NCBI GenBank assembly: GCA_036399015.1
Contig: DASWNW010000086.1
Span: 722-64,721 of the forward strand
Length of the DNA: 64,000 nt
Direction of reading: 5' to 3'
Source: Thermoanaerobaculia bacterium
Lineage (GTDB): Bacteria; Acidobacteriota; Thermoanaerobaculia; Gp7-AA8
Part shown: positions 1 to 64,000 of the stretch, in pieces
Numbering within the stretch: position 1 is the first letter of the stretch
How the letters are laid out: each line of letters begins with the position of its first letter
Made by a program: the position numbers and the translations under genes
The notes under the pieces: model-generated
The model's input: the letters and a program-made list of their open reading frames with translations, nothing else
Database searches by the model: none
Told to the model about the DNA's origin: nothing

Positions 1-608
1 GCGCCGGCGAGCCAGGTGCCGATCTGGAAGGCGGTGGCGAGATTCACGAGTGCGACGACGGCGCCGCAGAAGAGCACGAAGAGCAGCGCGAAGAGGGTGC
101 CGAGGCGGTTCGAGTAGCGGACGATCAGCGCGAAGGGGCGGGTCAGGCTCACCCGCTCGTTCAACTCGAGCGTGCCGACTGCGAGGCCCGCCACGAGCAC
201 CGCCACGACGAAGCCGGCGATGGTGAAGAGCGCGACGTAGCCGAGGAGCGTCGCGGCGGAGGCGGTGAGGATGTAGCTCGCCAGGGCGGCGGCCGGCACG
301 CGCCACGTTTCGCGTCCCGGAGTGGTACCGCGCGAGGCGGCGATGCGGCAGGCGCGCGCGTAGACGGCGCGTCCCCAGAAGGCGAGGACGATCGTAAGCA
401 CGGTCATGTTCGCGGTGGCGCCGAGGAGGTTGCCGTAGCGGGCGGCGTCGGCGCCGACCTCGATGAGCTGGTCGAGGAAGAGCGCCTGCAGGAAGCGGTA
501 GGGGAGCGAGGTCGCCATCAGCAGGCCGGCCCAGGGGGCGGCGGTCAGCGACACGACGTCGGCCGCTTCGTCGAGGACGGAGGTCGTGGAGAGCGGCGCC
601 CGGATCAA
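1..608 (-). CDS. hypothetical polytopic membrane protein; C-terminal part runs off window edge; start uncertain (possibly TTG at 608 overlapping stop of upstream gene)
   Basis: Manual translation of minus strand gives uninterrupted frame (..APLSTTSVLDEAADVVSLTAAPWAGLLMATSLPYRFLQALFLDQLIEVG..) with several hydrophobic helices and GC3-rich codons; not in ORF track because it is open at the edge. Confidence 0.35.
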   Translation of the reverse strand, partial: MIRAPLSTTSVLDEAADVVSLTAAPWAGLLMATSLPYRFLQALFLDQLIEVGADAARYGNLLGATANMTVLTIVLAFWGRAVYARACRIAASRGTTPGRETWRVPAAALASYILTASAATLLGYVALFTIAGFVVAVLVAGLAVGTLELNERVSLTRPFALIVRYSNRLGTLFALLFVLFCGAVVALVNLATAFQIGTWLAG

Positions 609-937
609 AACAGTCCCGCGATGACGGCGCCGGTCCAGACCATGACGCGTGCGCCTGCGTAGAGAAGAAAGAGGGAGGCGGTCACGACACCGATCCAGGC
701 GAAGACGGGAGAGCGCTCCCTCTTCGGTCCGCGCTTCGCGGCGAGGCATTGCGCGCAGTGCCAGATGCCGTCCCACTGCGTCGCGCATTCCTGGCAGAGC
801 GTCTTCGTGCAGGACATGCAGCGCGCGAACGCCGGCCGCTGGTCGTGCACCGAACAACGCTGCGCGGCGGTGAGCATCGCCGCGCAGTTTAGCAACGATT
901 GACAGCCGGTGACGGTCCCGCTACCCTCGCCGCACAA
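605..937 (-). CDS. Cys-rich (B-box/zinc-ribbon-like) protein with C-terminal transmembrane helix; start may be internal Met (877)
   Basis: ORF track 605..937; CxxC..CxxC..H..CxxC pattern followed by hydrophobic segment VFAWIGVVTASLFLLYAGARVMVWTGAVIAGLF. Confidence 0.4.
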   Translation of the reverse strand: MCGEGSGTVTGCQSLLNCAAMLTAAQRCSVHDQRPAFARCMSCTKTLCQECATQWDGIWHCAQCLAAKRGPKRERSPVFAWIGVVTASLFLLYAGARVMVWTGAVIAGLF

Positions 938-1040
938 TGAACTGCAACGCCCCCGCCTTCGCGTATTCGTACCGCTACTTTACGTAGCGCGGGGTCAACA
1001 CTGCCCCGACGCGAGAAGGGGCATTCGACCGAACGGCAAA

Positions 1041-1078
1041 TCGAACCTCTTCCCGCCTCGGGAAGAGGTTTTTTGTTT
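1041..1078 (+). promoter_or_regulatory. terminator-like hairpin plus U-tract immediately upstream of chorismate mutase start, sequestering its AAGAGG RBS (candidate attenuator/leader)
   Basis: GAACCTCTTCCC-GCCTC-GGGAAGAGG followed by TTTTTTGTTT then ATG at 1079. Confidence 0.35.
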
Positions 1079-1369
1079 ATGAGTCCAGTCGAAGCCGAAA
1101 CGGAACTGAGGCGCCTGCGCGATGCGATCGACCGCGTCGACGAGGTGCTGGTCAAGCTCCTCAACCAGCGCGCCAAGTACGCCGTCGAGATCGGGGAGCT
1201 GAAGGGCATCCTCGGGTTGCCGATCTACGCGCCGGAACGGGAGAAGGAAGTACTGAGCCACGCCGAGGCGACCTCCGAGGGGCCGCTCGACGCTGCCGCC
1301 GTCCGCCGGCTGTTCGAGCGAATCATCGACGAATCGAGAAGAGTCGAGCGCGAGTCCGCGCAGCGATAG
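1079..1369 (+). CDS. chorismate mutase (AroQ class, monofunctional)
   Basis: ORF 1073..1369; ATG at 1079; typical AroQ helical sequence LRRLRDAIDRVDEVLVKLLNQRAKYAVEIGELK; adjacent to DAHP synthase. Confidence 0.85.
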   Translation: MSPVEAETELRRLRDAIDRVDEVLVKLLNQRAKYAVEIGELKGILGLPIYAPEREKEVLSHAEATSEGPLDAAAVRRLFERIIDESRRVERESAQR

Positions 1370-1377
1370 GAGAACCC

Positions 1378-2391
1378 ATGGTCATCGTGATGCAGAAACA
1401 TGCCCCCGAGGCGAGCATCGAGCGCGTCGTCGCGGAGCTCAGCTCGCGCGGCTTCGACGTCCACCGTTCCACCGGCTCCGACCAGACCGTCCTCGGCGTC
1501 GTCGGCCACGTCGAAACCATCGATCCGCGCGAGTTCGAGTTGTTCGAGGGCGTGCAGGAGGCGGTGCGCGTGAGCGAGCCGTACAAGCTCACCAGCCGCA
1601 CGTTCAAGCGGGAGAACACCGTCGTGCGCGCGCGCGGAGTCGACATCGGCGGCGACAAGGTCGTGGTCATGGCCGGCCCCTGCACGATCGAGAACGAGGA
1701 GCAGATGTTCGAGACCGCGCGCCGTGTGGCCCGCGCCGGCGCGAGGGTCCTCCGCGGCGGGGCGTACAAGCCGCGCAGTTCGCCGTACGCCTTCCAGGGG
1801 ATGGGCGTGGAGGGGCTGAAGCTGCTGCGCGCCGCGGGCGACGAGAACGACATGGCCACGATCTCAGAGGTGATGGAGATCAGCCAGATCGACAAGATGC
1901 TCGAGTACGTCGACATCCTGCAGGTCGGCGCGCGGAACATGCAGAACTTCAATCTGCTGGCGGCGCTCGGGCAGATCCGGAAGCCGGTCCTCCTCAAGCG
2001 CGGGATGTCGGCGACGATCCAGGAATGGCTGCTCGCCGCCGAGTACATCATGAGCGGCGGCAATTACGACGTGATCCTTTGCGAGCGCGGCATCCGGACG
2101 TTCGAGACGTATACGCGCAACACGCTCGACATCTCCGCGATCCCGGTGCTCAACAAGCTCTCGCACCTGCCGGTGATCGGCGACCCGTCGCACGCGGTCG
2201 GCCGGCGCGACAAGGTCATGCCGCTCGCACGCGCCGTGGTCGCCGCCGGCGGAGACGGATTGCTGATCGAGGTGCACCACGACCCCGAGAAAGCGGTATG
2301 CGACGGTCCGCAATCGCTCTACCCCGAACAATTCGCGCGGCTGATGGACGAATTGCGCATCATCGTGCCGGCGGTGGGGCGGAGGATTTGA
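1378..2391 (+). CDS. 3-deoxy-7-phosphoheptulonate (DAHP) synthase, type I-beta with N-terminal ferredoxin-like regulatory domain
   Basis: 337 aa; strong similarity pattern to Thermotoga/Bacillus AroA(G)-type DAHPS/KDO8PS fold ([32 protein letters not shown]). Confidence 0.85.
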
Positions 2392-2476
2392 GCGCGTGCG
2401 CTCCGCTTATGGGGGCGGCACGAGCCACTCGAATCTCGCGGGCGGGTACGGCAGTTGCTCGCTTCGGTAGCACTCC

Positions 2477-2989
2477 ATGAACGCGGCGGCGCTGTTCCTG
2501 ACCTCGATCGTCACGTTGTCGGTTGCGACGAACGTCGTGCTGATGATTCACAGTTACGTTCAGGGCGGCCGCCCATCGCGAGCTGCCGGCTTCGCGGCCC
2601 TGGCTCGCGTCCGTCGGCAGATCGCGGCCTACCTCATCGACGGATGCGTCTTGGTGATCCTGACGCTTCTTCTCGCGTCGACGTACGGTTCCGCGGCGGC
2701 TTTGGTGTCGCCAATCGTGTTCTTCATCTTCGCGTTTCTTTATCCGCTCGTCCTCTACAGGTTCGCTGCACGAACCTGGGGCCAGATGGCAATGAAGCTT
2801 CGCCGCCCGATGGCTCGGTCGTTCAGCGAGACGGCGGCCGCGCGAGCGGTCCTCGCGTTCCTGCTGACCGTCTACGGCTTCCCGTTCGGGTTCTTATGCG
2901 CGCTCGTTGACGCCGAGCGCCGGACCATCGACGAGAAGATCGTCGGTTTGCGGTTCTCGACGGAGGGGACGGGCGAGCTGACGGCGTGA
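2477..2989 (+). CDS. hypothetical membrane protein (RDD-like?)
   Basis: ORF 2477..2989 with 3-4 hydrophobic helices; overlapping alternative frame 2455..2910 judged less likely. Confidence 0.35.
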   Translation: MNAAALFLTSIVTLSVATNVVLMIHSYVQGGRPSRAAGFAALARVRRQIAAYLIDGCVLVILTLLLASTYGSAAALVSPIVFFIFAFLYPLVLYRFAARTWGQMAMKLRRPMARSFSETAAARAVLAFLLTVYGFPFGFLCALVDAERRTIDEKIVGLRFSTEGTGELTA

Positions 2990-3016
2990 AACTGCCGCGC
3001 GCTATCATCCCGCCCC

Positions 3017-3619
3017 GTGCGCCGCTATCTCCTTGCCTTGATCCTCCTCGCCAGTTGCGCCCCCGCGCCCGCTCCGGTTGGACCGCCGGTCGCGCCCGCG
3101 CCGCCACTGCCGTCCGCCGCGGCGCCGGCGGCGGAGGAGGCGGTCACCGGGACCGTCTACGTCACCGCCTCCGCGCTCAACGTGCGGGCGGAGCCGTCGA
3201 CGCAGGCGGGCATCGTGGCGACGGCGAAGCGGGGGGCGGCGCTGGCGGTGCTGGCGAACGGGAACGGGTGGCTGAAGGTGCGGCTCGCGAACGGCCGCGA
3301 GGGGTGGGTGGCGGAGCGCTTCGTCGGGACGCAGGCGGAGACGAAAAAGTCGGTGAAGCGCGACTGCGAGTCGGATTACTCGTTCATCCAGACCCCGACG
3401 CTCTCCTTCACCGAGCAGGACGCCCACGGGCTGGTGGTGGTCGAGGCGACGGTGAACGCGAAGGGCGTGGTGACGTCGACGAAGGTCATCTCGAACAACA
3501 CCGGGGACAGGAACGCCGGCGCGGTCGCGGAGCGGGAGATCCGCTCCGCGAGGTTCTCACCGCCGATGAGGAACTGCCAGCCGCGGTCGTTCATCTTCAC
3601 GTACCGGCGAACGTTTTAG
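3017..3619 (+). CDS. lipoprotein with bacterial SH3 (SH3b) domain and C-terminal TonB_C-like domain
   Basis: Signal/lipobox LILLASCAP; Pro/Ala-rich linker; SH3b-like VYVTASALNVRAEPS..GWLKVRLANGREGWV; C-terminal segment resembles TonB C-terminal fold. Confidence 0.5.
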   Translation: MRRYLLALILLASCAPAPAPVGPPVAPAPPLPSAAAPAAEEAVTGTVYVTASALNVRAEPSTQAGIVATAKRGAALAVLANGNGWLKVRLANGREGWVAERFVGTQAETKKSVKRDCESDYSFIQTPTLSFTEQDAHGLVVVEATVNAKGVVTSTKVISNNTGDRNAGAVAEREIRSARFSPPMRNCQPRSFIFTYRRTF

Positions 3620-3628
3620 CGAAAGCAC

Positions 3629-4270
3629 ATGAGAAATCCCTGCTCGCCGATCGTCCTCGCCGCTGTCTTCATTGCGGCCGCGGCCGGATGCAAGCCGGCG
3701 CGCGTCGTCAGTCCGCGTGACGCCGCGCCAGCGCAAGCACATACGGTCACCCCGCCGCCCATTCTGTCCCCCACGGAGATTCTCGACTTCGATCCGCAGC
3801 CCGATCCCGAGGCGGCGCGGTTGTGGCGCCGGCTCATGGCGGGAGAGCGGGGGACGGTGCGGGCCGAGCTTGCCGCGCGCTACGAGGCGCAACGGTACCG
3901 TGCCGCGGCAGCGTTCGTGCGGGCGGCGGGTGAAGCGGAAAAGGGGGTCCCTGCCGAGCGATGGCTTCCCGAACTGCTGCAGACTGACCTCGGGCCCGGC
4001 GTGATCCGCGGGTGCGATCGCTACGACTCGAACGTCATACGCCCGATCCTCGAGCAGATGTTTCGTCTCACGACTGCCAGTCGCTACCTTGAGGCGCGCG
4101 ACGCCGGGCTCTCGGGGATGCAGGAGGTGGGGCGCCTCTGTCCGCTCGTCGTCCAGACCGCGTTCGCCACGATCGCGGCGGCGGCGGAACGCAAACCCGT
4201 TTCGGACGAGGAGTTCGAGCTCGCCCGGCGAGCCACGATCACGGGCGACATCGGATGGACCAGTTTGTGA
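3629..4270 (+). CDS. hypothetical lipoprotein
   Basis: ORF 3629..4270; lipoprotein signal VLAAVFIAAAAGC; no recognisable domain. Confidence 0.45.
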   Translation: MRNPCSPIVLAAVFIAAAAGCKPARVVSPRDAAPAQAHTVTPPPILSPTEILDFDPQPDPEAARLWRRLMAGERGTVRAELAARYEAQRYRAAAAFVRAAGEAEKGVPAERWLPELLQTDLGPGVIRGCDRYDSNVIRPILEQMFRLTTASRYLEARDAGLSGMQEVGRLCPLVVQTAFATIAAAAERKPVSDEEFELARRATITGDIGWTSL

Positions 4271-4460
4271 CGCAGGGCGGTGTCACGGCCTACCAGTTTG
4301 CCGCGCTTCATCTGCTGGATCAGGGCGATCCGGCCTCTGCGGTCGTGGCAGCGGAGTTGGGCGTCGCGCGTGAAAAGAAGACGTTCCCGAATTCCGTCGG
4401 ATCGAAGATCGTAGGCATTGCAGACAAGGCCTGGAAGGCGCTCGAGGGACGGCGATGACG

Positions 4461-4522
4461 CCGGTTCCTCGGGTTCCTCGGCGTAACCGCACCCGAGGAA
4501 CTCCGAGGAACCGAGGAACCCC
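4461..4522. repeat. tandem-unit hairpin repeat, unit GTTCCTCGG / CCGAGGAAC (family shared with 22179-22218 and 27474-27563)
   Basis: ggttcctcgggttcctcgg..loop..ccgaggaactccgaggaaccgaggaacc between convergent genes. Confidence 0.7.
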
Positions 4523-4528
4523 GCGCCC

Positions 4529-5986
4529 TCACTCCTTGTCGATCGTGATGTTCCCGTTCGCGTTCGTCAGGTCGAGCTGGCAACCGCCGCGGCCGATGGT
4601 GCCGACGAGCGTGTTCTCATTCACGCCGTTCGTCGTCACCGGGAGGGCGCTCTTGATCGACCCGAACGAGGTGCGGGCGTTGACGCTGTAGCTCGAGCCT
4701 GCCGGCACCGACACCTTGATCGGGCTGAAGTTCGTGCGCAGCGCGACGGGGCGGCAGCCGGTGCCGCGGAGGCCGGCGACGGAGATGGCGCCGTTCGAGT
4801 TCTCGACCCGCACCGGGCCGCCGGCGCCGTCGATCTTCACCCAGCCGAAGCTCGAGCGGACCGTCGCGGCATTGCCCATCTCGTTCAGCGTCACGTTGCC
4901 GTTCTGGTTGTCGACCGTCGCCGCGCCGCGCACCCGGTCCGCCTGAACGTCGGCGAAGCGGGTGGTGGCGGTGAACGCGCCGGTGATGTCGCTGACCTTG
5001 ATGCTGCCGTTGCTGTTCTTCACGGTCGCCGCGCCACTGACCTTGCTCAGCGTCACGGCGCCGAAGGCCGTCTCGACGACCGCGGCGCCGGAGATGTTCG
5101 TCGCCTCGACCCCCGAGTTGCTGCCGTCGACGGTGAGGGTGCCGCCGACCGTGTTCACGACCACGGAGCCGAACGAGTTCCGCACCGTCGCCGCGCCGCC
5201 GACGTTCGCCAGTTCGACGCGGGCGTTGCTGGTGGTGACGTCGGCGCCGCCGCGCACCGTCGACGCCTTGACGTTCCCGAACGTGCTGACGGCCTTGAGG
5301 CCTCCGCCGATGTCGACCACGTCGATCGAGCCGTTCGCGTTCGTGATCGTGGCGCCGCGTCCGACGTTCGACACCTCCACCGACCCGAAGCGATTCGTGA
5401 CGGTGAGGGCGCCGTCGACTTTCTCGACGTCGATCGAGCCGTTCTGGTTGTGGACCGTGAGGTCGCCGCGGTTCGTCTTGACGTCGATCGAGCCGAAGGA
5501 GTTCGAGAGGGTGTGCGCGCCCCGTCCGTCGAAGAAGGAGATCGAGCCCTGCTTGTTCTCGATCGTGCTGGACGCGCCGAGGCCGCGCGCGTCGATGTTG
5601 CCGAAGCTGTTCCGCGCCGTCACCGGCGCGTTCGCCGGCACCGTCACCGTCATGTCGACGGAGTACGACACGTGCCCGAACATCTTCTTCACCTCGGGGA
5701 TCGTCGTCGTGATGCTCACGCCCGACGGGCTCTCGGTCGTGGTGATGCGGATGGCCTTGCCGATCTCGTCGTCGGACGAGCGGATGACCGCACGCACCTG
5801 CACCTGCGAGCTGTCGTGCGTGCGGAGGGTGAGGTCGCCCGCCGCGTGCTGAATCGTGACGCGTCCGCCGCTGAACGTGGCGTTCTTGCCGTAGCGGGTT
5901 TCGAAGCGCGACTCGTCGTCCTCTGCCAGGAGAGGCAGGGCGAGGAGCAGCGAGAGTGCGAGGAGCAAATTACGGAGTCGAAGCAT
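4529..5986 (-). CDS. secreted DUF4097-type repeat protein (putative adhesin), downstream of anti-sigma factor
   Basis: 485 aa; signal peptide; ~20 tandem N-x-F/NG-S-I-x-V beta-strand repeats typical of DUF4097; operon position after ECF sigma/anti-sigma. Confidence 0.6.
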   Translation of the reverse strand: MLRLRNLLLALSLLLALPLLAEDDESRFETRYGKNATFSGGRVTIQHAAGDLTLRTHDSSQVQVRAVIRSSDDEIGKAIRITTTESPSGVSITTTIPEVKKMFGHVSYSVDMTVTVPANAPVTARNSFGNIDARGLGASSTIENKQGSISFFDGRGAHTLSNSFGSIDVKTNRGDLTVHNQNGSIDVEKVDGALTVTNRFGSVEVSNVGRGATITNANGSIDVVDIGGGLKAVSTFGNVKASTVRGGADVTTSNARVELANVGGAATVRNSFGSVVVNTVGGTLTVDGSNSGVEATNISGAAVVETAFGAVTLSKVSGAATVKNSNGSIKVSDITGAFTATTRFADVQADRVRGAATVDNQNGNVTLNEMGNAATVRSSFGWVKIDGAGGPVRVENSNGAISVAGLRGTGCRPVALRTNFSPIKVSVPAGSSYSVNARTSFGSIKSALPVTTNGVNENTLVGTIGRGGCQLDLTNANGNITIDKE

Positions 5987-6602
5987 GGGAGTCCTCCCGC
6001 AGCACGTCGTGCAAGGTGATCTGCTTTTCGGTGTACATGGCCAGCAGTTGCTTGCGGAGGTGCGCGTTCTGTCGGTTCTGTTCGATGTTCGCCTCGCATT
6101 CGGCGATGGCGTCGTCGAGCAGCATCAGTTTTTCCTTGTACGAGACGATGAGCGGTGATTCGGCGGCGTCGAGCTTGTCGTCGGTGAGTCGCTCGAGTTT
6201 CTCGATGGCGGCGACGTGCTCCCGCTCCGCCCGTTCGACGTCGTCGAGGGCGGTGATGCGCAGGATGTCGCTGTCGAACGCTGCCTCGTGCGTCTGCACG
6301 CGCAGCGCGTAGAACATGGTGCCGCCGAGGGCAAACGTGAGGACCGCGGCGGCGGCGAACGAACGGAAGCGGCGAACGGGACGGCGGCGCTGCTCGTCGC
6401 GGATCGAGCGCTCGATCCGGGGCCAGAGCATGTCGTTCGTCCAGGACATCTGCATCGAGCGGGCGGTTGCGGAGATGTCGTTCCACGACGCCAGCTTTTC
6501 GGCGCAGGCAGGGCAGTCCTGCGCGTGGCGCTCCGCCGTCTCCATGGCGAGCGGCGAGGCGTCGAAAAGAAGGTCGTCGAGCTGACTGCACGTGACGTTC
6601 AT
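5970..6602 (-). CDS. anti-sigma factor, zf-HC2 type, single-pass membrane
   Basis: ORF 5970..6656, start taken at Met19 (6602) overlapping sigma stop (ATGA); H..C..C zinc motif HAQDCPACAEK then TM helix. Confidence 0.6.
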   Translation of the reverse strand: MNVTCSQLDDLLFDASPLAMETAERHAQDCPACAEKLASWNDISATARSMQMSWTNDMLWPRIERSIRDEQRRRPVRRFRSFAAAAVLTFALGGTMFYALRVQTHEAAFDSDILRITALDDVERAEREHVAAIEKLERLTDDKLDAAESPLIVSYKEKLMLLDDAIAECEANIEQNRQNAHLRKQLLAMYTEKQITLHDVLREDSHASTP

Positions 6603-7174
6603 TGGGATGTCTTCCACTTTTCCTGAAGCTCTTTCTTGGTGGCGAAGAGGATCCACTTGGAGTTCCCCTCGCTGATGCCGAGGACCTGGCCGATCTCGGC
6701 GTGACTGAGTCCCTCGATCTCGAAGAGGGTGAAAACGCTGCGGCGCTGCTCGGGCAGCTCGTCGAGGAGCCGGCGCAGGGCGATGCGCTTCATGTCGTCG
6801 ACGCTGGCGCTGCTGCGCTCCAGCTCGTCGTCGATCGGCGTCTCCTCCACGCGCCGCTTGCGCTTACGGAGGATGTCGTAGCAGGTGTTGACGAGGATCC
6901 GGAACACCCAGGTGGCGAAGGAGGCCTCGCCGGTGAAGGTGGTGGCGGAGCGGTGCACCTTGAGGAAGGTCTCCTGCACCGCATCCTCGGCGTCGCTGCT
7001 GTTGCCGAGGTGGTTCCAGGCGATGCTCTTCATCCGGTCGCCGAAGCGGCGGTAGATCTCCTCGAACGCCCGCGAGTCGCCCGCCACGCAGGCCGACGCC
7101 AGCCGCTGGTCTTCGGCGTCCGGCGCGGCGGTCGCGGCGAGGTGCAGCATCGGTGTCATGGCGGCGTGGAGCAT
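6599..7174 (-). CDS. RNA polymerase ECF sigma factor (sigma-70 regions 2 and 4)
   Basis: 191 aa; AFEEIYRRF..., region 2 and region 4 HTH (LSHAEIGQVLGISEGNSK). Confidence 0.8.
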   Translation of the reverse strand: MLHAAMTPMLHLAATAAPDAEDQRLASACVAGDSRAFEEIYRRFGDRMKSIAWNHLGNSSDAEDAVQETFLKVHRSATTFTGEASFATWVFRILVNTCYDILRKRKRRVEETPIDDELERSSASVDDMKRIALRRLLDELPEQRRSVFTLFEIEGLSHAEIGQVLGISEGNSKWILFATKKELQEKWKTSQ

Positions 7175-7218
7175 TGTTCTGCCCGGATAGACGCGGGGGG
7201 AAGGGAAACGTTAGAAAG

Positions 7219-7350
7219 GGTTGCTGGTTGCTGGTTGCTCGTGTCGGTTGTCAGTTGCTCGTTGTCAGTTGTCGGTTGTCGGTTGTCCGTGGAGTGTCGC
7301 CCGGGCGGGAACCCACGTCGACAACTGACAACCGACAACCGACAACACAA
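7219..7350. repeat. composite tandem-unit hairpin: 3x GTTGCTG units then long GTTGTCG/CGACAAC palindrome (stem ~27 bp)
   Basis: ggttgctggttgctggttgctc..gttgtcagttgtcggttgtcggttgtcc-loop-gacaactgacaaccgacaaccgacaac between fpg 3' end and ECF sigma start. Confidence 0.75.
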
Positions 7351-8232
7351 CTAAAGCTCATCGATCGACTTCGGCCAATCCCCCTTCAGCAGGCGCGATA
7401 AAGCACGGTCTGCCAGCAACTTGCCTCCGGTCTGGCAGCGCGCGCAGTAGTTCGTCTCGTTCTCCGCGTGGACGATGCGCTGGACGGGGGTGCCGCAGAC
7501 GGGGCAGGGGAGGTTGTAGCGGCCGTGGACGGCCATCTCCGGGCGGAAGGCGGTGACCTTCTCGGGGAAGCGGCTGCCGGTCTCGGTGCCGAGGCGGTCG
7601 ATCCACTCGAGGAGGACCTCCCGGATCGCCGCGTAGAGACGCGCCAGCTCGTCGGCGGAGAGGTTCGTCGTCATCTGCACCGGCGACAGCCGCGCCCGGT
7701 GGAGGATCTCGTCCGAGTAGGCGTTCCCGATGCCGCTGAAGACGTGCGGATCGGTGAGGGTGCGCTTGAGGGTGTGGCGCTCGCGGGTCAGGGCGGCCCG
7801 GAACTCGTCCAGCGACATCTCCAGTGGCTCGATGCCGCCCGGATCGTGGCCCCGGAGCGCCTCCGCTCCCCGCACGATATGGATGGCCGCGCGCCGCTTC
7901 GACCCGGCCTCGGTCAGGACGAGCGTGCCGTTCTCGAAGTCGAGCGCCGCCAGGCCGAGCTTGCCCGGCACCTTCGCCCCCGCCGCCAACCAGCGAAAGC
8001 GGCCGGCGATCATGAGGTGGATGACGACGAAGAGGTCGTCCTCGAGACCGAACACGATGCGCTTGCCGAGGCGGCGCAGGGAGAGCACCCGCTTCCCGAT
8101 CAAATCGGCCGGAGCGGGGTCGACCGTACGGAGCACGAACGGGTTGGCGAGCCGGAGCTTTTCGACCGTACGGCCGAGCACGCGCTCCTGCAGAGCCCGT
8201 AAGTAGATCTCCACGTCGGGAAGTTCAGGCAC
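7351..8232 (-). CDS. mutM: formamidopyrimidine-DNA glycosylase (Fpg/MutM)
   Basis: ORF 7351..8265; start set at GTG 8232 to give canonical N-terminus (M)PELPDVE; C-terminal zinc finger CPVCGTPV..CARCQ. Confidence 0.85.
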   Translation of the reverse strand: MPELPDVEIYLRALQERVLGRTVEKLRLANPFVLRTVDPAPADLIGKRVLSLRRLGKRIVFGLEDDLFVVIHLMIAGRFRWLAAGAKVPGKLGLAALDFENGTLVLTEAGSKRRAAIHIVRGAEALRGHDPGGIEPLEMSLDEFRAALTRERHTLKRTLTDPHVFSGIGNAYSDEILHRARLSPVQMTTNLSADELARLYAAIREVLLEWIDRLGTETGSRFPEKVTAFRPEMAVHGRYNLPCPVCGTPVQRIVHAENETNYCARCQTGGKLLADRALSRLLKGDWPKSIDEL

Positions 8233-8255
8233 GATCCGGCCATTATCTTCGGTAC

Positions 8256-8846
8256 ATGCGCACATTGAAGGTACTGGTTGCCGGCTGGCTGGCCGGAGGC
8301 GCGTTCATCGTGCTGCTGTCGCTGTGGCCGAAAACGGCGGCCGTGGCGGTCGCCGATGGGCCGGTTGCCGCTTCCCCGTTGCCGGCGGCCAGCGGCTCTG
8401 CCGTCCACATGCTGGTTCCCGTCTCCGGCATCGCCCCCTCGGCGCTGCGCGACAACTTCACGCAGCCTCGCGGCAACGGGCGCCTGCACCACGCCATCGA
8501 CATCATGGCGCCGCATGGAACTCCGGTCGTGGCGGCGGTCTCGGGGACGATCCGCAAGCTCTTCACCAGCAAGGCGGGCGGGCTGACGATCTACCAGTTC
8601 GACGAGGCGGAGGAGCGCGTCTACTACTACGCGCACCTGCAGCGCTACGCGAACGGGATCGCCGAGGGGATGGTCGTCGAGCAGGGGACGGTGATCGGGT
8701 ACGTCGGCGTCACCGGCAACTCGGCCAAGGACGCGCCGCATCTCCACTTCTCCGTCGAGGTGCTGGGGCCGACGAAGGAGTGGTGGAAGGGGACGCCGTT
8801 GAATCCCTACCCGCTGCTCACCGCACGCGCTTCAGCGCTTCCGTGA
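8256..8846 (+). CDS. M23 family (LytM-type) metallopeptidase, secreted
   Basis: HHAIDI..., HLHF motifs (HxxxD / HxH) and signal/TM at N-terminus. Confidence 0.75.
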   Translation: MRTLKVLVAGWLAGGAFIVLLSLWPKTAAVAVADGPVAASPLPAASGSAVHMLVPVSGIAPSALRDNFTQPRGNGRLHHAIDIMAPHGTPVVAAVSGTIRKLFTSKAGGLTIYQFDEAEERVYYYAHLQRYANGIAEGMVVEQGTVIGYVGVTGNSAKDAPHLHFSVEVLGPTKEWWKGTPLNPYPLLTARASALP

Positions 8847-9684
8847 TGTTCTTGTCGCCGGGCATGAGCTTGTTCGCGTTCGTGAAGCTCTGCTTCGCGT
8901 CGCCTTTCTTGCCCTGCTTCTCCTGAAGCATCCCCAGCCAGTACCAGGCGTTCCCGAGCCCCGGCTCTTCGTCGGAGGGCTTGTACGCGAGGTACTTCCT
9001 CAGCGACGCCTCGGCGCGGGCCTGGTCGCCGCCGGTCAGCACGAGCGTCTGGCCGATGCGCAGGTACGCCGGCATGTAGGCGGCGTCGAGCTTCTGCGCC
9101 ATCTCGAACTCGTGCAGCGCGGCCGGGTGGTTCTTCTGGCTGAGATAGAACATGCCGAGGGACTGGTGCGCGCGGGGGTTGTTCGGGTCCTCGCGGACGG
9201 CGTCAACCATCTCCTTGCGGGCGAGGTCCAGCTTCTCCTGGCGCGCGTAGATGCGGGCGTAGGCGCGGTGACCCGCGAGCTTGTCGCGCTTCCGGATCTC
9301 GGCCGCCTGCGCGAGCGCCTTCTCCTCGCTGCCGCCCACGATGGCGGGGGCGATGGTGTAGTACTCGACGAGCGCGAAGCGGGCGTTGACGTGATCGGGA
9401 TCGAGCTGCACCGCCGTCTCCAGCGCCGCCTTTGCCTTCTTCGCCAGCGACGCTTTTCCGAGCAGCCCCGCCTCCTGCGCCTGTCTGCCGTAGGCGCCAC
9501 CGAGGAGGTAGTGCGCCTCGGCATTCTTCGGGTTGGCGGCGAGCGCCTTTTCAAACGCGGTCGCGGCCGCGTTCCAGTCGCGGCGCTCCATGGCGGCGCG
9601 TCCGGCGGCCAGCGGGTCGGCATGCGCGGCAAGAGAGAGGAGAGAAGAGAGAAGGAGGAGGGCGAACGCGTTTCGCATGGTCAC
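8818..9684 (-). CDS. secreted TPR-repeat protein
   Basis: 288 aa; signal peptide; multiple TPR-like A/Y/L repeats. Confidence 0.6.
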   Translation of the reverse strand: MTMRNAFALLLLSSLLSLAAHADPLAAGRAAMERRDWNAAATAFEKALAANPKNAEAHYLLGGAYGRQAQEAGLLGKASLAKKAKAALETAVQLDPDHVNARFALVEYYTIAPAIVGGSEEKALAQAAEIRKRDKLAGHRAYARIYARQEKLDLARKEMVDAVREDPNNPRAHQSLGMFYLSQKNHPAALHEFEMAQKLDAAYMPAYLRIGQTLVLTGGDQARAEASLRKYLAYKPSDEEPGLGNAWYWLGMLQEKQGKKGDAKQSFTNANKLMPGDKNITEALKRVR

Positions 9685-9725
9685 GTGTACGTAATTTGCT
9701 GAGATAAGATTCGCGACCTCGTGTA

Positions 9726-11675
9726 ATGACGACCACTACGGAAATACTCCCGCCCTCTTCCACGACGCAGCGCGCCACCATCCCGATCTTCGATGCCGCA
9801 GAGATCTCCAGAGCATCGGAGGAGGCGCTCGCCCGCGCGCGCGAACTGCTGTCCCGGATCGAGACGCTGCCGCTCGAAGAGGTGAGCGTGGAGCGGGTGC
9901 TCGACGCCTGGGACGAGACGGCGACCGTGCTCGAAGACGCGTTCGGGCCGATCTCGCTCCTCAACAGCGTCCATCCGGACAAGGACGTGCGCGACGCGTC
10001 CGACGTGGCGTTGGTGGCGGAGTCGTCGTTCCTCACTGAGGTCTTTCAGAACGAGGCGTTCTACGAGCGGGTGCGGCGCGTGGAGCCCGACAGCGTGGCC
10101 GCGCGCGAGATGCAGAAGCAGCTCATCGAAGCCTTCGAGGACAGCGGCGTCTCGCTGCCGCCGGAGAAGCGGAAGCGCTTCAAGGAGATCTCCGACCGCC
10201 TCACGGAGCTGGGGCAGGAGTTCGCCAAGAACGTGCGCGAGAACGACACCCGCCTCCGCTTCACGCCCGACGAATGCCGGGGGATGCCGCAGTCGTGGCT
10301 GGAGCGGATGCCGCGCGACGAACAGGGCAACTACGTCGCCGGCTTCGACTACCCCGACTACGTCCCGTTCCTCATGAACGCGCAGGACGAGGAGGCGCGC
10401 CGCCGCTACTGGACGGCGAACACGCTGCGGGGGACGGAGCGGAACCTCGCGGTGCTCGACGAGATCGTGGCGCTGCGGAAGGAGATCGCGGAGCTGTACG
10501 AGGTGCCGAGCTTCGCCCACTACGTCACCAAGCGGCGGATGGTCGAGAACCCCGACACCGTGACCCGCTTCCTCGACGAGGTGCGGAACGTCGTCACCGA
10601 GGCGGAGCTGCGCGACCTGCGCGACCTGGCGGAGCTCAAGGCCGAGCTCACCGGCGACGCGAACGCGCGGATCCACCGCTGGGACGTCCCCTACTACCGC
10701 GAGCGGCTGCGCGAGCGGCGCTACGCCATCGACCAGGAAGAGCTGCGGAGCTACTTCCCCTCCGAGCCGACCGTCCGCTGGATGCTGGACATCAGCGAAC
10801 GGCTGTACGGCGTCCGCTTCACCCGCGGCACCGTGCCGGTGTGGCACGACGACGTCATTTACCTCGACGTCACCGACGCCTCGACCGGCGCGTTCATCGG
10901 CGGCATCTTCCTCGATCTCTACCCGCGCGACGGCAAGTACAAGCATGCCGCGGCCTGGCCGGTGCGCGGCGTCAGCCGCCGGACGGGGCGCAAGCCGATC
11001 AGCGTCCTGGTCACGAACTTCGACCGAAAGGGGCTGACGCACGACGAGCTGGAGACGCTGCTGCACGAGTTCGGGCACGTCCTGCACGGCGTGCTGTCCG
11101 ACACCTATTACATCGGCCATTCGGGGACGAGCGTGCAGCGCGACTTCGTGGAGGCGCCGTCGCAGATGTACGAGGAGTGGGCGAGCCGGATGGAGAGCCT
11201 CTCGCTGCTGCGCGACCACTGCAGCGGCTGCCCCGCCATCGACGCGTCGCTCGTCGACCGCCTGAACGCTGCGAAGAAGTTCGGCTCCGGCATCGACTAC
11301 GGCCGGCAGTGGCTCTACGCCTCCTTCGACATGGCGCTGTCGAGCGAGACGCCGGGGCGCTCGCTGGACGTCTGGGCGGAGATGGAGGGGGCGACGCCGA
11401 TGGGTCACGTTGCGGGGACGCAGTTCCCCGGCACGTTCGAGCACATCGCCAGCGGCTACGCGGCCGGCTACTACGGCTACATGTGGGCGAAGGTGATCGC
11501 GCTCGACCTGGTGTCGGCGTTCGGGAGCGACCTGATGAACAGCGAGACCGGCCGCCGCTTCCGGGAGCTGATCCTGAGCCGCGGCAGCGAGGAGCCGGCG
11601 CGCGACCTCGTGGAACGGTTCCTCGGCAGGCCCGTGGCCAGCGACGCGTTCTTCAATCACATCCGCGGCGTGTGA
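9726..11675 (+). CDS. M3 family zinc metallopeptidase (oligopeptidase A / peptidyl-dipeptidase Dcp-like)
   Basis: 649 aa; HEFGHVLHG HExxH motif and M3-type downstream E; overall M3 length/architecture. Confidence 0.85.
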   Translation: MTTTTEILPPSSTTQRATIPIFDAAEISRASEEALARARELLSRIETLPLEEVSVERVLDAWDETATVLEDAFGPISLLNSVHPDKDVRDASDVALVAESSFLTEVFQNEAFYERVRRVEPDSVAAREMQKQLIEAFEDSGVSLPPEKRKRFKEISDRLTELGQEFAKNVRENDTRLRFTPDECRGMPQSWLERMPRDEQGNYVAGFDYPDYVPFLMNAQDEEARRRYWTANTLRGTERNLAVLDEIVALRKEIAELYEVPSFAHYVTKRRMVENPDTVTRFLDEVRNVVTEAELRDLRDLAELKAELTGDANARIHRWDVPYYRERLRERRYAIDQEELRSYFPSEPTVRWMLDISERLYGVRFTRGTVPVWHDDVIYLDVTDASTGAFIGGIFLDLYPRDGKYKHAAAWPVRGVSRRTGRKPISVLVTNFDRKGLTHDELETLLHEFGHVLHGVLSDTYYIGHSGTSVQRDFVEAPSQMYEEWASRMESLSLLRDHCSGCPAIDASLVDRLNAAKKFGSGIDYGRQWLYASFDMALSSETPGRSLDVWAEMEGATPMGHVAGTQFPGTFEHIASGYAAGYYGYMWAKVIALDLVSAFGSDLMNSETGRRFRELILSRGSEEPARDLVERFLGRPVASDAFFNHIRGV

Positions 11676-11682
11676 GATCGCG

Positions 11683-13098
11683 CTACCGCATCTCCACGTC
11701 CACCTCCGCCGTCCCCGTCGCCACCACCCGCACCACGATCGCCTGCTCCAGCGGCGTCACGGCGGTGGCCTGGATCGCGTTCGCCTGCCCCTTCATCACC
11801 ACCCCCGGCGCGAGGGTCCGGTTCAGCGCCCGCGTCACCTCGGCGCGCAGCTCCTGCATGCGGGGGGCGAGGTCGAACAGCGCCGACTGGCGCAGCCGCT
11901 GGCGGATCGACTCGTGCGCGGCCCGCTCGGCGATGCGGGCGAAGAAGCCGCGGCGCTTCGGGTCGAGCGAGTACTCGAGGTCAGGCACGAGGATGCGCGA
12001 CGTCGCGGGATCGAAGCGGGGCGTCCCTTCCAGGAAGACCGCGCCGCGGTAATTGCGCAGCAGCCCGCCCTTGTAGTCGATCTGCGCCTCGACCAGCACC
12101 CGCCCGTTCCCCGAGGGCGACATCCGCACCGACTCGATCGTCAGCGGCTTGCCGTCCACCTGGTACGTGCGCGCGCCGAACAGGCGGCCGGCCTCCTCGT
12201 ACGGCAACTGCACGTCCGCCGGCATGCGGATCGCGCCCGGCGTCGCGGCGGCGACGCGCAGCGCCGGCAGCGGCTTCCGTCCGACCACGGGACGCTCGCC
12301 GACGACCACCCGCGTCTGCGCCCGCAGCACGAGCGTGGAGGTGACGGTGGGGCCGGACCCGCCGATCGGCGTCAGCGCCACGTCGACCGGCTCCAGCACC
12401 AGCCAGGTGCGCGGCGCGAGCTCCTCCGGCGTCTGCAGCGAGGTCCAGATCTCCTGCGCGTGCGGCCGCAGGTTCGCGAGCGACGGCGTGTTCCGGTCGA
12501 TGATTTTGGCGACGTTGCCGAGCTGCTCCTCGACCACCGGCGCCACGAAGCGGCGGGTGATGTCGATGTCCAGCCAGGTGACCTCGCAGGGGCGGGCGTA
12601 GTGCACCGGCAGGAGGCGTGTGGTCGAGCGCAGCCGCCACGACGGATCCCAGTCGAGCTTCGACTGCAGCCGGATGTCGGCGACGCGGCGCGCCTCGCCG
12701 TAGCCGCAGGAGATGCAGGGGAAGCGGCCGCGGCATGCCTCGAGCGCGTACTTCATCGTGGTCGTGGCGTGGAGGCTGCCGCCGATCATCTCCAGCTTCA
12801 CCGGGTCGCGCGCCACCTCGTAGCGGATGTCGATCCCCCGCTCGGCCGCCTTCCCGTTGAACCGCGGCGGGACGCGTTTCTCGATCTCGGGGGAGAGCGA
12901 GACGAGGCTGGTCCGGATCGGCACCACGATCGTCGAGATCTCGGGCGGCGGTGGAGCGGCGGGCGGCACTCCGCCGGCGTCCCGCGGCACGACCGCCCCC
13001 TGCCCCGTGCATGCAACAATGAAGAGGAGAGGGAAGAAGAGGCGCGGCGCGCGCGATCTACTCCAGAGCGACATGTCGGATACGACCACCCGCGGCAT
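11683..13098 (-). CDS. hypothetical lipoprotein (DUF4403-like?); start possibly at Met9 (13074)
   Basis: ORF 11683..13098; lipobox LFIVACTG; no confident family assignment. Confidence 0.4.
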   Translation of the reverse strand: MPRVVVSDMSLWSRSRAPRLFFPLLFIVACTGQGAVVPRDAGGVPPAAPPPPEISTIVVPIRTSLVSLSPEIEKRVPPRFNGKAAERGIDIRYEVARDPVKLEMIGGSLHATTTMKYALEACRGRFPCISCGYGEARRVADIRLQSKLDWDPSWRLRSTTRLLPVHYARPCEVTWLDIDITRRFVAPVVEEQLGNVAKIIDRNTPSLANLRPHAQEIWTSLQTPEELAPRTWLVLEPVDVALTPIGGSGPTVTSTLVLRAQTRVVVGERPVVGRKPLPALRVAAATPGAIRMPADVQLPYEEAGRLFGARTYQVDGKPLTIESVRMSPSGNGRVLVEAQIDYKGGLLRNYRGAVFLEGTPRFDPATSRILVPDLEYSLDPKRRGFFARIAERAAHESIRQRLRQSALFDLAPRMQELRAEVTRALNRTLAPGVVMKGQANAIQATAVTPLEQAIVVRVVATGTAEVDVEMR

Positions 13099-13450
13099 CA
13101 GGATCGAAGTGGAGAGCGAGTATCTTGCCGACCGCAGCGATCGCGAGACCTACTACTTCGCGTACCACGTCACGATCACCAACGAGGGGGACGAGACGGC
13201 GCAGCTCGTCAGCCGCGAATGGGTCATCACCGACGAGAACGGAAACGTCGAGCGGGTGCAGGGTCCGGGGGTCGTCGGTGAGACGCCGGTGCTCGAGCCG
13301 GGCGACACGTTCGAGTACAGCAGTTTCTGCCCGCTGCCGACCTCCATGGGGACGATGCACGGCAGCTACACGATGCGGACGCGCGGCGGCGAGTCCTTCC
13401 AGGCGCGCATCGACCCCTTCACCCTCGCCGTCCCGGGAGTCGTCAACTGA
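13073..13450 (+). CDS. apaG: ApaG (DUF525) protein
   Basis: Start at Met83 of ORF 12827..13450; 125 aa; conserved ApaG pattern YYFAYHVTITNEG..SREWVITDENG..GPGVVGETPVLEPGDTFEYSS. Confidence 0.8.
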   Translation: MSDTTTRGIRIEVESEYLADRSDRETYYFAYHVTITNEGDETAQLVSREWVITDENGNVERVQGPGVVGETPVLEPGDTFEYSSFCPLPTSMGTMHGSYTMRTRGGESFQARIDPFTLAVPGVVN

Positions 13451-13584
13451 GACGGCTCCCGTTCCTGCCGCTCTTCTTCACCGTCCTCGGCATCCTCTTC
13501 GTCGCGGCGGTCTGGCTCCGGCTGCGCTCCTACGAGCCGATCGACGCCGCAAGCGCCGCACCGGGTGCCTCCAGCGCGCCGGTC

Positions 13585-15003
13585 GTGGCGAACGGCACGG
13601 GTGAAGAGGGGACGCCCGCGCCGCGGACGAGCGCCGACTACACGATCGTGACGGAAGGGCCGGGCACGCGGCGCCCGTCCAACGCGAGCGAGCGCGAGCG
13701 ACGCTACCAGGAGCTGCTGCGCTCCGCGCCGCCGGGCGCGCCGCCGCCACCGCCGCCGCAACAGCCGGCGCCGTCGCTGCTCGACCGGATGGTCGCGCCG
13801 ATTGCGAACGCGCTGGGGATGCGCCAGAAGCCGCAGCCGCAGGCGCCGCCACCGCCCGTGCAGCCGCGGCAGGAGCGCGCCGCCGAAAAGCCGGGGACCA
13901 ATCCGCGGAACACCACCACGACCGATCCGAACGTCGACCCGAACGATCCCGACACCGACGTCGTCGCTCCGCAACTGATGTCGGTGGCCTTCAATCCGCC
14001 GGAGATCCAGGACGGGGGGGAGACCATCCTCACCATCCTGGCCAATGACAACCTCTCCGGCGTCCGCAGCGTCTCCGGCGTGATCGCCAGCCCGAGCGGC
14101 TCGATGCAGGGCTTCGCCTGCACGCGGGAGGGGGAGACGAACCAGTTCGTGACGCGGGTGGCGGTGCCGAAGGATGCGCCCTCGGGCGTGTGGCAGGTGA
14201 AGTACCTGACCATCCTCGACAACGCCAGCAACAGCGCGCACCTCAACGCCGCGCAGGGGGCGCTGCCGATGACGGCGCGGTTCACCGTCGCGTCGGCCGA
14301 TTCCGACGCCAGCGGTCCGCAGCTCAAGGCGGTCTGGCTCGACAAGCCGGCCATGCGCGCCGGCGACCGGAACGTGCTCTTCGTGCAGGCGGAGGACGAG
14401 AAGTCGGGCGTGTCGCTGGTGAGCGGCGTCTTCGTCAGCCCCAGCCGCACCGCGCGCATCGGCTTCGGCTGCCGCCTCGGCGGGACGGGGGCGTGGGAGT
14501 GCGCCGTGACACCGCCGACCTGCCTCGACTGCGGCGTCTGGAAGCTCGAGCAGATCCAGTTGCAGGACAAGGCCAACAACATGACCACCTTCCGCAACGA
14601 CAACCAGGTGGTGAGCGCGGTCGTGCTCGACATCGCGGGAGAGCGCTGCGACTCGGCGGCGCCGGTGGTGACGCAGTTCCTCCTCGCGCCGACCGTGGTG
14701 TCGAACGCGGAGCCGACGGTGATCCGTGTGCAGGCCACGGCGATGGACGACGGCGGCTGCGGCGTGGCCAGTCTGAGCGGGCTCGCGGTCCCGCCCGGCG
14801 GCATCGGCGGACAGCGGCGCTACATCACGTTCGAGCCGTCGCCCGACGGGCAGAACTTCACCGGGAAGCTGGAGATCCCGCAGTTCGCGGCGAAGGGGCA
14901 GTGGACGATCGCCTGGATCCAGGCCCTCGACAAGGGCCACAACCTGCGGGCGTACTCGGCGAACGAGCCGGTGGTGGCGAGGGCGACGTTCCGCGTGGAG
15001 TGA
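13585..15003 (+). CDS. Pro-rich, Cys-containing secreted/membrane-anchored protein of unknown function; true start probably upstream (~13447, non-canonical)
   Basis: ORF 13585..15003; in-frame upstream sequence encodes RRLPFLPLFFTVLGILFVAAVWL (signal-anchor) with no ATG/GTG/TTG. Confidence 0.5.
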   Translation: MANGTGEEGTPAPRTSADYTIVTEGPGTRRPSNASERERRYQELLRSAPPGAPPPPPPQQPAPSLLDRMVAPIANALGMRQKPQPQAPPPPVQPRQERAAEKPGTNPRNTTTTDPNVDPNDPDTDVVAPQLMSVAFNPPEIQDGGETILTILANDNLSGVRSVSGVIASPSGSMQGFACTREGETNQFVTRVAVPKDAPSGVWQVKYLTILDNASNSAHLNAAQGALPMTARFTVASADSDASGPQLKAVWLDKPAMRAGDRNVLFVQAEDEKSGVSLVSGVFVSPSRTARIGFGCRLGGTGAWECAVTPPTCLDCGVWKLEQIQLQDKANNMTTFRNDNQVVSAVVLDIAGERCDSAAPVVTQFLLAPTVVSNAEPTVIRVQATAMDDGGCGVASLSGLAVPPGGIGGQRRYITFEPSPDGQNFTGKLEIPQFAAKGQWTIAWIQALDKGHNLRAYSANEPVVARATFRVE

Positions 15004-15011
15004 CGGCCCCG

Positions 15012-15045
15012 TCTCTCCCTGGAGCGACGGGCTCTCAGCCCGTCG
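15012..15045. repeat. small palindromic element (CTCTGGAGCGACGGGCTCTCAGCCCGTC family) just after stop codon
   Basis: tctctccctggagcgacgggctctcagcccgtcg; same element at 22141, 26594, 30788, 63164. Confidence 0.7.
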
Positions 15046-15063
15046 GCATAGGCCGCGTCGGGC

Positions 15064-15103
15064 AAAAAAATAAGGGCCCGCGGCTTCTAGTCCCGCGGGC
15101 CCA
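15064..15103 (-). terminator. intrinsic-terminator-like hairpin with U-tract on minus strand (no annotated minus-strand gene ends here)
   Basis: minus strand reads GGGCCCGCGGGACTAGAAGCCGCGGGCCC then TTATTTTTTT. Confidence 0.4.
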
Positions 15104-15438
15104 TTCCCGATCCGTTAACAGCTACTAGAACGCATCCGGACCGAACTCGTTCCGCCTCGCCTCTGCCCGCCGGAACTCCGCGATTCGTTGACAGCTGCAG
15201 AGGAGCATCCGAATCGCCCGCCGCTGAGTCCATCGCACTCGGTGGCGCCCCTTCAGGCCGTTGACATCGTGCGTGGCGCATCCGATCTGAAGGTGAATTT
15301 CAATCTGCGTTCGCCCCCTGCGAACGTCAAGTAGACGACGAAAATTTTTTTCCCTATGCACCCGTTGTCGTCGTACGATACGCACCCCAACCGTTCCCAC
15401 GACCGGGAACCAATCACTGAAAGGTAACGCACACCCCC

Positions 15439-16854
15439 ATGAGTCAGTCGAGAGAGAACGCCGAGGCTACGTCTTTTGCCGAGGCGATGGAGAATCTGGA
15501 CCTCAAAACCCCGCAGCAGGGTGAGCTGCTCCGTGGCACGATCGTCTCGATCTCGGGCGAAGACGCCTACATCTCCTACGGCGGTCCTTCCGAGGCCGTG
15601 ATGGATACCGCGGAGCTCGAGGGTCTCGACATCGGCGATTCAATCGAGGCGACCGTGGTCAAGACCGGCGCCGAGATCCGCGTCTCGCGCAAGCTGATCA
15701 AGGGGAAGGCATCGCTCGACCAGCTCCGCACCGCGTTCGAGAGCCGTCTCCCCGTCGAAGGCAAGGTCACCGGCCGCAACAAGGGCGGCTTCGAAGTGAA
15801 CATCAGCGGCCTCCGCGTGTTCTGCCCCCTGTCACAGATCGCCCTCGGCAAGATCGAGAACCCTGACGCGTTCGTGAACCAGAACATCGAGTTCCGCGTC
15901 ACCGAGATGTCCGATGACGGCCGCCGCATCGTCGTCTCCCGCGCCGCCCTGCTGAAGGAAGCGGCCGCCGAGCGCGCCGCCGAGACCCGCGCACGCATCG
16001 TCCCGGGCGCCGAGCTCACCGGACGCGTCAAGACCCTCACCCCCTTCGGCGCCTTCGTCGACCTGGGCGGCGTGGACGGCCTGCTGCACGTCTCCGAGAT
16101 GAGCCGCCGCCGCGTCACCAATCCCCAGGACGTCGTCCAGATCGGACAGGAAGTCCACGTCAAGGTCATCAAGATCGAGAACGACGGCAAGCGCATCTCG
16201 CTGTCGATGAAGGATCAGGAGCCGGATCCCTGGTACGACGTGGCCGAGCGCTTCACGCCGGGCACGCAGTTCTCCGGCCGCATCGTCCGCTCGACCGACT
16301 TCGGCTTCTTCGTCGAGGTGGAGCCGGGCGTCGACGGGCTCGTGCACGTCTCGCAGCTCCCGCACGGCGTCAAGCCGGGCGACGCGGAAGTGGCCATCGG
16401 CACGCACGTGCAGGGCTGGGTCCGCGAGGTCGATCCCTCGAAGAAGCGCCTCTCGCTCTCCCTCCGCGCCATCGCGGTGGACGATCCGTGGGAGACCGCC
16501 ACGCAGCGCTACTCGGTCGGCAAGGTCGTGAACGGCACCGTCGACCACGGCGCCGCCCCCGGCATCTTCGTCGAGCTCGAGCCGGGCCTCACCGGCCTGA
16601 TCCCGAACTCCGAGATCGCCGCCCCGTCCGGGGTCGATCCGGCCGAGGCACACCAGCCGGGCGAGAAGCTGATGGTGCGCATCATGAGCATCGACCCGCA
16701 GCGCAAGCGCATCTCCCTCTCGCACGAAGCCGCGAAAGCAGCCGCCGAGCGGGAGGAGTACACGAAGTTCATGGACGAGCGCAACGACGAAGCCAGCAGC
16801 GAGTCGGCCATGGCGCTGGCGTTCAAACGAGCAATGGAAAAGAAGAACCGGTAA
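15439..16854 (+). CDS. rpsA: 30S ribosomal protein S1 (six S1 domains)
   Basis: 471 aa; repeated S1 RNA-binding domain signatures (GxV..FGAFV..G..GLLHVSE); followed by canonical terminator. Confidence 0.85.
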   Translation: MSQSRENAEATSFAEAMENLDLKTPQQGELLRGTIVSISGEDAYISYGGPSEAVMDTAELEGLDIGDSIEATVVKTGAEIRVSRKLIKGKASLDQLRTAFESRLPVEGKVTGRNKGGFEVNISGLRVFCPLSQIALGKIENPDAFVNQNIEFRVTEMSDDGRRIVVSRAALLKEAAAERAAETRARIVPGAELTGRVKTLTPFGAFVDLGGVDGLLHVSEMSRRRVTNPQDVVQIGQEVHVKVIKIENDGKRISLSMKDQEPDPWYDVAERFTPGTQFSGRIVRSTDFGFFVEVEPGVDGLVHVSQLPHGVKPGDAEVAIGTHVQGWVREVDPSKKRLSLSLRAIAVDDPWETATQRYSVGKVVNGTVDHGAAPGIFVELEPGLTGLIPNSEIAAPSGVDPAEAHQPGEKLMVRIMSIDPQRKRISLSHEAAKAAAEREEYTKFMDERNDEASSESAMALAFKRAMEKKNR

Positions 16855-16858
16855 GAAA

Positions 16859-16882
16859 GGCCGCCCTCCGGGCGGCCTTTTT
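16859..16882 (+). terminator. rho-independent terminator of rpsA
   Basis: GGCCGCCC-TCC-GGGCGGCC followed by TTTTTG, 5 nt after stop. Confidence 0.8.
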
Positions 16883-16953
16883 GTTGCTAGTTGCTGGTTG
16901 CTGGTGCCTTCGGCCGCCACATCACAAGCAACCAGCAACCAGTAACCAGCAAC
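16883..16953. repeat. GTTGCTG-unit tandem hairpin repeat
   Basis: gttgctagttgctggttgctggtg-loop-caaccagcaaccagtaaccagcaac. Confidence 0.75.
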
Positions 16954-16958
16954 TGAAC

Positions 16959-17801
16959 ATGCGCATCTTCCTCACCGGTGCCACCGGTTACATCGGCTCC
17001 TCCGTCGCCGCCGCTCTCCGTCGGGCGGGTCACGACGTCGGCGCGCTCGTGCGCCCCGACGCCGACTCCCACGCGCTGCGCGAGCAGGGGGTCGTGCTCC
17101 TCTCGGGCGATCTCGAGTCGCTGCCCTCGCTGCGCGAGCAGCTCGACGGCGCCTACGACGCGTACATCCACACCGCGGCATCGAAGACCGACAAGGTGGC
17201 GGCCGACCGCGCGGCGGTGGACACGTTCACGGCGCTCGGCGGCTACTTCCTCTACACCTCCGGCGTCTGGGTCCTCGGCAACAACAAGGCTGCCGACGAG
17301 GCCTCCGACGTCAATCCGCTCGAGCTGGTGAAGTGGCGTCCCGCGCACGAGGAGCTCGTGATCGGCGCCGGCGGCGGCGTCCTCCGTCCCGGCTGCGTCT
17401 ACGGCGGCAGGCAGTCGCTGCTCGCCGACTGGTTCGCCGCCGCCGAGCAGGGGAGGCCGCTGAAGCTCGTCGGCGACGGGACGAACCGCTGGGCGCTCGT
17501 CGACGTCCACGAGCTCGCCGACCTCTACGTCCGCGCCGTCGAGCAGCGCGCGACGGGCGTGCTGCACGGAATCGACGACACCGACGCCACGCTCGGGGAG
17601 TGCGCCGGCGCCGTCGCGCCAGACGCCTCGATCGAGTACACGCCGCTCGACGCCGCGCGCGAGCATCTCGGCCCGTTCGCCGACGCGCTGGCGATCGACC
17701 AGCGGGTCTCCAGCACCGAGACGCGGAGCAAGACCGGCTGGTCGCCGCGGCGGACGTTCCTCGACTCGGTCGAAGAGCAGTGGCGCGAGTGGCGGTCGTG
17801 A
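16959..17801 (+). CDS. NAD(P)-dependent epimerase/dehydratase (NmrA-like) family protein
   Basis: Start at Met158 of ORF 16488..17801; Rossmann motif MRIFLTGATGYIGSSV. Confidence 0.7.
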   Translation: MRIFLTGATGYIGSSVAAALRRAGHDVGALVRPDADSHALREQGVVLLSGDLESLPSLREQLDGAYDAYIHTAASKTDKVAADRAAVDTFTALGGYFLYTSGVWVLGNNKAADEASDVNPLELVKWRPAHEELVIGAGGGVLRPGCVYGGRQSLLADWFAAAEQGRPLKLVGDGTNRWALVDVHELADLYVRAVEQRATGVLHGIDDTDATLGECAGAVAPDASIEYTPLDAAREHLGPFADALAIDQRVSSTETRSKTGWSPRRTFLDSVEEQWREWRS

Positions 17802-17807
17802 CCGCGG

Positions 17808-18599
17808 TCAGCGGGCGAAGCCGATCAGCAGCTCGTTGACCCGCTCCGCGGCGTCGTGCTGCGCGAAGTGGCCGATCTCCGGCAGCCGCTCGATGCGCAC
17901 GTTCGTCACCCACTGCCCGATGTCCTCCAGCGCCTGGGGGAGGAACACCGGCTCGCGCTCGCCCCAGACGATCATGGTCGGGACGTCGATGCGGCTGTGG
18001 CGCATGCGCATCTCCGTGCGCGACTTCCGGATGGCGCGGTAGTAGTGGATCATCGGCGTAAGGCCGCCGCGCCGCCACTGGCGGATGTAGGTCTCGATCT
18101 CCTCGTCGGTGAAGCGCGCCGCCCGGCGCAGGAAGTGGCGGCCGAAGAGGCGCATCACCAGCTCCGGGAGCAGCGGGAGCTGAAAGAAGACCTGGTAGAG
18201 GAGGTTCACCTTCTGCCGCGTGCTCCGTCTCACCTCGCGCGCGATCGCGGCGGGATGGGGGACGTTGATGATGACGAGCTTGCGCAGGAGATCGGGGCGC
18301 TGCATCGCGATGCCCCAGGCGGCCGCCGCGCCCCAGTCGTGTCCGACGAGCACGCACGGCGTGCTGCCGAGCGACTCGATCAGCTCGATCACGTCGCCGG
18401 CGACGTCCGTCATGCGGTAGGAGCCGATGCCGGCGGGCTTGGGGGACTCGCCGTAGCCGCGCAGGTCGGGGGCGACGGCGCGGAAGCCGGCTCGCGCGAG
18501 GGCGGGCAGTTGCCGCTTCCACGAGATCCGGTATTCCGGGAAGCCATGAAGGAGGACGACGAGAGGCCCGTCGCCCTCCGAGTCATAGTGCAGCTTCAA
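17808..18599 (-). CDS. alpha/beta hydrolase (epoxide hydrolase-like)
   Basis: 263 aa; HGFPE..., nucleophile elbow GHDWG, C-terminal His. Confidence 0.75.
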   Translation of the reverse strand: MKLHYDSEGDGPLVVLLHGFPEYRISWKRQLPALARAGFRAVAPDLRGYGESPKPAGIGSYRMTDVAGDVIELIESLGSTPCVLVGHDWGAAAAWGIAMQRPDLLRKLVIINVPHPAAIAREVRRSTRQKVNLLYQVFFQLPLLPELVMRLFGRHFLRRAARFTDEEIETYIRQWRRGGLTPMIHYYRAIRKSRTEMRMRHSRIDVPTMIVWGEREPVFLPQALEDIGQWVTNVRIERLPEIGHFAQHDAAERVNELLIGFAR

Positions 18600-19552
18600 G
18601 AGCGGTTGGGATCGTAGCCGGTGTTGCCGCCGCCGGTGCCGCCCGTGCCGCCGGTGCCACCGGTACCGCTGGTGCCGCCGGTTCCACGGTAGTCGGCGCC
18701 GCCCGTACCACCCGTACCGCGATAGTCCGTGCCGCCCGTGCCGGCCGTGCCGCCGGTGCCGCGATAGTCGGTGCCGCGGTCGTAGCCCGGTCCGCGGTCA
18801 AAGTCCGCGCCGGCGACCGTGGTCGTCGTCTCATCCTTCCCGCGATTCACCGCCGCGTAGATCAGGCCTGCGCCGAGGGCGAGGGCCGCTACGCCGGCAG
18901 CAACCTTGGCCGGGTTCTCACGCGTGTACGACGTCACCTTGCTGCTCGAGCCCTTGAGGTAGTCGCGCGCCGTGTTGAGGTACTCGTCGACGTCGACGTT
19001 CTCGAACTGCGAGCGGAGGCTGCCGAGCAGGCCTTCGATGCCGCCGGCCTTGCTGAGCGACTGTCCGCAGTGCGTGCAGAAGTGGTCTTCCCCGGTGTCG
19101 GACGAGGAGCCGGTCGAGCCGGTGCCCGCCGTGCTGCCGCCGCCGTCGCCGACACCACCGCTGCCGCTGCCGCCACCGAGGCCGCTGCCAGCGAGGCCGC
19201 TGCTGCCGGTGCTGCCACCGAGGCCACTGCCACCGAGACCGCTGCTGCCGGTGCTGCCTCCGAGACCGCTGCCGCCGCTGCTGCCGCTGCTGCCGGAGCC
19301 GGCGCCACCGGAGCCATACGAGCCGCTGCCGCTGCCGCTGCCCGGGTTGAGCGAGCCGCCGGAGCTGCTGCCGCCGCCCGTTCCCGAGCTGCTGCCGCCG
19401 CTGCCGGTGGTCATGCCGCCGCCCGACGACATGCCGGTGCCGGTGCCGCCGGAGCCGTAGCCGGCCCCGGTGGACGTGCCGCCCGAGCCGCTGTTCCCTG
19501 TGGTTCCGCCGCTGATGCCGGAGATGGGGTCGTTAGGATCGTTCTGAGCCAT
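18596..19552 (-). CDS. Gly/Ser/Thr-rich low-complexity protein with DUF883 (ElaB/YqjD)-like C-terminal membrane anchor and DYRGTGGT repeats
   Basis: Start set at Met16 (19552) preceded by GGAGG RBS; ..YTRENPAKVAAGVAALALGAGLIYAAVNRG resembles ElaB/YqjD tail anchor. Confidence 0.5.
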   Translation of the reverse strand: MAQNDPNDPISGISGGTTGNSGSGGTSTGAGYGSGGTGTGMSSGGGMTTGSGGSSSGTGGGSSSGGSLNPGSGSGSGSYGSGGAGSGSSGSSGGSGLGGSTGSSGLGGSGLGGSTGSSGLAGSGLGGGSGSGGVGDGGGSTAGTGSTGSSSDTGEDHFCTHCGQSLSKAGGIEGLLGSLRSQFENVDVDEYLNTARDYLKGSSSKVTSYTRENPAKVAAGVAALALGAGLIYAAVNRGKDETTTTVAGADFDRGPGYDRGTDYRGTGGTAGTGGTDYRGTGGTGGADYRGTGGTSGTGGTGGTGGTGGGNTGYDPNRS

Positions 19553-19568
19553 TCGTGATACCTCCTCG

Positions 19569-20003
19569 TTACTCGCGCGATTCGATGGTCGACTCACCCG
19601 GCTCGTACGTCCGCCGGTGCGTGCCGATCCGCGGATCGCCCGACTTGTTGGTCAGACGGTCTTCGTCGTTCCAGCGCTCGTCGGAAACGCCGTACGCGAA
19701 CTCCTGATCGTTCTGATGGTCTGCTCCGTCGCTGCGGAATCCTGCCTTGCCGCCGGTGAAGGGCGGGGTGTAGGTGCGGCCGATGAGGTCGAGCGGGATG
19801 TCGGTCTCACGCCGCGTGGTGCGTGCCGGTGTGGGTGTCGTGTTGCTGCTGCCGCGGTCCGCCGCTTCCGGCGCCGCCGCCATCATGGTTTCGTTCGTGG
19901 TGGTGGACTCTTCGCGGCCGCGTCCGAAGACCCTGCGGACCGCGCTTGCAACCCGCTGCAACGTGCCGAGCTGCATCGTGGAATTCTCAGTTTTCTGTGC
20001 CAT
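19569..20003 (-). CDS. highly hydrophilic, disordered small protein (hydrophilin/LEA-like; putative stress protein)
   Basis: Start set at Met44 (20003) preceded by AGGGAGG RBS; 144 aa rich in T/E/R/D/G with no hydrophobic core; upstream residues of track ORF derive from repeat. Confidence 0.45.
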   Translation of the reverse strand: MAQKTENSTMQLGTLQRVASAVRRVFGRGREESTTTNETMMAAAPEAADRGSSNTTPTPARTTRRETDIPLDLIGRTYTPPFTGGKAGFRSDGADHQNDQEFAYGVSDERWNDEDRLTNKSGDPRIGTHRRTYEPGESTIESRE

Positions 20004-20066
20004 CCAACCTCCCTTTCGTGGTGCGTTGTCGCACTCCCATCCATTGCAAGGAAGGTGCTGGAAACG

Positions 20067-20175
20067 GCAGTCGCAGAGTCGCAGAGTCGCAAAGTCGCAG
20101 AGGAGGGAGCGCAGCCTTTGAGCCTCTGACACTCTGAGACTCCGCGACTTTGAGACTCTGCGACTCTGCGACTAC
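20067..20175. repeat. tandem-unit hairpin repeat, unit GCAGAGTC / GACTCTGC, ~45-bp stem, in divergent promoter region
   Basis: cagtcgcagagtcgcagagtcgcaaagtcgcagagg-loop-cctctgacactctgagactccgcgactttgagactctgcgactctgcgact. Confidence 0.75.
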
Positions 20176-20184
20176 GATCCGGCC

Positions 20185-22128
20185 ATGAAACGGCTCATTG
20201 TCGTGCTCGCCCTGGCCGCCGCCGCCGCTCCCCTCATCGCCCAGACCCGCACCCAGAAGCCACCGCTCCACGGCGCGCACTGGATGGCCATCACGGGCAA
20301 GCCGCTCGCCGCGACCGCCGGCGCGATGATGTTCCAGAAGGGCGGCAACGCCGTCGACTCCGCCGCGGCGATGCTCGCCGCCACCTGCACCCTCTGGGAC
20401 ACCCTCGGCTGGGGCGGCGAGACGCAGGCGCTCATCTTCGACCCCCGCACGAAAAAGGTCATCGGCATCAACGCACTCGGCGTCGCCCCCTCCGGCGCCA
20501 CCGCCGACTACTACAAGTCGAAGGGGATGCAGTACCCGCCCGAGTACGGCCCGCTCTCCGCCGTCACTCCCGGCACGCCCGGCGGCCTGATGGTGATGCT
20601 GGCCGAGTACGGGACGCTGTCGCTGAAGGAGGTCCTCGCGCCGTCGATCCAGCTCGCCGACGGCTTCCCGATCGAGGCGCAGCTCGCGAACGGCATCGAG
20701 CGGCAGAAGTCGTGGCTCAAGCAGTGGCCCTATTCACGCGCCGTGATGCTGCCGCATGGTGGGGTGGCGCCCGCTTCGGGCGCCTCGTCGTCTGCGGCGG
20801 CCGGAGCGGCCGCCGCGCCACAGAGCATCACTCCGTCGCACGACGTCGTGACCACCGCTGCCGCCACCACGGGGCGCGAGGCGCCGCATCCCGGCGAGAT
20901 GTTCCGCCAGCCCGATCTCGCGGCGACGCTGCGGAAGCTCGTCGAGGCGGAGCAGCAGGCGCTCCAGCGCGGCAGGTCGCGCAAGGAGGCGATCTACGCC
21001 GCGTACGACCGCTTCTACAAGGGAGACATCGCGCAGGAGATCGCGCGCGGGACGCAGGAGCAGGGAGGGCTGATCACCGCCGCCGACCTCGCGAACTGGC
21101 GCGTGCGCACCGAGGAGCCGGTGAAGACCAGCTACAAAGGGATCGACGTCTACAAGCTGACGGTCTGGACGCAGGGGCCGTCGATGCTGCAGGCGCTGAA
21201 CATCCTCGAGAACTTCGACGTCAAGTCGATGGGCTACAACAGCGCGCGCTACATCCACACGCTCTACCAGGCGCTCAGCCTCGCCTACGCCGACCGCGAC
21301 TTCTACTACGGCGATCCCTACTTCCCGCCGGCGGAGCCGGTGGCCGGGCTGCTGTCGAAGGAGTACGCGCGCGAGCGGGCGAAGCTGGTGAACCCGGAGC
21401 GGAACGATCCGAACATCGGACCGGGCGATCCCTATCCGTTCCAGCGCGAGACGAACCCGTTCCTGGAGACGCTGCGCAACTGGAGCAAGACCGCCACCCA
21501 GCCGCGCACGTCGGCGGCGTTGCAGTCGTTCGACGAGTCGTTCCGCCTCGGCACGACGTCGATCGAGGCGGCGGACGAGCAGGGGTGGGTGGTGTCGATC
21601 ACGCCGAGCGGCGGCTGGGTGCCGGCGGTGATCGCCGGCCGCACCGGCGTCGGTCTCTCGCAGCGGGCGCAGAGCTTCGACACCGACCCGGCGCAGAACC
21701 CGTACAACGTGATCGAGCCGGGCAAGCGCCCGCACGTGACGCTCACGCCGACGCTCGCCTTGAAGGACGGCGCGCCCTACCTTGCCTTCGCGGTGCAGGG
21801 GGGCGACACGCAGGACCAGAACCTCCTGCAGTTCTTCCTCAATGTCGTGGAGTTCGGGATGACCCCGCAGGAGGCGGCCGAGGCGGCGAACTTCAATACG
21901 TTCCAGGTGCGCAAATGGCTCGGCGACCGCCAGTCGATCCCCGGCCGCATCCTCCTGCACGAGGCGACGCCGCCGTGGGTGCGCAACGACCTGCGCAGGA
22001 TGGGCTACGACATGACGTTCGAGGAGCGGACCTCGGGCCCGATCAACGCGATTCTCTTCGACCGCAAGCACGGCACGATGTGGGGCGGCAGCTCGAACCA
22101 TGGGGAGGACTACGGGATCGCCTGGTAA
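20185..22128 (+). CDS. ggt: gamma-glutamyltransferase (Ntn-hydrolase)
   Basis: 647 aa; signal peptide; catalytic Thr region GTTSIEAADEQG; GGT family length and motifs. Confidence 0.85.
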   Translation: MKRLIVVLALAAAAAPLIAQTRTQKPPLHGAHWMAITGKPLAATAGAMMFQKGGNAVDSAAAMLAATCTLWDTLGWGGETQALIFDPRTKKVIGINALGVAPSGATADYYKSKGMQYPPEYGPLSAVTPGTPGGLMVMLAEYGTLSLKEVLAPSIQLADGFPIEAQLANGIERQKSWLKQWPYSRAVMLPHGGVAPASGASSSAAAGAAAAPQSITPSHDVVTTAAATTGREAPHPGEMFRQPDLAATLRKLVEAEQQALQRGRSRKEAIYAAYDRFYKGDIAQEIARGTQEQGGLITAADLANWRVRTEEPVKTSYKGIDVYKLTVWTQGPSMLQALNILENFDVKSMGYNSARYIHTLYQALSLAYADRDFYYGDPYFPPAEPVAGLLSKEYARERAKLVNPERNDPNIGPGDPYPFQRETNPFLETLRNWSKTATQPRTSAALQSFDESFRLGTTSIEAADEQGWVVSITPSGGWVPAVIAGRTGVGLSQRAQSFDTDPAQNPYNVIEPGKRPHVTLTPTLALKDGAPYLAFAVQGGDTQDQNLLQFFLNVVEFGMTPQEAAEAANFNTFQVRKWLGDRQSIPGRILLHEATPPWVRNDLRRMGYDMTFEERTSGPINAILFDRKHGTMWGGSSNHGEDYGIAW

Positions 22129-22140
22129 GGGCGGCGTATT

Positions 22141-22176
22141 CGCCGGGCTGAGAGCCCGGCGCTCCAGAGAGACCGA
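22141..22176. repeat. small palindromic element (inverted orientation) after ggt stop
   Basis: cgccgggctgagagcccggcgctccagagagaccg = reverse complement of CTCTCTGGAGCGCCGGGCTCTCAGCCCGGCG. Confidence 0.7.
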
Positions 22177-22178
22177 AA

Positions 22179-22218
22179 CCCGAGGAACTCCGAGGAACTC
22201 CGAGGAACCCGAGGAACC
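22179..22218. repeat. four direct CCGAGGAAC units (one arm only)
   Basis: cccgaggaactccgaggaactccgaggaacccgaggaacccc. Confidence 0.65.
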
Positions 22219-22219
22219 C

Positions 22220-22684
22220 CTACGCCGCCGGCGGTGACGCCAGGTCAACTGCCAGCGGCTGCGCCGCGCGCTCCACGGCCGGCTTCCGGAACCCCCACAC
22301 CGCGAGCGCGGTGCCAGCGATCGCGGCGACGGAGAGGCTCTGCAGCAGGAACGCGACCACCGCTTCCGCGAGCGACGTCCCGGTCGTGCCGGCGCCGGCG
22401 ATCGGGGTGAAGCGGCTCGCGCCTGTCATCGCGCCGAGGAGGCAGGCGGCCCAGTTGGCCCACGCCGCATAGACCCACGCCCACATCATCATCTTCGCGG
22501 AGCGCGGCGCGAGCGCGAACGACGCAGCGAGCGCGCCGAGGGCGATCAGCACCAGGCCGCCGGTGATGGCGACGATGTGCGCGGCGAGGCCGAGCCGCGG
22601 GTTCGTGTACAGCGGCATCCCGAACCCGGTGAACAGGCCCACCAGGATCAGCACGAATCCCAACTGGATCTGGAGACGATTCAT
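22220..22684 (-). CDS. hypothetical membrane protein (4 TM)
   Basis: 154 aa with four hydrophobic helices. Confidence 0.45.
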   Translation of the reverse strand: MNRLQIQLGFVLILVGLFTGFGMPLYTNPRLGLAAHIVAITGGLVLIALGALAASFALAPRSAKMMMWAWVYAAWANWAACLLGAMTGASRFTPIAGAGTTGTSLAEAVVAFLLQSLSVAAIAGTALAVWGFRKPAVERAAQPLAVDLASPPAA

Positions 22685-22772
22685 GGTTCCTCCGGACGAC
22701 TTTTGCTTGGTTGTGCCGCTGAGTTTAGCTCCAGCAGGCCGTTCGCGGCATCATGTACGTCGGGATCCGCCG

Positions 22773-23036
22773 ATGACCGACCGCCGAACCCTGCTCCTGA
22801 CCCGGCGCGCGGTGCGCGTGAAGGGGCGGCGTGTCATCGCCCGCTTCGTCTTGCAGCCGGGTCGCGCCGCGGTGATCACGCTCCCGACGCACAACGACGC
22901 CCGCCGCGCCGCCGCCCGCCTCATCACGCAGTTGCGCCTGACGAAGACCGACGAGGAGTGGGACGACCTCCTCACCTTTCGCGTGGAGCTCATCCGCGCG
23001 ATGTACACGGTGGGGGAGGGCAACGAGGAGGAGTGA
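22773..23036 (+). CDS. small hypothetical protein (88 aa)
   Basis: Internal ATG of ORF 22563..23036; arginine-rich; weak support. Confidence 0.25.
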   Translation: MTDRRTLLLTRRAVRVKGRRVIARFVLQPGRAAVITLPTHNDARRAAARLITQLRLTKTDEEWDDLLTFRVELIRAMYTVGEGNEEE

Positions 23037-23045
23037 GCCGCCCGC

Positions 23046-24251
23046 TCACCGGACGCGCAGCAGCGAGTCCAGCTCGTCCGGCCGCGACGAGCGCACCCGC
23101 GCGTCCTCGACGGTGATCAACCCATCGCGCACGAGCGTCGCCAGCGAGTCCTCCAGCGAGATCATGCCGGCCCGTTTGCCGAGGGTGATCTCCGTGGCGA
23201 GGTTCTGCAGCTTCTCGGTGCGGATGTGATTGCGCACGGCGTGATTCGCGAGCAGCACCTCCACCGCCACCGCCCGCCCCTTCCCGTCCGAGCGGGGGAT
23301 GAGGTGCTGCACGACGATCGCGTTCAGGCTGAGCGCGAGCTGCTGCCGGATCTGCGTCTGCTGCGACGGCGGGAAGACGTCCACGATCCGGTGGAGGGCC
23401 TGCGCCGCGTCGCTGGTGTGCAGCGTCGAGAGGATGAGATGTCCCGTCTCCGCGGCGGTGAGCGCGGTGGCGACGGTCTCGAGGTCGCGCATCTCGCCGA
23501 CGTGGATGACGTCGGGATCCTGGCGCAGCGACGCGCGCAGCGCCGCTGCGAACGACGGCGCGTCGCGTCCGACTTCCACCTGCTCGATGATCGAGGCGGT
23601 GTTGCGGTGCTCGTACTCGATCGGGTCTTCGATGGTGATGATGTGCCGCGCCTCGTTCCGGTTGATCTCTCCGATCAGCGCGGCGAGGGTGGTCGACTTG
23701 CCGGAGCCGGTCGGGCCGCAGACGAGCAGCAGTCCCCGTTGCGGTTTGACGAGCTCCGCGAGCGATGGCGGCAGCCGCAACTGCTGGAGCGTCGGCACGT
23801 CGGTCGGCAGCGCGCGGATCGAGGCCGCGAGCGTCCCCCGCTGGCGATGCACGTTCACCCGGAAGCGCCAGGCGCGCCGGTCTTCGTCGGAGGCCGCACG
23901 CCCCAGGCGCAGCGAGAAGTCGGCGGCCCCCTCGGCGTCCACCTTCTCCCGCAGCCGCGCCGAGACGAGCGGGGCCAGCAGTCCGTTGATGTCATCCGTC
24001 GAGAAGGCGGCGTCGGTGGTGCGAGCGAGGCGCCCCGCGATCCGGAACACCGGCGGGACGCCGGCCACGAGGAGGAGGTCGCTCGCCCCCCGCTGCGCCA
24101 TGTCGATCAGCAGCCCCTCCAGCGCGTTCCCCTCGGGGACGCTCGCCGGCGGCCACGCCGCGGCAGCCCGCGTTTCGTCGGTAGCCGGCTCCTTGTCGTT
24201 GAGCTCCCTTACCAGCGCCTCGAGCTCCGGGTCACGGATCAGCTTCGTCAT
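23046..24251 (-). CDS. PilT/PilU-family type IV pilus retraction ATPase homolog (orphan)
   Basis: Start at Met35 (24251); Walker A GPTGSGKST, Asp box, His box typical of PilT. Confidence 0.75.
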   Translation of the reverse strand: MTKLIRDPELEALVRELNDKEPATDETRAAAAWPPASVPEGNALEGLLIDMAQRGASDLLLVAGVPPVFRIAGRLARTTDAAFSTDDINGLLAPLVSARLREKVDAEGAADFSLRLGRAASDEDRRAWRFRVNVHRQRGTLAASIRALPTDVPTLQQLRLPPSLAELVKPQRGLLLVCGPTGSGKSTTLAALIGEINRNEARHIITIEDPIEYEHRNTASIIEQVEVGRDAPSFAAALRASLRQDPDVIHVGEMRDLETVATALTAAETGHLILSTLHTSDAAQALHRIVDVFPPSQQTQIRQQLALSLNAIVVQHLIPRSDGKGRAVAVEVLLANHAVRNHIRTEKLQNLATEITLGKRAGMISLEDSLATLVRDGLITVEDARVRSSRPDELDSLLRVR

Positions 24252-24446
24252 CCCATTCACTATACGAATGAAGCATGCCATTGGTATCGACTGACCCACC
24301 TGGTCATGAATTGATCCGCAATGACGCCCATAAAGGATCGAAATATGATCCATCTCGAAGTGCTTTTCAATGGAATCAACAACTTACGCGCTGGCGCGTC
24401 CGTTGCCCTTAGCTGGCCTCCGCTAACCAATGAGGAAGGGACTTCA

Positions 24447-26579
24447 ATGAAGAGAACTTTTGTCACGCTGATGGTGCTCCTGACGGCTGTGGGGGCATTC
24501 GCCCAAGAGAGAAACTTCCGGGCGCTCCGCGCGCATGTCGATGAGAACGGCGTCCCGTCGTTCGTCGGCGGCGAGCTTGGCCGCCTCAGCGGGGGAGACG
24601 TCGGCGCTGCCGCCCGTCAGTTCCTTCGCGGCCAGAAAGAGGTCCTCCAGGGCACCGGCACCGAGGACTTCGAGCCGGTCTCGACCTTCAACGACGACTT
24701 CGGTCAGACGCACGTCCGCCTGCAGCAGCGGGTGAACGGCCTCCCGGTCGTCGGCGCCGAGTACATCGTGCACGCCGACTCGACCGGCCGCGTCTTCGCG
24801 ATGAACGGCCGCTTCTCGCCGGACCGCGACCTGCCGCGCCACGCGGAGCTCAACGGCTGGGACGCCATCGAGCGCGCCATCGGCCAGGCCGGCATCCAGC
24901 AGCCGGCGTACAACGGCATGCCGCGTTTGACGTACGTCGTCAACGAGCGTGGCAACACCTTCCTCGCGTTCGTCGTCGAGGCTTCCTACGTCAACGACCA
25001 GGGCGAGCAGCGCGACCTCGTCTACGCGGACGCCCTCACCGGCGACCTCGTGCTGCGCGACGCGCAGATCCACCGCGCCCGCAACCGCCGCACGTACAAC
25101 GGTAACCGCACCACCACGCTGCCGGGCACGCTCGTCCTGCAGGAGACCAGCGGCTCGACGACGGACTCCGCCATCTCGACCGCGCACGCCCACGCGGCGA
25201 GCTCCTACGACTACTACAGCAGCGTGCACGGCCGCGACTCCTTCAACGGCGCGGGCGCGATCATCTCCACGACCGTCCACCACGACGTGAACTACAACAA
25301 CGCGTTCTGGAACGGCTCGCAGCTCGTCTACGGCGACGGCGACGGCACGACCTTCTCCTCGCTCGGCAACTCGCTCGACGTCGGTGCGCACGAGTTCACG
25401 CACGCCGTCACCGACTACAGCGCCGACCTGGTCTACGCCAACGAGTCCGGCGCCCTCAACGAGGCCACCTCGGACATCATGGCTTCCGCCCTCGAGGCCT
25501 GGAAGGACGGCTCCGTCAACACCGACACCTGGAAGATCGGCGAGGACATCTACACCCCCGCCACCGCCGGTGACGCCCTCCGCTACATGAACGACCCGGC
25601 CGCGGGCGGCGACTACGACTACTACCCGACCCGTTACGTCGGTACCGACGACGACGGCGGCGTGCACTGGAACAGCGGCATCGCGAACCTCGCGTTCAAG
25701 CTGATGGTCACCGGCGGCACGCACCCCCGCAGCAAGACCACGGTCAGCGTCCCGGCGCTCAGCGCCACCGCGCTCACCTCGATCGACATGGGCGCGAAGA
25801 TCTGGTATCGCGCGCTCACCGTCTACATGAACTCCTCGACGAATTTCCTCGGCGCCCGCAACGCCACCGCGCAGGCCGCCACCGACCTGTACGGCGCGAC
25901 CGCGGCCAACGCCGTGCAGCTCGCGTGGGACGCCGTCGGCGTGCCGCGCCCGGCGCCGACCGTCACGCTCTCCAACGGCGTGGCCGTCACCGGCATCGGC
26001 GCCTCCACCGGCACCTGGAAGCACTACAAGATCGCCGTGCCCTCGGGCCAGTCGAAGCTGGACATCGTGATGTCGGGCGGCACCGGCGACGGCGACATGT
26101 ACGTCAAGCGCGGCGCGCAGCCGACCTCGTCGAGCTACGACTACCGTCCGTACCTCAGCGGCAACGCCGAGAGCGTCGCCGTCACCAACCCGGTCGCGGG
26201 CGACTGGTACATCAGCATCTACGCCTACTCGACCTTCGCCAGCGTCACCCTGAAGGCGACCTACACCGGCACCGTCACGCCGCCGGCCTGCACGAGCGTC
26301 ACCAGCTCGCTCTCCGGCAGCGGCGCGAACTACTACACCGCGCAATACACGTCGAGCATCAGCGGCTCGCACACCGGAAAGCTGACCGGCCCCTCCGGCA
26401 CCGACTTCGACCTGTACCTGCAGAAGTGGAACGGCTCGTCGTGGGCCATCGTGGGACGCGGTGAGACGTCCACCTCGACCGAGAACGTGACCTACAGCGG
26501 CACGTCCGGCCAGTACCGGTGGCGCGTCTACTCGTACAGCGGCAGCGGTTCGTTCACGCTCTGCACGACCAAGCCGTAA
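24447..26579 (+). CDS. secreted M4 (thermolysin/vibriolysin-like) metalloprotease with two C-terminal PPC-type domains
   Basis: Start at Met43 with RBS; HEFTHAV HExxH, GALNEATSD, GGVHWNSGI thermolysin signatures. Confidence 0.85.
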   Translation: MKRTFVTLMVLLTAVGAFAQERNFRALRAHVDENGVPSFVGGELGRLSGGDVGAAARQFLRGQKEVLQGTGTEDFEPVSTFNDDFGQTHVRLQQRVNGLPVVGAEYIVHADSTGRVFAMNGRFSPDRDLPRHAELNGWDAIERAIGQAGIQQPAYNGMPRLTYVVNERGNTFLAFVVEASYVNDQGEQRDLVYADALTGDLVLRDAQIHRARNRRTYNGNRTTTLPGTLVLQETSGSTTDSAISTAHAHAASSYDYYSSVHGRDSFNGAGAIISTTVHHDVNYNNAFWNGSQLVYGDGDGTTFSSLGNSLDVGAHEFTHAVTDYSADLVYANESGALNEATSDIMASALEAWKDGSVNTDTWKIGEDIYTPATAGDALRYMNDPAAGGDYDYYPTRYVGTDDDGGVHWNSGIANLAFKLMVTGGTHPRSKTTVSVPALSATALTSIDMGAKIWYRALTVYMNSSTNFLGARNATAQAATDLYGATAANAVQLAWDAVGVPRPAPTVTLSNGVAVTGIGASTGTWKHYKIAVPSGQSKLDIVMSGGTGDGDMYVKRGAQPTSSSYDYRPYLSGNAESVAVTNPVAGDWYISIYAYSTFASVTLKATYTGTVTPPACTSVTSSLSGSGANYYTAQYTSSISGSHTGKLTGPSGTDFDLYLQKWNGSSWAIVGRGETSTSTENVTYSGTSGQYRWRVYSYSGSGSFTLCTTKP

Positions 26580-26602
26580 TCAGTCTCTGAGGTTTCTCTG
26601 GA

Positions 26603-26636
26603 GGGACGGGCGTTCAGCCCGTCCCTTTTCTTTTTG
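26603..26636 (+). terminator. intrinsic terminator of the M4 protease gene built from the small palindromic element
   Basis: GGGACGGGCGTTCAGCCCGTCCC followed by TTTTCTTTTTG. Confidence 0.6.
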
Positions 26637-26697
26637 TTCACACCTCGCGGTTTCGTCCCGGACGGCGGTGCGCTCCAACAAACCAAAGGAGACACCC

Positions 26698-27465
26698 ATG
26701 TTCGAGACATCGGTCGTACAGGTCCGCGCGCAGTCCGGCGCCAGACTGAGCCTGCTGTCGGTTTCCGTCATCGCCCACAGCGCGGTCGTCATCGGCGCCA
26801 TCGCGATGAGCATCGCATCCACCGAGTTCCCGACGAACGCGCCGAAGGCGTTCGAGCTGGCGCCGGTGTTCCGCATGCCGCCGCCGTTGGGCACGCTCGG
26901 CGGCAGCAGCCGTCCGCCCGAGCCGAAGCCGCCGCAGCCGCAGCAGAAGCAGCCCGCCGCGCCGGTACAGCCGAATGAGGTGACCGCACCGCAGACGGTC
27001 CCCGACACGATCCAGAACGCGAAGCCGGCAGCGTCGGCGTTGCCGTCGTCGACGCCAGGCACTGGCGACTCATCCGTGGTGTCGAACGGACCCGGCGTGC
27101 CGTGGGGCACGAAGGGCGCGACGGGCGACCTCGACGCCCCTCCCGGACCTCTCGCGACGGCTGAGCCGGAGCCGGAGAAGATCTACGAGGTGCACGAGGT
27201 CAAGGCGCCGGTGCCGCTCTACAAGCCCGACCCGCAGTACCCGCCGCACCTGGTCCGCACGCGGATGCCGGCGACGGTGGTGGTGCGCTGCATCATCGAC
27301 AAGAACGGCCACGTCCGCGACCCGCGCCTCGTCCAGTCCGGCCTCCCGCCGTTCAACAAGGCAGTGCTCGACGTGATCTCGACCTGGCGCTACACGCCCG
27401 GCTCGCGGAACGGGGTGGCGGTGGAGACGTACCTCGACGTGACGGTGAGATTCGGGGTGAATTGA
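26698..27465 (+). CDS. tonB: TonB family energy transducer (TM anchor, Pro-rich spacer, TonB_C)
   Basis: Start Met11 with AAGGAGA RBS; PPPLG..PEPKPPQPQQK proline-rich region; C-terminal ..YPPHL..VVRCIIDKNGHV..VQSGLPPFNKAVLDVI. Confidence 0.75.
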   Translation: MFETSVVQVRAQSGARLSLLSVSVIAHSAVVIGAIAMSIASTEFPTNAPKAFELAPVFRMPPPLGTLGGSSRPPEPKPPQPQQKQPAAPVQPNEVTAPQTVPDTIQNAKPAASALPSSTPGTGDSSVVSNGPGVPWGTKGATGDLDAPPGPLATAEPEPEKIYEVHEVKAPVPLYKPDPQYPPHLVRTRMPATVVVRCIIDKNGHVRDPRLVQSGLPPFNKAVLDVISTWRYTPGSRNGVAVETYLDVTVRFGVN

Positions 27466-27473
27466 GCGAGGCG

Positions 27474-27563
27474 GTTCCTCGGAGTTCCTCGGCAGTTCCT
27501 CGGGTTCCTCAGCCGACCTCCCCCGAGGAACCCCGAGGAACCCCGAGGAACCCCGAGGAACCC
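27474..27563. repeat. GTTCCTCGG x4 / CCGAGGAAC x4 hairpin repeat after tonB
   Basis: ggttcctcggagttcctcggcagttcctcgggttcctc-loop-ccccgaggaa x4. Confidence 0.75.
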
Positions 27564-27594
27564 TTTTGGCGTGCCCGGTGCAACCTCCCGAAGC

Positions 27595-27918
27595 ATGCCG
27601 ATACAAGGAAAAAAAGAAAGCAAACAACGAGCGATCAAGGGCGTCCAGACGTCCGGGAACACCACCGGACGCGGCGCCCTTGGCGCTCTCGTCACTCCCA
27701 GTCCCGAGCTCGCCCACATCGTCGGCTCCTCGCCGCTCACCCGCGGCGACGCCATGAAGCGCCTCTGGGATTACATCAAGAAGCACAACCTGCAGGACCC
27801 GGCGAACAAGCGGCGGATCATCGCCGACGACAACCTGCGGCCGATCTTCGAGAACAACGACTCGCTGAGCATGTTCGAGATGACGGCGTACGTGTCGCGG
27901 CACCTGCACAAGCAGTAG
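27595..27918 (+). CDS. SWIB/MDM2 domain protein
   Basis: ATG at 27595 within ORF 27571..27918; Lys-rich N-term then SWIB signature PSPELAHIVGSSPLTRGDAMKRLWDYIKKHNLQDPANKRRIIADDNLRPIF..SMFEM. Confidence 0.7.
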   Translation: MPIQGKKESKQRAIKGVQTSGNTTGRGALGALVTPSPELAHIVGSSPLTRGDAMKRLWDYIKKHNLQDPANKRRIIADDNLRPIFENNDSLSMFEMTAYVSRHLHKQ

Positions 27919-27921
27919 GTC

Positions 27922-28791
27922 TCACGCCTCCGGCGCGACCTCATCGGCCGCCACGGTGCGCTTCGCGAGCGACGTCACGTAGACGACGCCGACCACGCCA
28001 CCGATCGTCAGCACCGCCCCCAGCGCGGCGGTTGCGCTGATGGTCTCCCCGATGAGCGTCGCGCCGAGGGCCATGGAGACGACCACCGCAAGCTGCGAAA
28101 TCACCCCGACCGTCATCGCGTCGACCCACCGCAGGCTGAACGTCAGCAGGAGTTGCGCGCCGATGGCGAACAGCGACGTCGCGGCGAGGTAGAACCACTC
28201 CGCCGCGGTCGGGTTCTTCCACGTCGCCACCGCCAGCGGCGCGGTGAGGAGCGTGCCGAAGAGGCAGAAGCTCGTGTAGACGGCCCAGGAGTTCTCCCCC
28301 TTGCGCGCGGCGCGCATCGCCGTTACCGCGGCGCCGGAGAGGATGCCGGAGCAGAGGCCGACCAGCTCCCATATCCCGAAGCCGAGCACGTCGCCGGGAC
28401 GGGCGTTCGCCCGCACGACCAGGTAGACGCCCGCGAGCGCGACCGGCATCGGGATCAGCACCTTGCTGCTGATGCGCTCCCGCAGGAAGAGCACCGACAG
28501 GATGCCACTGAACAGCGGTGAGGTGTAGTTGAGGAGCGTGGCCACGCCGACGCTGATCTTCTCGATGGCGATGAAGTAGCAGAGCACCGCGCTGCCCCCG
28601 AAGAGCCCGCGGTAGAAGAGGAGGTCGAGCCGCTTGAAGGTGAACGCGCTGGCGCGGAACCGCGGCACCAGCAGCGCGGGGAGGAGGCCGGTGACGAAGC
28701 GGATCAGCGCGACTTCGGACCCCGAGAGGCCGCGCGAGGCCAGCTTGGCGGCGAACGCCATCCCGCCGAACAGCAGCGCCGACGCGGTCAT
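27922..28791 (-). CDS. EamA/DMT family transporter (10 TM)
   Basis: Start at Met62 to avoid overlap with divergent GNAT; two EamA-like halves. Confidence 0.7.
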   Translation of the reverse strand: MTASALLFGGMAFAAKLASRGLSGSEVALIRFVTGLLPALLVPRFRASAFTFKRLDLLFYRGLFGGSAVLCYFIAIEKISVGVATLLNYTSPLFSGILSVLFLRERISSKVLIPMPVALAGVYLVVRANARPGDVLGFGIWELVGLCSGILSGAAVTAMRAARKGENSWAVYTSFCLFGTLLTAPLAVATWKNPTAAEWFYLAATSLFAIGAQLLLTFSLRWVDAMTVGVISQLAVVVSMALGATLIGETISATAALGAVLTIGGVVGVVYVTSLAKRTVAADEVAPEA

Positions 28792-28864
28792 GAGCAGGAG
28801 CGCCCGCTGCGTGTCGCGCGCCGCCGGCGAGGGGTCTGATATCGTCACCGCGCGGAGAATATCA

Positions 28865-29320
28865 ATGAGCGATTTTGAATACCGCGAGGCGACTTCCGAC
28901 GACGCCGGCGCGATCGTCGAGTTCCAGCTCGCCATGGCACGCGAGACCGAGGAGCTGGAGCTCGACCGCGACACCCTCAGCCGCGGAGTCGCCGCCGTTT
29001 TCGCGAACGCCGCGCTGGGCCGCTACTTCGTCGCCACCGAGGAGGAGGACGTGATCGCCTCCCTCATGGTCACGTACGAATGGAGCGACTGGCGCAACGG
29101 CATGGTCTGGTGGATCCAGAGCGTCTACGTCGTCCCCACCTTCCGCCGCCGCGGCGTCTACGCGGGCCTCTACCGCCACGTGCGCGCCTTCGTCGAAGCC
29201 GACGCCGCCATCCGCGGCATCCGCCTGTACGTCGACGAGCGGAACAAGGCGGCACAGGAGGTTTACGCGAGGCTGGGGATGAATGGGGAACACTACCGGG
29301 TGTTTGAGTGGATGAAATGA
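28865..29320 (+). CDS. GNAT family N-acetyltransferase
   Basis: Start Met78 of ORF 28634..29320; acetyl-CoA-binding motif RRRGVYAGLYRHV. Confidence 0.7.
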   Translation: MSDFEYREATSDDAGAIVEFQLAMARETEELELDRDTLSRGVAAVFANAALGRYFVATEEEDVIASLMVTYEWSDWRNGMVWWIQSVYVVPTFRRRGVYAGLYRHVRAFVEADAAIRGIRLYVDERNKAAQEVYARLGMNGEHYRVFEWMK

Positions 29321-29322
29321 CG

Positions 29323-29414
29323 GAATGAAGAATTTCGAATGAAGAATGAAGAGGTTGTTCACGGCCGCCGGCTGGACTTTATTCTTCATTCTTCATTCGA
29401 ACCTCTTCATTCGA
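29323..29414. repeat. tandem-unit hairpin repeat, unit GAATGAAGA / TCTTCATTC
   Basis: gaatgaagaatttcgaatgaagaatgaagag-loop-ttcttcattcttcattcgaacctcttcattcg. Confidence 0.75.
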
Positions 29415-29424
29415 TTGGAGCCAC

Positions 29425-32160
29425 ATGCGACGAGCCGTCACCCTCGCGATCCTCCTCCTCTCCCTCTCCCTCCACGCCCTCCCTCCAAACGTCGAAAAGA
29501 TCGACTCCTTCCGCGGCATCGACCAGTACCGCCTCAAGTCCAACGACATGACCATCCTGCTGGTGCCGAACCACGCCAGCCCGGTCGTCACGTTCATGGT
29601 GGTCTACCACGTCGGCTCGCGGAACGAGGCGCCGGGGAACACCGGCTCGGCGCACCTGCTCGAGCACATGATCTTCAACAAGTCGACCGAGAACTTCGGC
29701 CGCGCCAAGGGCCACAAGACGTTTCAGGAAGTGCTCTATGAGGCGGGCGCCGACTATTCGTCGACGAACATGACCACCTGGAACGACCGGATGAACGGCT
29801 ACTCCACGCTGCCGTCCGACAAGCTGGAGCTGGCCATGAAGATCGAGGCCGACCGGCTCGGCCGCGGCCTCATCCTCGACAGCGAGCGGCAGTCGGAGAT
29901 GTCGGTCGTCCGCAACGAGTACGAGATCGGCGAGAACGACCCGTCGAACGCGCTCTGGAAGAACGTCATCGCCACGGCCATCCAGGCGCACCCCTATCAC
30001 TGGGACACGATCGGCTACCGCTCCGACATCGAGGGCGTGACGACCGAGAAGCTGCGCGAGCACTACAAGACGTTCTTCTGGCCCGACAACGCGGAGGCCA
30101 TCCTGGTCGGCGACTTCGACACGGAGCAGGCGCTGGCGATGTTCGACCGCGAGTTCGGCGCCTTCAAGAAGAGCGACAAGCCGATCCCGCAGGTGATCAC
30201 CGTCGAGCCGCCGCAGGAAGGGGAGCGCCGCGTCGTCGTGCAGCGCCCCGGCACGGTCGGCATCGTGCAGATCGGCTACATGCGTCCCGGCGCGCTCGAT
30301 CCCGACTTCATCGTCCTCGACGTGCTCAGCTCCATCCTCGGCGACGGCGTGAACTCGCGCCTCTACCGTGCGCTCGTCGAGAAGCAGCTCGCCACCAGCG
30401 TCAGCTCGCACAACTTCACGCTCCGCGATCCCTACCCGCTGATGATCGAGGCGAACCTCGCCGCCGGAAAGGCCCACACCGACGTGGAGCAGGGCATCAA
30501 GGCCGCGGTCGCCGAGGTCGTCGCCAAAGGGGTGACGGACGAAGAGGTGAAACGCGCGCAGCAGCAGATCGAGGTCGCCGTCATCCGCAGCCGCGACGGC
30601 ACCTTCAACTACGCCTCCAACCTCGGCGAGTCGGTGGCGTCGACGAACTGGAAGTGGTTCCTGACCTACGTCGACAACGTCAAGGCCGTGACCGCCGCGG
30701 ATGTGAAGCGCGTCGCGTCGGCCTACCTGACGCCGGAGCGGGCGACCGTCGGCTGGTTCGTCCCGGGGACCGCCGTGAAGCCCGTCCCCTCTGGAGCGAC
30801 GGCCTCTCAGGCCGTCGCCGCGAAGACGGAGAGCCGGGCTGAGAGCCCGGCCGTGCAGAGAGAGACCAAACCCGCCGCCGGCTCCTTCGCCCAGCGCACC
30901 ACCCGCCGCGTCCTCCCGAACGGCATCATCGTCGACGTCGTCGAGAACCACGCCGTCCCCACCGTCGCCATCCGCGCCCTCGCGTTCGCGGGCGACATCG
31001 CCGCGCCTGCCGGGAAGCCGGCCGTCCCCGCGCTCACCGCGAAGATGCTCGCCCGCGGTACGAAGTCGCGCACGAAGGAGCAGATCGGCAAGCTGCTCGA
31101 CGACGTCGGCGCGACCCGCTCCTACGCGACTAACCTCACCGAGGCGCTGGTGAGCGCGAACGGGATGTCGCGCGACCTGCCGCTGCTGCTGGAAGTCCTC
31201 GGCGACGAATTGAAGAACCCCGCCTTCACGGCCGAGGAGCTGGAGAAGGCGAAGAACGAGCTCGAGAACGACTACCTGCGCGCCGACGATCAGACCAGCG
31301 CCCGCGCGATGCAGCGCCTCAGCCAGCTCGTCTACCGTGAGAACCATCCGTACTACGCCTTCGGCCGGGCGAAGCTCGTCGAGAGCGCGAAAGCGGCGAC
31401 CGCGGACGACCTCCGCGGCTTCCATCGCGCCCGCTACGCCGGCGCGGGGCTGATCGTGGCCATCGTCGGCGACGTCGACACCGCGAAGACGCTGGCGCTG
31501 GTCGAGAAGCAGCTCGGCGGCCTGCCGAAAGGGGAGCGGATCTCGTTCGCGCAGCTCCCACGCACCACTCCCGCCGCGAAGGGCGTGCGCGAGGCGGTGA
31601 CGATGCCCGGCAAGGCGAACATGAACATCGTCATGGGCACCGCCTCCGGTCTCCGCCGCAACGATCCCGACTACGAGGCCGCGCTCATCGCCAACGCCGC
31701 GCTCGGGCAGACGGCGCTCTCGTCACGCATCGGCCGCCGCGTGCGCGACACCGAGGGCTTGTCGTACAACCTCGCGTCGCGCTTCTGGAACAGCGACGTG
31801 CTCGACGGCGTCTGGTGGGTGAACGTCAACGTCGCGCCGCAGAACCTCGAGAAGGCGATGAAGTCGACCTACGAGGAGATCGTGAAGTTCGGCCGCGAGG
31901 GGGTCACCGACGAAGAGGTGGCGGCGCAGAAGAGCTTCTTCGCCGGCAACTACAAGGTCGGCCTCGGCTCGAACGCCGGCGTCGCCACGGCCCTCGTGAC
32001 GGCGGAGAAGTTCGGCTTCGGCCCCCGCTACCTCGACGAGTTTCCCGCGCGCATCAACGCCGTGACGAAGGACCAGGTGAACGCCGCCATGCGCAAGTAC
32101 CTCTTCCCCGACCGGCTGCACGTGATCGTGGCGGGAGATCTGGAGAAGGTGCCTGATTAG
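29425..32160 (+). CDS. secreted M16 (pitrilysin/insulinase) family zinc peptidase, double-module (911 aa), carrying in-frame palindromic-element insertion in the inter-module linker
   Basis: Signal peptide; inverted zinc motif HLLEHMIF (HxxEH); second M16-like half; linker residues ..PSGATASQAVAAKTESRAESPAVQRETKP.. are encoded by two copies of the palindromic element. Confidence 0.85.
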   Translation: MRRAVTLAILLLSLSLHALPPNVEKIDSFRGIDQYRLKSNDMTILLVPNHASPVVTFMVVYHVGSRNEAPGNTGSAHLLEHMIFNKSTENFGRAKGHKTFQEVLYEAGADYSSTNMTTWNDRMNGYSTLPSDKLELAMKIEADRLGRGLILDSERQSEMSVVRNEYEIGENDPSNALWKNVIATAIQAHPYHWDTIGYRSDIEGVTTEKLREHYKTFFWPDNAEAILVGDFDTEQALAMFDREFGAFKKSDKPIPQVITVEPPQEGERRVVVQRPGTVGIVQIGYMRPGALDPDFIVLDVLSSILGDGVNSRLYRALVEKQLATSVSSHNFTLRDPYPLMIEANLAAGKAHTDVEQGIKAAVAEVVAKGVTDEEVKRAQQQIEVAVIRSRDGTFNYASNLGESVASTNWKWFLTYVDNVKAVTAADVKRVASAYLTPERATVGWFVPGTAVKPVPSGATASQAVAAKTESRAESPAVQRETKPAAGSFAQRTTRRVLPNGIIVDVVENHAVPTVAIRALAFAGDIAAPAGKPAVPALTAKMLARGTKSRTKEQIGKLLDDVGATRSYATNLTEALVSANGMSRDLPLLLEVLGDELKNPAFTAEELEKAKNELENDYLRADDQTSARAMQRLSQLVYRENHPYYAFGRAKLVESAKAATADDLRGFHRARYAGAGLIVAIVGDVDTAKTLALVEKQLGGLPKGERISFAQLPRTTPAAKGVREAVTMPGKANMNIVMGTASGLRRNDPDYEAALIANAALGQTALSSRIGRRVRDTEGLSYNLASRFWNSDVLDGVWWVNVNVAPQNLEKAMKSTYEEIVKFGREGVTDEEVAAQKSFFAGNYKVGLGSNAGVATALVTAEKFGFGPRYLDEFPARINAVTKDQVNAAMRKYLFPDRLHVIVAGDLEKVPD
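30788..30868. repeat. two inverted copies of small palindromic element inside M16 peptidase CDS (in frame)
   Basis: ctctggagcgacggcctctcaggccgtcgcc ... gagccgggctgagagcccggccgtgcagagagag. Confidence 0.7.
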
Positions 32161-32240
32161 TTACTGGTTGCTGGTTGCTGGTTCCTTGTGAGTCGTTGAG
32201 CGCGGGCAAACCAGCAACCAGCAACTAGCAACCAGCAACG
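32161..32240. repeat. GTTGCTG-unit tandem hairpin repeat between convergent genes; right arm overlaps last codons of methyltransferase
   Basis: ttactggttgctggttgctggttcc-loop-aaaccagcaaccagcaactagcaaccagcaac. Confidence 0.75.
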
Positions 32241-32734
32241 CGCCTCATCACCAGTTCTCCGATCTCCCCCTCCCGCGAATGCAGCAACTCCCATCCCTCG
32301 AAGAACGACCCCAGCTCTCCCGGGCTGGCTGCGAACCGCCCCTTCATCCGGGCGGCGGTGACGAGCAGTCCGCCCGGGCGGAGCACCCGCTTCGCTTCCG
32401 CGAAGAGCGGGCGGTGCAGGTAATAGAGGATGAGTACGAGGTCGAACGACTCGTCCTCGAAGGGGAGCGGCGCGCCGGTCTCGAGGTCGAGCACGCGCGC
32501 GTCGACCGCCGGTTCGTGCTCCCGCAGCAGGCGGATCGCCTCCTCGGCGCCGTCGATCGCCACCACCTCCCACCCTCCGCGCGCGAGCCAGATGGCGTTC
32601 CGGCCGGCGCCGCAGGCGAGGTCGAGTGCGCGTCCGGGGGCGACGCCGCGCAGCGCATCGACGAGGAGTTCCGCCGGGCGGTCGTCGATGTCGTCGCGCG
32701 TGCGGTAGCGCTGGTTCCACTCGTCGAGACTCAC
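32225..32734 (-). CDS. class I SAM-dependent methyltransferase, TehB-like (tellurite/selenite methyltransferase family)
   Basis: 169 aa; motif I VLDLACGAGRNAIWLARGG; small TehB-like size; C-terminal VAGC-stop encoded by the GTTGCTG repeat. Confidence 0.7.
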   Translation of the reverse strand: MSLDEWNQRYRTRDDIDDRPAELLVDALRGVAPGRALDLACGAGRNAIWLARGGWEVVAIDGAEEAIRLLREHEPAVDARVLDLETGAPLPFEDESFDLVLILYYLHRPLFAEAKRVLRPGGLLVTAARMKGRFAASPGELGSFFEGWELLHSREGEIGELVMRRVAGC

Positions 32735-32799
32735 GGGCCTACAATACCCGCATGACCATCCGCGGAATCATCCAGGCGCTCACCCGTGGGGAGGGAAAG

Positions 32800-33237
32800 A
32801 TGCTCGAGCCCGGCCAGCAGGCACCCGACTTCGACGTACGCGATCACCAGGGGAACAACGTCCGCCTCCGCGACCTTCGCGGCAAGAAGGTCGTGCTCTG
32901 GTTCTACCCGAAGGCCGACACACCCGGTTGAACGCGGGAAGGTTCCGGGTTCCGGGACCTCATCGGCGAGTACGAGCAGAAGAACACCCGCGTCCTCGGC
33001 GTCAGCTTCGACGACGAGCAGGCCAACCGGCGCTTCGCGGAAAAGTACAACTTCCCCTTCCCGCTCCTCTGCGACACCGACCGCTCGATCGGCGTGGCGT
33101 ATGGCGCCGCCGAGTCGGGGAAGGACGAGTACGCGCGCCGCATCGCGTACGTCATCGACGAGGAAGGGAAGATCGCGCAGGCGCATGCGAAGGTGGATGC
33201 GTCGAGCTACCCGCGGGAGCAACTGAAGAGTTTGTAA
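32800..33237 (+). CDS. bcp: Bcp/PrxQ-type peroxiredoxin with in-frame TGA (32929-32931) at the peroxidatic Cys position: candidate selenocysteine-containing peroxiredoxin
   Basis: ATG 32800 with GGGGAGGGAAAG RBS; N-term MLEPGQQAPDF..KKVVLWFYPKADTPG-[TGA]-TREGSGFRDL..VLGVSFDDEQANRRFAEKYNFPFPLLCDTD.. colinear with Bcp; frame intact to TAA at 33235; hairpin AGGUUCCGG-GUU-CCGGGACCU 9 nt after UGA. Confidence 0.7.
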
Positions 33238-33302
33238 CACTCTCCCTGCAACCAATTCGCTACGGCTACGTTTAAACGCTCCAGACAACGAGGAGTGTTC
33301 AG

Positions 33303-34523
33303 ATGAGCGCGAAGCGGAAACGGAAAGTCACCATTGTCTCGGTCATCCTGCTGCTGGTGGTGATCGGCGGCACCGTCGCCATCAAGGCCAACGGCAAGGA
33401 CAAGAAGGCGCCCGAGTCGCCGGTCAAGGTTGCGAAGGCCGAAGTCGGCGACGTGCAGGTCAAGGTCACGGAAGTCGGCACCGTCGAGCCGGAAGTGAAG
33501 GTGGAAGTGAAGTCCGCCATTTCCGGCAAAGTCATCGAGATCCTGCACCGCGACGGCGACGTCGTGAAGCGTGGCCAGGTGCTGGCGCGCGTGGAGCCCG
33601 ATCTCAACCAGGCGCAGTCGCTCGCCGACACGAAGAACTCCGTCGCCTCCGCCGAGATCCGTTTCAGCGAGGCGAAGAAGAACTGGGAAGCCGACAACAA
33701 CCTCCTCCTGCAGGGGCTCCTCGCGCCGAAGCAGGCGCGCGACGCCGAGACCGAGTACCTCGAGGCGCGCCAGGACTTCGAGAAGGCGCGCGAGAAGTAC
33801 ACGCTCGCCGAGAAGAGCGGCATCCCCATCGGCCAGTCGGCCGCCAGCTTCCAGGGCTCCAGCATCGTCGCGCCGATGGACGGCCTCGTGCTGACCAAGG
33901 ACGTGGAGATCGGCGAGTCGATCACCTCCGGCGTGTCGTCGTTCAACGGCGGCACGGTGCTGTTCACCGTCGCCGACACCTCGCGCATGATCGTGAAGGC
34001 CGGCGTGAACGAGGTCGACATCGGCAAGATCCGCGTCGCGATGCCGGTGCGCGTGACCCTCGACGCCTATCCGAAGGTCCTCTTCAACGGCAAGATCGAC
34101 CGCATCGCGCCCGCCGTCCGGCTCGACGACAAGGTCCGCGTCTTCGACATCGAAGTGCGCCTCGACGCGCAGGGCCGCGAGCTCCGCTCCGGCATGACCG
34201 CGAACATCGAGGTCATCGGCGAGAAGAAGGAGAAAGTCCTCACCATCCCCGTCGAGTCGGTCTTCAAGCGCGACGAGCAGGAAGTGGTCTACGTGAAGAA
34301 GGCCATCGACCCCGCCGCGTTCGCGAAGCAGGCGAAGAAGGACGACAAGGAAAAGAAGGACGACAAGGACGCCTGGAAGCAGTTCTTCGACCGCCGCACC
34401 ATCACCACCGGCCTCGCCGACAACGCCCGCGTCGAAGTGCTCAGCGGGTTGAAGGCAGGGGACGAAGTGGCGCTGGAAGATCCGACCCTGTCGAAGAAGG
34501 ATCAGGACGAGAACGACGATTAA
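33303..34523 (+). CDS. efflux transporter periplasmic adaptor subunit (HlyD/MacA family)
   Basis: 406 aa; N-terminal TM, coiled-coil and lipoyl/beta-barrel segments; first gene of ABC efflux operon. Confidence 0.8.
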   Translation: MSAKRKRKVTIVSVILLLVVIGGTVAIKANGKDKKAPESPVKVAKAEVGDVQVKVTEVGTVEPEVKVEVKSAISGKVIEILHRDGDVVKRGQVLARVEPDLNQAQSLADTKNSVASAEIRFSEAKKNWEADNNLLLQGLLAPKQARDAETEYLEARQDFEKAREKYTLAEKSGIPIGQSAASFQGSSIVAPMDGLVLTKDVEIGESITSGVSSFNGGTVLFTVADTSRMIVKAGVNEVDIGKIRVAMPVRVTLDAYPKVLFNGKIDRIAPAVRLDDKVRVFDIEVRLDAQGRELRSGMTANIEVIGEKKEKVLTIPVESVFKRDEQEVVYVKKAIDPAAFAKQAKKDDKEKKDDKDAWKQFFDRRTITTGLADNARVEVLSGLKAGDEVALEDPTLSKKDQDENDD

Positions 34524-34540
34524 TACGCGCCTACGGCGCG

Positions 34541-34621
34541 GTTGCTGGTTGCTGGTTGCTCGTGAACTCCCAGCCACACGGCGCCATAGCAACCAGCAAC
34601 CAGTAACCAGTAACCAGCAAC
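34541..34621. repeat. GTTGCTG-unit tandem hairpin repeat inside efflux operon (between adaptor and ATPase genes)
   Basis: gttgctggttgctggttgctcgtg-loop-caaccagcaaccagtaaccagtaaccagcaac. Confidence 0.75.
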
Positions 34622-34638
34622 GCGAGCGGAGCGAGCCA

Positions 34639-35394
34639 ATGAGCGCAGTCTTCAAATTCGAATCCTGGCAGGAATCCGAGCCCGTGGCGCCGACCGCGGT
34701 GGCGGTCGACAAGTCGCTCATCCAGCTCGAGCGCGTCTTCAAGACCTACGACTCCGGCGAGAACGCCGTGCAGGCGCTGCGCGGCGTCGACCTGAAGATC
34801 GGCGCCGGCGAGTTCTGCGCGATCATCGGCCCCTCCGGCTCCGGCAAGTCGACCCTCATGCACATCCTCGGCTGCCTCGACTCGCCGACCGAGGGGCGGT
34901 ACTGGCTCGACGGCGAAGACGTCGCGGCGATGACGGGCAAGCAGCTCGCCCGCATCCGCAACAAGAAGCTCGGGTTCGTCTTCCAGACCTTCAACCTCCT
35001 GCCGCGCGCCACGATCTGGAAGAACGTCGAGCTGCCGCTGCTCTACGCCGGCGTCGACGGCGACGAGCGCCGCGAGCGGGCGTACAAGGCGCTCGAGCGG
35101 GTCGGGCTCGCCGACCGCGCCAAGCACCGCCCGAACCAGTTGTCGGGCGGCCAGCGACAGCGCGTCGCCGTGGCGCGTGCCCTCGTGAACGCCCCCTCGC
35201 TGATCCTCGCAGACGAGCCGACCGGGAACCTCGACCAGAAGACCGGCGGCGACATCATCCGCCTCTTCGAGGAAGTGGCGGCCGGCGGGCAGACCATCGT
35301 CCTCGTCACGCACGATCCCGCGATCGCCGCGCGCACGCACCGCCGCATCCGCATCGTGGACGGTCTCGTGGCGGACGGCGACGAGCTGGAGTAG
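34639..35394 (+). CDS. ABC transporter ATP-binding protein (MacB/LolD-like)
   Basis: Start Met31 of ORF 34549..35394; Walker A GPSGSGKST, signature LSGGQRQRVAVARAL, Walker B ILADEPTGNLD. Confidence 0.85.
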   Translation: MSAVFKFESWQESEPVAPTAVAVDKSLIQLERVFKTYDSGENAVQALRGVDLKIGAGEFCAIIGPSGSGKSTLMHILGCLDSPTEGRYWLDGEDVAAMTGKQLARIRNKKLGFVFQTFNLLPRATIWKNVELPLLYAGVDGDERRERAYKALERVGLADRAKHRPNQLSGGQRQRVAVARALVNAPSLILADEPTGNLDQKTGGDIIRLFEEVAAGGQTIVLVTHDPAIAARTHRRIRIVDGLVADGDELE

Positions 35395-35397
35395 GCC

Positions 35398-36627
35398 ATG
35401 TTGATCTTCGAATCGATCGTCGACGGCATCCGCGACATCAAGGACCACTTCGGCCGGACGCTGCTCCAGCTCTTCGGCGTCATCCTCGGGACCGGCTCGA
35501 TCATCGCCACCTTCTCGCTCTCGGTGGCGGGCAAAGAGGCCTCGATGAAGTTCTACCGCGTCAGCGGCGGGATCGAGCGCATCTGGATCGGCAACAAGCC
35601 GACCGGCAAGGTCACGCTCGACGCGAAGGCGCTCGCCTCCGACGGCCTGACTTACAAAGACGCGCTGGCGCTGCGCGCGGAAGGGAAGGAGATCGACCTC
35701 GTCTCCCCGGTGGCGCAGGACTCCATGAGCGTCCGGTACGGCGCGATCGAGAAGAAGCGCGACGTCATGGGCGTCACGCCGGCGTATTCGCCGATCAGCT
35801 TCTTCCACGTCGAGCGCGGCCGCTTCATCACCGACTACGACCTGCAGAGCGCGGCGCGCGTCGTCGTCCTCGGCACCGCGCGCGCCGAGGAGTTCTTCGG
35901 GAGCGACAACCCCATCGGCAAGACCATGATCATCAACGGCGCCGGCTACCTCGTGGTCGGCGTCATGGAAGAGAAGTACTTCAGCTTCGACCAGCGGCGG
36001 AACGTGCTGCGCTGGATGAACCGGCAGATGTACATGCCGATCACCACCATGACCACGCGCCAGGGGCAGCCGCTGCAGAACGGCAAGCTCTCGTTCATGC
36101 ACGCGCGCATGAAGGACGTGAAGCGTCACAAGGAAGCGGTTGCCGAGATCGAGCGCATTCTCCAGCGCCAGCACGGCGTCAAGGACTTCCAGGTCTTCTC
36201 GCGCGTCGCCAACCTGGCCAAGAACGAGAGCGAGAACAAGATGTACGACGTCACCTTCATGATCTGCGGGATCATCTCGCTGCTCGTCGGCGGGATCGTG
36301 ATCATGAACATCCAGCTGGCCTCCTTCAACGAGCGGGTGCGGGAGATCGGCACGCGCAAGGCGGTCGGCGCGACCCCCGCGCAGATCTTCTTCCAGATGC
36401 TCACGGAGTCGGTGCTGGTGTCGGTCCTCGGCGGTCTCCTCGGCATCTTCGCCGGCAAGTTCTTCACCCAGGGCATCTCCATGCTCACCCGCAATCCCGC
36501 GATCATCACCCCCGGCGTCATCGTGAATGCACTGATCTTCGCCGCCGGGACCGGGTTGTTCTTCGGCATGTACCCGGCCATCCGCGCGTCGCGGCTCAAT
36601 CCGATCGAGGCACTGAGAACCGAATGA
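35398..36627 (+). CDS. ABC transporter permease, FtsX/MacB-type (4 TM with large periplasmic domain)
   Basis: 409 aa; MacB_PCD-like periplasmic region and C-terminal FtsX-like TMs. Confidence 0.8.
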   Translation: MLIFESIVDGIRDIKDHFGRTLLQLFGVILGTGSIIATFSLSVAGKEASMKFYRVSGGIERIWIGNKPTGKVTLDAKALASDGLTYKDALALRAEGKEIDLVSPVAQDSMSVRYGAIEKKRDVMGVTPAYSPISFFHVERGRFITDYDLQSAARVVVLGTARAEEFFGSDNPIGKTMIINGAGYLVVGVMEEKYFSFDQRRNVLRWMNRQMYMPITTMTTRQGQPLQNGKLSFMHARMKDVKRHKEAVAEIERILQRQHGVKDFQVFSRVANLAKNESENKMYDVTFMICGIISLLVGGIVIMNIQLASFNERVREIGTRKAVGATPAQIFFQMLTESVLVSVLGGLLGIFAGKFFTQGISMLTRNPAIITPGVIVNALIFAAGTGLFFGMYPAIRASRLNPIEALRTE

Positions 36628-36632
36628 GAGCT

Positions 36633-36722
36633 GTTGCTGGTTGCTGGTGGCTGGTTCCTTGTGAGGTGTTCCTCCACGCACCCACTGCGTCACGAGCAAC
36701 AAGCAACGAGCAACCAGCAACC
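36633..36722. repeat. GTTGCTG-unit tandem hairpin repeat between the two permease genes
   Basis: gttgctggttgctggtggctggttcc-loop-gagcaacaagcaacgagcaaccagcaacc. Confidence 0.75.
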
Positions 36723-36742
36723 GCGAGCGAAGCGAGCGCAAT

Positions 36743-37969
36743 ATGAACATCTCCGAATCCGTCCGCACCTCCTACGAAGAAGTGAAGGGGCACCCGCTGC
36801 GGTCGCTCTTCACGCTGATCGGCGTCATCCTCGGCACGCTCGCGCTGGTGGTGGTCATGTCCGTGCTCGACGGCATTCAGATGTCGGTCCTGAAGGGCAT
36901 CAACGACCTCGGACTCGACGGCGTGGTCATCGCGTCGCAGCGCGAGCCGGTCGACCCGGTCGAGAAGGCGAAGGCGCATCTCTCGCGCGGCCTGCGCATC
37001 GAGGACGTGAAGGCGTTCGAGAACGCCGACTACATCCGCGCCATGTCGCCGGTCGGGGAGTCGCGCGCCGTCGTCACCGGCGGGACCACCACCCGCCGCA
37101 TCGACGTTTTCGGCGTGATGCCGGAGTACGCCGACATCCGCAACCGCACCGTGTCGTCGGGACGCTGGATCAGCGAGCGCGACGTGGCCACGAACGCCTC
37201 CGTCGCCGTGATCGGGTGGGAGCTCAAGCACAAGCTGTTCGGCGGCGAGGACGCCCTCGGGCAGAAGATCAACATCGGCGGACGCCGCGTGACGGTGATC
37301 GGCGTCGGCTCCAAGTTCGACATGACCTTCGTCGACGACGACGACATGCGCAAGGAGACCGCGGGCGCGTACGTCCCCTGGACCGTCTTCCGCGACATGT
37401 TCGGTCGCGTGAGCGCGATCTCGTACATGCTCGCCAAAGCCACGACGCCGGAGCAGAGCGTTGACGCCGAGGACGAGGCCGCGGCTCGGTTCCGTCAGGC
37501 GCACAACGGCATCCGCGACGTGCGCATCAACAACATCGGCAAGGAGATCCTCAAGGAGCGCGGGCAGATCGAGGTGATCCTGCGCAACTGGCGCATCGTC
37601 TTCTTCTCCATCGCCGGCGTCTCGCTGCTGATCGGCGGCGTAGGGATCTTCTCGGTCCTCAAGATCTCCATCTCCGAGCGCCTCTTCGAGATCGGCCTCC
37701 GCAAGTCGCTCGGCGCCACAAACGCCGAGATCTTCATGCAGTTCCTGATCGAGTCGGTGACGCTCTCCGTCGCCGGCGCCGCCATCGGCCTCGCCCTCGG
37801 TATCGGCCTCGTAAAAGTCGTCGGCGGCTTCTTCCCCGCCGGCCTCCCGGTGTCGACGTTCGGCCTCACCCTGGCCAGCAGCTTCGCCATCAGCGTCGGC
37901 CTCTTCGCCGGCCTCTACCCGTCCCTGACCGCGGCCCGCCTGGAGCCCGTCGAAGCGCTCCGCGCGTAG
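36743..37969 (+). CDS. second FtsX/MacB-type ABC transporter permease
   Basis: 408 aa paralogous to preceding permease. Confidence 0.8.
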   Translation: MNISESVRTSYEEVKGHPLRSLFTLIGVILGTLALVVVMSVLDGIQMSVLKGINDLGLDGVVIASQREPVDPVEKAKAHLSRGLRIEDVKAFENADYIRAMSPVGESRAVVTGGTTTRRIDVFGVMPEYADIRNRTVSSGRWISERDVATNASVAVIGWELKHKLFGGEDALGQKINIGGRRVTVIGVGSKFDMTFVDDDDMRKETAGAYVPWTVFRDMFGRVSAISYMLAKATTPEQSVDAEDEAAARFRQAHNGIRDVRINNIGKEILKERGQIEVILRNWRIVFFSIAGVSLLIGGVGIFSVLKISISERLFEIGLRKSLGATNAEIFMQFLIESVTLSVAGAAIGLALGIGLVKVVGGFFPAGLPVSTFGLTLASSFAISVGLFAGLYPSLTAARLEPVEALRA

Positions 37970-38005
37970 TGGCGAAGAGTGACGCGGAGATAGACTCTTC
38001 AGCGC

Positions 38006-38242
38006 ATGCCGTCGGTTCGAATCGAGGGGCCATACGACGTTTACTTCACGAGTCACGATCGAGGCGAACCACCTCACGTGCACGTCGACCGAGAGAGCAT
38101 GGCGGCCAAGGTCTGGCTTCAGCCAGTAGCCGTCGCCTACAATCTTGGCTTCGCGCGGCACGAGCTCCGGAAGATCGAGCAGTTGATCGCCCAGAACCGC
38201 GAGCTCTGTCTCAGAAAGTGGCATGAGTACTTCGGAACCTAA
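38006..38242 (+). CDS. DUF4160 domain protein
   Basis: 78 aa; YFTSHDRGEPPHVHV motif typical of DUF4160; lower local GC. Confidence 0.6.
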   Translation: MPSVRIEGPYDVYFTSHDRGEPPHVHVDRESMAAKVWLQPVAVAYNLGFARHELRKIEQLIAQNRELCLRKWHEYFGT

Positions 38243-38492
38243 AGCAGGGGAGCGCATCACAGCCGTTCGCGTGACGGATGATGCCCTCACGGTCGATCTC
38301 CTCGATGGCCGGACGATGACGGTGCCGCTCGCCTGGTATCCGCGCCTCCTGCACGCGTCCGAAGCGGAGAGAAATAACTTCCGGATCATCGGCGGCGGCT
38401 TCGTGATTCATTGGCTGGACGTCGACGAGCACCTATCCGCCCAAGGGCTCCTGGCCGGAGCTCCAGCGCCGAATCTCGCCGCCATCTCCTGA
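38223..38492 (+). CDS. DUF2442 domain protein (overlaps DUF4160 gene by 20 nt)
   Basis: 89 aa; ..LLDGRTMTVPLAWYPRL..GGGFVIHWLDVDEHLS typical DUF2442. Confidence 0.6.
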   Translation: MSTSEPKAGERITAVRVTDDALTVDLLDGRTMTVPLAWYPRLLHASEAERNNFRIIGGGFVIHWLDVDEHLSAQGLLAGAPAPNLAAIS

Positions 38493-38550
38493 CGCACGTC
38501 GTCTCCGTTGCCTTGCTCCGCCACCGTCCCTCACGCGGTATGCTCCCCCG

Positions 38551-39828
38551 ATGCGCATGCTCCTCAAGATCGGACTCGCCGTCGCTGCTGTTGCTGTGGT
38601 TGCTGCCGTGGTCATGGCGCAGCCGGCGCCGGCGAAGAACGATGCAGCGGCGCCGCGGTCCGAGGACAAGCGGTTCGAGGTGCAGATCACGGACGAGATG
38701 GTCCGGCACAGCCGGATCCGCGACACGCTGTACTTCGTCAACATCGCCTGGTCCCTCGTCGTCATGCTCGGGCTGTTGTTCAGCGGGGCGTCGCGGAAGA
38801 TGCGCGACCTGGCGGCCCGCTGGGTGAAGCGGCCGTACTGGCAGGCGGCCATCTACATCGTCCTCTTCATCCTCGCCACCACCATCATCGACTTCCCGCT
38901 GTCGTACTACTCCGGCTTCGTCGTGCCGCATCAGTTCGACCTCACCGAGCAGTCCTTCGGCTCCTGGATGGGAGACCTGGCCAAGGGGCTCGCGGTCGGG
39001 CTCGCGATCATGCCGCTCCTCGGCGCGTGGGCGCTGCTCGGCATCCGCAAGGTGAAGAACTGGTGGGCGGTCCTCTGGGCGGTCTCCATCCCGCTCATCG
39101 TCCTGCTGGTGGTCATCCAGCCGATCGTCCTCGACCCGATCTTCAACAAGTTCGAGCCGCTGCAGGACCAGGTGCTCCGGCAGAAGCTCCTCGACCTCGC
39201 CTCGCGCGCCGGCATCGAGGGCGGCCGGATCTACCAGGTCAACAAATCGAAGCAGACGAAGACGATGAACGCGTACGTGAACGGCATCGGCCCGACGAAC
39301 CGCATCGTCATGTGGGACACGCTGCTCGCGAAGATGACGCACGACGAAGTCCTGGCCGTGATGGGCCACGAGATGGGCCACTACGTCATGAGGCACATCT
39401 GGAAAGGGCTCGCGTTCTCGCTGGCCGTCTCGTTCGTCGTCTTCTTCCTCGTGCAGCGCATCCACGATCCGGGGCTGCGCAAGTGGGGGCCGCGCTGGGG
39501 CTTCACCACGCCGGGCGATCCGGCGTCGGTGCCCTGGCTGCTCCTCATCGCGGGAGTCGTGTCGCTCTTCCTCTCGCCGGTGACGAGCGGCTACTCCCGC
39601 TCGATGGAGCACAAGTCCGACATGTTCGCGCTCGAGGTCACGCACCTCAACGAGCCGCTGGCGACCGCGTTCCGCAAGATGGCCGAGGACTCCAAGCGCG
39701 ATCCGAGCCCCCACCCGTTCATCGAGTTCTGGCTCTACTCGCACCCGCCTATCGCGAAGCGCATCCCCTTCGCCCTCTCGTACAAACCGTGGGAGAAGGG
39801 GGAGCCTAATCGGATGTGGCAGCCATGA
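38551..39828 (+). CDS. M48 family (Ste24/HtpX-like CAAX-protease type) membrane metallopeptidase
   Basis: 425 aa; multiple TM; HEMGHYVM HExxH zinc motif and downstream E. Confidence 0.8.
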   Translation: MRMLLKIGLAVAAVAVVAAVVMAQPAPAKNDAAAPRSEDKRFEVQITDEMVRHSRIRDTLYFVNIAWSLVVMLGLLFSGASRKMRDLAARWVKRPYWQAAIYIVLFILATTIIDFPLSYYSGFVVPHQFDLTEQSFGSWMGDLAKGLAVGLAIMPLLGAWALLGIRKVKNWWAVLWAVSIPLIVLLVVIQPIVLDPIFNKFEPLQDQVLRQKLLDLASRAGIEGGRIYQVNKSKQTKTMNAYVNGIGPTNRIVMWDTLLAKMTHDEVLAVMGHEMGHYVMRHIWKGLAFSLAVSFVVFFLVQRIHDPGLRKWGPRWGFTTPGDPASVPWLLLIAGVVSLFLSPVTSGYSRSMEHKSDMFALEVTHLNEPLATAFRKMAEDSKRDPSPHPFIEFWLYSHPPIAKRIPFALSYKPWEKGEPNRMWQP

Positions 39829-40462
39829 CGGCGGCGACGACCCGGTCGCAGCGGCTGTTGCCGAACGCGAACAGCGTCTCCAGGGTCACACCCGCGCGCC
39901 GGTAAAGCCGGTCGCGCAGCAACGTGCGGGCGCGGGAGAGCCGCGTCTTCACCAGGTCCTCGGAGATGCCGAGGCATTCGGCGGTCTCGGAAGTGCTGAG
40001 CCCCTCGACGTCGCGCAGCATGAGCACGGCGCGGAACGTGTCGGGCAGCGCCGCGACCTGCCGCTGCATGACGTCGCGCAGCTCGGACGCGAACGTCTCC
40101 TGCTCCGGATCGGGAGCATTCGATTCGACGAGCTGGATCATCGCGTCGTCCCCTCCTGCGAATGGCTGTCTCTTCCCGCGGCGCGCAATGGCCTCGTTCA
40201 CCGCGATGCGCGTCAGCCAGGTCGAGAACTGCGCGCGCCCGGCGTACTGCCGGAGACTGCGGTAGGCATTGAGATACGCCTGCTGCATGACGTCCTCGAC
40301 CTCTTCCTCGTTGCCGAGGACGGCGCGGACGGCGCGGTAGATGCGCTGGTTGTACCGGCGCATGACGATCTCGAAGAGAGCGTGGTCGCCGGCGGTGATG
40401 CGCTCGACCAGCTCCTCGTCTGTCAAGTGGTCGCGGATCGCTGCGATCGGAACGGTGGTCAT
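39806..40462 (-). CDS. ECF-type sigma-70 family sigma factor
   Basis: Start at second Met (40462) with AGGAGA RBS; regions 2 and 4 (LSTSETAECLGISEDLVKTRLSRAR). Confidence 0.75.
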   Translation of the reverse strand: MTTVPIAAIRDHLTDEELVERITAGDHALFEIVMRRYNQRIYRAVRAVLGNEEEVEDVMQQAYLNAYRSLRQYAGRAQFSTWLTRIAVNEAIARRGKRQPFAGGDDAMIQLVESNAPDPEQETFASELRDVMQRQVAALPDTFRAVLMLRDVEGLSTSETAECLGISEDLVKTRLSRARTLLRDRLYRRAGVTLETLFAFGNSRCDRVVAAVMAATSD

Positions 40463-40560
40463 CGAGAGTCTCCTGTCCATTAGAGCAGCGTCCCGGGAAA
40501 AGGTGACAGTGTCACCCGTTGCACGCTTGGCCGCTCCAATCGGGCAGGAGGAAACAAACA

Positions 40561-40971
40561 ATGGACTCACGACTCAACTCCGTCTTCTGGTCTCTCCGCC
40601 TCGCGTTCGGCCTGACCGCGTTCCTGGCCGGCCTCGACAAGTTCCTGAACCTGCTCACCAACTGGGAGCAGTACGCGAGCCCGCTCGTGCTGCGCATGGT
40701 GCCGCTGAGTGCCGGCTCGCTCATGCGCGTCGCCGGCGTGATCGAGATGCTCGTCGGCATCGCCGTGCTGGCCGGCCTCACGCGCCTCGGAGGTTACGTC
40801 GTCGCGGCCTGGCTCACGCTCATCGCGGTCAGCCTCGTGACGACCGGACAGTACTTCGACGTCGCGGTGCGCGACCTGGTGATGGCCGTCGGCGCGTTCG
40901 CGCTGGCGCGGCTGTCCGAGGTGCGGGAGCCGGCGGCAGTGCGCACGCCGTTGCAGGCGCGGACCGCCTGA
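40561..40971 (+). CDS. DoxX family membrane protein
   Basis: Start Met15 with AGGAGG RBS; 136 aa, 4 TM DoxX-like. Confidence 0.65.
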   Translation: MDSRLNSVFWSLRLAFGLTAFLAGLDKFLNLLTNWEQYASPLVLRMVPLSAGSLMRVAGVIEMLVGIAVLAGLTRLGGYVVAAWLTLIAVSLVTTGQYFDVAVRDLVMAVGAFALARLSEVREPAAVRTPLQARTA

Positions 40972-41011
40972 GCATCGGAAGCGGCAGGAGCGGCGGGTCG
41001 AGGCGATCGCG

Positions 41012-41446
41012 TCAGACCCGCCGCGACAAATCCCTCAGCCGCTCCACCAGCAGCTCGCTCATCGCCACTGCGAACTTCGCCAGCAGCTGCGGGTCGAACG
41101 CCAGCGCCTCGGAGAGCGTGCGCTTGTCCCACGCCCGCACCGTCGTCTCCTCGCGCGCCCGCACCGAGACGGTCCGTGGCGAGTCGTCGATGAACGACAC
41201 CTCGCCGATGACGTCGCCCGCACCGACCGTGGCCAGCACGGTCTGCCGCCCGTCGTCGATTCCGATGATGTCGAGATGTCCGTCCTCGACCGCGAAGAGC
41301 GTCGAGTCGGCGTCGCCCGCGCGGATGAGGAAGTCGCCCTCGGCGATCTTCTGCACCTGCGCGATGCCTTCGATCCGCCCCCGCTCCCGCTCCGTGAAGT
41401 AGCGGAAGAGGGGATGGTCGGATTCCATGGGGAAGATCTTGTTCAA
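41012..41446 (-). CDS. cyclic nucleotide-binding (cNMP) domain protein
   Basis: FLIRAGDADSTLFAVEDGHLDII...GAGDVIGEVSF..RTVSVRA pattern of CAP-family cNMP-binding fold. Confidence 0.6.
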   Translation of the reverse strand: MNKIFPMESDHPLFRYFTERERGRIEGIAQVQKIAEGDFLIRAGDADSTLFAVEDGHLDIIGIDDGRQTVLATVGAGDVIGEVSFIDDSPRTVSVRAREETTVRAWDKRTLSEALAFDPQLLAKFAVAMSELLVERLRDLSRRV

Positions 41447-41447
41447 T

Positions 41448-42014
41448 TCAACTCCAACGGAGCGTCCATTCGCAGTAGGGTCCGCCCTTCGCGTAGCACT
41501 GCGTCTGCTCCACCTTGATGTTCTTGACTCCGGTCAGCTCCGCCATCCGCTCGATCCAGCCGGTCACGCGCGAGCAGCCGGCCAGCTCCGAGGGGAAGTT
41601 CAGCAGGCGGATGCGCGCGTTGCGCTCCCCCTGCTCGTCGACGCGCAGCTCGCCGCGGTTGTAGAGGGAGCTCCACAATTGCGACGCCTTCCCGAGCAGC
41701 GCCGGCGGCGTCATCACCAGCGCGAAGAAGCGGTAGATCCCCTTCACCGCGTCGCCCGCCGCCTCGCGTCCGGCGCGGCGCGCGAACGTGTCCACCGCCT
41801 CTCCCTTCGCCTTCGCCGCCTCTTCGGTAAAGCGGTTGAGCATGTGCACCGGTACCACCTCGGTCGCCAGCACCGGCGTGCGGAAGCGCGTGGCGTACTC
41901 GGGGGGAAGGCTGCGCAGGACGGTTTCGCGCTGCTCCGGCGTCAGCTCGGCGTCGATGAATCGCTGGAGACTTCGTACGGGAGAACCTTTGACCGTGACG
42001 CTCTCGTCCACCAT
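41448..42014 (-). CDS. hypothetical protein (possibly DUF2378/TIGR02265-like; uncertain)
   Basis: Start at Met104 of ORF 41448..42323; 188 aa; C-terminal C-x6-C; immediately upstream of cNMP-binding protein gene. Confidence 0.4.
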
Positions 42015-42123
42015 GTCGCTCTCTCCGCGCGGGGCGTTCGGGTCCCGAAGTTGCCTGACGTGCCACGAGTATAATCCGCTTTCTTCACAGCGCCGTCCGG
42101 CGCAGTCGCAGGAGGAATCTCGA

Positions 42124-44241
42124 ATGCAGGACCCGACACCCGGCAGCACCGCAGCCGAAGGTGCCGCGGCGATTTCCGTCGCAGAAGACAGCAACCGGCC
42201 GGTCCTCGGCCGCAAGGACAAGCTCGAAGAGCTGTGCGTCAACACCATCCGCTTCCTGTCGGTCGACGCGGTCGAGAAGGCGCATTCCGGCCACCCCGGC
42301 ACCCCCATGGGCATGGCCGACATGGCCTACGTCCTTTGGACCGACTTCCTCCGCCACGACCCGCTCGAGCCAAAGTGGAAGAACCGCGACCGCTTCATCC
42401 TCTCGGCCGGCCACGCCTCGATGCTCATCTACTCGCTCCTCCATCTGACCGGCTATCCGGACATGACGCTGGACGAGCTCAAGCAGTTCCGCCAGTGGGG
42501 CTCGCGCACGGCCGGCCATCCCGAGTACGGCCACGCCAGCGGCGTCGAGGTCACGACCGGCCCGCTCGGCCAGGGCTTCGCGCACGGCGTCGGCATGGCC
42601 CTCGGCGCGAAGATGCTCGCCGCGCGCTTCAACGGCGAAGACCCGTTCAAGCCGGTCGAGCACTTCATCTACTCCATCTGCTCCGACGGCGACCTGATGG
42701 AAGGCATCAGCTCCGAGGCGGCGTCGTTCGCCGGCCACGTCGGACTGGGCAACCTCATCTACCTCTACGACGACAACAACATCTCCATCGAAGGGGAGAC
42801 GCGGCTCGCCTTCTCCGAGGAAGTGAAGAAGCGCTTCGAGAGCTTCGGCTGGCACGTGCTCGCCATCGACGGCCACGACCGCGCCATGATCCGCAAGGCC
42901 ATCAAGCGCGCGCAGAAGGAGACCGCGCGTCCTTCGCTGATCATCTGCAGGACCGTCATCGGCTGGGGCAGCCCGAAGTTCCACGGCACCGCACGCGCGC
43001 ACGGCGAGCCCCTCGGCGCCGATGAAGTGAAGGCGACCAAGCAGGCGCTCGGCTGGCCGCAGGAGCCGACGTTCCACGTCCCCGCCGAAGTGCGCGCCGA
43101 GTTCGAGCGCAAGACGCGCAAGCTCGCCCGCATGCGCAAGCTGTGGGACCGCGAGATGGCCGCCTGGCGCGCGCGCCATCCGGAGATGGCCGAGGATTGG
43201 GACCGCTACTGGTCACAGTGGGTGCCGGACGGCTTCGAGCTCCCGCTGCTCGACGCCGCCAAGTCCGACAAGGCCATCGCCACCCGCGCGCTGTCGGGAC
43301 AGGTCATCCAGAAGCTGGCCACCGTCGCGCCGTTCCTCGTCGGCGGCTCCGCCGACCTGGCGCCGTCGACGAACACGCTCATCAAGGACGCGGCGAGCAT
43401 CGAGCGGGCGAAGGGCTCCGAGAAGGCGTTGCCGGCGGCCGATGTCTTCCGCGGCCGCAATCTCCACTTCGGCATCCGCGAGCATGCGATGGGAGCGATC
43501 GTGAACGGCATGACGCTGTACGGCGCCTGGCGCTGCTACGGCGCGACGTTCCTGATCTTCTCCGACTACATGCGCCCGTCCGTGCGTCTCGCCGCGCTGA
43601 TGGGCATCCCCTCGATCTTCGTCTACACGCACGACTCGGTGTTCCTCGGCGAAGACGGTCCGACGCACCAGCCGGTCGAGCAGCTCTGGTCGCTGCGTCT
43701 CATCCCGAACATGACCCTCTTCCGCCCCGCCGACGGCGCGGAGGTGGCGATGGCGTGGGCGCACGCGATCCGCTCCACGAGCGGCCCGACGCTGCTCGTG
43801 CTGACGCGCCAGAAGCTCGAGCCGATCGCCCGCCCGCTGGAGTTCGACCCGCAGCGCATCCTCCGCGGCGCGTACGTCCTCGACGGCTACACCGAAGGCG
43901 AGATCACGCTCGTCGCCACCGGGTCCGAGGTGCCGCTGGCGGTGAAGACCGCCGAGCTGCTGAAGGCCGAGGGGCTCGGCGCGCGCGTCGTCTCGGCACC
44001 CTGTCTCGACCTCTTCGACCGCCAGCCGCCGTCCTACCAGGACGAGGTCCTCGGCGACCGCAGCAAGCTCGTTTGCATCGAGGCCGGCCGCACCGACGGC
44101 TGGTACAAGTACGCGGGCCAGGACGCGCTCGTGATCGGCATCGACCGCTTCGGCGCCAGCGCGCCATACGAGCGGCTCGCGGAGGAGCTCGGGTTCACGC
44201 CGGAGAAGGTGGCCGCGCGCATTCGGGAGTGGAGAGGATGA
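42124..44241 (+). CDS. tkt: transketolase
   Basis: Start Met113 of ORF 41788..44241; [19 protein letters not shown] thiamine-PP motifs; 705 aa. Confidence 0.9.
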
Positions 44242-45268
44242 AGAAGGCGCTGGCGCTGTTGCTGCTCGCGGCGGCGCCGGTCTTCGCATCCGACGAGGAC
44301 GTCCGCAAGGGGCTGCAGAACCTGCAGAAGCTGCACGAGCTCGCGCAGCTCGTCGAGGGGTTCCTGCTGGTGAACCAGACGCCCGCGATGCCGCAGGATC
44401 CGTGGGGCACGCCGTACCGCCTCACGGTCACGGAGGGCCGCTACACGATCGCCTCCGCCGGCAGCGACAAGACCTTCGACGAGTCGGCCTGGGCGACCGT
44501 CGAGCAGTTCTCCGGGCTCGAAGGCGACGTCGTCCTGTCGGACGGCAAAGTCCTGCGCTCGAATCGCAACTGGCTCTATCCGCAAGTCACCGATGCGACG
44601 CGCAGTGCGCTGGAGAACCTGATCCGCGCGGAAGTGCACGTGATGATGTCGCGCAATCCGACGATGTACGCGCTCGAGCGGCGCCGCGCGACCGCAAACC
44701 TGATGCAACTGCTCGGTGGCGAGCTCGCGCGCGACGCGTGGGGTACCCCGGTGCGCAAGATCGGCGAGGGCCACAACGCGCGCATCGTCAGCGCCGCCGC
44801 CGACAAGACGTTCGACGAGTCGAGCTGGGACAAGCCTCCCGCGGCGGACGTGAACGAGGACATCGTCTACGAGCACGGCACGGTCAAGCGGGTCGTCGAC
44901 GAGCGGGCGGTGCTCGAGGCGACGAAGCCGGCCGCCGTGGCGATCCCGCAGCCCTCCGATCCGCCGCTCGCGCTTGACTGGCCGCCGATCGAGAAGGGCA
45001 CGATCGAGGCGCCGAAGGTCGTGAACCGCCCGGACCCGCAGTATCCGCCGATCTACCGGCTTGCCCGCATCACCGGCACCGCCCACATCGAGGCGGCGAT
45101 CTCGGACCGGGGGAAGGTCGAGGCGGCGCGCGTGCTGAAGAGCGTGGCGCCGGAGCTCGACATGGCCGCGCTGAAGGCGCTCCGGCAGTGGACGTTCGAG
45201 CCGGCGACGAAGGACGGCAAACCGGTACCGGTGCTGTTCAGGCTGACGATCAACTTCAAGCTGCGCGA

Positions 45269-45272
<4 letters not shown>
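44238..45272 (+). CDS. secreted protein with two pseudopilin (T2SS GspG)-like repeats and C-terminal TonB_C domain
   Basis: ATG overlaps tkt stop (ATGA); signal peptide; twice [20 protein letters not shown]; C-terminal ..[55 protein letters not shown]. Confidence 0.5.
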
Positions 45273-47932
<2,660 letters not shown>

Positions 47933-47972
47933 TCGGGTCGGTGCGGCGCGATGGTAGCAAACCGGCCGTTCT

Positions 47973-48542
47973 TTACTCGACCGGAATCCCCGTGACCGCC
48001 ACCTGGTATCCCTGCAGCGTGGTGGTCTGTCCGTACATCGCCGCCGGCGTGTAGTCGGTGCGGTGGTTGACGTACGAGTAGTACTTCGTGCCGAGGAACT
48101 TCGTGCCGTTCGTGCTGTGGATGCCGTCGATCGTCGAGACGATCCATTCCGGCTCACCGCGCTCCGCGTGCGGCGGGCGCTCGAAGACCAGCCAGTACTC
48201 GCCGGCGGGGAGGTCGAGCCCGTCGAAGAGGATCCAGGAGCCGTCGAACGACGGCGGCAGCTCGTACGACGTCTGCGCCACCTCCGCGCTCTTGCTGGTC
48301 GACGGGCCGATGCGCCGCATGAGGTACGTCGTCACGATCGAGTAGTCGTCGTAGCCGCTGTCGGCGCGGACGGAGATCGTGACGTTGCGGTGGGGGAGGG
48401 CGAACGCCCAGCCGATCGCCAGGGCGTCGGCCTTGCTGCCACGGGTGTCCCCGCCGCGGGCGGCGAAGAGGAGGGGACAGTGTTCCCCGGCGGACAGCGA
48501 CAGTGGAAGGCAGAGGAGCGCGGCCAGCACTGCGGACTTCAT
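47973..48542 (-). CDS. hypothetical secreted protein
   Basis: Start at Met25 giving signal peptide MKSAVLAALLCLPLSLSAGE. Confidence 0.4.
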   Translation of the reverse strand: MKSAVLAALLCLPLSLSAGEHCPLLFAARGGDTRGSKADALAIGWAFALPHRNVTISVRADSGYDDYSIVTTYLMRRIGPSTSKSAEVAQTSYELPPSFDGSWILFDGLDLPAGEYWLVFERPPHAERGEPEWIVSTIDGIHSTNGTKFLGTKYYSYVNHRTDYTPAAMYGQTTTLQGYQVAVTGIPVE

Positions 48543-48657
48543 GCGGCCCGTCATCAGCGGCCGGCATGCCATGGCCGCGCTCTCTGCGGGGGTGGGAGAT
48601 AGGGGCGCGAACATCCTCGATTGCGGACGTTCGCGCCCCCGCTTCAGGACAGCCGGT

Positions 48658-48954
48658 TTACTGCTGGGCGGGCGGGTTCGTCGCGGCCGGGTCGGTCGTG
48701 ACGGTATCCGTCGTGGAGGTGGTGGTCGTCGACGTGCCGTCGGTCGCCGTCGGCGCCGGTGCAGCCGTGTCGGACGGTACCGCCGTGTCGGACGGAGTCG
48801 TCGTCACGTCGGTCGTGGTCGTGCTGGTCTCCGACACCGTGGCGGTGTTCTCCACGGGCGCCGGGTCGGTGGTCTTCGGCTCGCTCTGACAGGCGATGCT
48901 GCCGGCGACGAGCAGGGCGATGGCGGTGAGCTGGGTGAGTTTCTTCATGTTCAT
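48658..48954 (-). CDS. Thr/Ser-rich small lipoprotein
   Basis: ATG at 48954 with AAGGAGACC RBS; lipobox LLVAGSIAC; 98 aa; embedded in long spurious ORF 48658..50568. Confidence 0.5.
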   Translation of the reverse strand: MNMKKLTQLTAIALLVAGSIACQSEPKTTDPAPVENTATVSETSTTTTDVTTTPSDTAVPSDTAAPAPTATDGTSTTTTSTTDTVTTDPAATNPPAQQ

Positions 48955-49035
48955 GGTCTCCTTGAGTGTCAAGATCGCTCCGAACGCGGCGGGAGTCTTG
49001 AAACACGCGTGGGAGAGTTCTGGGAAAGTTCTGGG

Positions 49036-50694
49036 ATGAGGCTCCTCTTCGGCGACTGCACGTTCGACTCGGATTCGCGCACGCTGGCGCGCAACGGCGA
49101 GCCGGTGCGCGTGACCGGCAAGGCGTTCCAGCTCCTCGAGCTGCTGCTCGCGGCCCGGCCGAAGCCGGTCGAGAAGACGGAGCTCTTCGCCAAGCTGTGG
49201 CCCGACACGTTCGTCTCCGAGGCGAACCTGGCCAGCCTGGTCAAGGAGATCCGCGCCGCCATCGGCGACGATGCCCGCGCCCCCCGCTTCGTCCGCACCG
49301 TGCATCGCTTCGGCTACGCCTTCAGCGGCGCCGTCACCGAGACGCCGGAGCGCAACACGATCGACTCGATTGCGGTGCTGCCGTTCGCGAATCGCTCCGG
49401 CCTGACCGACCTCGACTACCTCGCCGACGGCCTCGCGGAGTCGCTGATCAACACGCTCGCCTCCATCGAAGGGCTGCGCGTCGCGCCTCGCGGGTCGTCG
49501 TTCCGCTACACGGAGAACGATCTCCCCGCGCTGCGGCGGGAGCTGAACGTGCGCGCGGCGCTCACGGGACGCATTCGCGTGGTCGGCGACTCGGTGCAGT
49601 TGCAGGTCGAGCTGAACGACCTGGTGCGCGACGCGCAGCTCTGGGGGCGGCAGTTCCAGGCGCCGCTGGCGGGGCTCTTCGCACTGGAGGAGGAGCTCTC
49701 GCGCGACGTCGTCACGGCGCTCCGCTTCCGCATCACCGGCGAGACCGACCGCCGCCTGCGCAAGCGCTACACGGAGAACGCGGCCGCGTATCAGCTCTAC
49801 CTCAAGGGACGGCACCACTGGAACCGCCGTACGGCCGAGGGGATCGAGCGGGCGATCTTCTTCTTCGAGTCGGCGATCGGCGTCGACGCGGCGTATGCGC
49901 CGGCGTACTCGGGACTCGCCGACTGCTACATCGCCCTCGCCAGCCGCGATCTCTACCCGCCGTTGCAGCTCTTCCCGAAGGCGGAGGCGGCGGCGCGGAA
50001 GGCGCTGGAGCTCGATGCGGAGCTGGCCGAGGCGCACGCGTCGATGGGAGCGATCCACGAGGTCTTCCACTGGAATTGGGAGCGGGCGCTGGAGGAGTAC
50101 GTGACGGCGCTGCGCCTCAATCCCGGCTACGTGACGGCGCGGCAGTGGTACGCGCTGGCGCTCGCGCACCGCGGAAGGATCGCCGAGGCGCTGGTGCAGA
50201 TGCAGGTGGCGGCGGAGGGGGACCCGCTGTCGTTCATGATCAACGCGAACATCGCGGTGATCCACTACCTCGGCCGCGATTACGAGTTGGCGGTCGAGCA
50301 CTGCCACCGCGCGCTGGAGATCAACCCTCACCACGAGCCGGCGCACTTCACCCTCGGCCTGGCGATGCAGCAGCGCGAGCGGCCGGAGGAGGCGCGCGCG
50401 GCGCTGGAGAAAGCGCTGGCGATCTCCCGCGGCGAGCCGCACGTCGTCGCCGCCCTCGGCGCCCTCGACCGCGATGCAGCGGCGCTGGAGAAGCTCGCCG
50501 AGCTCTCCCTCACCCGCGACGTCTCCCCCGTCCACTTCGCCACCGTCCACACCGCCCTCGGCGACCACGACGCCGCGCTCGACTGGCTGGAGAAGGCGAG
50601 GGAAGCCCGCTCCGGCTGGCTCGTCTACCTGAGGACGGAGCCGCGGTTCGATCCGTTGCGTGGGGATGAGCGGTTCACGCGGTTGCTGAGCTGA
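49036..50694 (+). CDS. CadC/OmpR-family winged-helix transcriptional regulator fused to TPR domain
   Basis: Start Met220 of ORF 48379..50694; trans_reg_C-like N-terminus (..VRVTGKAFQLLELLLAARPKPVEKTELFAKLWPDTFVSE..RFGY), then TPR repeats. Confidence 0.7.
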   Translation: MRLLFGDCTFDSDSRTLARNGEPVRVTGKAFQLLELLLAARPKPVEKTELFAKLWPDTFVSEANLASLVKEIRAAIGDDARAPRFVRTVHRFGYAFSGAVTETPERNTIDSIAVLPFANRSGLTDLDYLADGLAESLINTLASIEGLRVAPRGSSFRYTENDLPALRRELNVRAALTGRIRVVGDSVQLQVELNDLVRDAQLWGRQFQAPLAGLFALEEELSRDVVTALRFRITGETDRRLRKRYTENAAAYQLYLKGRHHWNRRTAEGIERAIFFFESAIGVDAAYAPAYSGLADCYIALASRDLYPPLQLFPKAEAAARKALELDAELAEAHASMGAIHEVFHWNWERALEEYVTALRLNPGYVTARQWYALALAHRGRIAEALVQMQVAAEGDPLSFMINANIAVIHYLGRDYELAVEHCHRALEINPHHEPAHFTLGLAMQQRERPEEARAALEKALAISRGEPHVVAALGALDRDAAALEKLAELSLTRDVSPVHFATVHTALGDHDAALDWLEKAREARSGWLVYLRTEPRFDPLRGDERFTRLLS

Positions 50695-50743
50695 GGCGAT
50701 CCTTCAGGCCGGCAGGCGACCGGTTGCGCGTCGGCCGCGGCAG

Positions 50744-51232
50744 GTGTCCAACCGAAAAATGCCGATCCTCGAGCGAACGTTCGTCGTGGCGAATACCACC
50801 GCCAGGAATCGCGCGCCCGAGCATTGGCTCCGCTTGTTCGGCGCCGTCTGCGCCACGCTGCACTTCGTCGTCTTCATCGTCGTCGTCTCGATCGTACCGA
50901 TCGTCCCGCTGCCCGCCTTCATCGACTTCCCCTCCGCCGCCTCCGCAGAGAAGTCTCCTGAGTTCGAGCACGACGTGACCGTGACCGTGCGCGCGAATGG
51001 CGACGTGTTTCTGCAGTCCCGGCCAGTCGCGATGGCGTCCCTTGCGCGGGAGCTCGAGGCGTCACGCCTTCATCGCCTTCACGCGCCGGTGCTTCGACTG
51101 CGCATCGACCGGTCGGCGCCATTTGGCGTTGTCCGCGGCGTGGCCGTCGCTGCCGGCGTCGCCGGCTTTGAGCGCGTCACGGTGATGGTTCGGCACATCC
51201 CGTCGGCGGAGGCGCATATCATCCGCCGATGA
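50744..51232 (+). CDS. ExbD/TolR-like membrane protein (weak)
   Basis: N-terminal TM followed by periplasmic segment VTVRANGDVFLQSRPV..LRLRIDRSAPFGVVRGVAVAAGVAGFERVTVMV. Confidence 0.3.
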   Translation: MSNRKMPILERTFVVANTTARNRAPEHWLRLFGAVCATLHFVVFIVVVSIVPIVPLPAFIDFPSAASAEKSPEFEHDVTVTVRANGDVFLQSRPVAMASLARELEASRLHRLHAPVLRLRIDRSAPFGVVRGVAVAAGVAGFERVTVMVRHIPSAEAHIIRR

Positions 51233-52089
51233 TCGTTCGCCGCCTTCTCCTCATCCTGACCATCCTCGCGACGCTGCCCGGTGTTGCGGAGGTCGTGACC
51301 GATGCTGACGTGAAGGCGTATCACGACTGCGTTACAGCCGCGTCCGATCCAGACGGCACTCCCGGGAAAGCCGTTGAGCTGTGTCTCGGACCGGCGAAGG
51401 TCGGCATCCCTGGCGCTCAGTACGCGCTCGGCGCCTGGCTCGTCAACAGAAACGAGGCTGGCGATCGCACGGCCGGCATCCAGTGGCTGGAGAAGTCGGC
51501 CGCGTCGGGCAATCCCGCGGCGGCGTTCACGCTGGCCGGTATTCTTCTGCAGGAGGAATCGCCCGCAGCGCAAGCGCGAGGAAGCGCCGCTCTCAAAGCA
51601 GCGGTCTGTGCGGGGTATCCGCATGCGCTCGCCGCGCTTCGCGACGGTGGCGTGGAACGGGCGAACGTTGGTTGTCCGCCGGTGCCGGAAGAGGACTTTA
51701 ACGGTGAATGGCTTGCCGACCTGAAGCCGGTGAAGAACGGCGCAGCGGCTGCCGAAGCCGAGAAGTACCAACTGAAGGTCGTCATCGAGGGCGACGTGCC
51801 GCGCGTGTTTGCAAACGACGACGGCACGTGGAACGAGGTGAAGCCGGGTCGCTTTACGCTCGAAAAGCACGGGCAATCGGCCACGGTCGTCGCGATCGAC
51901 CGCGGGTGGGATTTCGACGGCGAATGGATCGAGTCCTGGACGATTCAGCTTCTCAGGACCGCGCCTGATGAAGCACACGTGGCGTATCTGAGAACCGTCA
52001 ATAATCCCTATATGCCTCGAACGTTCGAGTGGCGAGCGTTCTCGTCGTTCTCCGAGGGAAGCGCCCGGCGTGCGAAGCGGCCCACATAG
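51229..52089 (+). CDS. secreted Sel1-like repeat protein
   Basis: Signal peptide; Sel1 repeats (GAQYALGAWL.., GNPAAAFTLAGILL..). Confidence 0.55.
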   Translation: MIVRRLLLILTILATLPGVAEVVTDADVKAYHDCVTAASDPDGTPGKAVELCLGPAKVGIPGAQYALGAWLVNRNEAGDRTAGIQWLEKSAASGNPAAAFTLAGILLQEESPAAQARGSAALKAAVCAGYPHALAALRDGGVERANVGCPPVPEEDFNGEWLADLKPVKNGAAAAEAEKYQLKVVIEGDVPRVFANDDGTWNEVKPGRFTLEKHGQSATVVAIDRGWDFDGEWIESWTIQLLRTAPDEAHVAYLRTVNNPYMPRTFEWRAFSSFSEGSARRAKRPT

Positions 52090-52789
52090 TGTTGACCGGA
52101 TGAGCCACGCCGCGCCGTCGACGCTGAGGTACATCGCTCGTGTTCTCACCGGTCGCTTTACCGCGGACGACGTGGCGCTGGCCGGCACGCCGCACCTCCT
52201 CGTCGGGCTCGCGTTTACGTGGCTCGCCGGCGTCGGCCGGTACTGGGACAATCCGCGCGCGAGCCTGCTGCAACATCTCGGGGTGGGGTCGCTGGCCTAT
52301 GTCGTCGTCCTTTCCGCCTTCCTCTGGTTGCTGTTGTTGCCGCTGCGGCCGGCGCGGTGGTCGTACCGCTCGATCCTCACCTTCATCTGCGCGGTGTCAC
52401 CGCCGGCGATTCTGTACGCCGTACCGGTCGAGCGGTTCCTGTCGCTCGAGAGCGCACGCACGGCCAACGTCTGGTTCCTCGCCGTCGTTGCCGCATGGCG
52501 CGTGACGTTGTACGTCATCTTCCTCGCGCGCTACGCGGCATTCCGCAACCTGCATCTCCTCGTCGCGTCGGCGTTACCGCTCTCCCTGATCGTGGCAGGC
52601 CTCGCGGCTCTCAACCTCGAGAAAGCGGTGTTCGACGTCATGGCGGGCCTCGATCCCGCCGCGGGCACTTCGGCAGACTCCGCGTACGCCGTACTGTTCC
52701 TGCTGACGTTCATCGCGTTCACTGTCGCGCCGGCAGTGGTCCTGCTCTATCTGGTGGCGATTTTCGTTTCGTACCGCGCCTCCCGCTGA
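52070..52789 (+). CDS. hypothetical polytopic membrane protein (start uncertain)
   Basis: ORF 52070..52789 with 6-7 hydrophobic helices. Confidence 0.4.
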   Translation: MRSGPHSVDRMSHAAPSTLRYIARVLTGRFTADDVALAGTPHLLVGLAFTWLAGVGRYWDNPRASLLQHLGVGSLAYVVVLSAFLWLLLLPLRPARWSYRSILTFICAVSPPAILYAVPVERFLSLESARTANVWFLAVVAAWRVTLYVIFLARYAAFRNLHLLVASALPLSLIVAGLAALNLEKAVFDVMAGLDPAAGTSADSAYAVLFLLTFIAFTVAPAVVLLYLVAIFVSYRASR

Positions 52790-52863
52790 GACGAACGCTG
52801 CCGCCGCGCCGCGCAATGCGGCTACTGCCTTGCATTGGCAAGTAGCAAGGAGCAGCGAAACCA

Positions 52864-53298
52864 ATGGGACTTTTCAAAAATATCCTCAACAAGATTTTTC
52901 ATGCGGGCGGGAATGCGGAAGCGCCGCCTGACGCGCTGAAGCCGGGGCAGGGTACCGAGTCGCGCGTCGAGACGGCCGCGCGGACCGGAGTGCCGATCGG
53001 CACCGCCGGCGCACAGGCGGCGACCGCTACCGCGAAAAACGTCGACGTCGAGGCGATCCTCAATGGTTTGGCCGCGAAAAACCCGGAAAAACTCGACTGG
53101 AAGCACTCCATCGTCGACCTGCTCAAGCTCATCGGCATGGACAGCAGTCTCGGCGAGCGCAAGGAGCTCGCCGCCGATCTCAAGTACAGCGGCGACACGA
53201 ACGACTCGGCGACGATGAACATGTGGCTGCACAAGGAAGTGATGCGCAAGCTCGCGGAGAACGGCGGGAGGGTCCCGGCAGAGCTGTTGGCTCACTGA
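52864..53298 (+). CDS. DUF3597 domain protein
   Basis: 144 aa; N-term MGLFKNILNKIF and C-term LDWKHSIVDLLKLIGMDSSLGERKELAADL..MNMWLHKEVMRKLAENGG match DUF3597. Confidence 0.65.
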   Translation: MGLFKNILNKIFHAGGNAEAPPDALKPGQGTESRVETAARTGVPIGTAGAQAATATAKNVDVEAILNGLAAKNPEKLDWKHSIVDLLKLIGMDSSLGERKELAADLKYSGDTNDSATMNMWLHKEVMRKLAENGGRVPAELLAH

Positions 53299-53305
53299 GA
53301 CCATC

Positions 53306-53848
53306 ATGACCTCCGTCCTCGACGCAGTTCGCCAGCAACTCGGACCCGACACCATTCAACAATTGAGCGGCGCCCTCGGCGCCGATCCCGCCACGACGTC
53401 CAACGCCATCTCTGCCGCGTTGCCGGCGCTGCTCGGCGGTCTCGCGCAGAACGCGGCGCAACCGGAAGGCGCCGCCGCGCTCGACAGCGCGCTCGACCAG
53501 CATGACGGCAGCATTCTCGACAACCTCGGCAGCGCATTTGGCGGCGGCGGGAACGGTGCCGGCGCCGGCGCGCTCGGCGGCATCGGCGGCGCGATTCTCG
53601 GCCACATCTTCGGCGGCCGGCGCGGCCCGGTCGAAGAGGGCGTCGGCAAGGCCTCGGGCCTCAATGCCGCGCAGGTCGCTCAGCTCATGGCCCTGCTCGC
53701 GCCCATCGTGATGGGAGTCCTCGGCCGGATGAAACAGACGAAGAAGCTCGACGCGAATCGCCTGCCCGAAGTCCTCAACGACGGCGGCGGTGGGGCGGTC
53801 GGCAGCTTAGGCTCCATCCTCGGCGGGTTCTTCGGGCAGAAAGCGTGA
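53306..53848 (+). CDS. DUF937 (YidB-like) domain protein
   Basis: 180 aa Gly/Ala-rich; MTSVLDAVRQQLGPDTIQQLSGALG..ISAALPALLGGLA typical DUF937. Confidence 0.6.
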   Translation: MTSVLDAVRQQLGPDTIQQLSGALGADPATTSNAISAALPALLGGLAQNAAQPEGAAALDSALDQHDGSILDNLGSAFGGGGNGAGAGALGGIGGAILGHIFGGRRGPVEEGVGKASGLNAAQVAQLMALLAPIVMGVLGRMKQTKKLDANRLPEVLNDGGGGAVGSLGSILGGFFGQKA

Positions 53849-53925
53849 TGCCGGCGCCCGGCAAATCGTAAAGTCACACGGCTCGCCTCGCGCCTCGCGA
53901 GGCGGGCCAACTGCCCCCACCTCAC

Positions 53926-54186
53926 GATGGATATGGGGTCATGTCCATCGCCACGGCCGCGACGATGTGAGCGCGTCCGCCCGTACTCGCGAGGGACATG
54001 GGGTGATGTCCCTCGCCGCTGCCGCGACGACGTGAGTGCGTCCGTCCGTGCTCGCGAGGGACATGGGGTGATATCCATCGCGGCTGTCGCGACGATCTGC
54101 GTGACGCCGCCGCGGCGCAAATCGAGGTCGAGTGACCTCGAGCGCGACGTCCGTGGGACTGACGATGGACATCCCCCCATGTCCCT
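53926..54186. repeat. array of four 24-bp palindromes (GAGGGACAT-N6-ATGTCCCTC type) within ~64-bp tandem units upstream of serine-hydrolase gene
   Basis: P1 53926, P2 53990, P3 54056, P4 54163; inter-palindrome segments also mutually similar (gccgcgacgatgtgagcgcgtccg..ctcgcgag). Confidence 0.7.
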
Positions 54187-54278
54187 CGCGGCCGCGGCGA
54201 CGATGTAAAAGAACGTCACGGTCGCTCGCGCATCGCAGCCGCCCCGTCCCGCCAACGACGCGTGCGACAATCGCGTCC

Positions 54279-55172
54279 ATGCGCCTGATCCTGATCCTGC
54301 TGCTCGCTCTCCCCGTCAGCGCGAGCTACCGTGAGTTCATCGACCTGCTGCCCGACCCGTCGATCGAGACGAGGTTGCGCATGGCGGCCGACGCGACGCT
54401 GAAGGCGTATCCGAAACTGAAGGCGGACGATCTCGCCATCACCGTCATCGACGTCACCAAGCCGGCGCTGCTCGCCCGCGGCGACTATCACGGCGACGTC
54501 CCGTTCTACCCCGCGTCGGTGATCAAGCTGTTCTTCATGTCCGACGTCTTTCTGACCAGGAAAGAAGCGGTCGGCGACGTCCGCCGAGCGCTGAAGGAGA
54601 TGATCGTCGTCTCCGACAACGACGCCACCGCCTACCTCGTCGACATCCTCGCCAACACCGTCCCCGGTCCGCCGCTGCAGGGGCGCGCGCTCGACCGCTA
54701 CATCGGCCGCCGCCGCGAGATCAATCGCCGCTTCGAGCGCCTCGGCTACACCGGCAACGTCAGCGCGATGATGAAACCCTGGAGCTTCGGCCCCTACGGC
54801 GTCGACCTGCAGGTCCTCGGCGAAAACCGCGTCAACCGCAACAAGCTCACCGCGAACGCCACCGCGTCGCTGCTGCTCTGGATCGTCCGCCGCCGCGCTC
54901 CCGGCGCCGAAGAGATGATGTCGCTCCTCGAGCGCCCGCTCTCTCCCGTGCGCGAGGAGGAGAACCAGGTCAAGGAGTTCATCGGCGAGGCGCTGCCGAC
55001 GACGGCGAGACTCTGGTCGAAGGCGGGGTGGACCAGCGAGGTGCGCCACGATGCCGCGTACGTCGAGCTCCCGGACGGGCGCAAGCTCATCCTGGTGATC
55101 TTCACACGCGGCACCGCGGACGACCTCACCCTCATCCCTGCGATCGCGCGGAACGTGCTGGAACAGCTTTGA
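54279..55172 (+). CDS. class A beta-lactamase-like serine hydrolase
   Basis: Start Met50 of ORF 54132..55172; signal peptide; SVIK (SxxK), SDN, KAG(W)T motifs. Confidence 0.65.
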   Translation: MRLILILLLALPVSASYREFIDLLPDPSIETRLRMAADATLKAYPKLKADDLAITVIDVTKPALLARGDYHGDVPFYPASVIKLFFMSDVFLTRKEAVGDVRRALKEMIVVSDNDATAYLVDILANTVPGPPLQGRALDRYIGRRREINRRFERLGYTGNVSAMMKPWSFGPYGVDLQVLGENRVNRNKLTANATASLLLWIVRRRAPGAEEMMSLLERPLSPVREEENQVKEFIGEALPTTARLWSKAGWTSEVRHDAAYVELPDGRKLILVIFTRGTADDLTLIPAIARNVLEQL

Positions 55173-56082
55173 GCGCTGCCTCGAGCGCCTGCTCGGCCGG
55201 CACCGCGACGTCGGGAATCACGCCCGTCGACTGCCATCCGGTGCGCGTCTTCGGGTGCGTCACCGTTCCGATCGACACCGACACCGTGTAGCCGCCGCCG
55301 ATGTCGACGAAGCGGTTCGGCCGGCCGCCGCCGCGCGTCTTCGCGCCGACCACCTTCGCCCGGCCGTACTGCTGCAGCAGGTATGCGAACGCTTCCCCCG
55401 CCGAGAAGGTCTTCTCGCTGATCAGGATCGTCAGCGGCACATTCTCGAACTTCCGCGTCGGCGTCTCCATGACGTACCCGGTCATCGGCTTCGGCATGTG
55501 CCGCGTGCGCATCGTCATCAGCTCCCGCCCGTCCGCGGGAAAAAAGTAGCTGGCCAGGAAGTCGACGAGGTGCTGCGAGCCGCCGCCGTTCTTCCGGAGG
55601 TCGACGATCACCGACGACGCCCCCTCGATGACCTTCATCGCATCGGCGAGCTGGTCCTGCGCCGCGGGCGTCGGCTGGAACGTCGGCACCTCGATGTAGC
55701 CGACGCCTCCGTCGAGCATGCGCGACGACACCACCGCGACCGGGCCGGCACTCTTCTTCGGCACCTGCGGCGCGTCGAGGCGCGCGCGCAGCTCGTCCCG
55801 CGAGAGCAGCGGCTCCGTGGCCTTCGCCTCGTTGAACTTCACGTTGAGGTGGCCGTCGTCTTCGATCGACCAGAGGGCATCGGTGACCGCCTTCGCGAGC
55901 GCCGGGCCGGCGAGCGTCGCGTCCAGCTTCTTCGCGCGCAGCGCCGCGGCGATGGCGCGTCCGCGCTCGGCGTCGAAGAACGCCTCCTCGACCACGAACG
56001 CGGTCGAGTCGAGCACCTGCGCCGGCTCTGCGGCGGAGGCGGTGAGGGAGAGGAGAACCGTGAGGAGTGTCAGGATCTTCAT
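55132..56082 (-). CDS. S41 family peptidase (C-terminal processing peptidase-like), secreted
   Basis: 316 aa; signal peptide; VIVDLRKNGGGS and SAGEAF S41 motifs. Confidence 0.8.
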   Translation of the reverse strand: MKILTLLTVLLSLTASAAEPAQVLDSTAFVVEEAFFDAERGRAIAAALRAKKLDATLAGPALAKAVTDALWSIEDDGHLNVKFNEAKATEPLLSRDELRARLDAPQVPKKSAGPVAVVSSRMLDGGVGYIEVPTFQPTPAAQDQLADAMKVIEGASSVIVDLRKNGGGSQHLVDFLASYFFPADGRELMTMRTRHMPKPMTGYVMETPTRKFENVPLTILISEKTFSAGEAFAYLLQQYGRAKVVGAKTRGGGRPNRFVDIGGGYTVSVSIGTVTHPKTRTGWQSTGVIPDVAVPAEQALEAALKAVPARSARSQG

Positions 56083-56123
56083 GCGCCGAGCCTAGGAGGC
56101 TCTCATGAAGAAATGATGAACCT

Positions 56124-56492
56124 CTAGGCCGCGCACTCCCGGACGCTCGCCAGCAGCGCGTCGACGTCGAACGGCTTGCGCATCACCGCGTGCACCTGCG
56201 ACACGTCGAAGCCGTTCAGCGTGGCCTGCGACGCGGCGGTCAGGACGATCACCCGCGGCGACATGGCCGGCCGCTCCGCGTTCAGGAAACGGATGACGTC
56301 GAAGCCGAACTGGCCCGGCAGCATCAGGTCGAGCAGGATGGCGTCGTATCCGTTCGTGCGCAGCATCCGCACCGCGTCGTTGCCGTCGCCGCAGACTTCG
56401 GGCGAGTAGCCGTCGCGCGACAACAGGGTCACCAGGAACGAGCGGATGGCGGCGTCGTCTTCGACGATGAGTACCTTTTTCTCCGGGGACAT
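56124..56492 (-). CDS. single-domain response regulator (REC)
   Basis: 122 aa CheY-like; D-D..D(55)..T..K signature (VLIVEDD, ILLDLMLPG). Confidence 0.8.
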   Translation of the reverse strand: MSPEKKVLIVEDDAAIRSFLVTLLSRDGYSPEVCGDGNDAVRMLRTNGYDAILLDLMLPGQFGFDVIRFLNAERPAMSPRVIVLTAASQATLNGFDVSQVHAVMRKPFDVDALLASVRECAA

Positions 56493-56549
56493 GGACGAGC
56501 ACAGTGTGCCCGATCGTGCCTTCCAAATCTGTACGAACCCGTACGATCG

Positions 56550-58244
56550 TCAGGCCGGTTTGCCCCAGAAATAACCCTGGCCGTACTCGATCCCCAGCGA
56601 CCGCACAACCTCCAGCTCGCCAGCCGTCTCGATCCCCTCGGCGACGATGGCGCAGCCGAGCGTCCGCGCCACCCCGACGTACCGCCGCAACTGCTCGATC
56701 CGGGCACGGTCGCCGACGATCCCGATCACACACCGCTTGTCGATCTTGATGATCTCCGGCTGCAGCAGGATCAGGCTCTCCAGGCAACTGCTGCCGAAGC
56801 CGACGTCGTCGATGGCGATCATCACCCCCGCCGCCCGCAGCGCCTGCACCGCCGGCAGCAGGTACGACGGGTCGCCGATGATCTGCTGCTCGCTGATCTC
56901 CAGGCAGAACGTCTCCGCCGGCAGCGGCTTCGGGAAGAGGTCGAGCAGATGCTCCACCGGCACCGCCAGCAGCGTGGTCGGGAAGATGTTCAGGTGGAAG
57001 CGGGCATACGGCGGCAGTTGCATGGCCGCGCTCATCGCCGAGCGGAGGCAGGCGTGGTCGACGAGCGTGAGGATGTTCTTCTCCGAGCAGACGCGGAAGA
57101 AGTTCTCCGGCAGCTCCAGGCCGCCGTTCGAGTAGCGGCTCAGGAACTCGTATCCGATCGGGCTCTCGCCGGCGAGCTCGAAGATCGGCTGCTTCACCGT
57201 GAGGATGTGCCGTCCGCGCGAGAGATTGCCGCACATGTCCGTCTGCGCGCGCATGCGGCGGTCGGTGTCGTCGAAATCGGCGGCGGCCGACACGACCCGG
57301 TTCTTCCCCTCGCTCTTCGCCCGCGCCAGGAGCATGTGCGCGCGCGCCAGCAACTGATCGACCGCCGGCATGTCCTCGGTGAGCAGCATCGCGGCAATCG
57401 AGGCGGTGAGCGTCACCGTCCCGGTGCTGTGCTGGATCATCGCCGTGGCGATCGCCAGGCGGATCCGCTCGGCGACGCGCATCACCTCGGCCGGCTCGGT
57501 CTCCGGCAGCAGGAGCATGAACTCGTCGCCGCCGATGCGTCCGACGTAGTCGACCGCGCGGATCGACGCGCGCAGCCGCCGCCCCACTTCCTTCAGCACG
57601 ACGTCGCCCGCCGCGTGGCCGAGGTGGTCGTTGATGTGCTTGAAGTCGTCGAGGTCGACGAGCAGCACCGCGCTCGACGCCGCCGCGCGGTTCATGTGCT
57701 GCACCTCGCGCGAGAGCGCCTGCTGCAGTCCGCGCCGGTTGAGCAGCTCCGTCAGCGGCTCGACCAGCGTGAGCCGCTCGAGGTCGCGGTTGACGTTCTC
57801 CAGCTCCTTCTTCACCCGCGCCAGGTCGCGCACGCCGCGGTGCCGCTCGACGGCATAGCGGATCGAGCGGATGAGCGAGTCGAAGTCGATCGCCCCCTTG
57901 CGCAGGTAATCCTCCGCGCCGAAATGCAGCGCGTCGCTCGCGAGCGTGTCGTCGCCGCGGCCGGTGAGCACGATGACCGGGATCTCGTGCACCGCCGCCT
58001 CGAGCCGGATCAGCGCCTGCAGGTCGGTCGCGTCGGGCAGGCCGAGGTCGAGGATCACGACGTCGAGATCGCCGCCGCGCACCGCCTCGCAGGCGGCGGC
58101 CGCGCTGGTGACGTGCCGGATCGTGAACTGCGGATCGCCCGACACCTCGAGCAACGCGCGCAGGGAACGGGCCGAGCTGAGGTCGTCCTCGACGATCAGC
58201 AGCCGAAGGACGTGCGCCGCGGTAGCTGAATGAGAGACTGCCAT
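56550..58244 (-). CDS. response regulator with REC, GGDEF and EAL domains
   Basis: 564 aa from ATG 58244; GGDEF motif RIGGDEF; EAL-domain motifs (EFLSR, DDVGFG, EGIE..GQGYFW). Confidence 0.85.
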   Translation of the reverse strand: MAVSHSATAAHVLRLLIVEDDLSSARSLRALLEVSGDPQFTIRHVTSAAAACEAVRGGDLDVVILDLGLPDATDLQALIRLEAAVHEIPVIVLTGRGDDTLASDALHFGAEDYLRKGAIDFDSLIRSIRYAVERHRGVRDLARVKKELENVNRDLERLTLVEPLTELLNRRGLQQALSREVQHMNRAAASSAVLLVDLDDFKHINDHLGHAAGDVVLKEVGRRLRASIRAVDYVGRIGGDEFMLLLPETEPAEVMRVAERIRLAIATAMIQHSTGTVTLTASIAAMLLTEDMPAVDQLLARAHMLLARAKSEGKNRVVSAAADFDDTDRRMRAQTDMCGNLSRGRHILTVKQPIFELAGESPIGYEFLSRYSNGGLELPENFFRVCSEKNILTLVDHACLRSAMSAAMQLPPYARFHLNIFPTTLLAVPVEHLLDLFPKPLPAETFCLEISEQQIIGDPSYLLPAVQALRAAGVMIAIDDVGFGSSCLESLILLQPEIIKIDKRCVIGIVGDRARIEQLRRYVGVARTLGCAIVAEGIETAGELEVVRSLGIEYGQGYFWGKPA

Positions 58245-58288
58245 ACAGTACGGATACAGCCGCGCCGGGCGGGCGAACGTGACGGCGG

Positions 58289-58927
58289 TCACGCCGGACG
58301 CAGCGCGAGGCTCTCGCGCCGGCGCAGTACCTCCCATCCGAGGAGCGCGAAGCTCAGCCCGAGCGCCACGTCGCAGGCCCCCAGCGCCCACTCCAGCCGC
58401 ACCGCCCGCCCGACCGGGAACAGCACGCCGCCGGCCACCAGCAGCGCACCGATCGCGCGGTGTACCGGGGCGGTGGCGACCAGCGCCGCGCCGAGCACGA
58501 TCAGCCCGAGCGGGAACATCAGCCCCATCGGCACGATGCTCAGCCAGACGACCGGCGCGGCGGTGAACATCTTGTCCAGCGTGTCGGCCGGCACGCCGGT
58601 GACGCCGCTCTGCAGCAGCGACTCCAGTTGCCCCAGGACGATGATCCGGCAGCCGACGGTCCAGCCGGCGATGGTCAGCGCGCCTCCGATCAGCCCCGTA
58701 CGATCGGCGCGCGCGCGCAGCAACTCCGCGATTCCGAACACGACGCCAACCAGCAGCACCATCGTGAACGGCACCACGAACCCGCTCGCTGCGATCCTCG
58801 CGGGAGACGCCGGCCCGCCGCGCGCGATCAGATGCGTGAGCGGATTCGAGAGAAACAGCAACGCCAGCGCCGCGAAACAGAAGCCGGAGAGGATGCGCCG
58901 GCGGGTCACGTCGTTCGATTCGGTCAT
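58289..58927 (-). CDS. hypothetical membrane protein
   Basis: Start Met17 with GGAGGAAG RBS; 5-6 TM helices. Confidence 0.45.
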   Translation of the reverse strand: MTESNDVTRRRILSGFCFAALALLFLSNPLTHLIARGGPASPARIAASGFVVPFTMVLLVGVVFGIAELLRARADRTGLIGGALTIAGWTVGCRIIVLGQLESLLQSGVTGVPADTLDKMFTAAPVVWLSIVPMGLMFPLGLIVLGAALVATAPVHRAIGALLVAGGVLFPVGRAVRLEWALGACDVALGLSFALLGWEVLRRRESLALRPA

Positions 58928-58981
58928 GAGCTTCCTCCAACTGACGTAGCGACGTGGGCGAGGGAAAGTGTTCACTCTGAT

Positions 58982-59070
58982 GTTGTCGGTTGTCGGTTCT
59001 CAGTTGTCCGGGGCTCCTCGTCACCCCAACACCGCAGACAACCGACAACCGACAACCGACAACCGACAAC
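58982..59070. repeat. GTTGTCG / CGACAAC tandem-unit hairpin repeat in divergent promoter region; followed by direct repeat cgcaggccgcgcc x2
   Basis: gttgtcggttgtcggttctcagttgtcc-loop-gacaaccgacaaccgacaaccgacaaccgacaacc. Confidence 0.75.
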
Positions 59071-59121
59071 CGCGGCCGCAGGCCGCGCCCGCAGGCCGCG
59101 CCGCCTGCTACCATCTTCCCG

Positions 59122-59688
59122 ATGCCCGACATCACGCGGCTTCTCGCCGGCTGGCGCGCCGGTGACCGCTCCGCCTTCGAGCAGCTCACGCCGCTCGTGT
59201 ACGCCGAGCTGCGGCACATCGCCGCGCGTCAGCTCGGGCGCGAGGAGGCGGGCCACACGCTGCAGCCGACCGCATTGGTCAACGAGGCCTTCATCCGCCT
59301 CTGCGGCAGCACGCCGGCCGCCTGGCAGGACCGGTCGCACTTTTTCGCCGTCTGCGCGCAGGTGATGCGGCACATCCTCACCGATCACGCCCGGGCGCGG
59401 CTGCGCGTGAAGCGGGGGGCGGGGGCGGTGCACGTCCCGCTCGACGCGGCGGCCACGGTGATCCAGCAGGAGCCGTCGCTCGACCACGCCGCGCTCGACG
59501 ACGCGCTGCGCGCGCTCGAGACGCTCGATCCCCGCAAGGGGCGCATCGTCGAGCTCCGCTACTTCGCCGGCCTCGGCATCGAGGAGACGGCGGAGCTGCT
59601 GAACGTCTCCGCGATGACGGTGCGCCGGGAGTGGACGCGCGCGAAGGCCTGGCTCTATCGCGAGCTGGCCGAGGGAGGCAGCCGTTAA
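59122..59688 (+). CDS. ECF sigma factor of the Ser/Thr-kinase-associated type (TIGR02999-like)
   Basis: Start Met45 of ORF 58990..59688; ..ITRLLAGWRAGDRSAFEQL.., region 4 HTH; followed by cognate kinase gene. Confidence 0.8.
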   Translation: MPDITRLLAGWRAGDRSAFEQLTPLVYAELRHIAARQLGREEAGHTLQPTALVNEAFIRLCGSTPAAWQDRSHFFAVCAQVMRHILTDHARARLRVKRGAGAVHVPLDAAATVIQQEPSLDHAALDDALRALETLDPRKGRIVELRYFAGLGIEETAELLNVSAMTVRREWTRAKAWLYRELAEGGSR

Positions 59689-59797
59689 GACCGAGCGCTG
59701 GCGGCGGATCGACGGGCTCTTCGCGTCCGCCCTGGAGCTGGAGGGGAGCGCGCTGCAGCGTTTCCTCACCGAGGAATGCGGCGAGGACCGCGCCGAG

Positions 59798-62482
59798 GTG
59801 GAGTCGATGCTGCGCTTCGCCCGCGCGTCGAGCGATTTCCTCGAGACGCCGGCGCTCAGCGACCGCACCACCCTCGCCGTCTTCGACGACGAGCCGACGC
59901 GGCAGCAGCCGGCGACCGATCCGCGCCGCATCGACGACACCCGCTTCATCCCCGGCGACGTCGTCGCCGGCCGCTACCGCATCGTCGGCCTCCTCGGCCG
60001 CGGCGGGATGGGGGAGGTCTACCGCGCCGACGACCTCAAGCTCGCGCAGCCGGTCGCGCTGAAGTTCCTCGCGGAGTCGCTGTCGTCGAACGGCGCCGCG
60101 CTGGCGCGCTTCCACCGCGAGGTCAGCCTCTCGCGCCAGATCTCCCACCGCCACGTCTGCCGCGTCTACGACATCGGCGAGCACGCCGGGATGCACTTCC
60201 TGTCGATGGAGTACGTGCGCGGCGAGGAGCTGTCGTCGCTGCTCAAGCGCATCGGCCGCCTCCCGCTCGACAAGGCGCTCGAGACGGCGCGGCAGTTGTG
60301 CGCCGGCCTCGCCGCCATCCACGCCGCCGGCGTGCTTCATCGCGATCTGAAGCCGGCCAACGTGATGATCGACGAGCACGGCGACGTGCGCATCACCGAC
60401 TTCGGCATCGCCGCGCTCGCCGAGGGGGTGAGCGGGCGGGAGGCGATGATCGGCACGCCGGTGTACATGTCGCCCGAACAACTCTCGGGCGGCGAGCTCT
60501 CCGTGCGCAGCGACATCTACGCCCTCGGGCTGGTGCTGTACGAGACCTTCACCGGCAAGCGGCCGTTCGCCGCGACGACGCTGCCCGACATCATCCGCGA
60601 CCGCCTCGGCGAGACCACGCCCACCAGCCCCTCCGACTGGATCGCCGACCTCGATCCGCTCGCCGAGCGGGTGATCCTGCGCTGCCTCGAGAAGGATCCC
60701 GACCGCCGCCCCGCCTCGGCGCTGCACGTCGCGGCCGCGCTTCCGGGAGGCGATCCGCTCGCGGCCGCACTGGCGGCGGGGGAGACACCGTCGCCGCAGA
60801 TGGTCGCCGCGGCGCAGAAGGAGGGTGGGCTGCGGCCGCTCGCCGCGGTGCTGCTGCTGGCCTCCATCTTCCTCATCTTCGTAGCCGGCGCGCTCGTCTC
60901 GCACCGGTCGTCGCTGCACCACTACCTCGGGCTGGAGCTGTCGCGCGAGCTGCTGCAGGCGCGGGCGGTCGACATCATCCGCGAGGCCGGCTACACCGCG
61001 CCGCCCGCCGACCGCGCCTCCGGGTTCATGGCCGACAACGAGCTGTTCATCCGCCTCCGCGACGGCCAGCAGACCGAGTCGTGGGAGCGTTTTCGCGCGG
61101 CGCCGCTGCCGCTCCTTCCGTACTGGTACCGGCAGAGCCCGCGCCCACTCGTGCCGTACGACGTCTGGGAGGTCAGGGACTTCAACCCGCCCAATGACAG
61201 CGCCGGAATGGTGCGCCTCCGTCTCGACCTGAAGGGCCGCCTGCTCTTCTTCGAGGCCGTACCGCCGCAGGATGACGCCGCACCGCGCGGAGCGAGGCCC
61301 GCGCCGTGGGCCCGTTTCTTCGAGCGCGCCGGCCTGACGATGACCGCGTTCCGGCCGGCGGACCCGCGGTGGACGCCGCCGCACCACAGCGATCGGCGGC
61401 TGGCCTGGACCGGCGTCCATCCGACCCGGCCGGAACTGCCACTGCGCGTCGAGGCGGCGTCGTACCGGGGAGTGCCGGTGTGGTTTCAGGTGATCTTCCC
61501 CTGGCAGGAGGCGGACGGCGCGCTGGCGGAGGCCTCGCTGGACATGAGCCGGCCGTTCCTGATGGCGCTGATCTGCTTCTACTTCGCCGCGATAGCGCTC
61601 GCGGCGCTGCTGGCGTGGAAGAACGTCCGCCTCGGACGAGGCGACCGGCGCGGGACATGGCGCCTCATGGCCTTCGTCTTCGTCTCCCGCCTCATCTACT
61701 GGCTGTTCATGTTCCACCACGTCGCCGCTCTCGGGGAGATCGACGCGTTCGTGACCGCGTTGCAGTCGGCGCTCTACTGGTCGGGGGTGATCGGATTGCT
61801 CTACATGGCGCTGGAGCCGTTCATTCGCCGCCGGTGGCCGGAGCGGCTGATCTCCTGGAGCCGTCTACTCCGCGGCGATCTGCGCGACCCGCTCGTGGGC
61901 CGCGACGTGCTGATCGGCGGCGCGCTCGGCGTGACCGCGGACCTCTCCTCCAACCATCTCTCCGCCCTCGTCCCGCAACTCTTCGGCTGGACGATTCGCA
62001 TGCCGATCCCCCATTCCGATCTGCTCTACCGGCACGGCCTCGACGGCGCGCGCGGCTTCGTCGCGCTGGTGATGAACCAGACCGCCGCGGCGATCATGTT
62101 TCCGCTGATCATGCTGTCGATCGTGCTCTTCTTCGCGATGCTCACCCGCCGGAACGCGCTCGGCTTCGCGGTGACGTGGCTGCTCGTCTACCTCGTGCTC
62201 AACCTCAACTCCATCGACCCGTCGCCGGTGCGCTACGTCATGGGTCTGATCTTCCCCACACTCATCTTCTTCACCCTGTACCGGTTCGGACTCCTCGCGC
62301 TGATGTCGCTGGTCTTCTTCAACCACGTCTCGGTGTTCTACCCGGTCACCACCGACCTCGGCGCCTGGTACGCCACGTCGTACCTGCTGCACCTCGCGCT
62401 GCTCACGGCGATCGCGCTGTACGCGTTCCGCGTCTCGCTGGCGGGGCAGAAGCTGATGCAGCGCTCGCTGTTCGATGACTGA
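59798..62482 (+). CDS. ECF-sigma-associated Ser/Thr protein kinase with large C-terminal polytopic membrane domain; real N-terminus probably begins ~59690 (no canonical start)
   Basis: Kinase subdomains GRGGMGEVY..ALK, HRDLKPANV, DFG, MSPEQ; ~10 predicted TM helices after residue ~350; conserved ERWRRIDGLF..ALEL motif lies upstream of first GTG. Confidence 0.8.
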   Translation: MESMLRFARASSDFLETPALSDRTTLAVFDDEPTRQQPATDPRRIDDTRFIPGDVVAGRYRIVGLLGRGGMGEVYRADDLKLAQPVALKFLAESLSSNGAALARFHREVSLSRQISHRHVCRVYDIGEHAGMHFLSMEYVRGEELSSLLKRIGRLPLDKALETARQLCAGLAAIHAAGVLHRDLKPANVMIDEHGDVRITDFGIAALAEGVSGREAMIGTPVYMSPEQLSGGELSVRSDIYALGLVLYETFTGKRPFAATTLPDIIRDRLGETTPTSPSDWIADLDPLAERVILRCLEKDPDRRPASALHVAAALPGGDPLAAALAAGETPSPQMVAAAQKEGGLRPLAAVLLLASIFLIFVAGALVSHRSSLHHYLGLELSRELLQARAVDIIREAGYTAPPADRASGFMADNELFIRLRDGQQTESWERFRAAPLPLLPYWYRQSPRPLVPYDVWEVRDFNPPNDSAGMVRLRLDLKGRLLFFEAVPPQDDAAPRGARPAPWARFFERAGLTMTAFRPADPRWTPPHHSDRRLAWTGVHPTRPELPLRVEAASYRGVPVWFQVIFPWQEADGALAEASLDMSRPFLMALICFYFAAIALAALLAWKNVRLGRGDRRGTWRLMAFVFVSRLIYWLFMFHHVAALGEIDAFVTALQSALYWSGVIGLLYMALEPFIRRRWPERLISWSRLLRGDLRDPLVGRDVLIGGALGVTADLSSNHLSALVPQLFGWTIRMPIPHSDLLYRHGLDGARGFVALVMNQTAAAIMFPLIMLSIVLFFAMLTRRNALGFAVTWLLVYLVLNLNSIDPSPVRYVMGLIFPTLIFFTLYRFGLLALMSLVFFNHVSVFYPVTTDLGAWYATSYLLHLALLTAIALYAFRVSLAGQKLMQRSLFDD

Positions 62483-63485
62483 CCGCCTGCACAGCCACCT
62501 CCTCGCCGGAAACGGTCTCGCCACGCCGCACGACGTCGTCGCCCACTTCGGCGCCATGCAGGCGCAGGACTACCTCGGCGCGCTCTGGGCCGTCGGCGTG
62601 CGCATGAAGGGCGACGCGACGGAAGGGGAGATCGAGCGGGCGATCGCGGAGCGGAGGATCGTCCGCTGCTGGCCGATGCGCGGCACGCTGCACTTCGTCG
62701 CCGCGGAAGACGTGCGCTGGATGCTCGAGTTGCTCGCGCCGCGCGTCCTGCGCCGCCACCGCACGCGCCTGGAGCGCGACTTCGGTCTCGACACCCGCAC
62801 GCTCCGCCGCTGCCGCACGGCCGCCGAGCGGACGCTCCGCGGCGGCAACGCATCGACGCGCCCGGAGCTGTACGCCGCGTTCGAGGCGGCGGGGATCGCC
62901 ACGAAGGGGGGCCGCGGCCTCCACATCCTCTTCGCGCTGGCGCACGAGCGCGTGCTCTGCTTCGGCGCCCGCCGCGGCAAACAGCCGGCGTTCGTCCTCC
63001 TCGACGAGTGGGTCGCGCCGTCGAAGCCGAAGCCGCGCGAGGAGGCGCTCGCGGAGCTGGCGACGCGCTACTTCCGCAGCCACGCCCCCGCCACCCCCGC
63101 CGACTTTGCCTGGTGGTCCGGCCTCCCGCTGAAGGAAGCCAAGGAGGCGATCGATCTCTCTGGACCGACGGCCTCTCAGGCCGTCGCAAAGGTGAAATCC
63201 CTCCACCTCCTCCCCCCCTTCGACGAATACACCGTCGCCTACAAAGACCGCACGGCGATTCTCGATCCAAGCTTCGCAAAACGCGTCAACGCCGGCGGCG
63301 GCATCCTCAACGCCGTCGTAATCATCGACGGCACCGTCACCGGCACCTGGAAACGCACCCTCCGCCGTGACACGGTGGACGTGACCCTCGCCCCCTTCCG
63401 GCCGCTTACGGCCCGCGAGACGCGCGCCGTCGACCGCGAGATCGCGCGCTACGCGGCCTTCCTCGGCAGTAGGATCGCGACGTGA
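62475..63485 (+). CDS. winged-helix (HTH_42/DUF1006) AlkZ/YcaQ-family putative DNA glycosylase, with in-frame palindromic-element insertion
   Basis: 336 aa; QAQ (Q-phi-Q) motif in AMQAQDYLGALWA; DUF1006-like length; residues ..LSGPTASQAVAKV.. are encoded by the palindromic element. Confidence 0.55.
   Translation: MTDRLHSHLLAGNGLATPHDVVAHFGAMQAQDYLGALWAVGVRMKGDATEGEIERAIAERRIVRCWPMRGTLHFVAAEDVRWMLELLAPRVLRRHRTRLERDFGLDTRTLRRCRTAAERTLRGGNASTRPELYAAFEAAGIATKGGRGLHILFALAHERVLCFGARRGKQPAFVLLDEWVAPSKPKPREEALAELATRYFRSHAPATPADFAWWSGLPLKEAKEAIDLSGPTASQAVAKVKSLHLLPPFDEYTVAYKDRTAILDPSFAKRVNAGGGILNAVVIIDGTVTGTWKRTLRRDTVDVTLAPFRPLTARETRAVDREIARYAAFLGSRIAT
63164..63187. repeat. small palindromic element inside AlkZ/YcaQ-like CDS
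   Basis: ctctctggaccgacggcctctcaggccgtcgc. Confidence 0.7.
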
Positions 63486-64000
63486 GCGGGCAAAAGAAGG
63501 TCGTGATCATTGCCGGCCCGAACGGCGCCGGGAAGACGACCTTCGCCCGCGAGTTTCTGCCGCGCGAGGCGGGCCTGCCGACGTTCGTCAACGCCGACCT
63601 GATTGCGGCCGGGCTGTCGCCCTTCGATCCCGGCGCTGCCGCGATTCGCGCAGGGCGGATGATGCTCGCGGAGATCGACCGTCACGCCGCCGAAGGACGG
63701 AGCTTCGCGTTCGAGACGACGTTGTCGGGGCATACGTATCTGCGGCGGATCGGCTCGTGGCGCGCCGCCGGTTACGTCGTGAAACTGATCTTCCTGTCGC
63801 TTCGCGCACCCGACGACGCCATCGCCCGCGTGGCGATGCGCGTGCGGCAGGGAGGCCACGATGTTGCACCCGATGTCGTGCGGAGGCGCTTCGCGAGCGG
63901 TATGCGAACTTTCTTGACGTCTATCGCCAGCGGGTGGACTTCTGGCAGTGGTACGACAACAGCGGCGAAGAGCCACAACTACTGGAGGAGGGGGCGAATG
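63482..64000 (+). CDS. zeta-toxin-like / AAA ATPase (P-loop kinase) family protein; 3' end continues beyond window; apparent frameshift near 63893
   Basis: GTG start overlapping upstream stop; Walker A GPNGAGKTT; conserved C-terminal ..RYANFLDVYRQRVDFWQWYDNSGEEPQLL is in a different frame from the N-terminal part. Confidence 0.5.
   Translation, partial: MSGQKKVVIIAGPNGAGKTTFAREFLPREAGLPTFVNADLIAAGLSPFDPGAAAIRAGRMMLAEIDRHAAEGRSFAFETTLSGHTYLRRIGSWRAAGYVVKLIFLSLRAPDDAIARVAMRVRQGGHDVAPDVVRRRFASGMRTFLTSIASGWTSGSGTTTAAKSHNYWRRGRM

Follow-up and report, generated by a model that had tools for sequence, protein, structure and literature searches.

The question raised by this locus is what should be made of two long hairpins built from tandem copies of the heptamer GTTGTCG, each lying 5' of a gene for an ECF sigma factor, in a 64-kb stretch of DNA from a Thermoanaerobaculia genome (referred to throughout as the window, meaning the whole of the 64,000 nucleotides that were analysed). 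A first-pass annotation, made from the letters of the sequence, had picked out the position of both hairpins beside sigma factor genes as possibly meaningful, and had suggested that their units were generated or diversified in situ rather than by copying of a fixed sequence. The short answer reached here is that both loci belong to a class of palindromic short-tandem-repeat elements, in each of which an array of G-rich 7-base (sometimes 8–10-base) units is followed by an arbitrary loop and then by an array of the complementary units. This class has already been described, without being explained, and the present elements make up a new family of it in a new host.

As regards the two loci themselves (Table 1), the hairpins are certainly there. 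The inverted arms of the first (7261–7287 and 7320–7346) are 27 nt long and 93% complementary, and those of the second (58982–59013 and 59032–59063) are 32 nt long and 88% complementary; RNA folds of both loci, computed for both strands, lie at −45.7 to −70.7 kcal/mol, and relative to shuffled controls their z-scores range from −4.6 to −6.8. At period 7, TRF finds 6.6 and 4.0 copies at the first locus and 3.9 and 5.1 at the second. When the window is searched with GTTGTCGGTTGTC, allowing up to 2 mismatches, there are 16 matches where 1.3 would be expected, and 14 of these 16 fall within the two loci. The left arm of the first locus is a mosaic of about 10 units, roughly double the length of the right arm, which has about 4.5, so that some six units are left without a partner. 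The locus is also chimeric, as had been noted: three perfect GGTTGCT units at 7219–7239, belonging to the GTTGCTG family, come directly before the GTTGTCG-type arm. In the minus-strand RNA fold these three units stay unpaired, and they are missing from the orthologous element of one relative (L190, see below); on a transcript in the sense of fpg and the sigma factor gene they constitute a C/A-rich single-stranded tail following the hairpin. The two kinds of unit were originally said to be one nucleotide different, and this needs correcting, as GTTGCTG and GTTGTCG differ at two positions.

The fit of the first locus to the end of fpg is exact. The last base of its C-rich arm is the first base of CTA at 7351–7353 of the plus strand (that is, of the TAG stop codon of fpg on the minus strand), and the first unit opens with the G of this stop codon. 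Since the locus thus follows immediately after the fpg stop codon, the element lies as much at the 3' end of fpg as at the 5' end of the sigma factor gene.

Table 1 Tandem-unit elements of the window and features adjoining the two GTTGTCG loci. Positions are those of the window.
Feature	Position	Strand	Basis or remark
Hairpin, unit GTTCCTCGG	4454..4530		between convergent genes
ECF sigma factor gene (neighbour of locus 1, not part of the element)	6599..7174	−	NCBIfam TIGR02937, E = 1.8e-30
Putative ECF-type promoter-like motif, CTAAC-N16-CGTCTAT	7187..7214	−	between element and sigma start codon; read from sequence
Locus 1, GGTTGCT x3, perfect, no complementary partner	7219..7239		TRF 3.0 copies, 100%
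Locus 1, G-rich arm, CGTGTCG GTTGTCA GTTGCTC GTTGTCA GTTGTCG GTTGTCG GTTGTC	7240..7287		sequence and inverted repeats
Locus 1, loop with GC-rich core GTGTCGCCCGGGCGGGAAC at 7294–7312	7288..7319		core common to L190 and L191 orthologues
Locus 1, C-rich arm, GACAAC TGACAAC CGACAAC CGACAAC ACAAC	7320..7351		
fpg, formamidopyrimidine DNA glycosylase, stop codon abutting the element	7351..8265	−	NCBIfam TIGR00577; Pfam gene calls
Hairpin, unit GTTGCTG	16883..16953		directly after canonical GC hairpin and T5 tract
Hairpin, 8-base unit AGTCGCAG	20069..20173		divergent spacer
Single array, (CCGAGGAAC)4, no partner arm	22177..22219		
Hairpin, unit GTTCCTCGG(N)	27470..27563		between TonB_C gene and SWIB gene
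Hairpin, unit GAATGAA	29323..29412		between acetyltransferase gene and M16 peptidase gene
Hairpin, unit GTTGCTG	32160..32239		between convergent genes
Hairpin, unit GTTGCTG	34540..34621		macA-macB spacer
Hairpin, unit GTTGCTG	36633..36722		ftsX-ftsX junction, with copied macB upstream tail GCGAGCGAAGCGAGC
Locus 2, G-rich arm, GTTGTCG GTTGTCG GTTCTCA GTTGTC	58982..59008		sequence, TRF, inverted repeats
Locus 2, loop, non-homologous to locus 1 loop except for the inner unit-like boundary	59009..59036		sequence comparison
Locus 2, C-rich arm, 5.1 perfect GACAACC units	59037..59072		TRF, 100% matches
ECF sigma factor gene (neighbour of locus 2)	59122..59688	+	TIGR02999; followed by a Ser/Thr kinase gene

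In total the window holds ten tandem-unit hairpins and one single array, comprising five unit types and all intergenic, and nine of its 11 long inverted repeats are of the tandem-unit type; across all the sequence available for this genome, about one intergenic spacer in five contains such an element. They fill spacers that would otherwise be short, beside genes that have nothing to do with one another, and two of them lie inside a single macA-macB-ftsX-ftsX transporter operon. At 32160 the stop codon of the M16 peptidase gene (TAG, 32158–32160) abuts and overlaps the left arm, and that of the methyltransferase gene (CTA, 32225–32227) lies inside the right arm, while the single array at 22177, when read on the minus strand, gives GTTCCTCGG immediately behind the stop codon that ends the gene at 22220–22684 (minus strand). 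The arrays are also break points of independent assemblies, as in the case of the element at 20069–20173, inside which both JGI and Logan contigs stop. Given that the elements break short-read assemblies and shift the ends of genes, they will affect both the quality and the annotation of metagenome-assembled genomes.

Several more familiar kinds of element can be set aside. Rho-independent terminators have a GC-rich stem of only 5–14 bp and a loop of 3–8 nt, with a U tract behind them. With stems of 27–35 bp, loops of 18–35 nt and few T runs (most copies have none after them), the present elements are not of this kind, and a consensus scan does not call them; a canonical terminator at 16860–16882 is separate from the element that comes after it. 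Integron attC sites have the consensus order RYYYAAC ... GTTRRRY and are found directly after the cassette ORF; here the order is reversed, GTTG coming first and CAAC last, and positions 4–7 of the unit do not fit RRRY. A CRISPR reading is ruled out on anatomy, and one in terms of MITEs by the lack of target-site duplications at the empty or short spacers compared; one imperfect duplication flanks an element in the relative L156, at 13728. Nor is there any loop conserved throughout the GTTGTCG family, the loops being 2–80 nt long and unrelated except among close relatives. Rfam covariance models gave no match at the gathering score anywhere in the window, and a literature search for the literal repeat strings yielded nothing relevant.

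The elements have a marked polarity, which was examined in an inverted-repeat census of the window together with 172 further loci (L006–L177). Of the 164 long inverted repeats found, 67 have periodic arms, and in 65 of these 67 hairpins the 5' arm contains more G than C, as against a ratio of 51:36 for ordinary inverted repeats; with loci containing GTTGTC excluded the figure is 34 of 36. Likewise, wherever a GTTGTCG array has a partner arm, the partner lies on its 3' side (24 cases, with none on the 5' side). Because a palindrome reads alike on both strands, this arm order must be intrinsic to the element and independent of strand. A second regularity concerns position relative to genes. In most cases only a few bases separate the start of the element from the upstream stop codon; the stem starts 0–29 nt after a stop codon (median 5–6) and ends 6–45 nt before the next start codon. 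The intergenic context is in other respects unremarkable, the spacers containing arrays being co-directional in 40 cases, convergent in 4 and divergent in 5. For single arrays, the median distance to a gene is 14 nt on the 5' side of the G-rich strand, compared with 114 nt on the opposite side. Of 49 G-strand arrays, 18 start no more than 20 nt after a same-strand stop codon, as against 3 of 53 in the opposite orientation, and many other arrays lie, as judged by eye, 0–7 nt from an opposite-strand start codon, distances that the assignment of start codons biases downward.

What imposes this order is less easily said. Self-folding of the G-rich strand can be discounted, as the nearest-neighbour DNA energies of single arms are, for most units, close to zero on either strand. 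Avoidance of start codons next to the downstream gene (25 cases for, 4 against and 7 ties) is a poorer predictor than the simple excess of G over C (34 of 36). Nor can the G-first polarity be a quadruplex effect, since these units cannot form quadruplexes. Candidate causes are avoidance of Rho loading by C-rich RNA, effects on R-loops or pausing, and a polar mechanism of origin. As to the last of these, one might imagine, improbable as we consider it, that some polar and largely sequence-independent process builds G-rich short-unit arrays outward from gene boundaries, whether through a dedicated repeat-adding activity or through slippage set by the footprint of a polymerase, and that hairpins arise where two such arrays meet head to head; were this to be so, it would be a hitherto undescribed repeat-generating mechanism of bacteria, operating across Acidobacteriota, Bacteroidota, Xanthomonas, cyanobacteria and Beggiatoaceae.

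How such elements change with time can be approached by comparing orthologous junctions in relatives. Six versions of the fpg-sigma spacer, found using the sigma factor protein of the window, which is 100% identical to one that NCBI names from a Thermoanaerobaculia MAG, and four sigma homologues, could be compared, and a hairpin is present in four of these six lineages. In the window the spacer has GTTGTCG units plus the unpaired GTTGCTG units (in the order from fpg to the sigma factor gene, about 4.5 in the G-rich arm and 10 in the C-rich arm, with core CGCCCGGGCGACACTCC). On the same scale L190, at 85% DNA identity to the window, has 4 + 4 units of GTTGTCG without the GTTGCTG extension, and L191, at 79%, has 4 + 2 units of GGTGTCG/GGTATCA, both with the loop core of the window, while L193, at 74%, has 6 + 3 units of GTTGGCG/GTTGGTG and a different, long loop. 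Only a small unrelated hairpin is found in L192 (78%), and the closest relative of all, L004 (97.5%), has no element at this site, where it reads GAGCTCTAACG; this empty site, in which the fpg stop codon lies inside the −35 motif of the sigma factor gene, is represented by a single short Logan contig. The putative ECF-type promoter motif CTAACGT-N16/17-CGTCTAT is kept in all six spacers, with or without an element. These sequences show elements persisting at one gene junction across lineages with no more than 74–85% DNA identity, and the chimeric GTTGCTG extension is specific to the lineage of the window. The simplest history would be that the element is old at the fpg-sigma junction, its unit having been replaced in both arms together and its unit number having drifted, and that L004 lost it by a deletion across the stem base involving 1–2 nt of microhomology. 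Look-ups of strain variation by exact protein returned either the same strain (1 mismatch in 22 kb) or contigs ending inside arrays.

Much the same picture is obtained from 53 related loci taken around the M16 peptidase gene. The macA-macB spacer contains a hairpin in eight of nine genomes, and all eight fold at −43 to −74 kcal/mol. The units are GTTGCTG in the window, L126 and L132; GTTGTCG/GTTGCCG in L127; TGGTTGG/TGATTGG/TAGTTGG in the close relatives L128 and L130, which differ in unit number; and GGGTGTC in L156; in L141 a single GTTGCTG unit is fused to another palindrome, and L165 has none. Taking both junctions together, the dominant unit of the left arm is the reverse complement of the dominant unit, or of one of the top three, in the right arm in 10 of 11 orthologues; in L130 the match is reversed, in that the commonest unit of the right arm corresponds to the third commonest of the left. 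On either side of the M16 gene the turnover is of the same kind, with GAATGAA, GGATGAA, GAGCAAT or AGGGCCG units, or no element, in the upstream spacers, and GTTGCTG, GTTGTCG, AGGCGTC, an unrelated palindrome or nothing in the downstream ones. These comparisons show changes in unit number and a joint replacement of the unit in the two arms. The original proposal of diversification in situ is borne out by these two junctions, at which hairpins are kept as units and copy numbers change, and variation in copy number, which it had been suggested might be looked for between strains, is seen both among the fpg-sigma relatives and between L128 and L130.

The same proposal had set diversification against copying of a fixed sequence, and in this respect it was too exclusive, because copying evidently occurs as well. 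In L141 a compound GAATGAA/GAACGCA element is present twice, loop ends and termini included. The ftsX-ftsX junction is only 1–5 nt long in six relatives, but in the window it contains a GTTGCTG element together with GCGAGCGAAGCGAGC, a tail that normally precedes macB; the element at 36633 is a copy of the macA-macB spacer, tail included. In L127 a GTTGTCG element occupies the macA-macB and ftsX-ftsX junctions alike, and the loop core of the first locus occurs at three different junctions, namely fpg-sigma and two others in L156. Whole elements, then, are in some cases copied to another junction and in others cleanly deleted.

The explanation that seems to us the best, and on balance probably right when taken as a whole, is that the loci are members of a class of element not specific to ECF sigma genes, which is kept up by slippage and template switching and which possibly provides a REP-like hairpin in RNA. 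Replication slippage would alter the number of units and let a variant unit spread within an arm, complementarity would be restored by template switching from one arm to the other (quasipalindrome correction), and microhomology-mediated slippage across the base of the hairpin would delete the element. Quasipalindrome correction by template switching and deletion of palindromes between short direct repeats are established mutational mechanisms in E. coli, and they would account both for arms that change yet remain complementary and for losses of the L004 type with 1–2 nt of microhomology; however, these mechanisms are known from mutational hotspots in laboratory reporters and not from the upkeep of natural element families, and their action here is something we infer. 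Slippage and template switching alone do not explain why the G-rich arm is 5', nor why arrays lie against gene borders. If transcribed, an element would give the upstream cistron a terminal hairpin of −45 to −70 kcal/mol. In enterobacteria, REP/BIME hairpins shield the mRNA upstream of them and can reduce read-through (REPINs, as inverted doublets, spread within a genome), and by analogy the present hairpins may hold up both 3' exonucleases and read-through. At 7219, the hairpin would insulate the putative ECF-type promoter belonging to the sigma factor gene from transcription of fpg. This functional part is the weakest step of the explanation. Among stem mismatches in co-directional spacers there is no bias towards G.U in the sense transcript (28 G.U against 35 A.C), and for this reason selection on the RNA is not supported; moreover, most copies have no T tract behind the stem, and there are close relatives with no element at the junction concerned (L004 for fpg-sigma, L165 for macA-macB).

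Against this must be weighed several other readings. A regulatory role at ECF sigma factor genes was the possibility raised at the outset, and both GTTGTCG copies in the window do lie 5' of genes that match ECF sigma families; in addition, in three lineages the fpg-sigma hairpin ends 4–7 nt before the conserved ECF-type −35 motif. When one genome per species was scanned for runs of three perfect GTTGTCG units, however, at least 119 loci came to light, spread over Acidobacteriota (mostly Thermoanaerobaculia), Bacteroidota, Chloroflexota, Poribacteria, Gammaproteobacteria and others, and of the 119 listed not one is adjacent to an ECF gene; in only four does tblastn with both sigma proteins find an ECF-like gene within 8 kb. 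The third ECF gene of the window has no element beside it, strains without the element still have an intact promoter motif, and the same architecture is found beside peptidase genes, ABC transporter genes and others, including those flanking the other nine elements of the window. The association with ECF sigma genes is a matter of chance, and a regulatory role of this kind is very improbable. Alternatively, the hairpin might be an RNA structure under selection, either as a terminator or insulator that needs no U tract, or as a device joining the upstream stop codon to the downstream start codon, which would keep insertion into an operon neutral or enforce translational coupling. The retention of a hairpin despite complete replacement of its arms does look compensatory, the close spacing from stop codon and to start codon would suit such a device, and in other relatives the same convergent junction is taken up by palindromes of unrelated sequence. 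On the other hand, the G.U asymmetry expected for a sense transcript is missing, the element has proved dispensable at the respective junctions in L004, L165, L125 and L156, and template switching in DNA can keep arms complementary without any selection; we regard this reading as unlikely.

Another possibility, that these are non-autonomous elements of REPIN/MITE type, moved by an enzyme encoded elsewhere (for instance a RAYT-like HUH transposase acting on single-stranded hairpins, with the tandem units as recognition or binding repeats), is also unlikely. It would fit the non-repeat parts shared by dispersed copies (the L141 pair, and the loop core at three junctions), the arrival of the 36633 element in so short a junction, the defined outer ends GTTG...CAAC, the clean presence or absence of elements and the preference of each genome for one unit family. 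It fits less well with the empty or short spacers of L004, L130 and the ftsX-ftsX junction, which have no target-site duplication (a possible exception is the L156 element at 13728, flanked by an imperfect duplication of a gene end, GGAAACGCTGTAG / GGACACTTGTAA, as judged by eye), with loops that are unrelated across genomes, with the occurrence of the same units in several phyla, or with the called genes around the elements in the 64–76 kb available for this genome, which include no transposase; persistence at orthologous sites with stepwise change of the unit suits descent better than repeated insertion. A more radical notion is that G-rich units are added in polar fashion to 3' ends, as in a telomere-like healing of double-strand breaks, each hairpin then being two arrays placed head to head. 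The arm order (65 of 67) is that of a head-to-head telomere fusion, and unequal arm lengths, unrelated junction loops, the lack of target-site duplications and the fact that the 5' end of the G-rich strand of single arrays faces the nearer gene would all be understandable. Several unit types per genome would, however, demand several templates, the change of units at orthologous sites is gradual, no candidate enzyme is known, and random breaks do not predict so close a fit to gene borders; the notion is so improbable as to be barely tenable.

It remains to compare the elements with systems already known. REP sequences are fixed sequences of 20–40 bp that bear a GTAG or CGTC tag and are associated with a RAYT gene (PMC3733652, PMC3116915). 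Like REP, BIME and REPIN sequences, the present elements are abundant intergenic palindromes, often located within operons just after stop codons, that would form strong hairpins in transcripts. In contrast to REP sequences, they have arms made of tandem units that vary in number and change in sequence, and they lack the tag. A REP or REPIN palindrome with a GTAG/CGTC tag is ruled out by the tandem-unit arms, the GTTG...CAAC ends and the unrelated loops, and the 64–76 kb of the genome available showed no RAYT gene.

Closer parallels are provided by heptamer repeats, which according to reports going back to 1990–2007 are over-represented in many bacterial genomes but whose function and origin are not established; in a 2022 preprint on Nostoc, their role was still a subject only of speculation. 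The TAACTGA direct repeats of Beggiatoaceae, Cyanobacteria and Bacteroidetes (MacGregor 2015, PMC4679880) form arrays a few bases upstream of start codons, with the A/C-rich strand as the sense strand, or in some cases directly after stop codons and reversed, and strains differ by insertions and deletions in steps of 7 bases. The reverse complement of TAACTGA, when rotated, is GTTATCA, one base away from the GTTGTCA units found here, and GTTATC units are mixed into several GTTGTCG arrays. The cyanobacterial STRR heptamers may be grouped with these repeats as being of the same kind as the present elements. The difference is that the TAACTGA repeats are almost all single direct arrays, with one inverted case in 170 sets (PMC4679880), whereas inverted hairpins dominate here.

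A further parallel is with the GGGAATC heptamers of Xanthomonas, of which there are some 186 intergenic sets per genome (Rehm et al. 2015, PMC4692102) and alongside which that study treats the GGGGA(C/T)T repeats of Nostoc. In each of two Xanthomonas genomes, 70–75 convergent pairs form inverted repeats in which the G-rich copy precedes its complement; within 50 bp after stop codons the sense strand is the G-rich one, and before start codons the G-rich strand is antisense; and position is conserved between species while length varies. G-quadruplexes were proposed there, no function being found. The present elements share the tandem and intergenic character, the G-rich-first convergent pairs and the polarity with respect to stop and start codons: there is a 7-nt unit repeated head to tail at least three times, there are 11 intergenic sets in 64 kb, the number of units varies between relatives in steps of the unit length, and the G-rich strand is sense after stop codons. 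They are unlike those of Xanthomonas and Nostoc in that several unit families coexist in one genome, in that the host is acidobacterial, and in that the units have no runs of G and cannot form quadruplexes, so that the quadruplex rationale does not carry over. Replacement of units at orthologous junctions, as seen here, is likewise not described for Xanthomonas or Nostoc (PMC4692102). The rule that the G-rich arm comes first, previously seen only for units capable of forming quadruplexes, holds also for units that are incapable of it. Three facts narrow the range of explanations for the class as a whole, namely this extension of the rule, the rewriting of both arms together at one junction and the polarity relative to stop and start codons, which is fixed across phyla; with the comparative data assembled here, the question of how the class is to be explained can be put to experiment.

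In the region 32209-32245 of the window, the methyltransferase ORF (32225-32734, minus strand) stops at a CTAG variant unit within the right arm of the GTTGCTG element at 32160, and because the stop lies inside that arm, the gene has lost its final few codons to the element, as judged against the related loci L130 and L165. Short gene-end duplications adjoin elements in two further relatives: at L141 9860-9890 a GATGAAAGA|GATGAAAAG duplication lengthens an acetyltransferase by four codons, while after the stop codon of the M16 peptidase gene in L128 the duplication reads GACTAGCAG|GACTAGCAG. These duplications may be a clue to how local sequence seeds the arrays.

Upstream of the sigma gene next to fpg, an ECF-type promoter-like motif (see table) is kept in all six of the orthologous fpg-sigma spacers, and in L004, the closest strain at this junction, the TAA stop of fpg falls within its -35 part. 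The GC hairpin with T5 tract adjoining another of the elements was not among the results of the consensus terminator scan.

Features near the elements, other tandem repeats in the window, and palindromes in relatives
Feature	Position	Strand	Setting or make-up
ECF-type promoter-like motif, CTAACGT-N16/17-CGTCTAT	window 7187-7214	minus	5' of sigma gene
Canonical GC hairpin + T5 tract, GCCGCCCTCCGGGCGGCCTTTTT	window 16860-16882		GTTGCTG element at 16883 starts immediately after
G+C-rich repeats, densely packed	window 18629-19460		periods 9, 18, 27, 42 nt
65-nt repeat family	window 53921-54197		2.7 copies
Inverted copy of 65-nt family	window 54152-54197
13-nt tandem repeat, CCGCGCCCGCAGG	window 59070-59104		2.5 copies
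Non-tandem palindrome	L125 10902-10979		convergent junction
Non-tandem palindrome	L129 10128-10233		convergent junction
Non-tandem palindrome	L128 4899-5006		convergent junction
Non-tandem palindrome	L132		convergent junction, after M16 gene

Independent assemblies (JGI contigs Ga0334963_000134 and Ga0334963_000015, and Logan contigs from SRR10954988) terminate within the arrays at window 20069-20173, 22177-22219 and 7290; the elements therefore fragment short-read assemblies.

Other tandem repeats are also present. The 65-nt family, which is distinct from the heptamer hairpins, carries a GGGACATGGGGTGATGTCCC hairpin in every unit, and is resembled by CTGGGACATCGATGTCCCAG repeats at positions 21-212 of the related locus L131. 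The 13-nt repeat lies directly in the stretch that separates the locus 2 hairpin from the TIGR02999 sigma gene. Overlapping the G+C-rich field is a called gene of 318 aa, without a Pfam match, whose product is probably a repetitive Gly-rich protein.

In relatives, the convergent junction corresponding to the window's 32160 site is filled by other, non-tandem palindrome families, for instance TTTGGAGTGCGG...CCGCACTCCAAA and GTCATCCTGAGC...GAAGGATCC, a further example being a doublet of GTAGGGCCGGCTCTCCAGCCGGCCC that resembles a REPIN and has A5 and T5 on its flanks.

Follow-up and report, generated by a model that had tools for sequence, protein, structure and literature searches.

An inverted tandem-unit hairpin upstream of ggt in a Thermoanaerobaculia genome is probably one copy of a dispersed foldback-type repeat class

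The hairpin that separates ggt from its divergent neighbour, at positions 20069–20173 of the 64,000-nucleotide stretch of DNA analysed here (the window), probably belongs, as a single copy, to a lineage-wide class of dispersed intergenic repeats of the foldback type. It would represent a gene-less member or derivative of that class, spread by copying and later co-opted at its present site. The window comes from a MAG contig of 68% G+C assembled from a soil metagenome and assigned to the Thermoanaerobaculia (Acidobacteriota). The ggt-upstream hairpin belongs to an AGTC[G/T]CAG unit family and a second hairpin, at 29323, to a GAATGAA/GAACGCA/GAAGGCA family. The hairpins are a lineage-wide class of multi-copy repeat families rather than one-off structures. 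Arms of the same kind also enclose a gene for a four-helix-bundle protein, and this link between gene and arms is an apparently unreported and testable lead.

The ggt-upstream hairpin is built from an 8-nt unit, AGTCGCAG, and from two arms of 34 nt that are 94% complementary (32/34). On the plus strand, to which all hairpin coordinates refer, the left arm (20069–20102) comprises four units of 8 nt and reads AGTCGCAG AGTCGCAG AGTCGCAA AGTCGCAG AG, and the right arm (20140–20173) reads CTCCGCGACT TTGAGACT CTGCGACT CTGCGACT. The 37-nt spacer between them (20103–20139) holds no ORF; its 3' part (20119–20139) consists of two degenerate units of the right-arm type, and a TRF array of CTGMGACT units spans 20119–20173. 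Folded as single-stranded DNA the element reaches -44.9 kcal/mol (z = -8.9), and none of 200 shuffled sequences was as stable. The inverted tandem-unit hairpin described at 20067–20175 in an earlier note is therefore real, although the stem of about 45 bp given there was a slight overestimate, the clean stem being ~34 bp and that of the minimum-energy fold, flanks included, ~41 bp. The element lies between two divergent gene starts, at 20003 on the minus strand and at the ggt ATG (20185). Downstream is ggt itself, a gamma-glutamyltransferase gene (PF01019; 20185–22128, plus strand). On the other side a 144-aa gene (19569–20003, minus strand) has no family match; it possesses a Shine-Dalgarno sequence of its own, its leader contains a conserved GTGCG-N4-CGCAC dyad, and it belongs to a two-gene unit whose partner likewise lacks a match. 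As neither divergent gene has a Pfam match, the stress-protein operon formerly placed opposite ggt finds no support. Two other assemblies of this genome (L001, L002) are 99.99% identical to the window. In the JGI assembly of the same genome the contig ends inside the ggt copy, within its spacer, an instance of how such hairpins break metagenome assemblies.

In the window, 11 hairpins reach an arm length of 18 nt or more with a complementarity of 80% or more, and in eight of them the arms are periodic. Among 40 order-2 Markov simulations the average was 1.15 hairpins, and periodic ones never appeared. Every window hairpin is intergenic, within the ~8% of the window that is non-coding, and a search of the whole window at Rfam gathering thresholds returned no family and no RNA gene. 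The second hairpin (29323–29412) lies between the stop codon of a GNAT acetyltransferase gene (29320) and the ATG of an M16 peptidase gene (29425). Its arms, 29323–29352 and 29383–29412, are 30 nt long and 93% complementary, its fold reaches -28.5 kcal/mol (z = -8.3), and its period is 7 (GAATGAA / CTTCATT) rather than 9. GGTTGCT units occur at five window loci, GGTTGTC units at two and GGTTCCTCG(G) units at three or four; AGTCGCAG and GAATGAA units each occur at one, and it is correct that neither the 20067 nor the 29323 array recurs elsewhere in the window. Five unit families are present in all. GGTTGCT hairpins lie at 16883–16953, directly after the canonical terminator of an S1-domain gene and before an epimerase ATG (16959), at 32147–32245, where the M16 peptidase gene converges with a minus-strand gene, and at 34540–34621 and 36630–36724, both between co-directional genes. 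A GGTTGTC hairpin occupies a divergent spacer at 58982–59072, a weaker hairpin of GGTTCCTCG units lies between convergent genes at 4454–4530, and a GGTTCCTCGG hairpin follows a TonB-C gene at 27470–27563. The hairpin at 7219–7346 is mixed, with a left arm of (GGTTGCT)3 then (GTTGTCN)7 and a right arm of (GACAACN)4, and after ggt a solo array, (CCGAGGAAC)x4, stands without an opposing arm (22177–22219). The density of hairpins in the window is about one per 6–8 kb, which by extrapolation, if it holds, would amount to hundreds per genome.

Outside the window the same families are widely dispersed. A pattern of three units, AGTCKCAGAGTCKCAGAGTCKCA, used as query placed the AGTC[G/T]CAG family at no fewer than 120 metagenomic loci, most of them in soil contigs of 63–68% G+C and several sharing single long contigs. 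Among 64 distinct two-armed elements the modal number of units per arm is four (33/64 and 38/64), the outer ends are always AGTC...GACT and the inner edges a constant AGAGG...CCTCT, and a subset contains a homologous 38-nt loop in either orientation. The GAATGAA/GAACGCA/GAAGGCA family is found after ggt in L009, L028, L031 and L023, L206 has it in the M4-TonB spacer, and in L028 and L031 it also occupies the acetyltransferase-M16 site. Periodic hairpins as a whole number 30 in 533 kb from 37 related Thermoanaerobaculia loci, where they carry many different units and are nearly all intergenic, versus 4 in 638 kb from 36 outgroup loci. The sharing of a single architecture by elements with different units is real and non-random, in this genome as in its relatives. 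The locus-specificity of the units, on which the earlier note had placed weight, is a sampling effect of 64 kb: AGTC[G/T]CAG recurs at the 120 or more loci given above and GAATGAA/GAACGCA at other loci in L009, L028 and L206. The accompanying view that the elements are unlike REP or MITE families is therefore wrong, since their units recur at many loci and GGTTGCT does so five times within the window already.

The arms of this class are tied to one particular gene. In L110, AGTC[G/T]CAG arms ~430 nt apart enclose an ORF of 123 aa that matches PF05635 (23S rRNA intervening sequence protein; E = 6e-24) and TIGR02436 (four helix bundle protein; E = 1e-25). When 1344 genes were scanned, no other type of gene lay within tandem-unit arms; the remaining high scorers either stood between two whole hairpins or had non-periodic palindromes on their flanks. 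A GIY-YIG gene (L120) was considered as cargo and set aside, its flanks belonging to a different, non-periodic palindrome family. The sole other homologue in the first 2.16 Mb searched (L040) is flanked by ~12 and ~17 inverted 8-nt units, and the enclosed arrangement was present in all five loci examined for further Thermoanaerobaculia-type homologues. The arms are AGTC[G/T]CAA, 4+4, in L207 and AGGCTCA in L208/L209, and inverted arrays likewise enclose the four-helix-bundle gene in L210–L213 and L225. In L224 the arms read (AGTCGCAG)4 ... (CTGCGACT)4, identical in unit and in number to the window element, as seen in its left arm at 20069–20102. In gene-carrying elements from Thermoanaerobaculia the right arm starts in the stop codon and an extended -10 box lies at the inner edge of the left arm. 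Beyond this clade, the XCC0516 family of Xanthomonas (L214, L216) lies in the interval from accB to accC, flanked on both sides by GGGAATC x4, a Gemmatirosa PF05635 gene has GGGCAGGA arms, and four cyanobacterial plasmids hold a PF05635 gene within GGGTGTA, AAGGGAA or GGAGATAA-type arrays. A fifth cyanobacterial locus has a downstream array only, beside an ISL3 transposase. Altogether PF05635 genes lie between inverted tandem-unit arrays in 13 of 13 distinct loci, one of which retains a single array; these loci span four phyla, with a unit of its own in each, and come from Acidobacteriota, Gemmatimonadota, Xanthomonas and cyanobacteria. Within the clade of the window the gene link is demonstrated for the 8-nt family only, and no four-helix-bundle gene with GGTTGCT, GGTTCCTCG or GAATGAA arms was found. 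The window itself contains no PF05635 gene by tblastn. Examined as possible products of internal deletion, the loops of short elements have no significant similarity to the interiors of gene-carrying elements (L110, L207), the arms alone being common to both.

The two window elements are old, judging by their counterparts at matching sites in other Thermoanaerobaculia species. Relatives keep the synteny around ggt, and a two-armed AGTC-type hairpin stands directly before the ggt -10 box in L206, whose ggt is 90% identical to that of the window, and in L008, L011, L018, L021, L051, L013 and L014. Remnants of the right arm persist in L003 and L007. The hairpin is absent in L009 and L012 and in L004, L005 and L006, the last three being the closest relatives. 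Such patchy occupancy of orthologous sites is compatible with loss as well as with repeated gain. The units at the ggt site vary at one or two positions between species, often with a matching change on the opposite arm (AGTCGCAG/CTGCGACT, AGTCTCAC/GTGAGACT, AGGCTCAC/GTGAGCCT and AGTCTTCG/CGAAGACT), which bears out the idea that units are related by single substitutions. At the site of the second hairpin, three or four unit families fill the acetyltransferase-M16 spacer of six species, and the spacer is empty in L005; L028 has the same units as the window, L031 has GAAGGCA, L014 and L026 have GAGTGCT and L034 has GCTGTTG. The spacer after the S1-domain gene, also occupied in L012, contains GTTGCT units in the window, L013 and L015 and GTTGTC units in L206, each time behind a conserved canonical terminator. 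Hairpins are nested within hairpins in the M4-TonB spacer of L206, in L013 and in L026. Arms also grow and shrink by slippage: among the metagenomic loci the usable pair of close strains, L208 and L209, which represent the same gene in two samples, differ in their right-arm units (7 versus 5), and one-sided expansion is seen in L088, L089 and L013, the last with 7 left and 3 right units. Some arrays start with sequence that resembles the end of the upstream gene (L023: GGTGAAGGTGAAGGCAGAAGG), which leaves room for local seeding.

At ggt the old copy appears to have acquired a function. A predicted -35 box, TTGAGA (20150–20155, plus strand), falls in the T-variant third unit of the right arm and a predicted -10 box, TACGAT (20173–20178, plus strand), begins with the last base of that arm and lies 6 nt from the ATG. 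The 17-nt spacer between the two boxes consists of two further right-arm units. This is the only promoter-like site in 19700–20500, shuffled sequences gave none, and the whole window holds only four sites of this kind. Of 19 ggt orthologues, 18 have a -10-like hexamer 6–8 nt upstream of the ATG, in line with a clade-wide TAnnnT peak at the same distance, from which we predict that the ggt mRNA is leaderless and starts at the A of the ATG (20185). At the matching -35 position TTGAGA, TTGTGA or TTGCGA is found in L206, L003, L007 and L011, and L003 keeps this sequence though the rest of its element has decayed. We infer that the ggt copy was co-opted, its right arm supplying the -35 box and the spacer of a promoter predicted by consensus, because the -35 sequence is kept at the same position in these species, even in the decayed element of L003. 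The placement of the 20067 element in a promoter region is upheld in so far as it overlaps this predicted promoter.

An alternative is that these hairpins are selected structural elements, such as terminators, sites for RNA stabilisation or RNase III, or insulators acting as cruciforms or by binding protein, with unit families reflecting a shared binding protein. The hairpins are very stable and strictly intergenic, the same sites are occupied across species with matched arm changes, the 27470–27563 hairpin is followed by TTTT, each AGTC[G/T]CAG unit contains GANTC, and in the intervening sequence of Coxiella the stem of tandem heptamers is cleaved by RNase III (PMC4990558), all of which speaks in its favour. 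However, periodic hairpins are distributed over tandem, convergent and divergent spacers in background proportions (45:14:20, against 273:93:139 for background spacers), whereas non-periodic hairpins in the same loci (34:33:10) are convergent-enriched, as terminators should be. Several periodic hairpins also stand directly behind a canonical terminator that already does the job (16866–16882 in the window; the M4-TonB spacer of L206). The terminator reading is weakened for periodic hairpins as a class. For the ggt copy we rejected an intrinsic terminator, one of the roles suggested before, as no terminator-like site was found in 19700–20500, the loop is 37 nt long, no T-run follows the element and it lies upstream of the predicted leaderless start. 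The closest relatives (L004, L005, L006) dispense with this copy altogether. Selection for structure is thus an unlikely explanation of the class as a whole.

Generation in place, in which a local seed is tandemly duplicated and the array then inverted by duplication or template switching, with shared units arising by convergence, is likewise improbable and slightly less favoured. It would fit arms that expand one-sidedly and vary between strains, single-substitution unit variants within one array (7219–7346 in the window; L031), arrays that start in or next to a stop codon and resemble the gene end (L023, L011), and units that differ between species at the same site, as after the S1-domain gene (GTTGCT in the window, GTTGTC in L206). 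Against it, the same 8-nt unit, modal 4+4 arrangement, termini and partly homologous loops recur at no fewer than 120 unrelated loci, a conserved gene lies within the same arms at several loci unrelated to one another, and hairpins are nested in hairpins (L206 M4-TonB spacer, L013, L026). Duplication and inversion of a local seed, the mechanism originally proposed, thus fails to explain identical elements at many loci or the enclosed four-helix-bundle gene.

Less probable still are classical REP or REPIN elements mobilised by a RAYT, a Y1 HUH transposase with its gene elsewhere in the genome. Points of likeness are the several families per genome of dispersed intergenic palindromes (here at least 120 AGTCKCAG loci, and five window loci for GGTTGCT), their vertical persistence and the lack of a target-site duplication, as expected for single-strand HUH transposition. 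Against this reading, the GTAG or CGTC tetranucleotide described for one end of REP elements (PMC3733652) is absent, REPs have neither internal tandem periodicity nor a variable number of units, and the only gene found inside members of the AGTC[G/T]CAG family encodes a PF05635 four-helix-bundle protein and not a RAYT or other transposase. The ends are instead AGTC...GACT, preceded by G and followed by C (39/59 each). No target-site duplication was present in the flanks of 59 elements, and neither a transposase nor a fixed target motif was found for the hairpin elements. Flank palindromy, which would point to insertion into pre-existing hairpin loops, is only weakly enriched among the same 59 (6 observed, 1.6 expected). 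Compared with MITEs, these 59 elements have inverted arms and lack a direct duplication; longer elements with the same arms exist (L110, L207, L224), with interiors that have no significant similarity to the short-element loops and a gene for no known transposase. Compared with intervening sequences, the window copy has no PF05635 ORF, while L110, L207 and L224 of the same unit family have one, and it lies between protein genes with no RNA gene found by Rfam. In-place generation, selected structure and REP/RAYT mobility each explain part of the data and none the whole.

The account that we favour, that of a dispersed foldback-type repeat, supposes elements made of two inverted arrays of a 7–10-nt unit around a short spacer. 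The short hairpins would be gene-less members or derivatives of elements that carry the four-helix-bundle gene, and would have reached intergenic sites by copying rather than by local origin. Once in place, the arrays may drift by replication slippage while their complementarity is kept by selection or by correction from arm to arm, and old copies may be recruited, as at ggt. Hairpins of this class can then become working parts of promoters, as is predicted there.

The closest known kind of structure is that of the published inverted heptamer arrays of Xanthomonas, Geobacter and cyanobacteria. The window elements follow the same plan, with opposed arrays of 7–10-nt units, a modal 4+4 arrangement, an intergenic location and many loci. 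The STRR sequences of cyanobacteria, which Mazel in 1990 and Vioque in 1997 are said to have described, are reportedly lineage-specific families of tandem heptamers in non-coding DNA, and Vioque reportedly also described an STRR located in the gene for RNase P RNA, where it lengthens a helix. STRR have been described mainly as direct tandem arrays. A likeness to the elements here lies in the cyanobacterial four-helix-bundle genes that are flanked by inverted heptamer arrays (GGGTGTA, AAGGGAA), and no report linking STRR to a gene or to a hairpin plan was found in the literature searched. In eukaryotes, Foldback transposons such as FB of Drosophila and Galileo have long inverted terminal repeats composed of variable numbers of short tandem repeats around a short or gene-carrying centre. 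These are kilobase-sized and are moved by known transposase superfamilies, and the analogy is one of form only.

In X. campestris, GGGAATC arrays occupy ~186 loci, most often with four units, and 70–75 of them occur as closely spaced inverted pairs (Rehm et al. 2015; PMC4692102). They are ~90% intergenic and chromosome-wide, their lengths are not conserved between species, and the authors reported no association with mobile elements (PMC4692102). Tandem units, a modal number of four, inverted stem-loop pairs and a dispersed intergenic location are common to both systems. In contrast, the Xanthomonas arrays use a single G-rich unit and have been read in terms of G-quadruplexes, whereas here there are at least five unit families of 7–10 nt per genome, most of them incapable of forming a quadruplex; the units AGTCGCAG, GAATGAA, GGTTGCT and GGTTGTC contain no G3 tract. 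In G. metallireducens an element of four heptamers is present in 49 copies and a five-heptamer class is drawn as strand-switching (hairpin) pairs; these were interpreted as regulator binding sites or regulatory RNAs (PMC2700814). The likeness to the present hairpins lies in multicopy families whose members have four or five heptamers in tandem and are in part depicted as hairpins; a difference is that some Geobacter elements lie inside genes (PMC2700814). The intervening sequence in the 23S rRNA gene of Coxiella encodes an S23p ORF and has strain-variable tandem heptamers (GACAGAT) at the stem cut by RNase III, and is regarded as a selfish, possibly once mobile element (PMC4990558). The 23S intervening sequences of Coxiella and Leptospira thus resemble the class described here in their inverted-repeat stem, the PF05635 ORF in the loop and the variable tandem heptamers, but they reside within an rRNA helix and are excised by RNase III, whereas the present hairpins lie between protein genes and are mostly without an ORF. 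In the literature searched, whose coverage is incomplete, we found no work joining the Xanthomonas arrays, Coxiella S23p, the Geobacter heptamers and Avd-like proteins, nor any that links PF05635 genes to inverted tandem-unit arrays.

The inverted tandem-heptamer arrays of Xanthomonas, Geobacter and cyanobacteria have been the subject of scattered reports and are so far unexplained. The architecture is tied to PF05635 in all 13 loci from four phyla, and therefore both the function of four-helix-bundle (S23p) proteins and the over-representation of heptamer repeats in some bacteria become directly testable. Avd, a relative of the PF05635 proteins, is the pentamer that binds nucleic acid in diversity-generating retroelements (PMC10053308), and the structures 2GSC (of XCC0516) and 2RLD in the PDB each have five chains. 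Our working guess is that a pentameric four-helix-bundle ring binds the tandem units. It is possible, although we regard it as rather doubtful, that PF05635/Avd-like proteins and tandem-unit foldback arms together form one widespread and unrecognised system, in which the pentamer reads four or five units, one per subunit, and the element of gene and arms spawns hundreds of gene-less hairpins per genome. If true, this would explain why heptamer repeats have long been noted in excess in Xanthomonas, Nostoc, Geobacter and these Acidobacteriota, would account for rRNA intervening sequences and the STRR insert in RNase P RNA, and would give orphan PF05635 proteins a function. Protein identity follows unit type in a weak and anecdotal manner, being 76% within the AGGCTCA group and 67–75% across groups.

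Tandem-unit repeats appear to break short-read assemblies. The JGI contig of the same genome (L002, 220 kb), whose position 1 corresponds to window position 20111, terminates within the spacer of the ggt hairpin, the pair of inverted AGTCKCAG-family arrays at 20069-20173 upstream of ggt. Many contigs that carry the four-helix-bundle gene (PF05635), which such arrays flank, are shorter than 2 kb. This gene is also found with its repeat arms inside operons, lying between cas10 and cmr3 on a Picosynechococcus plasmid (L222) and between accB and accC in two Xanthomonas loci (L214 and L216).

A solo array of four CCGAGGAAC units lies 3' of ggt at window 22177-22219, without an opposing arm; in relatives the post-ggt spacer holds complete hairpins built from other unit families. 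Hairpins may also be nested, as at L206:12465-12740 in a comparison locus, where a GGTTCCTCGGG...CCCCGAGG hairpin encloses a GAATGAA/GAACGCA hairpin, and hairpin loops contain other palindromic repeats 3' of the S1 gene in L013 and in the acetyltransferase-M16 spacer of L026. Immediately 5' of the GGTTGCT hairpin at window 16883 is a canonical terminator (GCCGCCCTCCGGGCGGCC followed by TTTTT, 16866-16882), which is kept in most relatives. All units of the ggt hairpin and of the AGTCKCAG family include GAGTC/GACTC, a GANTC site of the CcrM/HinfI-type motif, although its presence may be coincidence.

A small palindrome, CGAGGGACATGGGGTGATGTCCCTCG, is a repeat type distinct from the tandem-unit hairpins. 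Four copies of it (window 53921-54197), three direct at intervals of ~65 nt and one inverted, lie in one 430-nt spacer and have no Rfam match. A second dispersed palindrome family, GTCATCCTGAGCGAAGCGAAGGATC..., has no copy in the 64-kb window and is frequent among relatives, lying 3' of ggt in five comparison loci (L005, L021, L040, L041 and L066) and 3' of TonB in L051 and L206. Palindromes of this family also flank a small gene at L120:7759-8088 that, judged by eye, looks like a GIY-YIG nuclease.

Near ggt, a minus-strand gene (window 18596-19552) encodes a 318-aa Gly/Ser/Thr-rich protein with no Pfam match and contains long in-frame tandem repeats with periods of 9, 27 and 42 (18629-19295). 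Among genes in the window and comparison loci L003-L041 whose upstream spacer is free, ~13% carry a TAnnnT that ends 6-8 nt 5' of the ATG, a sequence pattern that suggests leaderless mRNAs form a sizeable class in this Thermoanaerobaculia lineage, beside Shine-Dalgarno-led genes.

Follow-up and report, generated by a model that had tools for sequence, protein, structure and literature searches.

The window analysed here is a 64-kb stretch of DNA from a Thermoanaerobaculia bacterium, in which a nonamer unit, GTTCCTCGG, and its reverse unit, CCGAGGAAC, are arrayed in tandem at three loci. The focal hairpin lies between a TonB_C-domain gene (tonB, 26698–27465) and a SWIB-domain gene (27595–27918), both on the plus strand and assigned by Pfam, and starts 8 nt 3′ of the tonB stop codon (27463–27465). 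Its 5′ arm (27474–27512) consists of three GTTCCTCGG units and the variant GTTCCTCAG as the fourth unit, with A, CA and no spacer between successive units, and its 3′ arm (27523–27561) consists of four CCGAGGAAC units with C spacers, then CCCTTTTGG. The 10-nt loop between the arms (CCGACCTCCC, 27513–27522) showed no similarity to the loops of other copies. The stem is followed only by TTTT at a distance of 3 nt; a sigma-54-like motif (TGGCGTGCCCGGTGCA, 27567–27582) is 5 nt from the hairpin, and the ATG of the SWIB-domain gene (27595) is 33 nt away. Three independent assemblies (ENA, JGI and Logan) present the hairpin base for base identically, and it is therefore not an assembly artefact. The population occurs in soil samples (JGI 3300034145, ENA ERZ27253124).

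The second hairpin begins with two units (4464–4481), 5 nt after the stop of a candidate small ORF of 67 aa (4255–4458), and continues with an 11-nt loop (CGTAACCGCAC, 4482–4492) and three reverse units (4493–4519), which end at a distance of 9 nt from the nearest confident gene end, the stop of a convergent DUF4097 gene (4529–5986, minus strand, Pfam). The third locus (22180–22217) is a one-armed array of four units: the minus strand reads GTTCCTCGG and the plus strand carries reverse units only. This array lacks a partner arm and by itself is without structure. It lies 2 nt past the stop of a minus-strand ORF (22220–22684), in the sense orientation of that ORF, which converges across the array with the gamma-glutamyltranspeptidase gene (ggt, 20185–22128, plus strand, Pfam). 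By both position and orientation, the array belongs to the minus-strand ORF and not to ggt. The initial annotation had placed all three sites immediately 3′ of genes (lipoprotein, ggt and tonB). This is right for tonB and wrong for the other two, as the lipoprotein-like ORF (3629–4270) ends 190 nt before the second hairpin and ggt stops 51 nt before the one-armed array.

The spacer between ggt and the minus-strand ORF holds two further features. A 9-bp inverted repeat, GGCGGCGTA / TACGCCGCC (22130–22138 and 22221–22229), flanks the entire spacer, its right copy reaching over the stop and final codons of the minus-strand ORF; a larger palindrome of older date may have left it behind. A copy of a small palindromic element (22141–22169, minus strand, CTCTGGAGCG CCGGGCTCTCAGCCCGG CG) lies 11 nt from the one-armed array and is outside the nonamer family.

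Abundance, folding and gene ends in the window

It is evident that the feature is real and statistically unambiguous. The exact nonamer GTTCCTCGG occurs 19 times in the 64-kb window, against an expectation of 0.98 ± 0.95 from dinucleotide-preserving shuffles, none of 100 of which reached 19. The proposal, first made from the letters of the window, that nonamer hairpins at the 3′ ends of genes make up a third repeat family is borne out, and the coordinates and sequences of its three loci, with two to four tandem units each, are as they had been given. The three clusters hold 16 of the 19 exact copies; the other three are isolated, where about one would be expected in 64 kb, and all three fall in coding sequence. 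On the other hand, the ORFs rich in PRNRGT/EEP that had been read in frame from the arrays are spurious, since the irregular spacing of the units (9, 10 or 11 nt) breaks any reading frame, and the arrays are therefore non-coding.

Folding energy, which had been suggested as a check, is exceptional for the two hairpins. The RNA of the focal hairpin (27466–27575) folds at −70.4 kcal/mol (z −7.6) from the plus strand and at −78.7 (z −7.3) from the minus strand, with −39.1 (z −7.1) for DNA parameters; the corresponding values for the second hairpin (4456–4530) are −43.3 kcal/mol (z −5.0), −48.8 (z −4.8) and −27.3 (z −5.7). The one-armed array alone (22172–22225) is unstructured, at −5.1 (z +0.7) with DNA parameters. 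A known structured RNA family was rejected, as no Rfam covariance model matched anywhere in the window at the gathering threshold.

Nearly all gene ends of the window that have a spacer carry a repeat hairpin, of the nonamer or of a related unit, or else the small palindrome. Canonical terminators are no more frequent than by chance (12 in 20 kb, where 10.4 would be expected), and a terminator scanner reported none at 22180 or 27474 within the region scanned, which left the 4464 locus outside.

The nonamer family in related genomes

Species-representative genomes were scanned with two adjacent units as the query, which gave at least 114 loci and at least 139 nonamer clusters. Among the matches listed, about 75 loci come from 11 species of Thermoanaerobaculia/Acidobacteriota known as metagenome-assembled genomes (MAGs), the nearest of which have about 80% nucleotide identity to the window in coding DNA. 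The genome-wide pattern search that the initial annotation had called for therefore returned more than 100 further clusters in at least 11 related MAG species. Almost all matches from other phyla or viral contigs have one arm, lie within genes and are spaced by exact multiples of 9 nt, and are for these reasons coding repeats; a phage or plasmid origin was rejected because the viral-contig matches and nearly all non-Acidobacteriota matches are such in-frame, one-armed 9-nt repeats. Beyond those MAGs, the paired form was seen, among the matches listed, in only one other Acidobacteriota MAG (Vicinamibacterales, L008). This is a multi-copy family confined, among the matches listed, to one Acidobacteriota lineage.

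The architecture is strict in some respects and free in others. The unit is (A/G)GTTCCTCGG, of 9–10 nt, with no spacer, A or G between units on the left arm and no spacer, T or C on the right arm. The order in the Acidobacteriota loci is always (GTTCCTCGG)n, loop, (CCGAGGAAC)n, and the reverse order never occurs among the matches listed. The most frequent size is 4 + 4 units, with exactly four units in 29 of 50 clean hairpins for each arm. The arm sizes of one hairpin correlate only weakly and not significantly (rho 0.21). Arms are 36–40 bp long, and loops are 7–72 nt with a median of 20 nt. The paired hairpin is the commonest arrangement; about 45% of the clusters are one-armed and are therefore unable to fold. 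No folding advantage of the sense-strand RNA was found, the sense strand being better in 9 elements and worse in 15, and selection on a sense-RNA hairpin via G-U asymmetry was rejected on this count.

The ends of the arms are sharp, and loops and flanks are unrelated between copies. The loops and flanks of 50 hairpins were no more alike than shuffled controls, with a top loop score of 12 in both. Extension of the palindrome into the flanks was not found, the complementarity of 2.79 being only marginally above the control value of 2.40, and neither was a target-site duplication (the flanks scored 1.23 for direct repeats and permuted controls 1.22). No transposase or other recurrent gene family turned up among the 150 closest neighbouring genes in the 11 MAGs, for the matches listed. 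Transposition of the whole element was accordingly rejected on the dissimilar loops and flanks, the missing target-site duplication and the lack of a transposase among the 150 neighbours. Fold-back duplication together with unique flank, an idea prompted by the GGCGGCGTA/TACGCCGCC repeat around the 22180 array, was rejected as a general route because the small excess of flank complementarity is driven by one locus, L002.

With regard to genes, nonamer clusters in Acidobacteriota loci sit between them, and elements start at a median of 6–10 nt past the stop codon of a high-GC3 ORF. Such an ORF end lies within 40 nt of 24 of 59 hairpins, compared with 1.6% per side for random positions. Among one-armed arrays away from contig ends, the sense strand of the adjacent gene reads GTTCCTCGG in 10 of 11 informative cases. 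At L063 and L002 the nonamer element lies directly beyond a canonical terminator with hairpin and T-tract, and a heptamer hairpin of the window (16883, within 16854–16953) likewise follows a canonical terminator. The family occupies the few neutral bases at the end of a transcription unit, after the stop codon or after a canonical terminator.

Occupancy of these sites turns over between related species. Locus L063 is syntenic with the window at 21263–28398, and its tonB-SWIB spacer, which holds the focal hairpin in the window, is an empty 54 nt; the spacer is also empty in L136, and the metagenomic relatives L120, L122 and L123 have other, unrelated palindromes there. Conversely, the spacer between an M4-peptidase gene and tonB has a 6+4 nonamer hairpin in L063 (in L063 orientation) and only a terminator-like palindrome in the window. 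The focal hairpin has been inserted into a gap of about 11 nt between the tonB stop and the sigma-54-like motif, which is conserved upstream of SWIB in relatives. This motif has the form TGGCGYG-N4/5-(C/G)TGC, with its GG and GC doublets 10 nt apart, and is found 12–25 nt upstream of the SWIB gene in all close relatives examined (1725–1742 in L063, and upstream of the SWIB ATG in L120–L136).

Moreover, copies within a genome resemble each other more than they resemble the copies of other genomes, which is concerted evolution. Unit variants are genome-specific, with GTACCTCGG in DASPNA, JALYOB and DASVSV, GTGCCTCGG in DASVRB and GTCCCTCGG mainly in JBAQWH, and spacer usage differs between MAGs (chi-square 101, p = 2e-14). 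The variant GTACCTCGG is found together in both arms (p = 1e-4), with a mirrored register only in L063; compensatory covariation between arms was rejected as its explanation, because this co-occurrence is confounded by species. Likeness within a genome in spite of the turnover of sites requires ongoing intragenomic copying or homogenisation of arms.

Short-read contigs often end within nonamer arrays (L117, Logan SRR10954988, as well as L011, L026, L048, L058, L075 and L102), and one Logan contig breaks inside the focal hairpin. The family therefore fragments assemblies of these genomes.

Other repeat families of like architecture

The same architecture is built from other units, namely GTTGCTG, GTTGTCG, AGTCGCAG and GAATGAA in the window and GAAGAGT, GGATTGA, GAACGAT, AGTCGTCG and CAGGGCG in the related MAGs, and these arrays too lie mostly a few nt past stop codons. 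The heptamer family of the window (GTTGCTG/CAGCAAC and GTTGTCG/CGACAAC) forms hairpins at 7219–7346, 16883–16953, 32160–32239, 34540–34621, 36633–36722 and 58982–59072. Three of its copies, unlike the nonamer family, have a loop-proximal motif in common, GGTTCCTTGTGAG, which is inverted at 16918, and the copies at 32160 and 36633 are 89% identical over 38 nt; the sharing of GGTTCCTTGTGAG hints at copying beyond the arms in this family. One orthologous spacer has a GGTTGCT hairpin in the window and an AGCTCTT/AACAGCT hairpin in L092, and its unit has therefore changed in concert; in this L092 hairpin, drift has cost the two arms their complementarity. Another heptamer hairpin of the window fills a spacer that in L092 is an intra-operon spacer of 11 nt.

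An octamer hairpin (20069–20173; four AGTCGCAG units, then CTGCGACT/TGAGACTC) overlaps a sigma-70-like promoter match and stops 11 nt short of the ggt start codon, and is therefore an exception to the rule of position 3′ of genes. An AT-rich heptamer hairpin (29323–29398), with four GAATGAA units and three CTTCATT units, lies about 3 nt past the stop of an acetyltransferase gene and before an M16 peptidase gene. The loop of a nonamer hairpin in L087 (5164–5293) holds three tandem GAGTCTCA units, related to the octamer family of the window at 20119–20173, so that repeat families can nest.

The small palindromic element, in which CTCTGGAG precedes a GC-rich stem of 9 bp that carries a CTCAG-type loop, has five copies in the window (15017–15046, 22141–22169 on the minus strand, 26596–26625, 30789–30818 and 63158–63187) and is essentially absent from the related MAG loci. 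The initial annotation had proposed that it co-localises with the nonamers; only one of the five copies is next to a nonamer array, and a link between the two was rejected. Within 20 kb, the copy at 26596, which has a T-tract, is alone in being a convincing canonical terminator, and the copies at 30789 and 63158, 97% identical, are apparently inside predicted coding regions. Two further repeats of the window are of other kinds. At 53921–54223 a 65-nt unit that contains the palindrome GAGGGACATGGGGTGATGTCCCTC is repeated three to four times in tandem, upstream of a predicted gene at 54132 and overlapping its start. Dense GC-rich repeats of 9-nt period (GCCGCCGGT and related) at 18600–19500 look like minus-strand coding sequence for a Gly-rich repeat protein.

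Relation to known repeats and possible function

Among described repeats, the closest analogue is the GGGAATC repeat of Xanthomonas, with REP/REPIN elements as the functional analogue. Intergenic heptamer repeats of unknown function have been reported from Xanthomonas (GGGAATC) and Nostoc (GGGGA(C/T)T) (Rehm et al., 2015, PMC4692102), in a paper that also cites long-unit simple sequence repeats and the cyanobacterial STRR heptamers. Like these repeats, the nonamer is a short non-palindromic unit in tandem with a strong intergenic bias and a preference for four units. The G-rich strand is again the coding strand, with the stop codon 0–50 bp away; the arrays are under-represented between divergent genes, occur frequently as tandemly inverted pairs able to form stem-loops, and vary extensively in length and sequence between close relatives. 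The differences are that the unit has 7 nt there and 9–10 nt here, that the phylum is another (Acidobacteriota, class Thermoanaerobaculia), and that here the paired hairpin is the commonest form, with almost no quadruplex potential (8% of arms). Thus, the nonamer family has every feature of the Xanthomonas type except quadruplex potential. The four-unit preference in Xanthomonas has been ascribed to G-quadruplex formation (PMC4692102), an account which is therefore inapplicable here.

The REP, BIME and REPIN elements (Bertels and Rainey, 2011, PMC3116915) are similarly extragenic and multi-copy with several families per genome, form inverted doublets with a less conserved spacer and predicted hairpins in single-stranded DNA or mRNA, and differ in distribution between relatives. 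Reported roles of REP elements are in transcription termination and mRNA stability, and evolution by gene conversion has been proposed (PMC3116915). On the other hand, REP itself is an imperfect palindrome of 20–40 nt, whereas here a non-palindromic 9-mer, repeated in tandem, makes up the arm; the spacers of REPINs are constrained in length with compensatory changes, whereas the loops here range over 7–72 nt and are unrelated; and RAYT, a Y1 transposase, was not found among the 150 genes nearest to elements in the 11 MAGs, for the matches listed. MITEs resemble the family in being small, non-coding and multi-copy, with terminal inverted repeats and presence/absence polymorphism, but here there is no target-site duplication and no conserved internal sequence, arm length is variable, and a related transposase was not found among the 150 nearest genes. 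A MITE identity was rejected for want of the target-site duplication and the conserved core. What is new here is thus the phylum and the 9–10-nt unit; the kind of repeat, an extragenic tandem and inverted one that is poorly understood, is known already.

We propose that the elements are lineage-specific extragenic repeat palindromes, in which each arm is a short tandem array, most often of four units, facing the other across an unrelated loop. Other arms may serve as templates for new arms and for the renewal of old ones, through ectopic gene conversion or template switching combined with replication slippage, with no transposase moving the whole element. The paired form, when transcribed, is predicted to fold into a hairpin of 35–40 bp, which, in the manner of E. 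coli REP elements, could hinder read-through, block 3′ exonucleases at the end of the upstream mRNA, or do both. The best reading is a REP-like extragenic palindrome of slippage-prone tandem units, which probably serves as a 3′-end hairpin or barrier. The fuller proposal, which joins such a role of the paired form to arm renewal by slippage and templating without a transposase, is put forward tentatively, as something a little short of probable. Since the element starts less than 15 nt from the stop codon, it could possibly also modulate translation termination of the upstream gene; Liang, Rudd and Deutscher reportedly found in 2015 that the terminating ribosome can be stalled by REPs no farther than about 15 nt from a stop codon.

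Several observations fit this proposal badly, and some of them bear on one alternative, that the elements are ordinary Rho-independent terminators, in which hairpin and U-tract release RNA polymerase, in both directions at convergent genes. The elements are GC-rich, very stable hairpins a few nt past stop codons whose symmetry works both ways at convergent genes, CCCTTTTGG follows the focal copy, and canonical terminators are otherwise rare in the genome. However, TTTT occurs within 12 nt downstream of only one of 50 clean hairpins, and the lack of a T/U-tract after the other 49 counts against a purely structural role as well; the stems of 36–40 bp are three to four times longer than those of terminators, and the large loops are likewise far outside terminator dimensions. 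The elements of L063 and L002 have a proper terminator immediately before them, one-armed arrays are common, and a related heptamer hairpin sits where a relative has its 11-nt intra-operon spacer. The terminator role raised in the initial annotation is thus not, or only weakly, supported in its ordinary form, and we consider it quite improbable. For the copies distal to a canonical terminator (L063, L002 and the heptamer hairpin at 16854–16953), little transcription should reach the element at all. Moreover, one-armed arrays obey the rule of position and orientation (10 to 1) though they cannot form a hairpin, the sense-strand RNA folds no better than the antisense strand, and arm sizes are only weakly correlated; nor does a role of structure alone account for the four-unit preference and the conservation of the unit in at least 12 species. 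Selfish or neutral repeat DNA without cellular function, that is, slippage-prone arrays spread by recombination or template switching which persist only where insertion is harmless, in the few bases between the stop codon and the next signal, would agree with the rapid gain and loss at orthologous sites, the genome-specific dialects, the many unit families of one architecture, the focal copy in its gap of about 11 nt before a conserved promoter motif, the sense strand without folding advantage and the drifted arms of the L092 heptamer hairpin. Against it stand a unit conserved across at least 12 species with coding DNA only about 80% identical, the sharp mode at four units, the strict forward-then-reverse order and the sense orientation of one-armed arrays, and that relatives usually hold another hairpin at the same spacer, which suggests that a hairpin is wanted there. 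A neutral origin is unlikely on balance, yet it deserves serious weight.

The arrays may instead be binding sites for a sequence-specific DNA- or RNA-binding protein that marks transcription-unit boundaries, for example as a roadblock, an insulator or a platform for a nucleoid or RNA-binding protein, with the unit co-evolving with its binder. Such a protein would account for a unit conserved across species between free loops and flanks, for four units being favoured at any unit length (nonamers, the heptamers of the window and the Xanthomonas heptamers, PMC4692102), for the fixed orientation to the adjacent gene, one-armed arrays included, and for dialects resembling the co-evolution of REP with RAYT or of uptake sequences with their receptor. 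But no gene family recurs beside the elements (150 nearest genes), there is no candidate protein, and the several unrelated unit families in one genome would require several binding proteins; helical phasing is not a common feature, as the period is 9–10 bp here and 7 bp in the sister families. This reading is rather improbable. G-quadruplexes, as proposed for GGGAATC of Xanthomonas and GGGGAYT of Nostoc, could form on the minus strand of 27521–27563, which is the canonical motif (GGGG TTCCTC)x4, and the Xanthomonas repeats have the same four-unit preference and near-stop position (PMC4692102). The pattern (G3+ N1-7)x3 G3+ is nevertheless present in only 10 of 121 arms of at least four units, G runs are broken by the frequent A spacer, and the sister families GAAGAGT, GGATTGA and GTTGCTG have no G tracts, so that the quadruplex element is largely refuted and has hardly any probability left. 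DNA uptake sequences of the kind known from Neisseria and Pasteurellaceae, which accumulate in inverted pairs where genes end, would share the conserved short unit, the lineage-specific dialects, the inverted pairs downstream of genes and the unrelated loops and flanks. Uptake sequences, however, are found about once in every kb and for the most part singly, whereas single nonamers are barely enriched in the window, all three of them in coding sequence, and several unit families coexist in one genome; we regard this origin as very improbable indeed.

Finally, it is conceivable, though we think it quite a long shot, that the arrays are not decaying copies of a mobile element but owe their installation and renewal to a dedicated, sequence-templated process acting at the outer gene boundary. 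If this is true, the 5′ end of the GTTCCTCGG strand facing the gene, the sharp arms, the quantisation at about four units whatever the unit length, the unrelated loops and flanks, the absence of a transposase nearby and the dialect of each genome would be signatures of an unrecognised mode of repeat propagation or of a protein-guided boundary element. The process would then be common to the Xanthomonas GGGAATC and cyanobacterial heptamer repeats, and would give the four-unit rule without G-quadruplexes.

Stop-proximal short tandem repeats have been reported from Xanthomonas and cyanobacteria without an accepted function. The family described here follows like rules (four units, position near the stop codon, fixed orientation and inverted pairing) in an unrelated phylum and almost without quadruplex potential, which undercuts the quadruplex explanation of the four-unit rule and suggests that the cause is more general: a mutational process, or else a shared type of binding factor. 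Its main value is thus comparative, as a quadruplex-free test case for the rules of such repeats, and it could serve to mark this lineage of soil Acidobacteriota. Should they indeed act as 3′-end barriers, the hairpins would be the chief signal of gene ends in a genome whose canonical terminators occur at chance level.

Follow-up and report, generated by a model that had tools for sequence, protein, structure and literature searches.

A REP/REPIN-like repeat family in uncultured Thermoanaerobaculia, probably moved by a RAYT and present in frame within protein-coding genes

We propose, with a probability of about 0.8, that a short palindromic element recurring in the stretch of DNA analysed here (the window, 64 kb) is a REP/REPIN of an uncultured lineage of Thermoanaerobaculia (Acidobacteriota), that it is moved by a REP-associated tyrosine transposase (RAYT), and that those of its copies lying within genes are tolerated as translated linkers and loops. 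The element is ~35 nt long and consists of (T)CTCTGGAGCG followed by a G+C hairpin of 9-10 bp with a CTC loop; its conserved single-stranded head reads (C/G)TGGAGCG and is preceded in this genome by a TCTCT run. The sequence-only reading of this DNA had placed copies at 15012, 22141 and 26594, in an M16 peptidase gene and in an AlkZ-like gene, and all of them are present there; the 7-bp stem GACGGGC/GCCCGTC that it described has to be replaced by the longer stem and 3-nt loop given above. Six copies are clear, a seventh, decayed one was recovered by a covariance-model search, and a further canonical copy lies just beyond the end of the window, in the ~10-kb extension that was examined. A 19-nt hairpin query allowing up to 3 mismatches matched the window 7 times, as against 0.14 matches expected from shuffles, and hairpin z-scores run from -3.8 to -5.9. 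A scan of the whole window against Rfam returned no family match. The copies outside genes are the following:

15012..15046, + strand: extragenic REP copy TCTCTCCCTGGAGCG-ACGGGCTCTCAGCCCGT-CG, 9 nt past the stop of gene 13585-15003
22141..22182, - strand: extragenic REP copy GGGTTTCGGTCTCTCTGGAGCG-CCGGGCTCTCAGCCCGG-CG, covariance model 50.2 bits
26591..26640 (copy itself to 26628), + strand: REP-like hairpin with loop GTTCA, then a T-run, 3' of an M4 peptidase gene, 35.5 bits

All three lie 9-20 nt 3' of stop codons. The first forms a DNA hairpin of -12.2 kcal/mol (z -4.3) and scores 54.9 bits on the covariance model; the ORF upstream of it has a GC3 of 0.95, and an ORF overlapping the latter is without such GC3. 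The second lies between convergent genes, 13 nt past the stop of a gamma-glutamyltranspeptidase gene, and the alignment of this spacer with that of the syntenic relative L005 gave no insertion boundaries because the two spacers are too diverged. The third was described in the sequence-only reading as forming a terminator, and with 12 pairs and a T tail it is indeed terminator-like; relatives keep a hairpin at the matching position (L003 at 2831, L005 at 6981), and this copy may be REP-derived or only REP-like. The T tail is confined to it, and since the other copies have no U-run the element is not of the intrinsic-terminator class. The copies read in the window and in the M16 comparison showed no target-site duplication.

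In ~0.8 Mb of DNA from Thermoanaerobaculia MAGs we counted at least 189 copies of the same 26-nt pattern. At least 108 DNA stretches in the genome collection match it, and the 80 with listed titles are all Thermoanaerobaculia/Acidobacteriota MAGs; many of the matching contigs end at, or a few bases from, a copy. Where copies stand close together, 50 of 51 pairs form inverted doublets (+,-), their heads pointing outward and the gap between them mostly 5-18 nt long. The stem covaries: where the search pattern leaves the base free (N), 141/143 and 140/143 matches have complementary bases, in more than one Watson-Crick combination, and over the stem 98.8% of cells are paired with double-sided changes in 5 of 9 pairs, which none of 500 shuffles matched. 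The TGGAG of the head is nearly invariant and reads GTGGAG or CTGGAG, not GTAG; GTAGG is found in a related doublet (L120). While 162 of the 189 copies were not classed as intragenic, 27 (~14%, an ORF-based estimate) are in-frame parts of ORFs whose GC3 is that of coding DNA; they occupy 18 sites in 16 genes. At the majority of sites the insert has Pfam domains on either side or falls within one. The hosts are unrelated in function and include prolyl oligopeptidase, alpha-2-macroglobulin, two GT4 glycosyltransferases, a UvrD-like helicase (two sites), YkuD, PEP carboxylase, a Ser/Thr kinase, an LCAT-like hydrolase, an ABC ATPase and an SLT transglycosylase. A GT4 interdomain linker has two REP subfamilies at the same site, their loops differing by 1 nt. 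We found no pair of empty and filled sites close enough to fix insertion boundaries or a target sequence.

The link to a transposase comes from relatives. The syntenic L003 encodes a 158-aa Y1 transposase that scores 110 bits on the NCBIfam model for REP-associated tyrosine transposases (NF047646, cutoff 80), has the HVHLIV motif and a C-terminal Tyr, and finds its best PDB match in E. coli TnpArep (4ER8). It matches Pfam Y1_Tnp and, at 28 bits, falls below the IS200 cutoff of 55. Weak matches are to PDB chains annotated only as 'transposase', which we take to be ISDra2 TnpA of the IS200/IS605 family. Inverted doublets of GTGGAGCGGCGGGCTCTTAGCCCGCCG stand on both sides of the L003 gene and belong to the G-type subfamily GTGGAGCGGCGGG, not to the C/A-type found in L003's own M16 gene. 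The repeats flanking the RAYT of L114 (63% identical), CCATCTGGAGCGACGGGCTCT(T/C)AGCCCGTCG, belong to the subfamily of the window copies, and the RAYT of L115 has L115's own repeat type on both flanks. A tblastn search with the relative's RAYT revealed no such gene in the 64-kb window, and none was found in the ~10 kb beyond its end; a RAYT flanked by these repeats was thus seen in relatives only (L003, L114). Scanning metagenomes for relatives of the RAYT gave no more than two short contigs. Judging from the REP/RAYT systems that have been characterised, such an enzyme most likely mobilises the repeats.

Within genes of the window the element occurs as a doublet, a single copy and a decayed copy:

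29425..32160, + strand: four-domain M16 (pitrilysin-type) peptidase gene, 911 aa, host of an inverted REP doublet
30788..30818, + strand: left arm of the doublet, stem variant GACGGCC/GGCCGTC, encodes PSGATASQAVA; -14.5 kcal/mol, 49 bits
30833..30874, - strand: right arm of the doublet, hairpin GCCGGGCTCTCAGCCCGGC, decayed head TCTCTCTGCAC, encodes ESRAESPAVQRETKP; 30.6 bits
62475..63485, + strand: AlkZ/YcaQ-like DNA glycosylase family gene, 336 aa, host of one REP copy
63155..63187, + strand: intragenic REP copy TCTCTGGACCG-ACGGCCTCTCAGGCCGT-CG, encodes LSGPTASQAVA; covariance model 43.6 bits
20792..20830, - strand: probable decayed REP copy CTCTGTGGCGCG-GCGGCCGCTCCGGCCGC-CG; 28.4 bits, E ~2e-4 (a rough calibration of the covariance model)

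The M16 doublet, ~87 nt in total, has the REPIN form. The head of its right arm, intact in L003 (CTCTCTGGAGA), has decayed here (GGAGCG>GCACGG). The insert is shared only with the closest relatives (89% and 82% identity); in other orthologues the linker is of unrelated sequence, is 10 residues long or contains REPs of other subfamilies. This patchy presence is the only indirect sign of changing copy number. In addition, the linker is occupied in four lineages by four different REP types, all with a TGGAG head, which sit at almost the same codon and are read in one common frame, and the doublet of L121 in this comparison has perfect 25-nt arms. The left arm is identical at 33 of 33 nt between L003 and L004 and all three genomes share one sequence for the core of the right hairpin, as against a gene-wide third-position identity of only 69%; the linker around the doublet is hypervariable. 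Relative to these relatives the left arm of the window differs by exactly two complementary changes (GGC>GCC, CCC>GCC), and the stem stays paired. AlphaFold places the insert in a disordered linker with pLDDT 23-32, residues 452-484 being below 50. We also considered a fusion origin of the gene, in which a REP spacer free of stops had linked two neighbouring M16 genes, and rejected this, as all 120 orthologues have 865-935 residues with or without the element.

In the AlkZ-like protein the insert covers the end of a helix and the following coil (residues 230-242 are predicted as coil), and the 231-240 block has the lowest pLDDT of any internal block (66). Its head too has decayed (GGAGCG>GGACCG). 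Orthologues of up to 74% identity have unrelated sequence at the site, and a relative of 93% identity has the element. Both here and in the LCAT-like hydrolase of a related MAG the element stands in place of a loop segment about as long as itself. Such replacement is not expected from simple transposition and indicates recombination or conversion, or later deletions. The gamma-glutamyltranspeptidase gene (20185-22128, + strand) has the decayed copy at 20792-20830 in frame within a variable loop, where alignment shows the orthologues of L005 and L119 to be 6-7 residues shorter.

The sequence-only reading had pointed to the preserved reading frames and to the peptide TASQAVA, encoded in the same frame and orientation by the sense copies of the M16 and AlkZ-like genes. 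Both do encode it, the first G of GACGGCC being codon position 3 in each, and all intragenic copies are in frame. No stop codon occurs in five of the six frames of the element, all three sense frames among them, and the residues that these frames encode are small or hydrophilic, so that an open frame is in itself unremarkable. Nor do we regard the frame shared by two copies as meaningful alone, since the wider preference in the family is weak: the GATGSQPV frame is used by 9 of 16 independent sense-orientation copies. The larger idea of that reading, a mobile or recombinogenic mini-element resembling the Rickettsia palindromic elements and tolerated in surface loops, has gained support on three fronts: the insert is absent from most M16 and AlkZ orthologues, which have unrelated nucleotides in its place; the wider search with frame statistics found the copies and the in-frame share given above; and structure prediction puts the M16 and AlkZ inserts in low-confidence coil.

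Taken together, these features suggest the following course of events. A single-copy RAYT with the HUH/Y1 fold would generate and move the repeats as single-stranded DNA hairpins, either singly or in the REPIN arrangement, an inverted pair whose heads point outward and whose hairpins are separated by 5-18 nt. Most copies would persist just 3' of genes, and some would arrive, by insertion or recombination, in stretches that code for disordered linkers or surface loops, such as the M16 inter-module linker and the loops of the AlkZ-like protein and the gamma-glutamyltranspeptidase. As the stop-free frames specify small or hydrophilic residues, copies at such places would spare the protein and survive as presumably translated and neutral segments.

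The hairpins of the M16 linker are more conserved than neutral expectation, and the part of our reading that treats the copies as neutral passengers is perhaps incomplete. A tentative extension, which we hold to be possible although improbable, is that a REP in linker-coding DNA serves as a landing pad that is rewritten by RAYT or by REP-to-REP gene conversion, the frame being restored each time. Orthologous linkers would then carry whichever REP subfamily is current in each genome, and disordered parts of ordinary enzymes would be under constant remodelling by a domesticated transposase system, with the hairpins kept by more than drift. This view is drawn from the four REP types of the M16 linker, the two subfamilies of the GT4 linker, the conservation of intragenic hairpins and the compensatory pair change.

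Rather less likely, in our judgement, is that the hairpins are selected as DNA or RNA structures, stabilising or terminating mRNAs 3' of genes and acting as translational pause sites between modules inside them, a reading that can coexist with a transposon origin. The identity of the M16 arms against the background of third positions, the two complementary changes that keep the stem paired, the position of the extragenic copies shortly past stop codons and the terminator-like copy at 26591 are all in keeping with it. However, gene conversion from other copies would account for the conservation and the paired changes just as well, the majority of M16 and AlkZ orthologues have no hairpin at all (in one M16 protein the linker is 10 residues long), heads decay in intragenic copies (M16 right arm, AlkZ), and the host genes are functionally unrelated.

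It is very improbable that we are dealing with a MITE of an ordinary DDE insertion sequence, with terminal inverted repeats and target-site duplications, or with metagenome misassembly at repeats. The inverted doublets do superficially resemble terminal inverted repeats, and repeats can yield chimeric contigs; but the units are ~35 nt long and function as singles, target-site duplications were not seen, and the associated gene is a Y1/HUH RAYT. As for assembly, both flanks of each insertion come from the same orthologous gene, and the identical M16 protein with the same DNA copies of the element is present in independent ENA and JGI assemblies, so that it is no assembly artefact. Finally, that the intragenic matches are ancestral coding sequence resembling the palindrome by chance or through codon or composition bias is refuted by matches of 26-33 nt with perfect stems in numbers above expectation, by the presence of the element in 16 unrelated genes, by covariance-model scores of 44-49 bits for the M16 left arm and AlkZ (30.6 bits for the decayed M16 right arm) and by the unrelated nucleotides of orthologues at the sites, however common palindromes and open frames may be at high G+C and however similar the linker and loop lengths of orthologues with and without the element.

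These observations add a REP/REPIN-RAYT system from an uncultured class of Acidobacteriota, with an unusually high share of presumably translated copies. Gene callers and protein clustering will meet GATGSQPV, RRAESPSLQ, WSDGLSARR and LERRALSPS recurring in unrelated proteins of these MAGs; such peptides are repeat-derived and not domains. The repeats may also fragment assemblies of these genomes, given the many matching contigs that end at or near a copy. The many in-frame copies amount to a natural experiment on how far linkers and loops of enzymes tolerate foreign hairpin-coding sequence, and they allow a test of whether REP populations homogenise copies inside genes.

Among known elements, the MITEs of DDE insertion sequences differ in that here no duplication was seen at the copies read and the associated transposase is of the Y1 type. 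The 'peel and paste' transposons of the IS200/IS605 family share with the present system a Y1/HUH fold recognising DNA hairpins; unlike them, the RAYT falls below the IS200 cutoff, and the repeats are non-autonomous units of a size well below that of an insertion sequence. RPE-1 palindromic repeats, in work of Ogata and colleagues from 2000, reportedly lie in frame in many unrelated Rickettsia genes and are tolerated at the protein surface. They are 100-150 bp long and known only from Rickettsia, no transposase partner is known for them, and similarity in sequence to our element would not be expected. With a unit of ~35 nt (doublet ~87 nt) and an acidobacterial host, our element has only the in-frame behaviour in common with RPE-1. 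In the classic REP systems, the repeats are, as far as is known, almost entirely extragenic.

The closest counterparts are the REP/REPIN-RAYT systems of E. coli and Pseudomonas (Nunvar 2010; Bertels & Rainey 2011, PMC3116915; TnpArep structure 4ER8). Shared with these are the short G+C palindrome with a conserved single-stranded tag, high copy number, inverted doublets, a position mostly just 3' of genes and, in relatives, a repeat-flanked RAYT above the NCBIfam cutoff; the differences lie in the host (Thermoanaerobaculia), the tag ((C/G)TGGAG as against GTAG) and the ORF-based ~14% of copies within genes. In-frame intragenic REPs with GTAG or CGTC tags have been described from Opitutus terrae, Thauera, Thioalkalivibrio and, as RPE-4/RPE-6, Rickettsia conorii (Di Nocera et al. 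2013, PMC3733652), where single REPs and dimers encode 10-30 residues in known proteins, including UvrD-type helicases, where a GTGG head variant was accepted for GTAG-20 of O. terrae, and where the authors attributed a presumed neutrality of intragenic REPs to their location in flexible linkers or loops. The present repeats resemble these in their in-frame singles and dimers, their linker and loop positions and a UvrD-type helicase host. They differ in sequence family and phylum, in that orthologous M16 and GT4 sites carry different REP subfamilies in different lineages, and in that some inserts replace loop sequence instead of adding to it. Thus, intragenic in-frame REPs were already published for other phyla, and what is newer here is their high rate and the apparent turnover of REPs at orthologous coding sites.

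The window derives from an uncultured member of the Thermoanaerobaculia (Acidobacteriota). Its palindromic element belongs, with a probability of about 0.8 in our estimation, to a family of repetitive extragenic palindromes (REPs) and their inverted doublets (REPINs), with tolerated in-frame copies inside protein-coding genes. A 19-nt hairpin query, allowing up to three mismatches, finds seven matches in the window against 0.14 expected from dinucleotide shuffles, and every site reported by the sequence-only reading does carry the element. A copy consists of three parts: a pyrimidine run (TCTCT); a head (TGGAG(C)G); and a G+C stem with a CTC loop, which is palindromic and self-complementary as first described, though 9-10 bp long rather than 7 bp. 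Folded as DNA, the window copies reach -10.8 to -14.5 kcal/mol (z-scores -3.8 to -5.9), and the three stem variants, GACGGGC, GCCGGGC and GACGGCC, are each perfectly self-complementary. Under a covariance model trained on 36 family members, six window copies score 30-55 bits.

Copies of the element and the genes that house them
15012 (start): copy beginning 9 nt past the stop of a gene with GC3 0.95
20792-20830, minus strand: seventh, decayed copy (28 bits, covariance model), in frame within a variable gamma-glutamyltranspeptidase loop
22141 (start): copy between convergent genes, 13 nt past the gamma-glutamyltranspeptidase stop
26591 (start): copy downstream of an M4 peptidase gene, the sole window copy with a T-run
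29425-32160: M16 peptidase gene, 911 aa, Pfam-confirmed
30788-30874: inverted pair inside the M16 gene (left arm 30788-30818, plus; right arm 30833-30874, minus)
62475-63485: AlkZ-like gene, 336 aa, Pfam-confirmed
63155 (start): copy inside the AlkZ-like gene
about 64184-64209, just beyond the window end: canonical REP copy CTCCCTGGAGCGACGGGCTCTCAGCCCGTCG (11710-11735, minus, on L123, a contig of the same genome), 7 nt past the stop of an AAA_33-like gene, the next after the AlkZ-like gene

The T-run at 26591, together with a hairpin retained at this position in relatives with other stem sequences, indicates that this copy may be a terminator, either REP-derived or merely REP-like. At the loop housing the decayed 20792 copy, two gamma-glutamyltranspeptidase orthologues are 6-7 residues shorter. 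The sense copies of the M16 and AlkZ-like genes, as had been proposed, share an identical frame and both encode TASQAVA, and the M16 protein recurs without any difference, element copies in the DNA included, on independent ENA and JGI contigs.

Other repeats and one unusual gene accompany these copies. Short-period tandem arrays occur at 7242-7287, 20069-20173, 22177-22219, 27470-27563, 32209-32239, 34588-34621, 36692-36721 and 59037-59072, with heptamer (AACCAGC, AGCAACC, GACAACC, TGTCGGT), octamer and decamer (CCGAGGAACT) units; those at 22177-22219 and 32209-32239 sit between called genes. One decamer array adjoins the REP at 22141, with its complement at 27470-27563, and similar GTTGCTGGTTGTT arrays occur in L005, a contig of a syntenic relative. 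A 65-nt tandem repeat lies at 53921-54096 (2.7 copies, 85% matches), and G+C-rich arrays of period 9/18/27/42 (GCCGCCGGT and similar) at 18629-18777 and 19137-19295 have one strand that probably encodes a Gly-rich repeat protein. The BCP/PrxQ-type peroxiredoxin ORF at 32752-33240 (plus) has an in-frame TGA (32929-32931) at the position of the peroxidatic cysteine (..VVLWFYPKADTPG*TREGSGF..), beyond which good homology carries on; gene callers shorten it to 59 aa in the window and 50-59 aa in two relatives, and it is probably a selenocysteine peroxiredoxin.

Beyond the window, a scan with TGGAGCGNCGGNCTCTNAGNCCGNCG, taking one genome per species, returned at least 108 matching stretches; the 80 matches listed by title all come from Thermoanaerobaculia or Acidobacteriota MAGs. 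We counted 189 copies in about 0.8 Mb of related MAG DNA, 102 of which form 51 close pairs; all but one of these (50/51) are inverted doublets with heads outward and gaps mostly of 5-18 nt. At the query's free positions the stem partners complement each other in 141/143 and 140/143 matches, through alternative Watson-Crick states; 98.8% of cells are paired, with double-sided changes at five of nine pairs, a result reached by 0/500 shuffles (formal count). A candidate mobilizing enzyme is present in L003, a syntenic relative with an M16 protein 89% identical: this 158-aa Y1 transposase scores 110 bits against the cutoff of 80 of the NCBIfam equivalog for REP-associated tyrosine transposases (RAYTs), scores below the IS200 cutoff, has E. 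coli TnpArep (4ER8) as its best solved relative, displays the HVHLIV motif and a C-terminal tyrosine, and has inverted doublets of GTGGAGCGGCGGGCTCTTAGCCCGCCG on either side of its gene. On a soil contig (L114), a RAYT of 63% identity is bordered by CCATCTGGAGCGACGGGCTCT(T/C)AGCCCGTCG, the subfamily of the window copies, and a 57% relative on another contig (L115) by its own palindrome. The doublets, the stem pairing and the flanked RAYT of relatives are what defines a REP/REPIN-RAYT system. The TGGAG head recurs in further REP families: GTGGAG-GACAGGCAATCCTGCCTGTCC, GTGGAGCGGCGGGCTTCAGCCCGCCG and TGGAGT-GCGGCGA-CGCCAG-TCGCCGC (related contigs L119, 6793-6850 and 21246; L121, 9641 and 16052; L005, 7868; several MAG loci).

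Copies inside genes are genuine and recur systematically. When each flank must offer an open frame of 40 codons or more, a GC3 above 0.75 and a GC1 above GC2, 27 of the 189 copies lie in frame within ORFs, at 18 sites in 16 genes, in support of the suggestion of a tolerated mini-element resembling Rickettsia palindromic elements (RPEs). Pfam confirms most hosts, with domains flanking the insert on both sides or spanning it: a prolyl oligopeptidase, a bacterial alpha-2-macroglobulin, two GT4 glycosyltransferases (interdomain linker in both), a UvrD/AddA-type helicase (one doublet and one single copy), a YkuD transpeptidase, a PEP carboxylase, a Ser/Thr kinase (between kinase domain and membrane segment), an LCAT-like hydrolase, a two-domain ABC ATPase (between both domains) and an SLT transglycosylase. 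In a polyA-polymerase-family gene and a large ORF with an M1-peptidase domain, the Pfam domains are confined to one side of the insert, and one ORF has no Pfam match. All five stop-free frames of the element are in use, the sixth having a TGA; the commonest, G-A-T-G-S-Q-P-V, accounts for 9/16 independent sense copies, a modest bias that fits a filter for linker-like residues. Other same-head families are also located within called genes of relatives, e.g., GTGGAG-GACAGGCAATCCTGCCTGTCC, with one doublet in an M20 peptidase gene and one copy in a prephenate dehydratase gene.

In the M16 protein the host segment, from VGWFVP to SFAQRTTR, is a hypervariable, indel-rich linker rich in A/P/S/T across 120 orthologues, all of them single proteins of 865-935 aa. 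Only in the 89% and 82% relatives does the doublet recur, and its spacer there is recognisably homologous; the M16 of an 83% relative lacks any REP, and the linker of a 78% relative has only 10 residues. In three further lineages REPs of other types occupy almost the same codon, in an unchanged frame: a single GTGGAG-GACAGGCA...TGCCTGTCC, a doublet of TGGAGCGGCGGGCTTCAGCCCGCCG with perfect 25-nt arms, and a GTAGG-headed doublet; these types are patchy on a neighbour-joining tree. The AlphaFold model (mean pLDDT 83) places the REP-encoded residues 454-482 wholly within a coil, 452-484, of block pLDDT 32, 23 and 27. Other recurrent linker peptides, VILSEAKDL, SLAHARD, PEARRDLA and GQAGGPHHT (orthologues P0026, P0030, P0064, P0005, P0012, P0037, P0038, P0046), resemble translated copies of additional repeat families.

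For the AlkZ-like gene, a 93% relative has the element nearer to consensus (GGTCTCTCTGGAGCG...), and orthologues at or below 74% identity show an unrelated stretch of equal length at the site; in this gene the element replaced loop sequence and did not lengthen it. A similar partial replacement is seen in the LCAT-like hydrolase of a related MAG, and a GT4 orthologue pair has two REP subfamilies, with a one-nucleotide difference between their loops, at the same site, the frame being restored downstream. In the AlkZ-like model (mean pLDDT 90), the REP-encoded residues 228-238 cover the end of helix 219-229 and part of coil 230-242, with block 231-240 the lowest internal one (66). The orthologue and structural expectations attached to the two insertions were borne out. 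In the 93%-identical AlkZ relative itself (L116, about 880-910), a poly-C stretch a few codons past the REP is longer by one C, and the frame shifts; the gene is a genuine pseudogene or else the assembly is in error here.

Are these copies mere passengers? Third codon positions of the L003 and L004 (a related contig) M16 genes are 69% identical gene-wide, versus 33/33 for the 33-nt left arm; all three genomes agree in the right hairpin core; and the window's left arm has two mutually complementary substitutions, which preserve stem pairing and make its hairpin equal to that of the AlkZ copy. This suggests more than drift: either the hairpin is under selection, or other copies have served as donors in conversion or re-insertion. 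Speaking against selection, the heads of intragenic copies have decayed and most orthologues do without a hairpin.

The biology of REP/REPIN-RAYT systems is established (PMC3116915, PMC5581495), and a 2013 catalogue describes REPs lying in frame within genes of Opitutus terrae, Thauera, Thioalkalivibrio and Rickettsia conorii (RPE-4/6); UvrD-type helicases are among the hosts, some dimers encode 20-30 residues, and the linker-or-loop rationale for their tolerance is already proposed there (PMC3733652). Hence, the window family is of a known kind. Its sole departure is a (C/G)TGGAG head instead of GTAG; a GTGG variant has been accepted for Opitutus terrae (PMC3733652). Less expected are the intragenic share of about 14%, an ORF-based estimate rather than one from curated annotation, the replacement-type events, and the differing REP subfamilies at orthologous coding sites.
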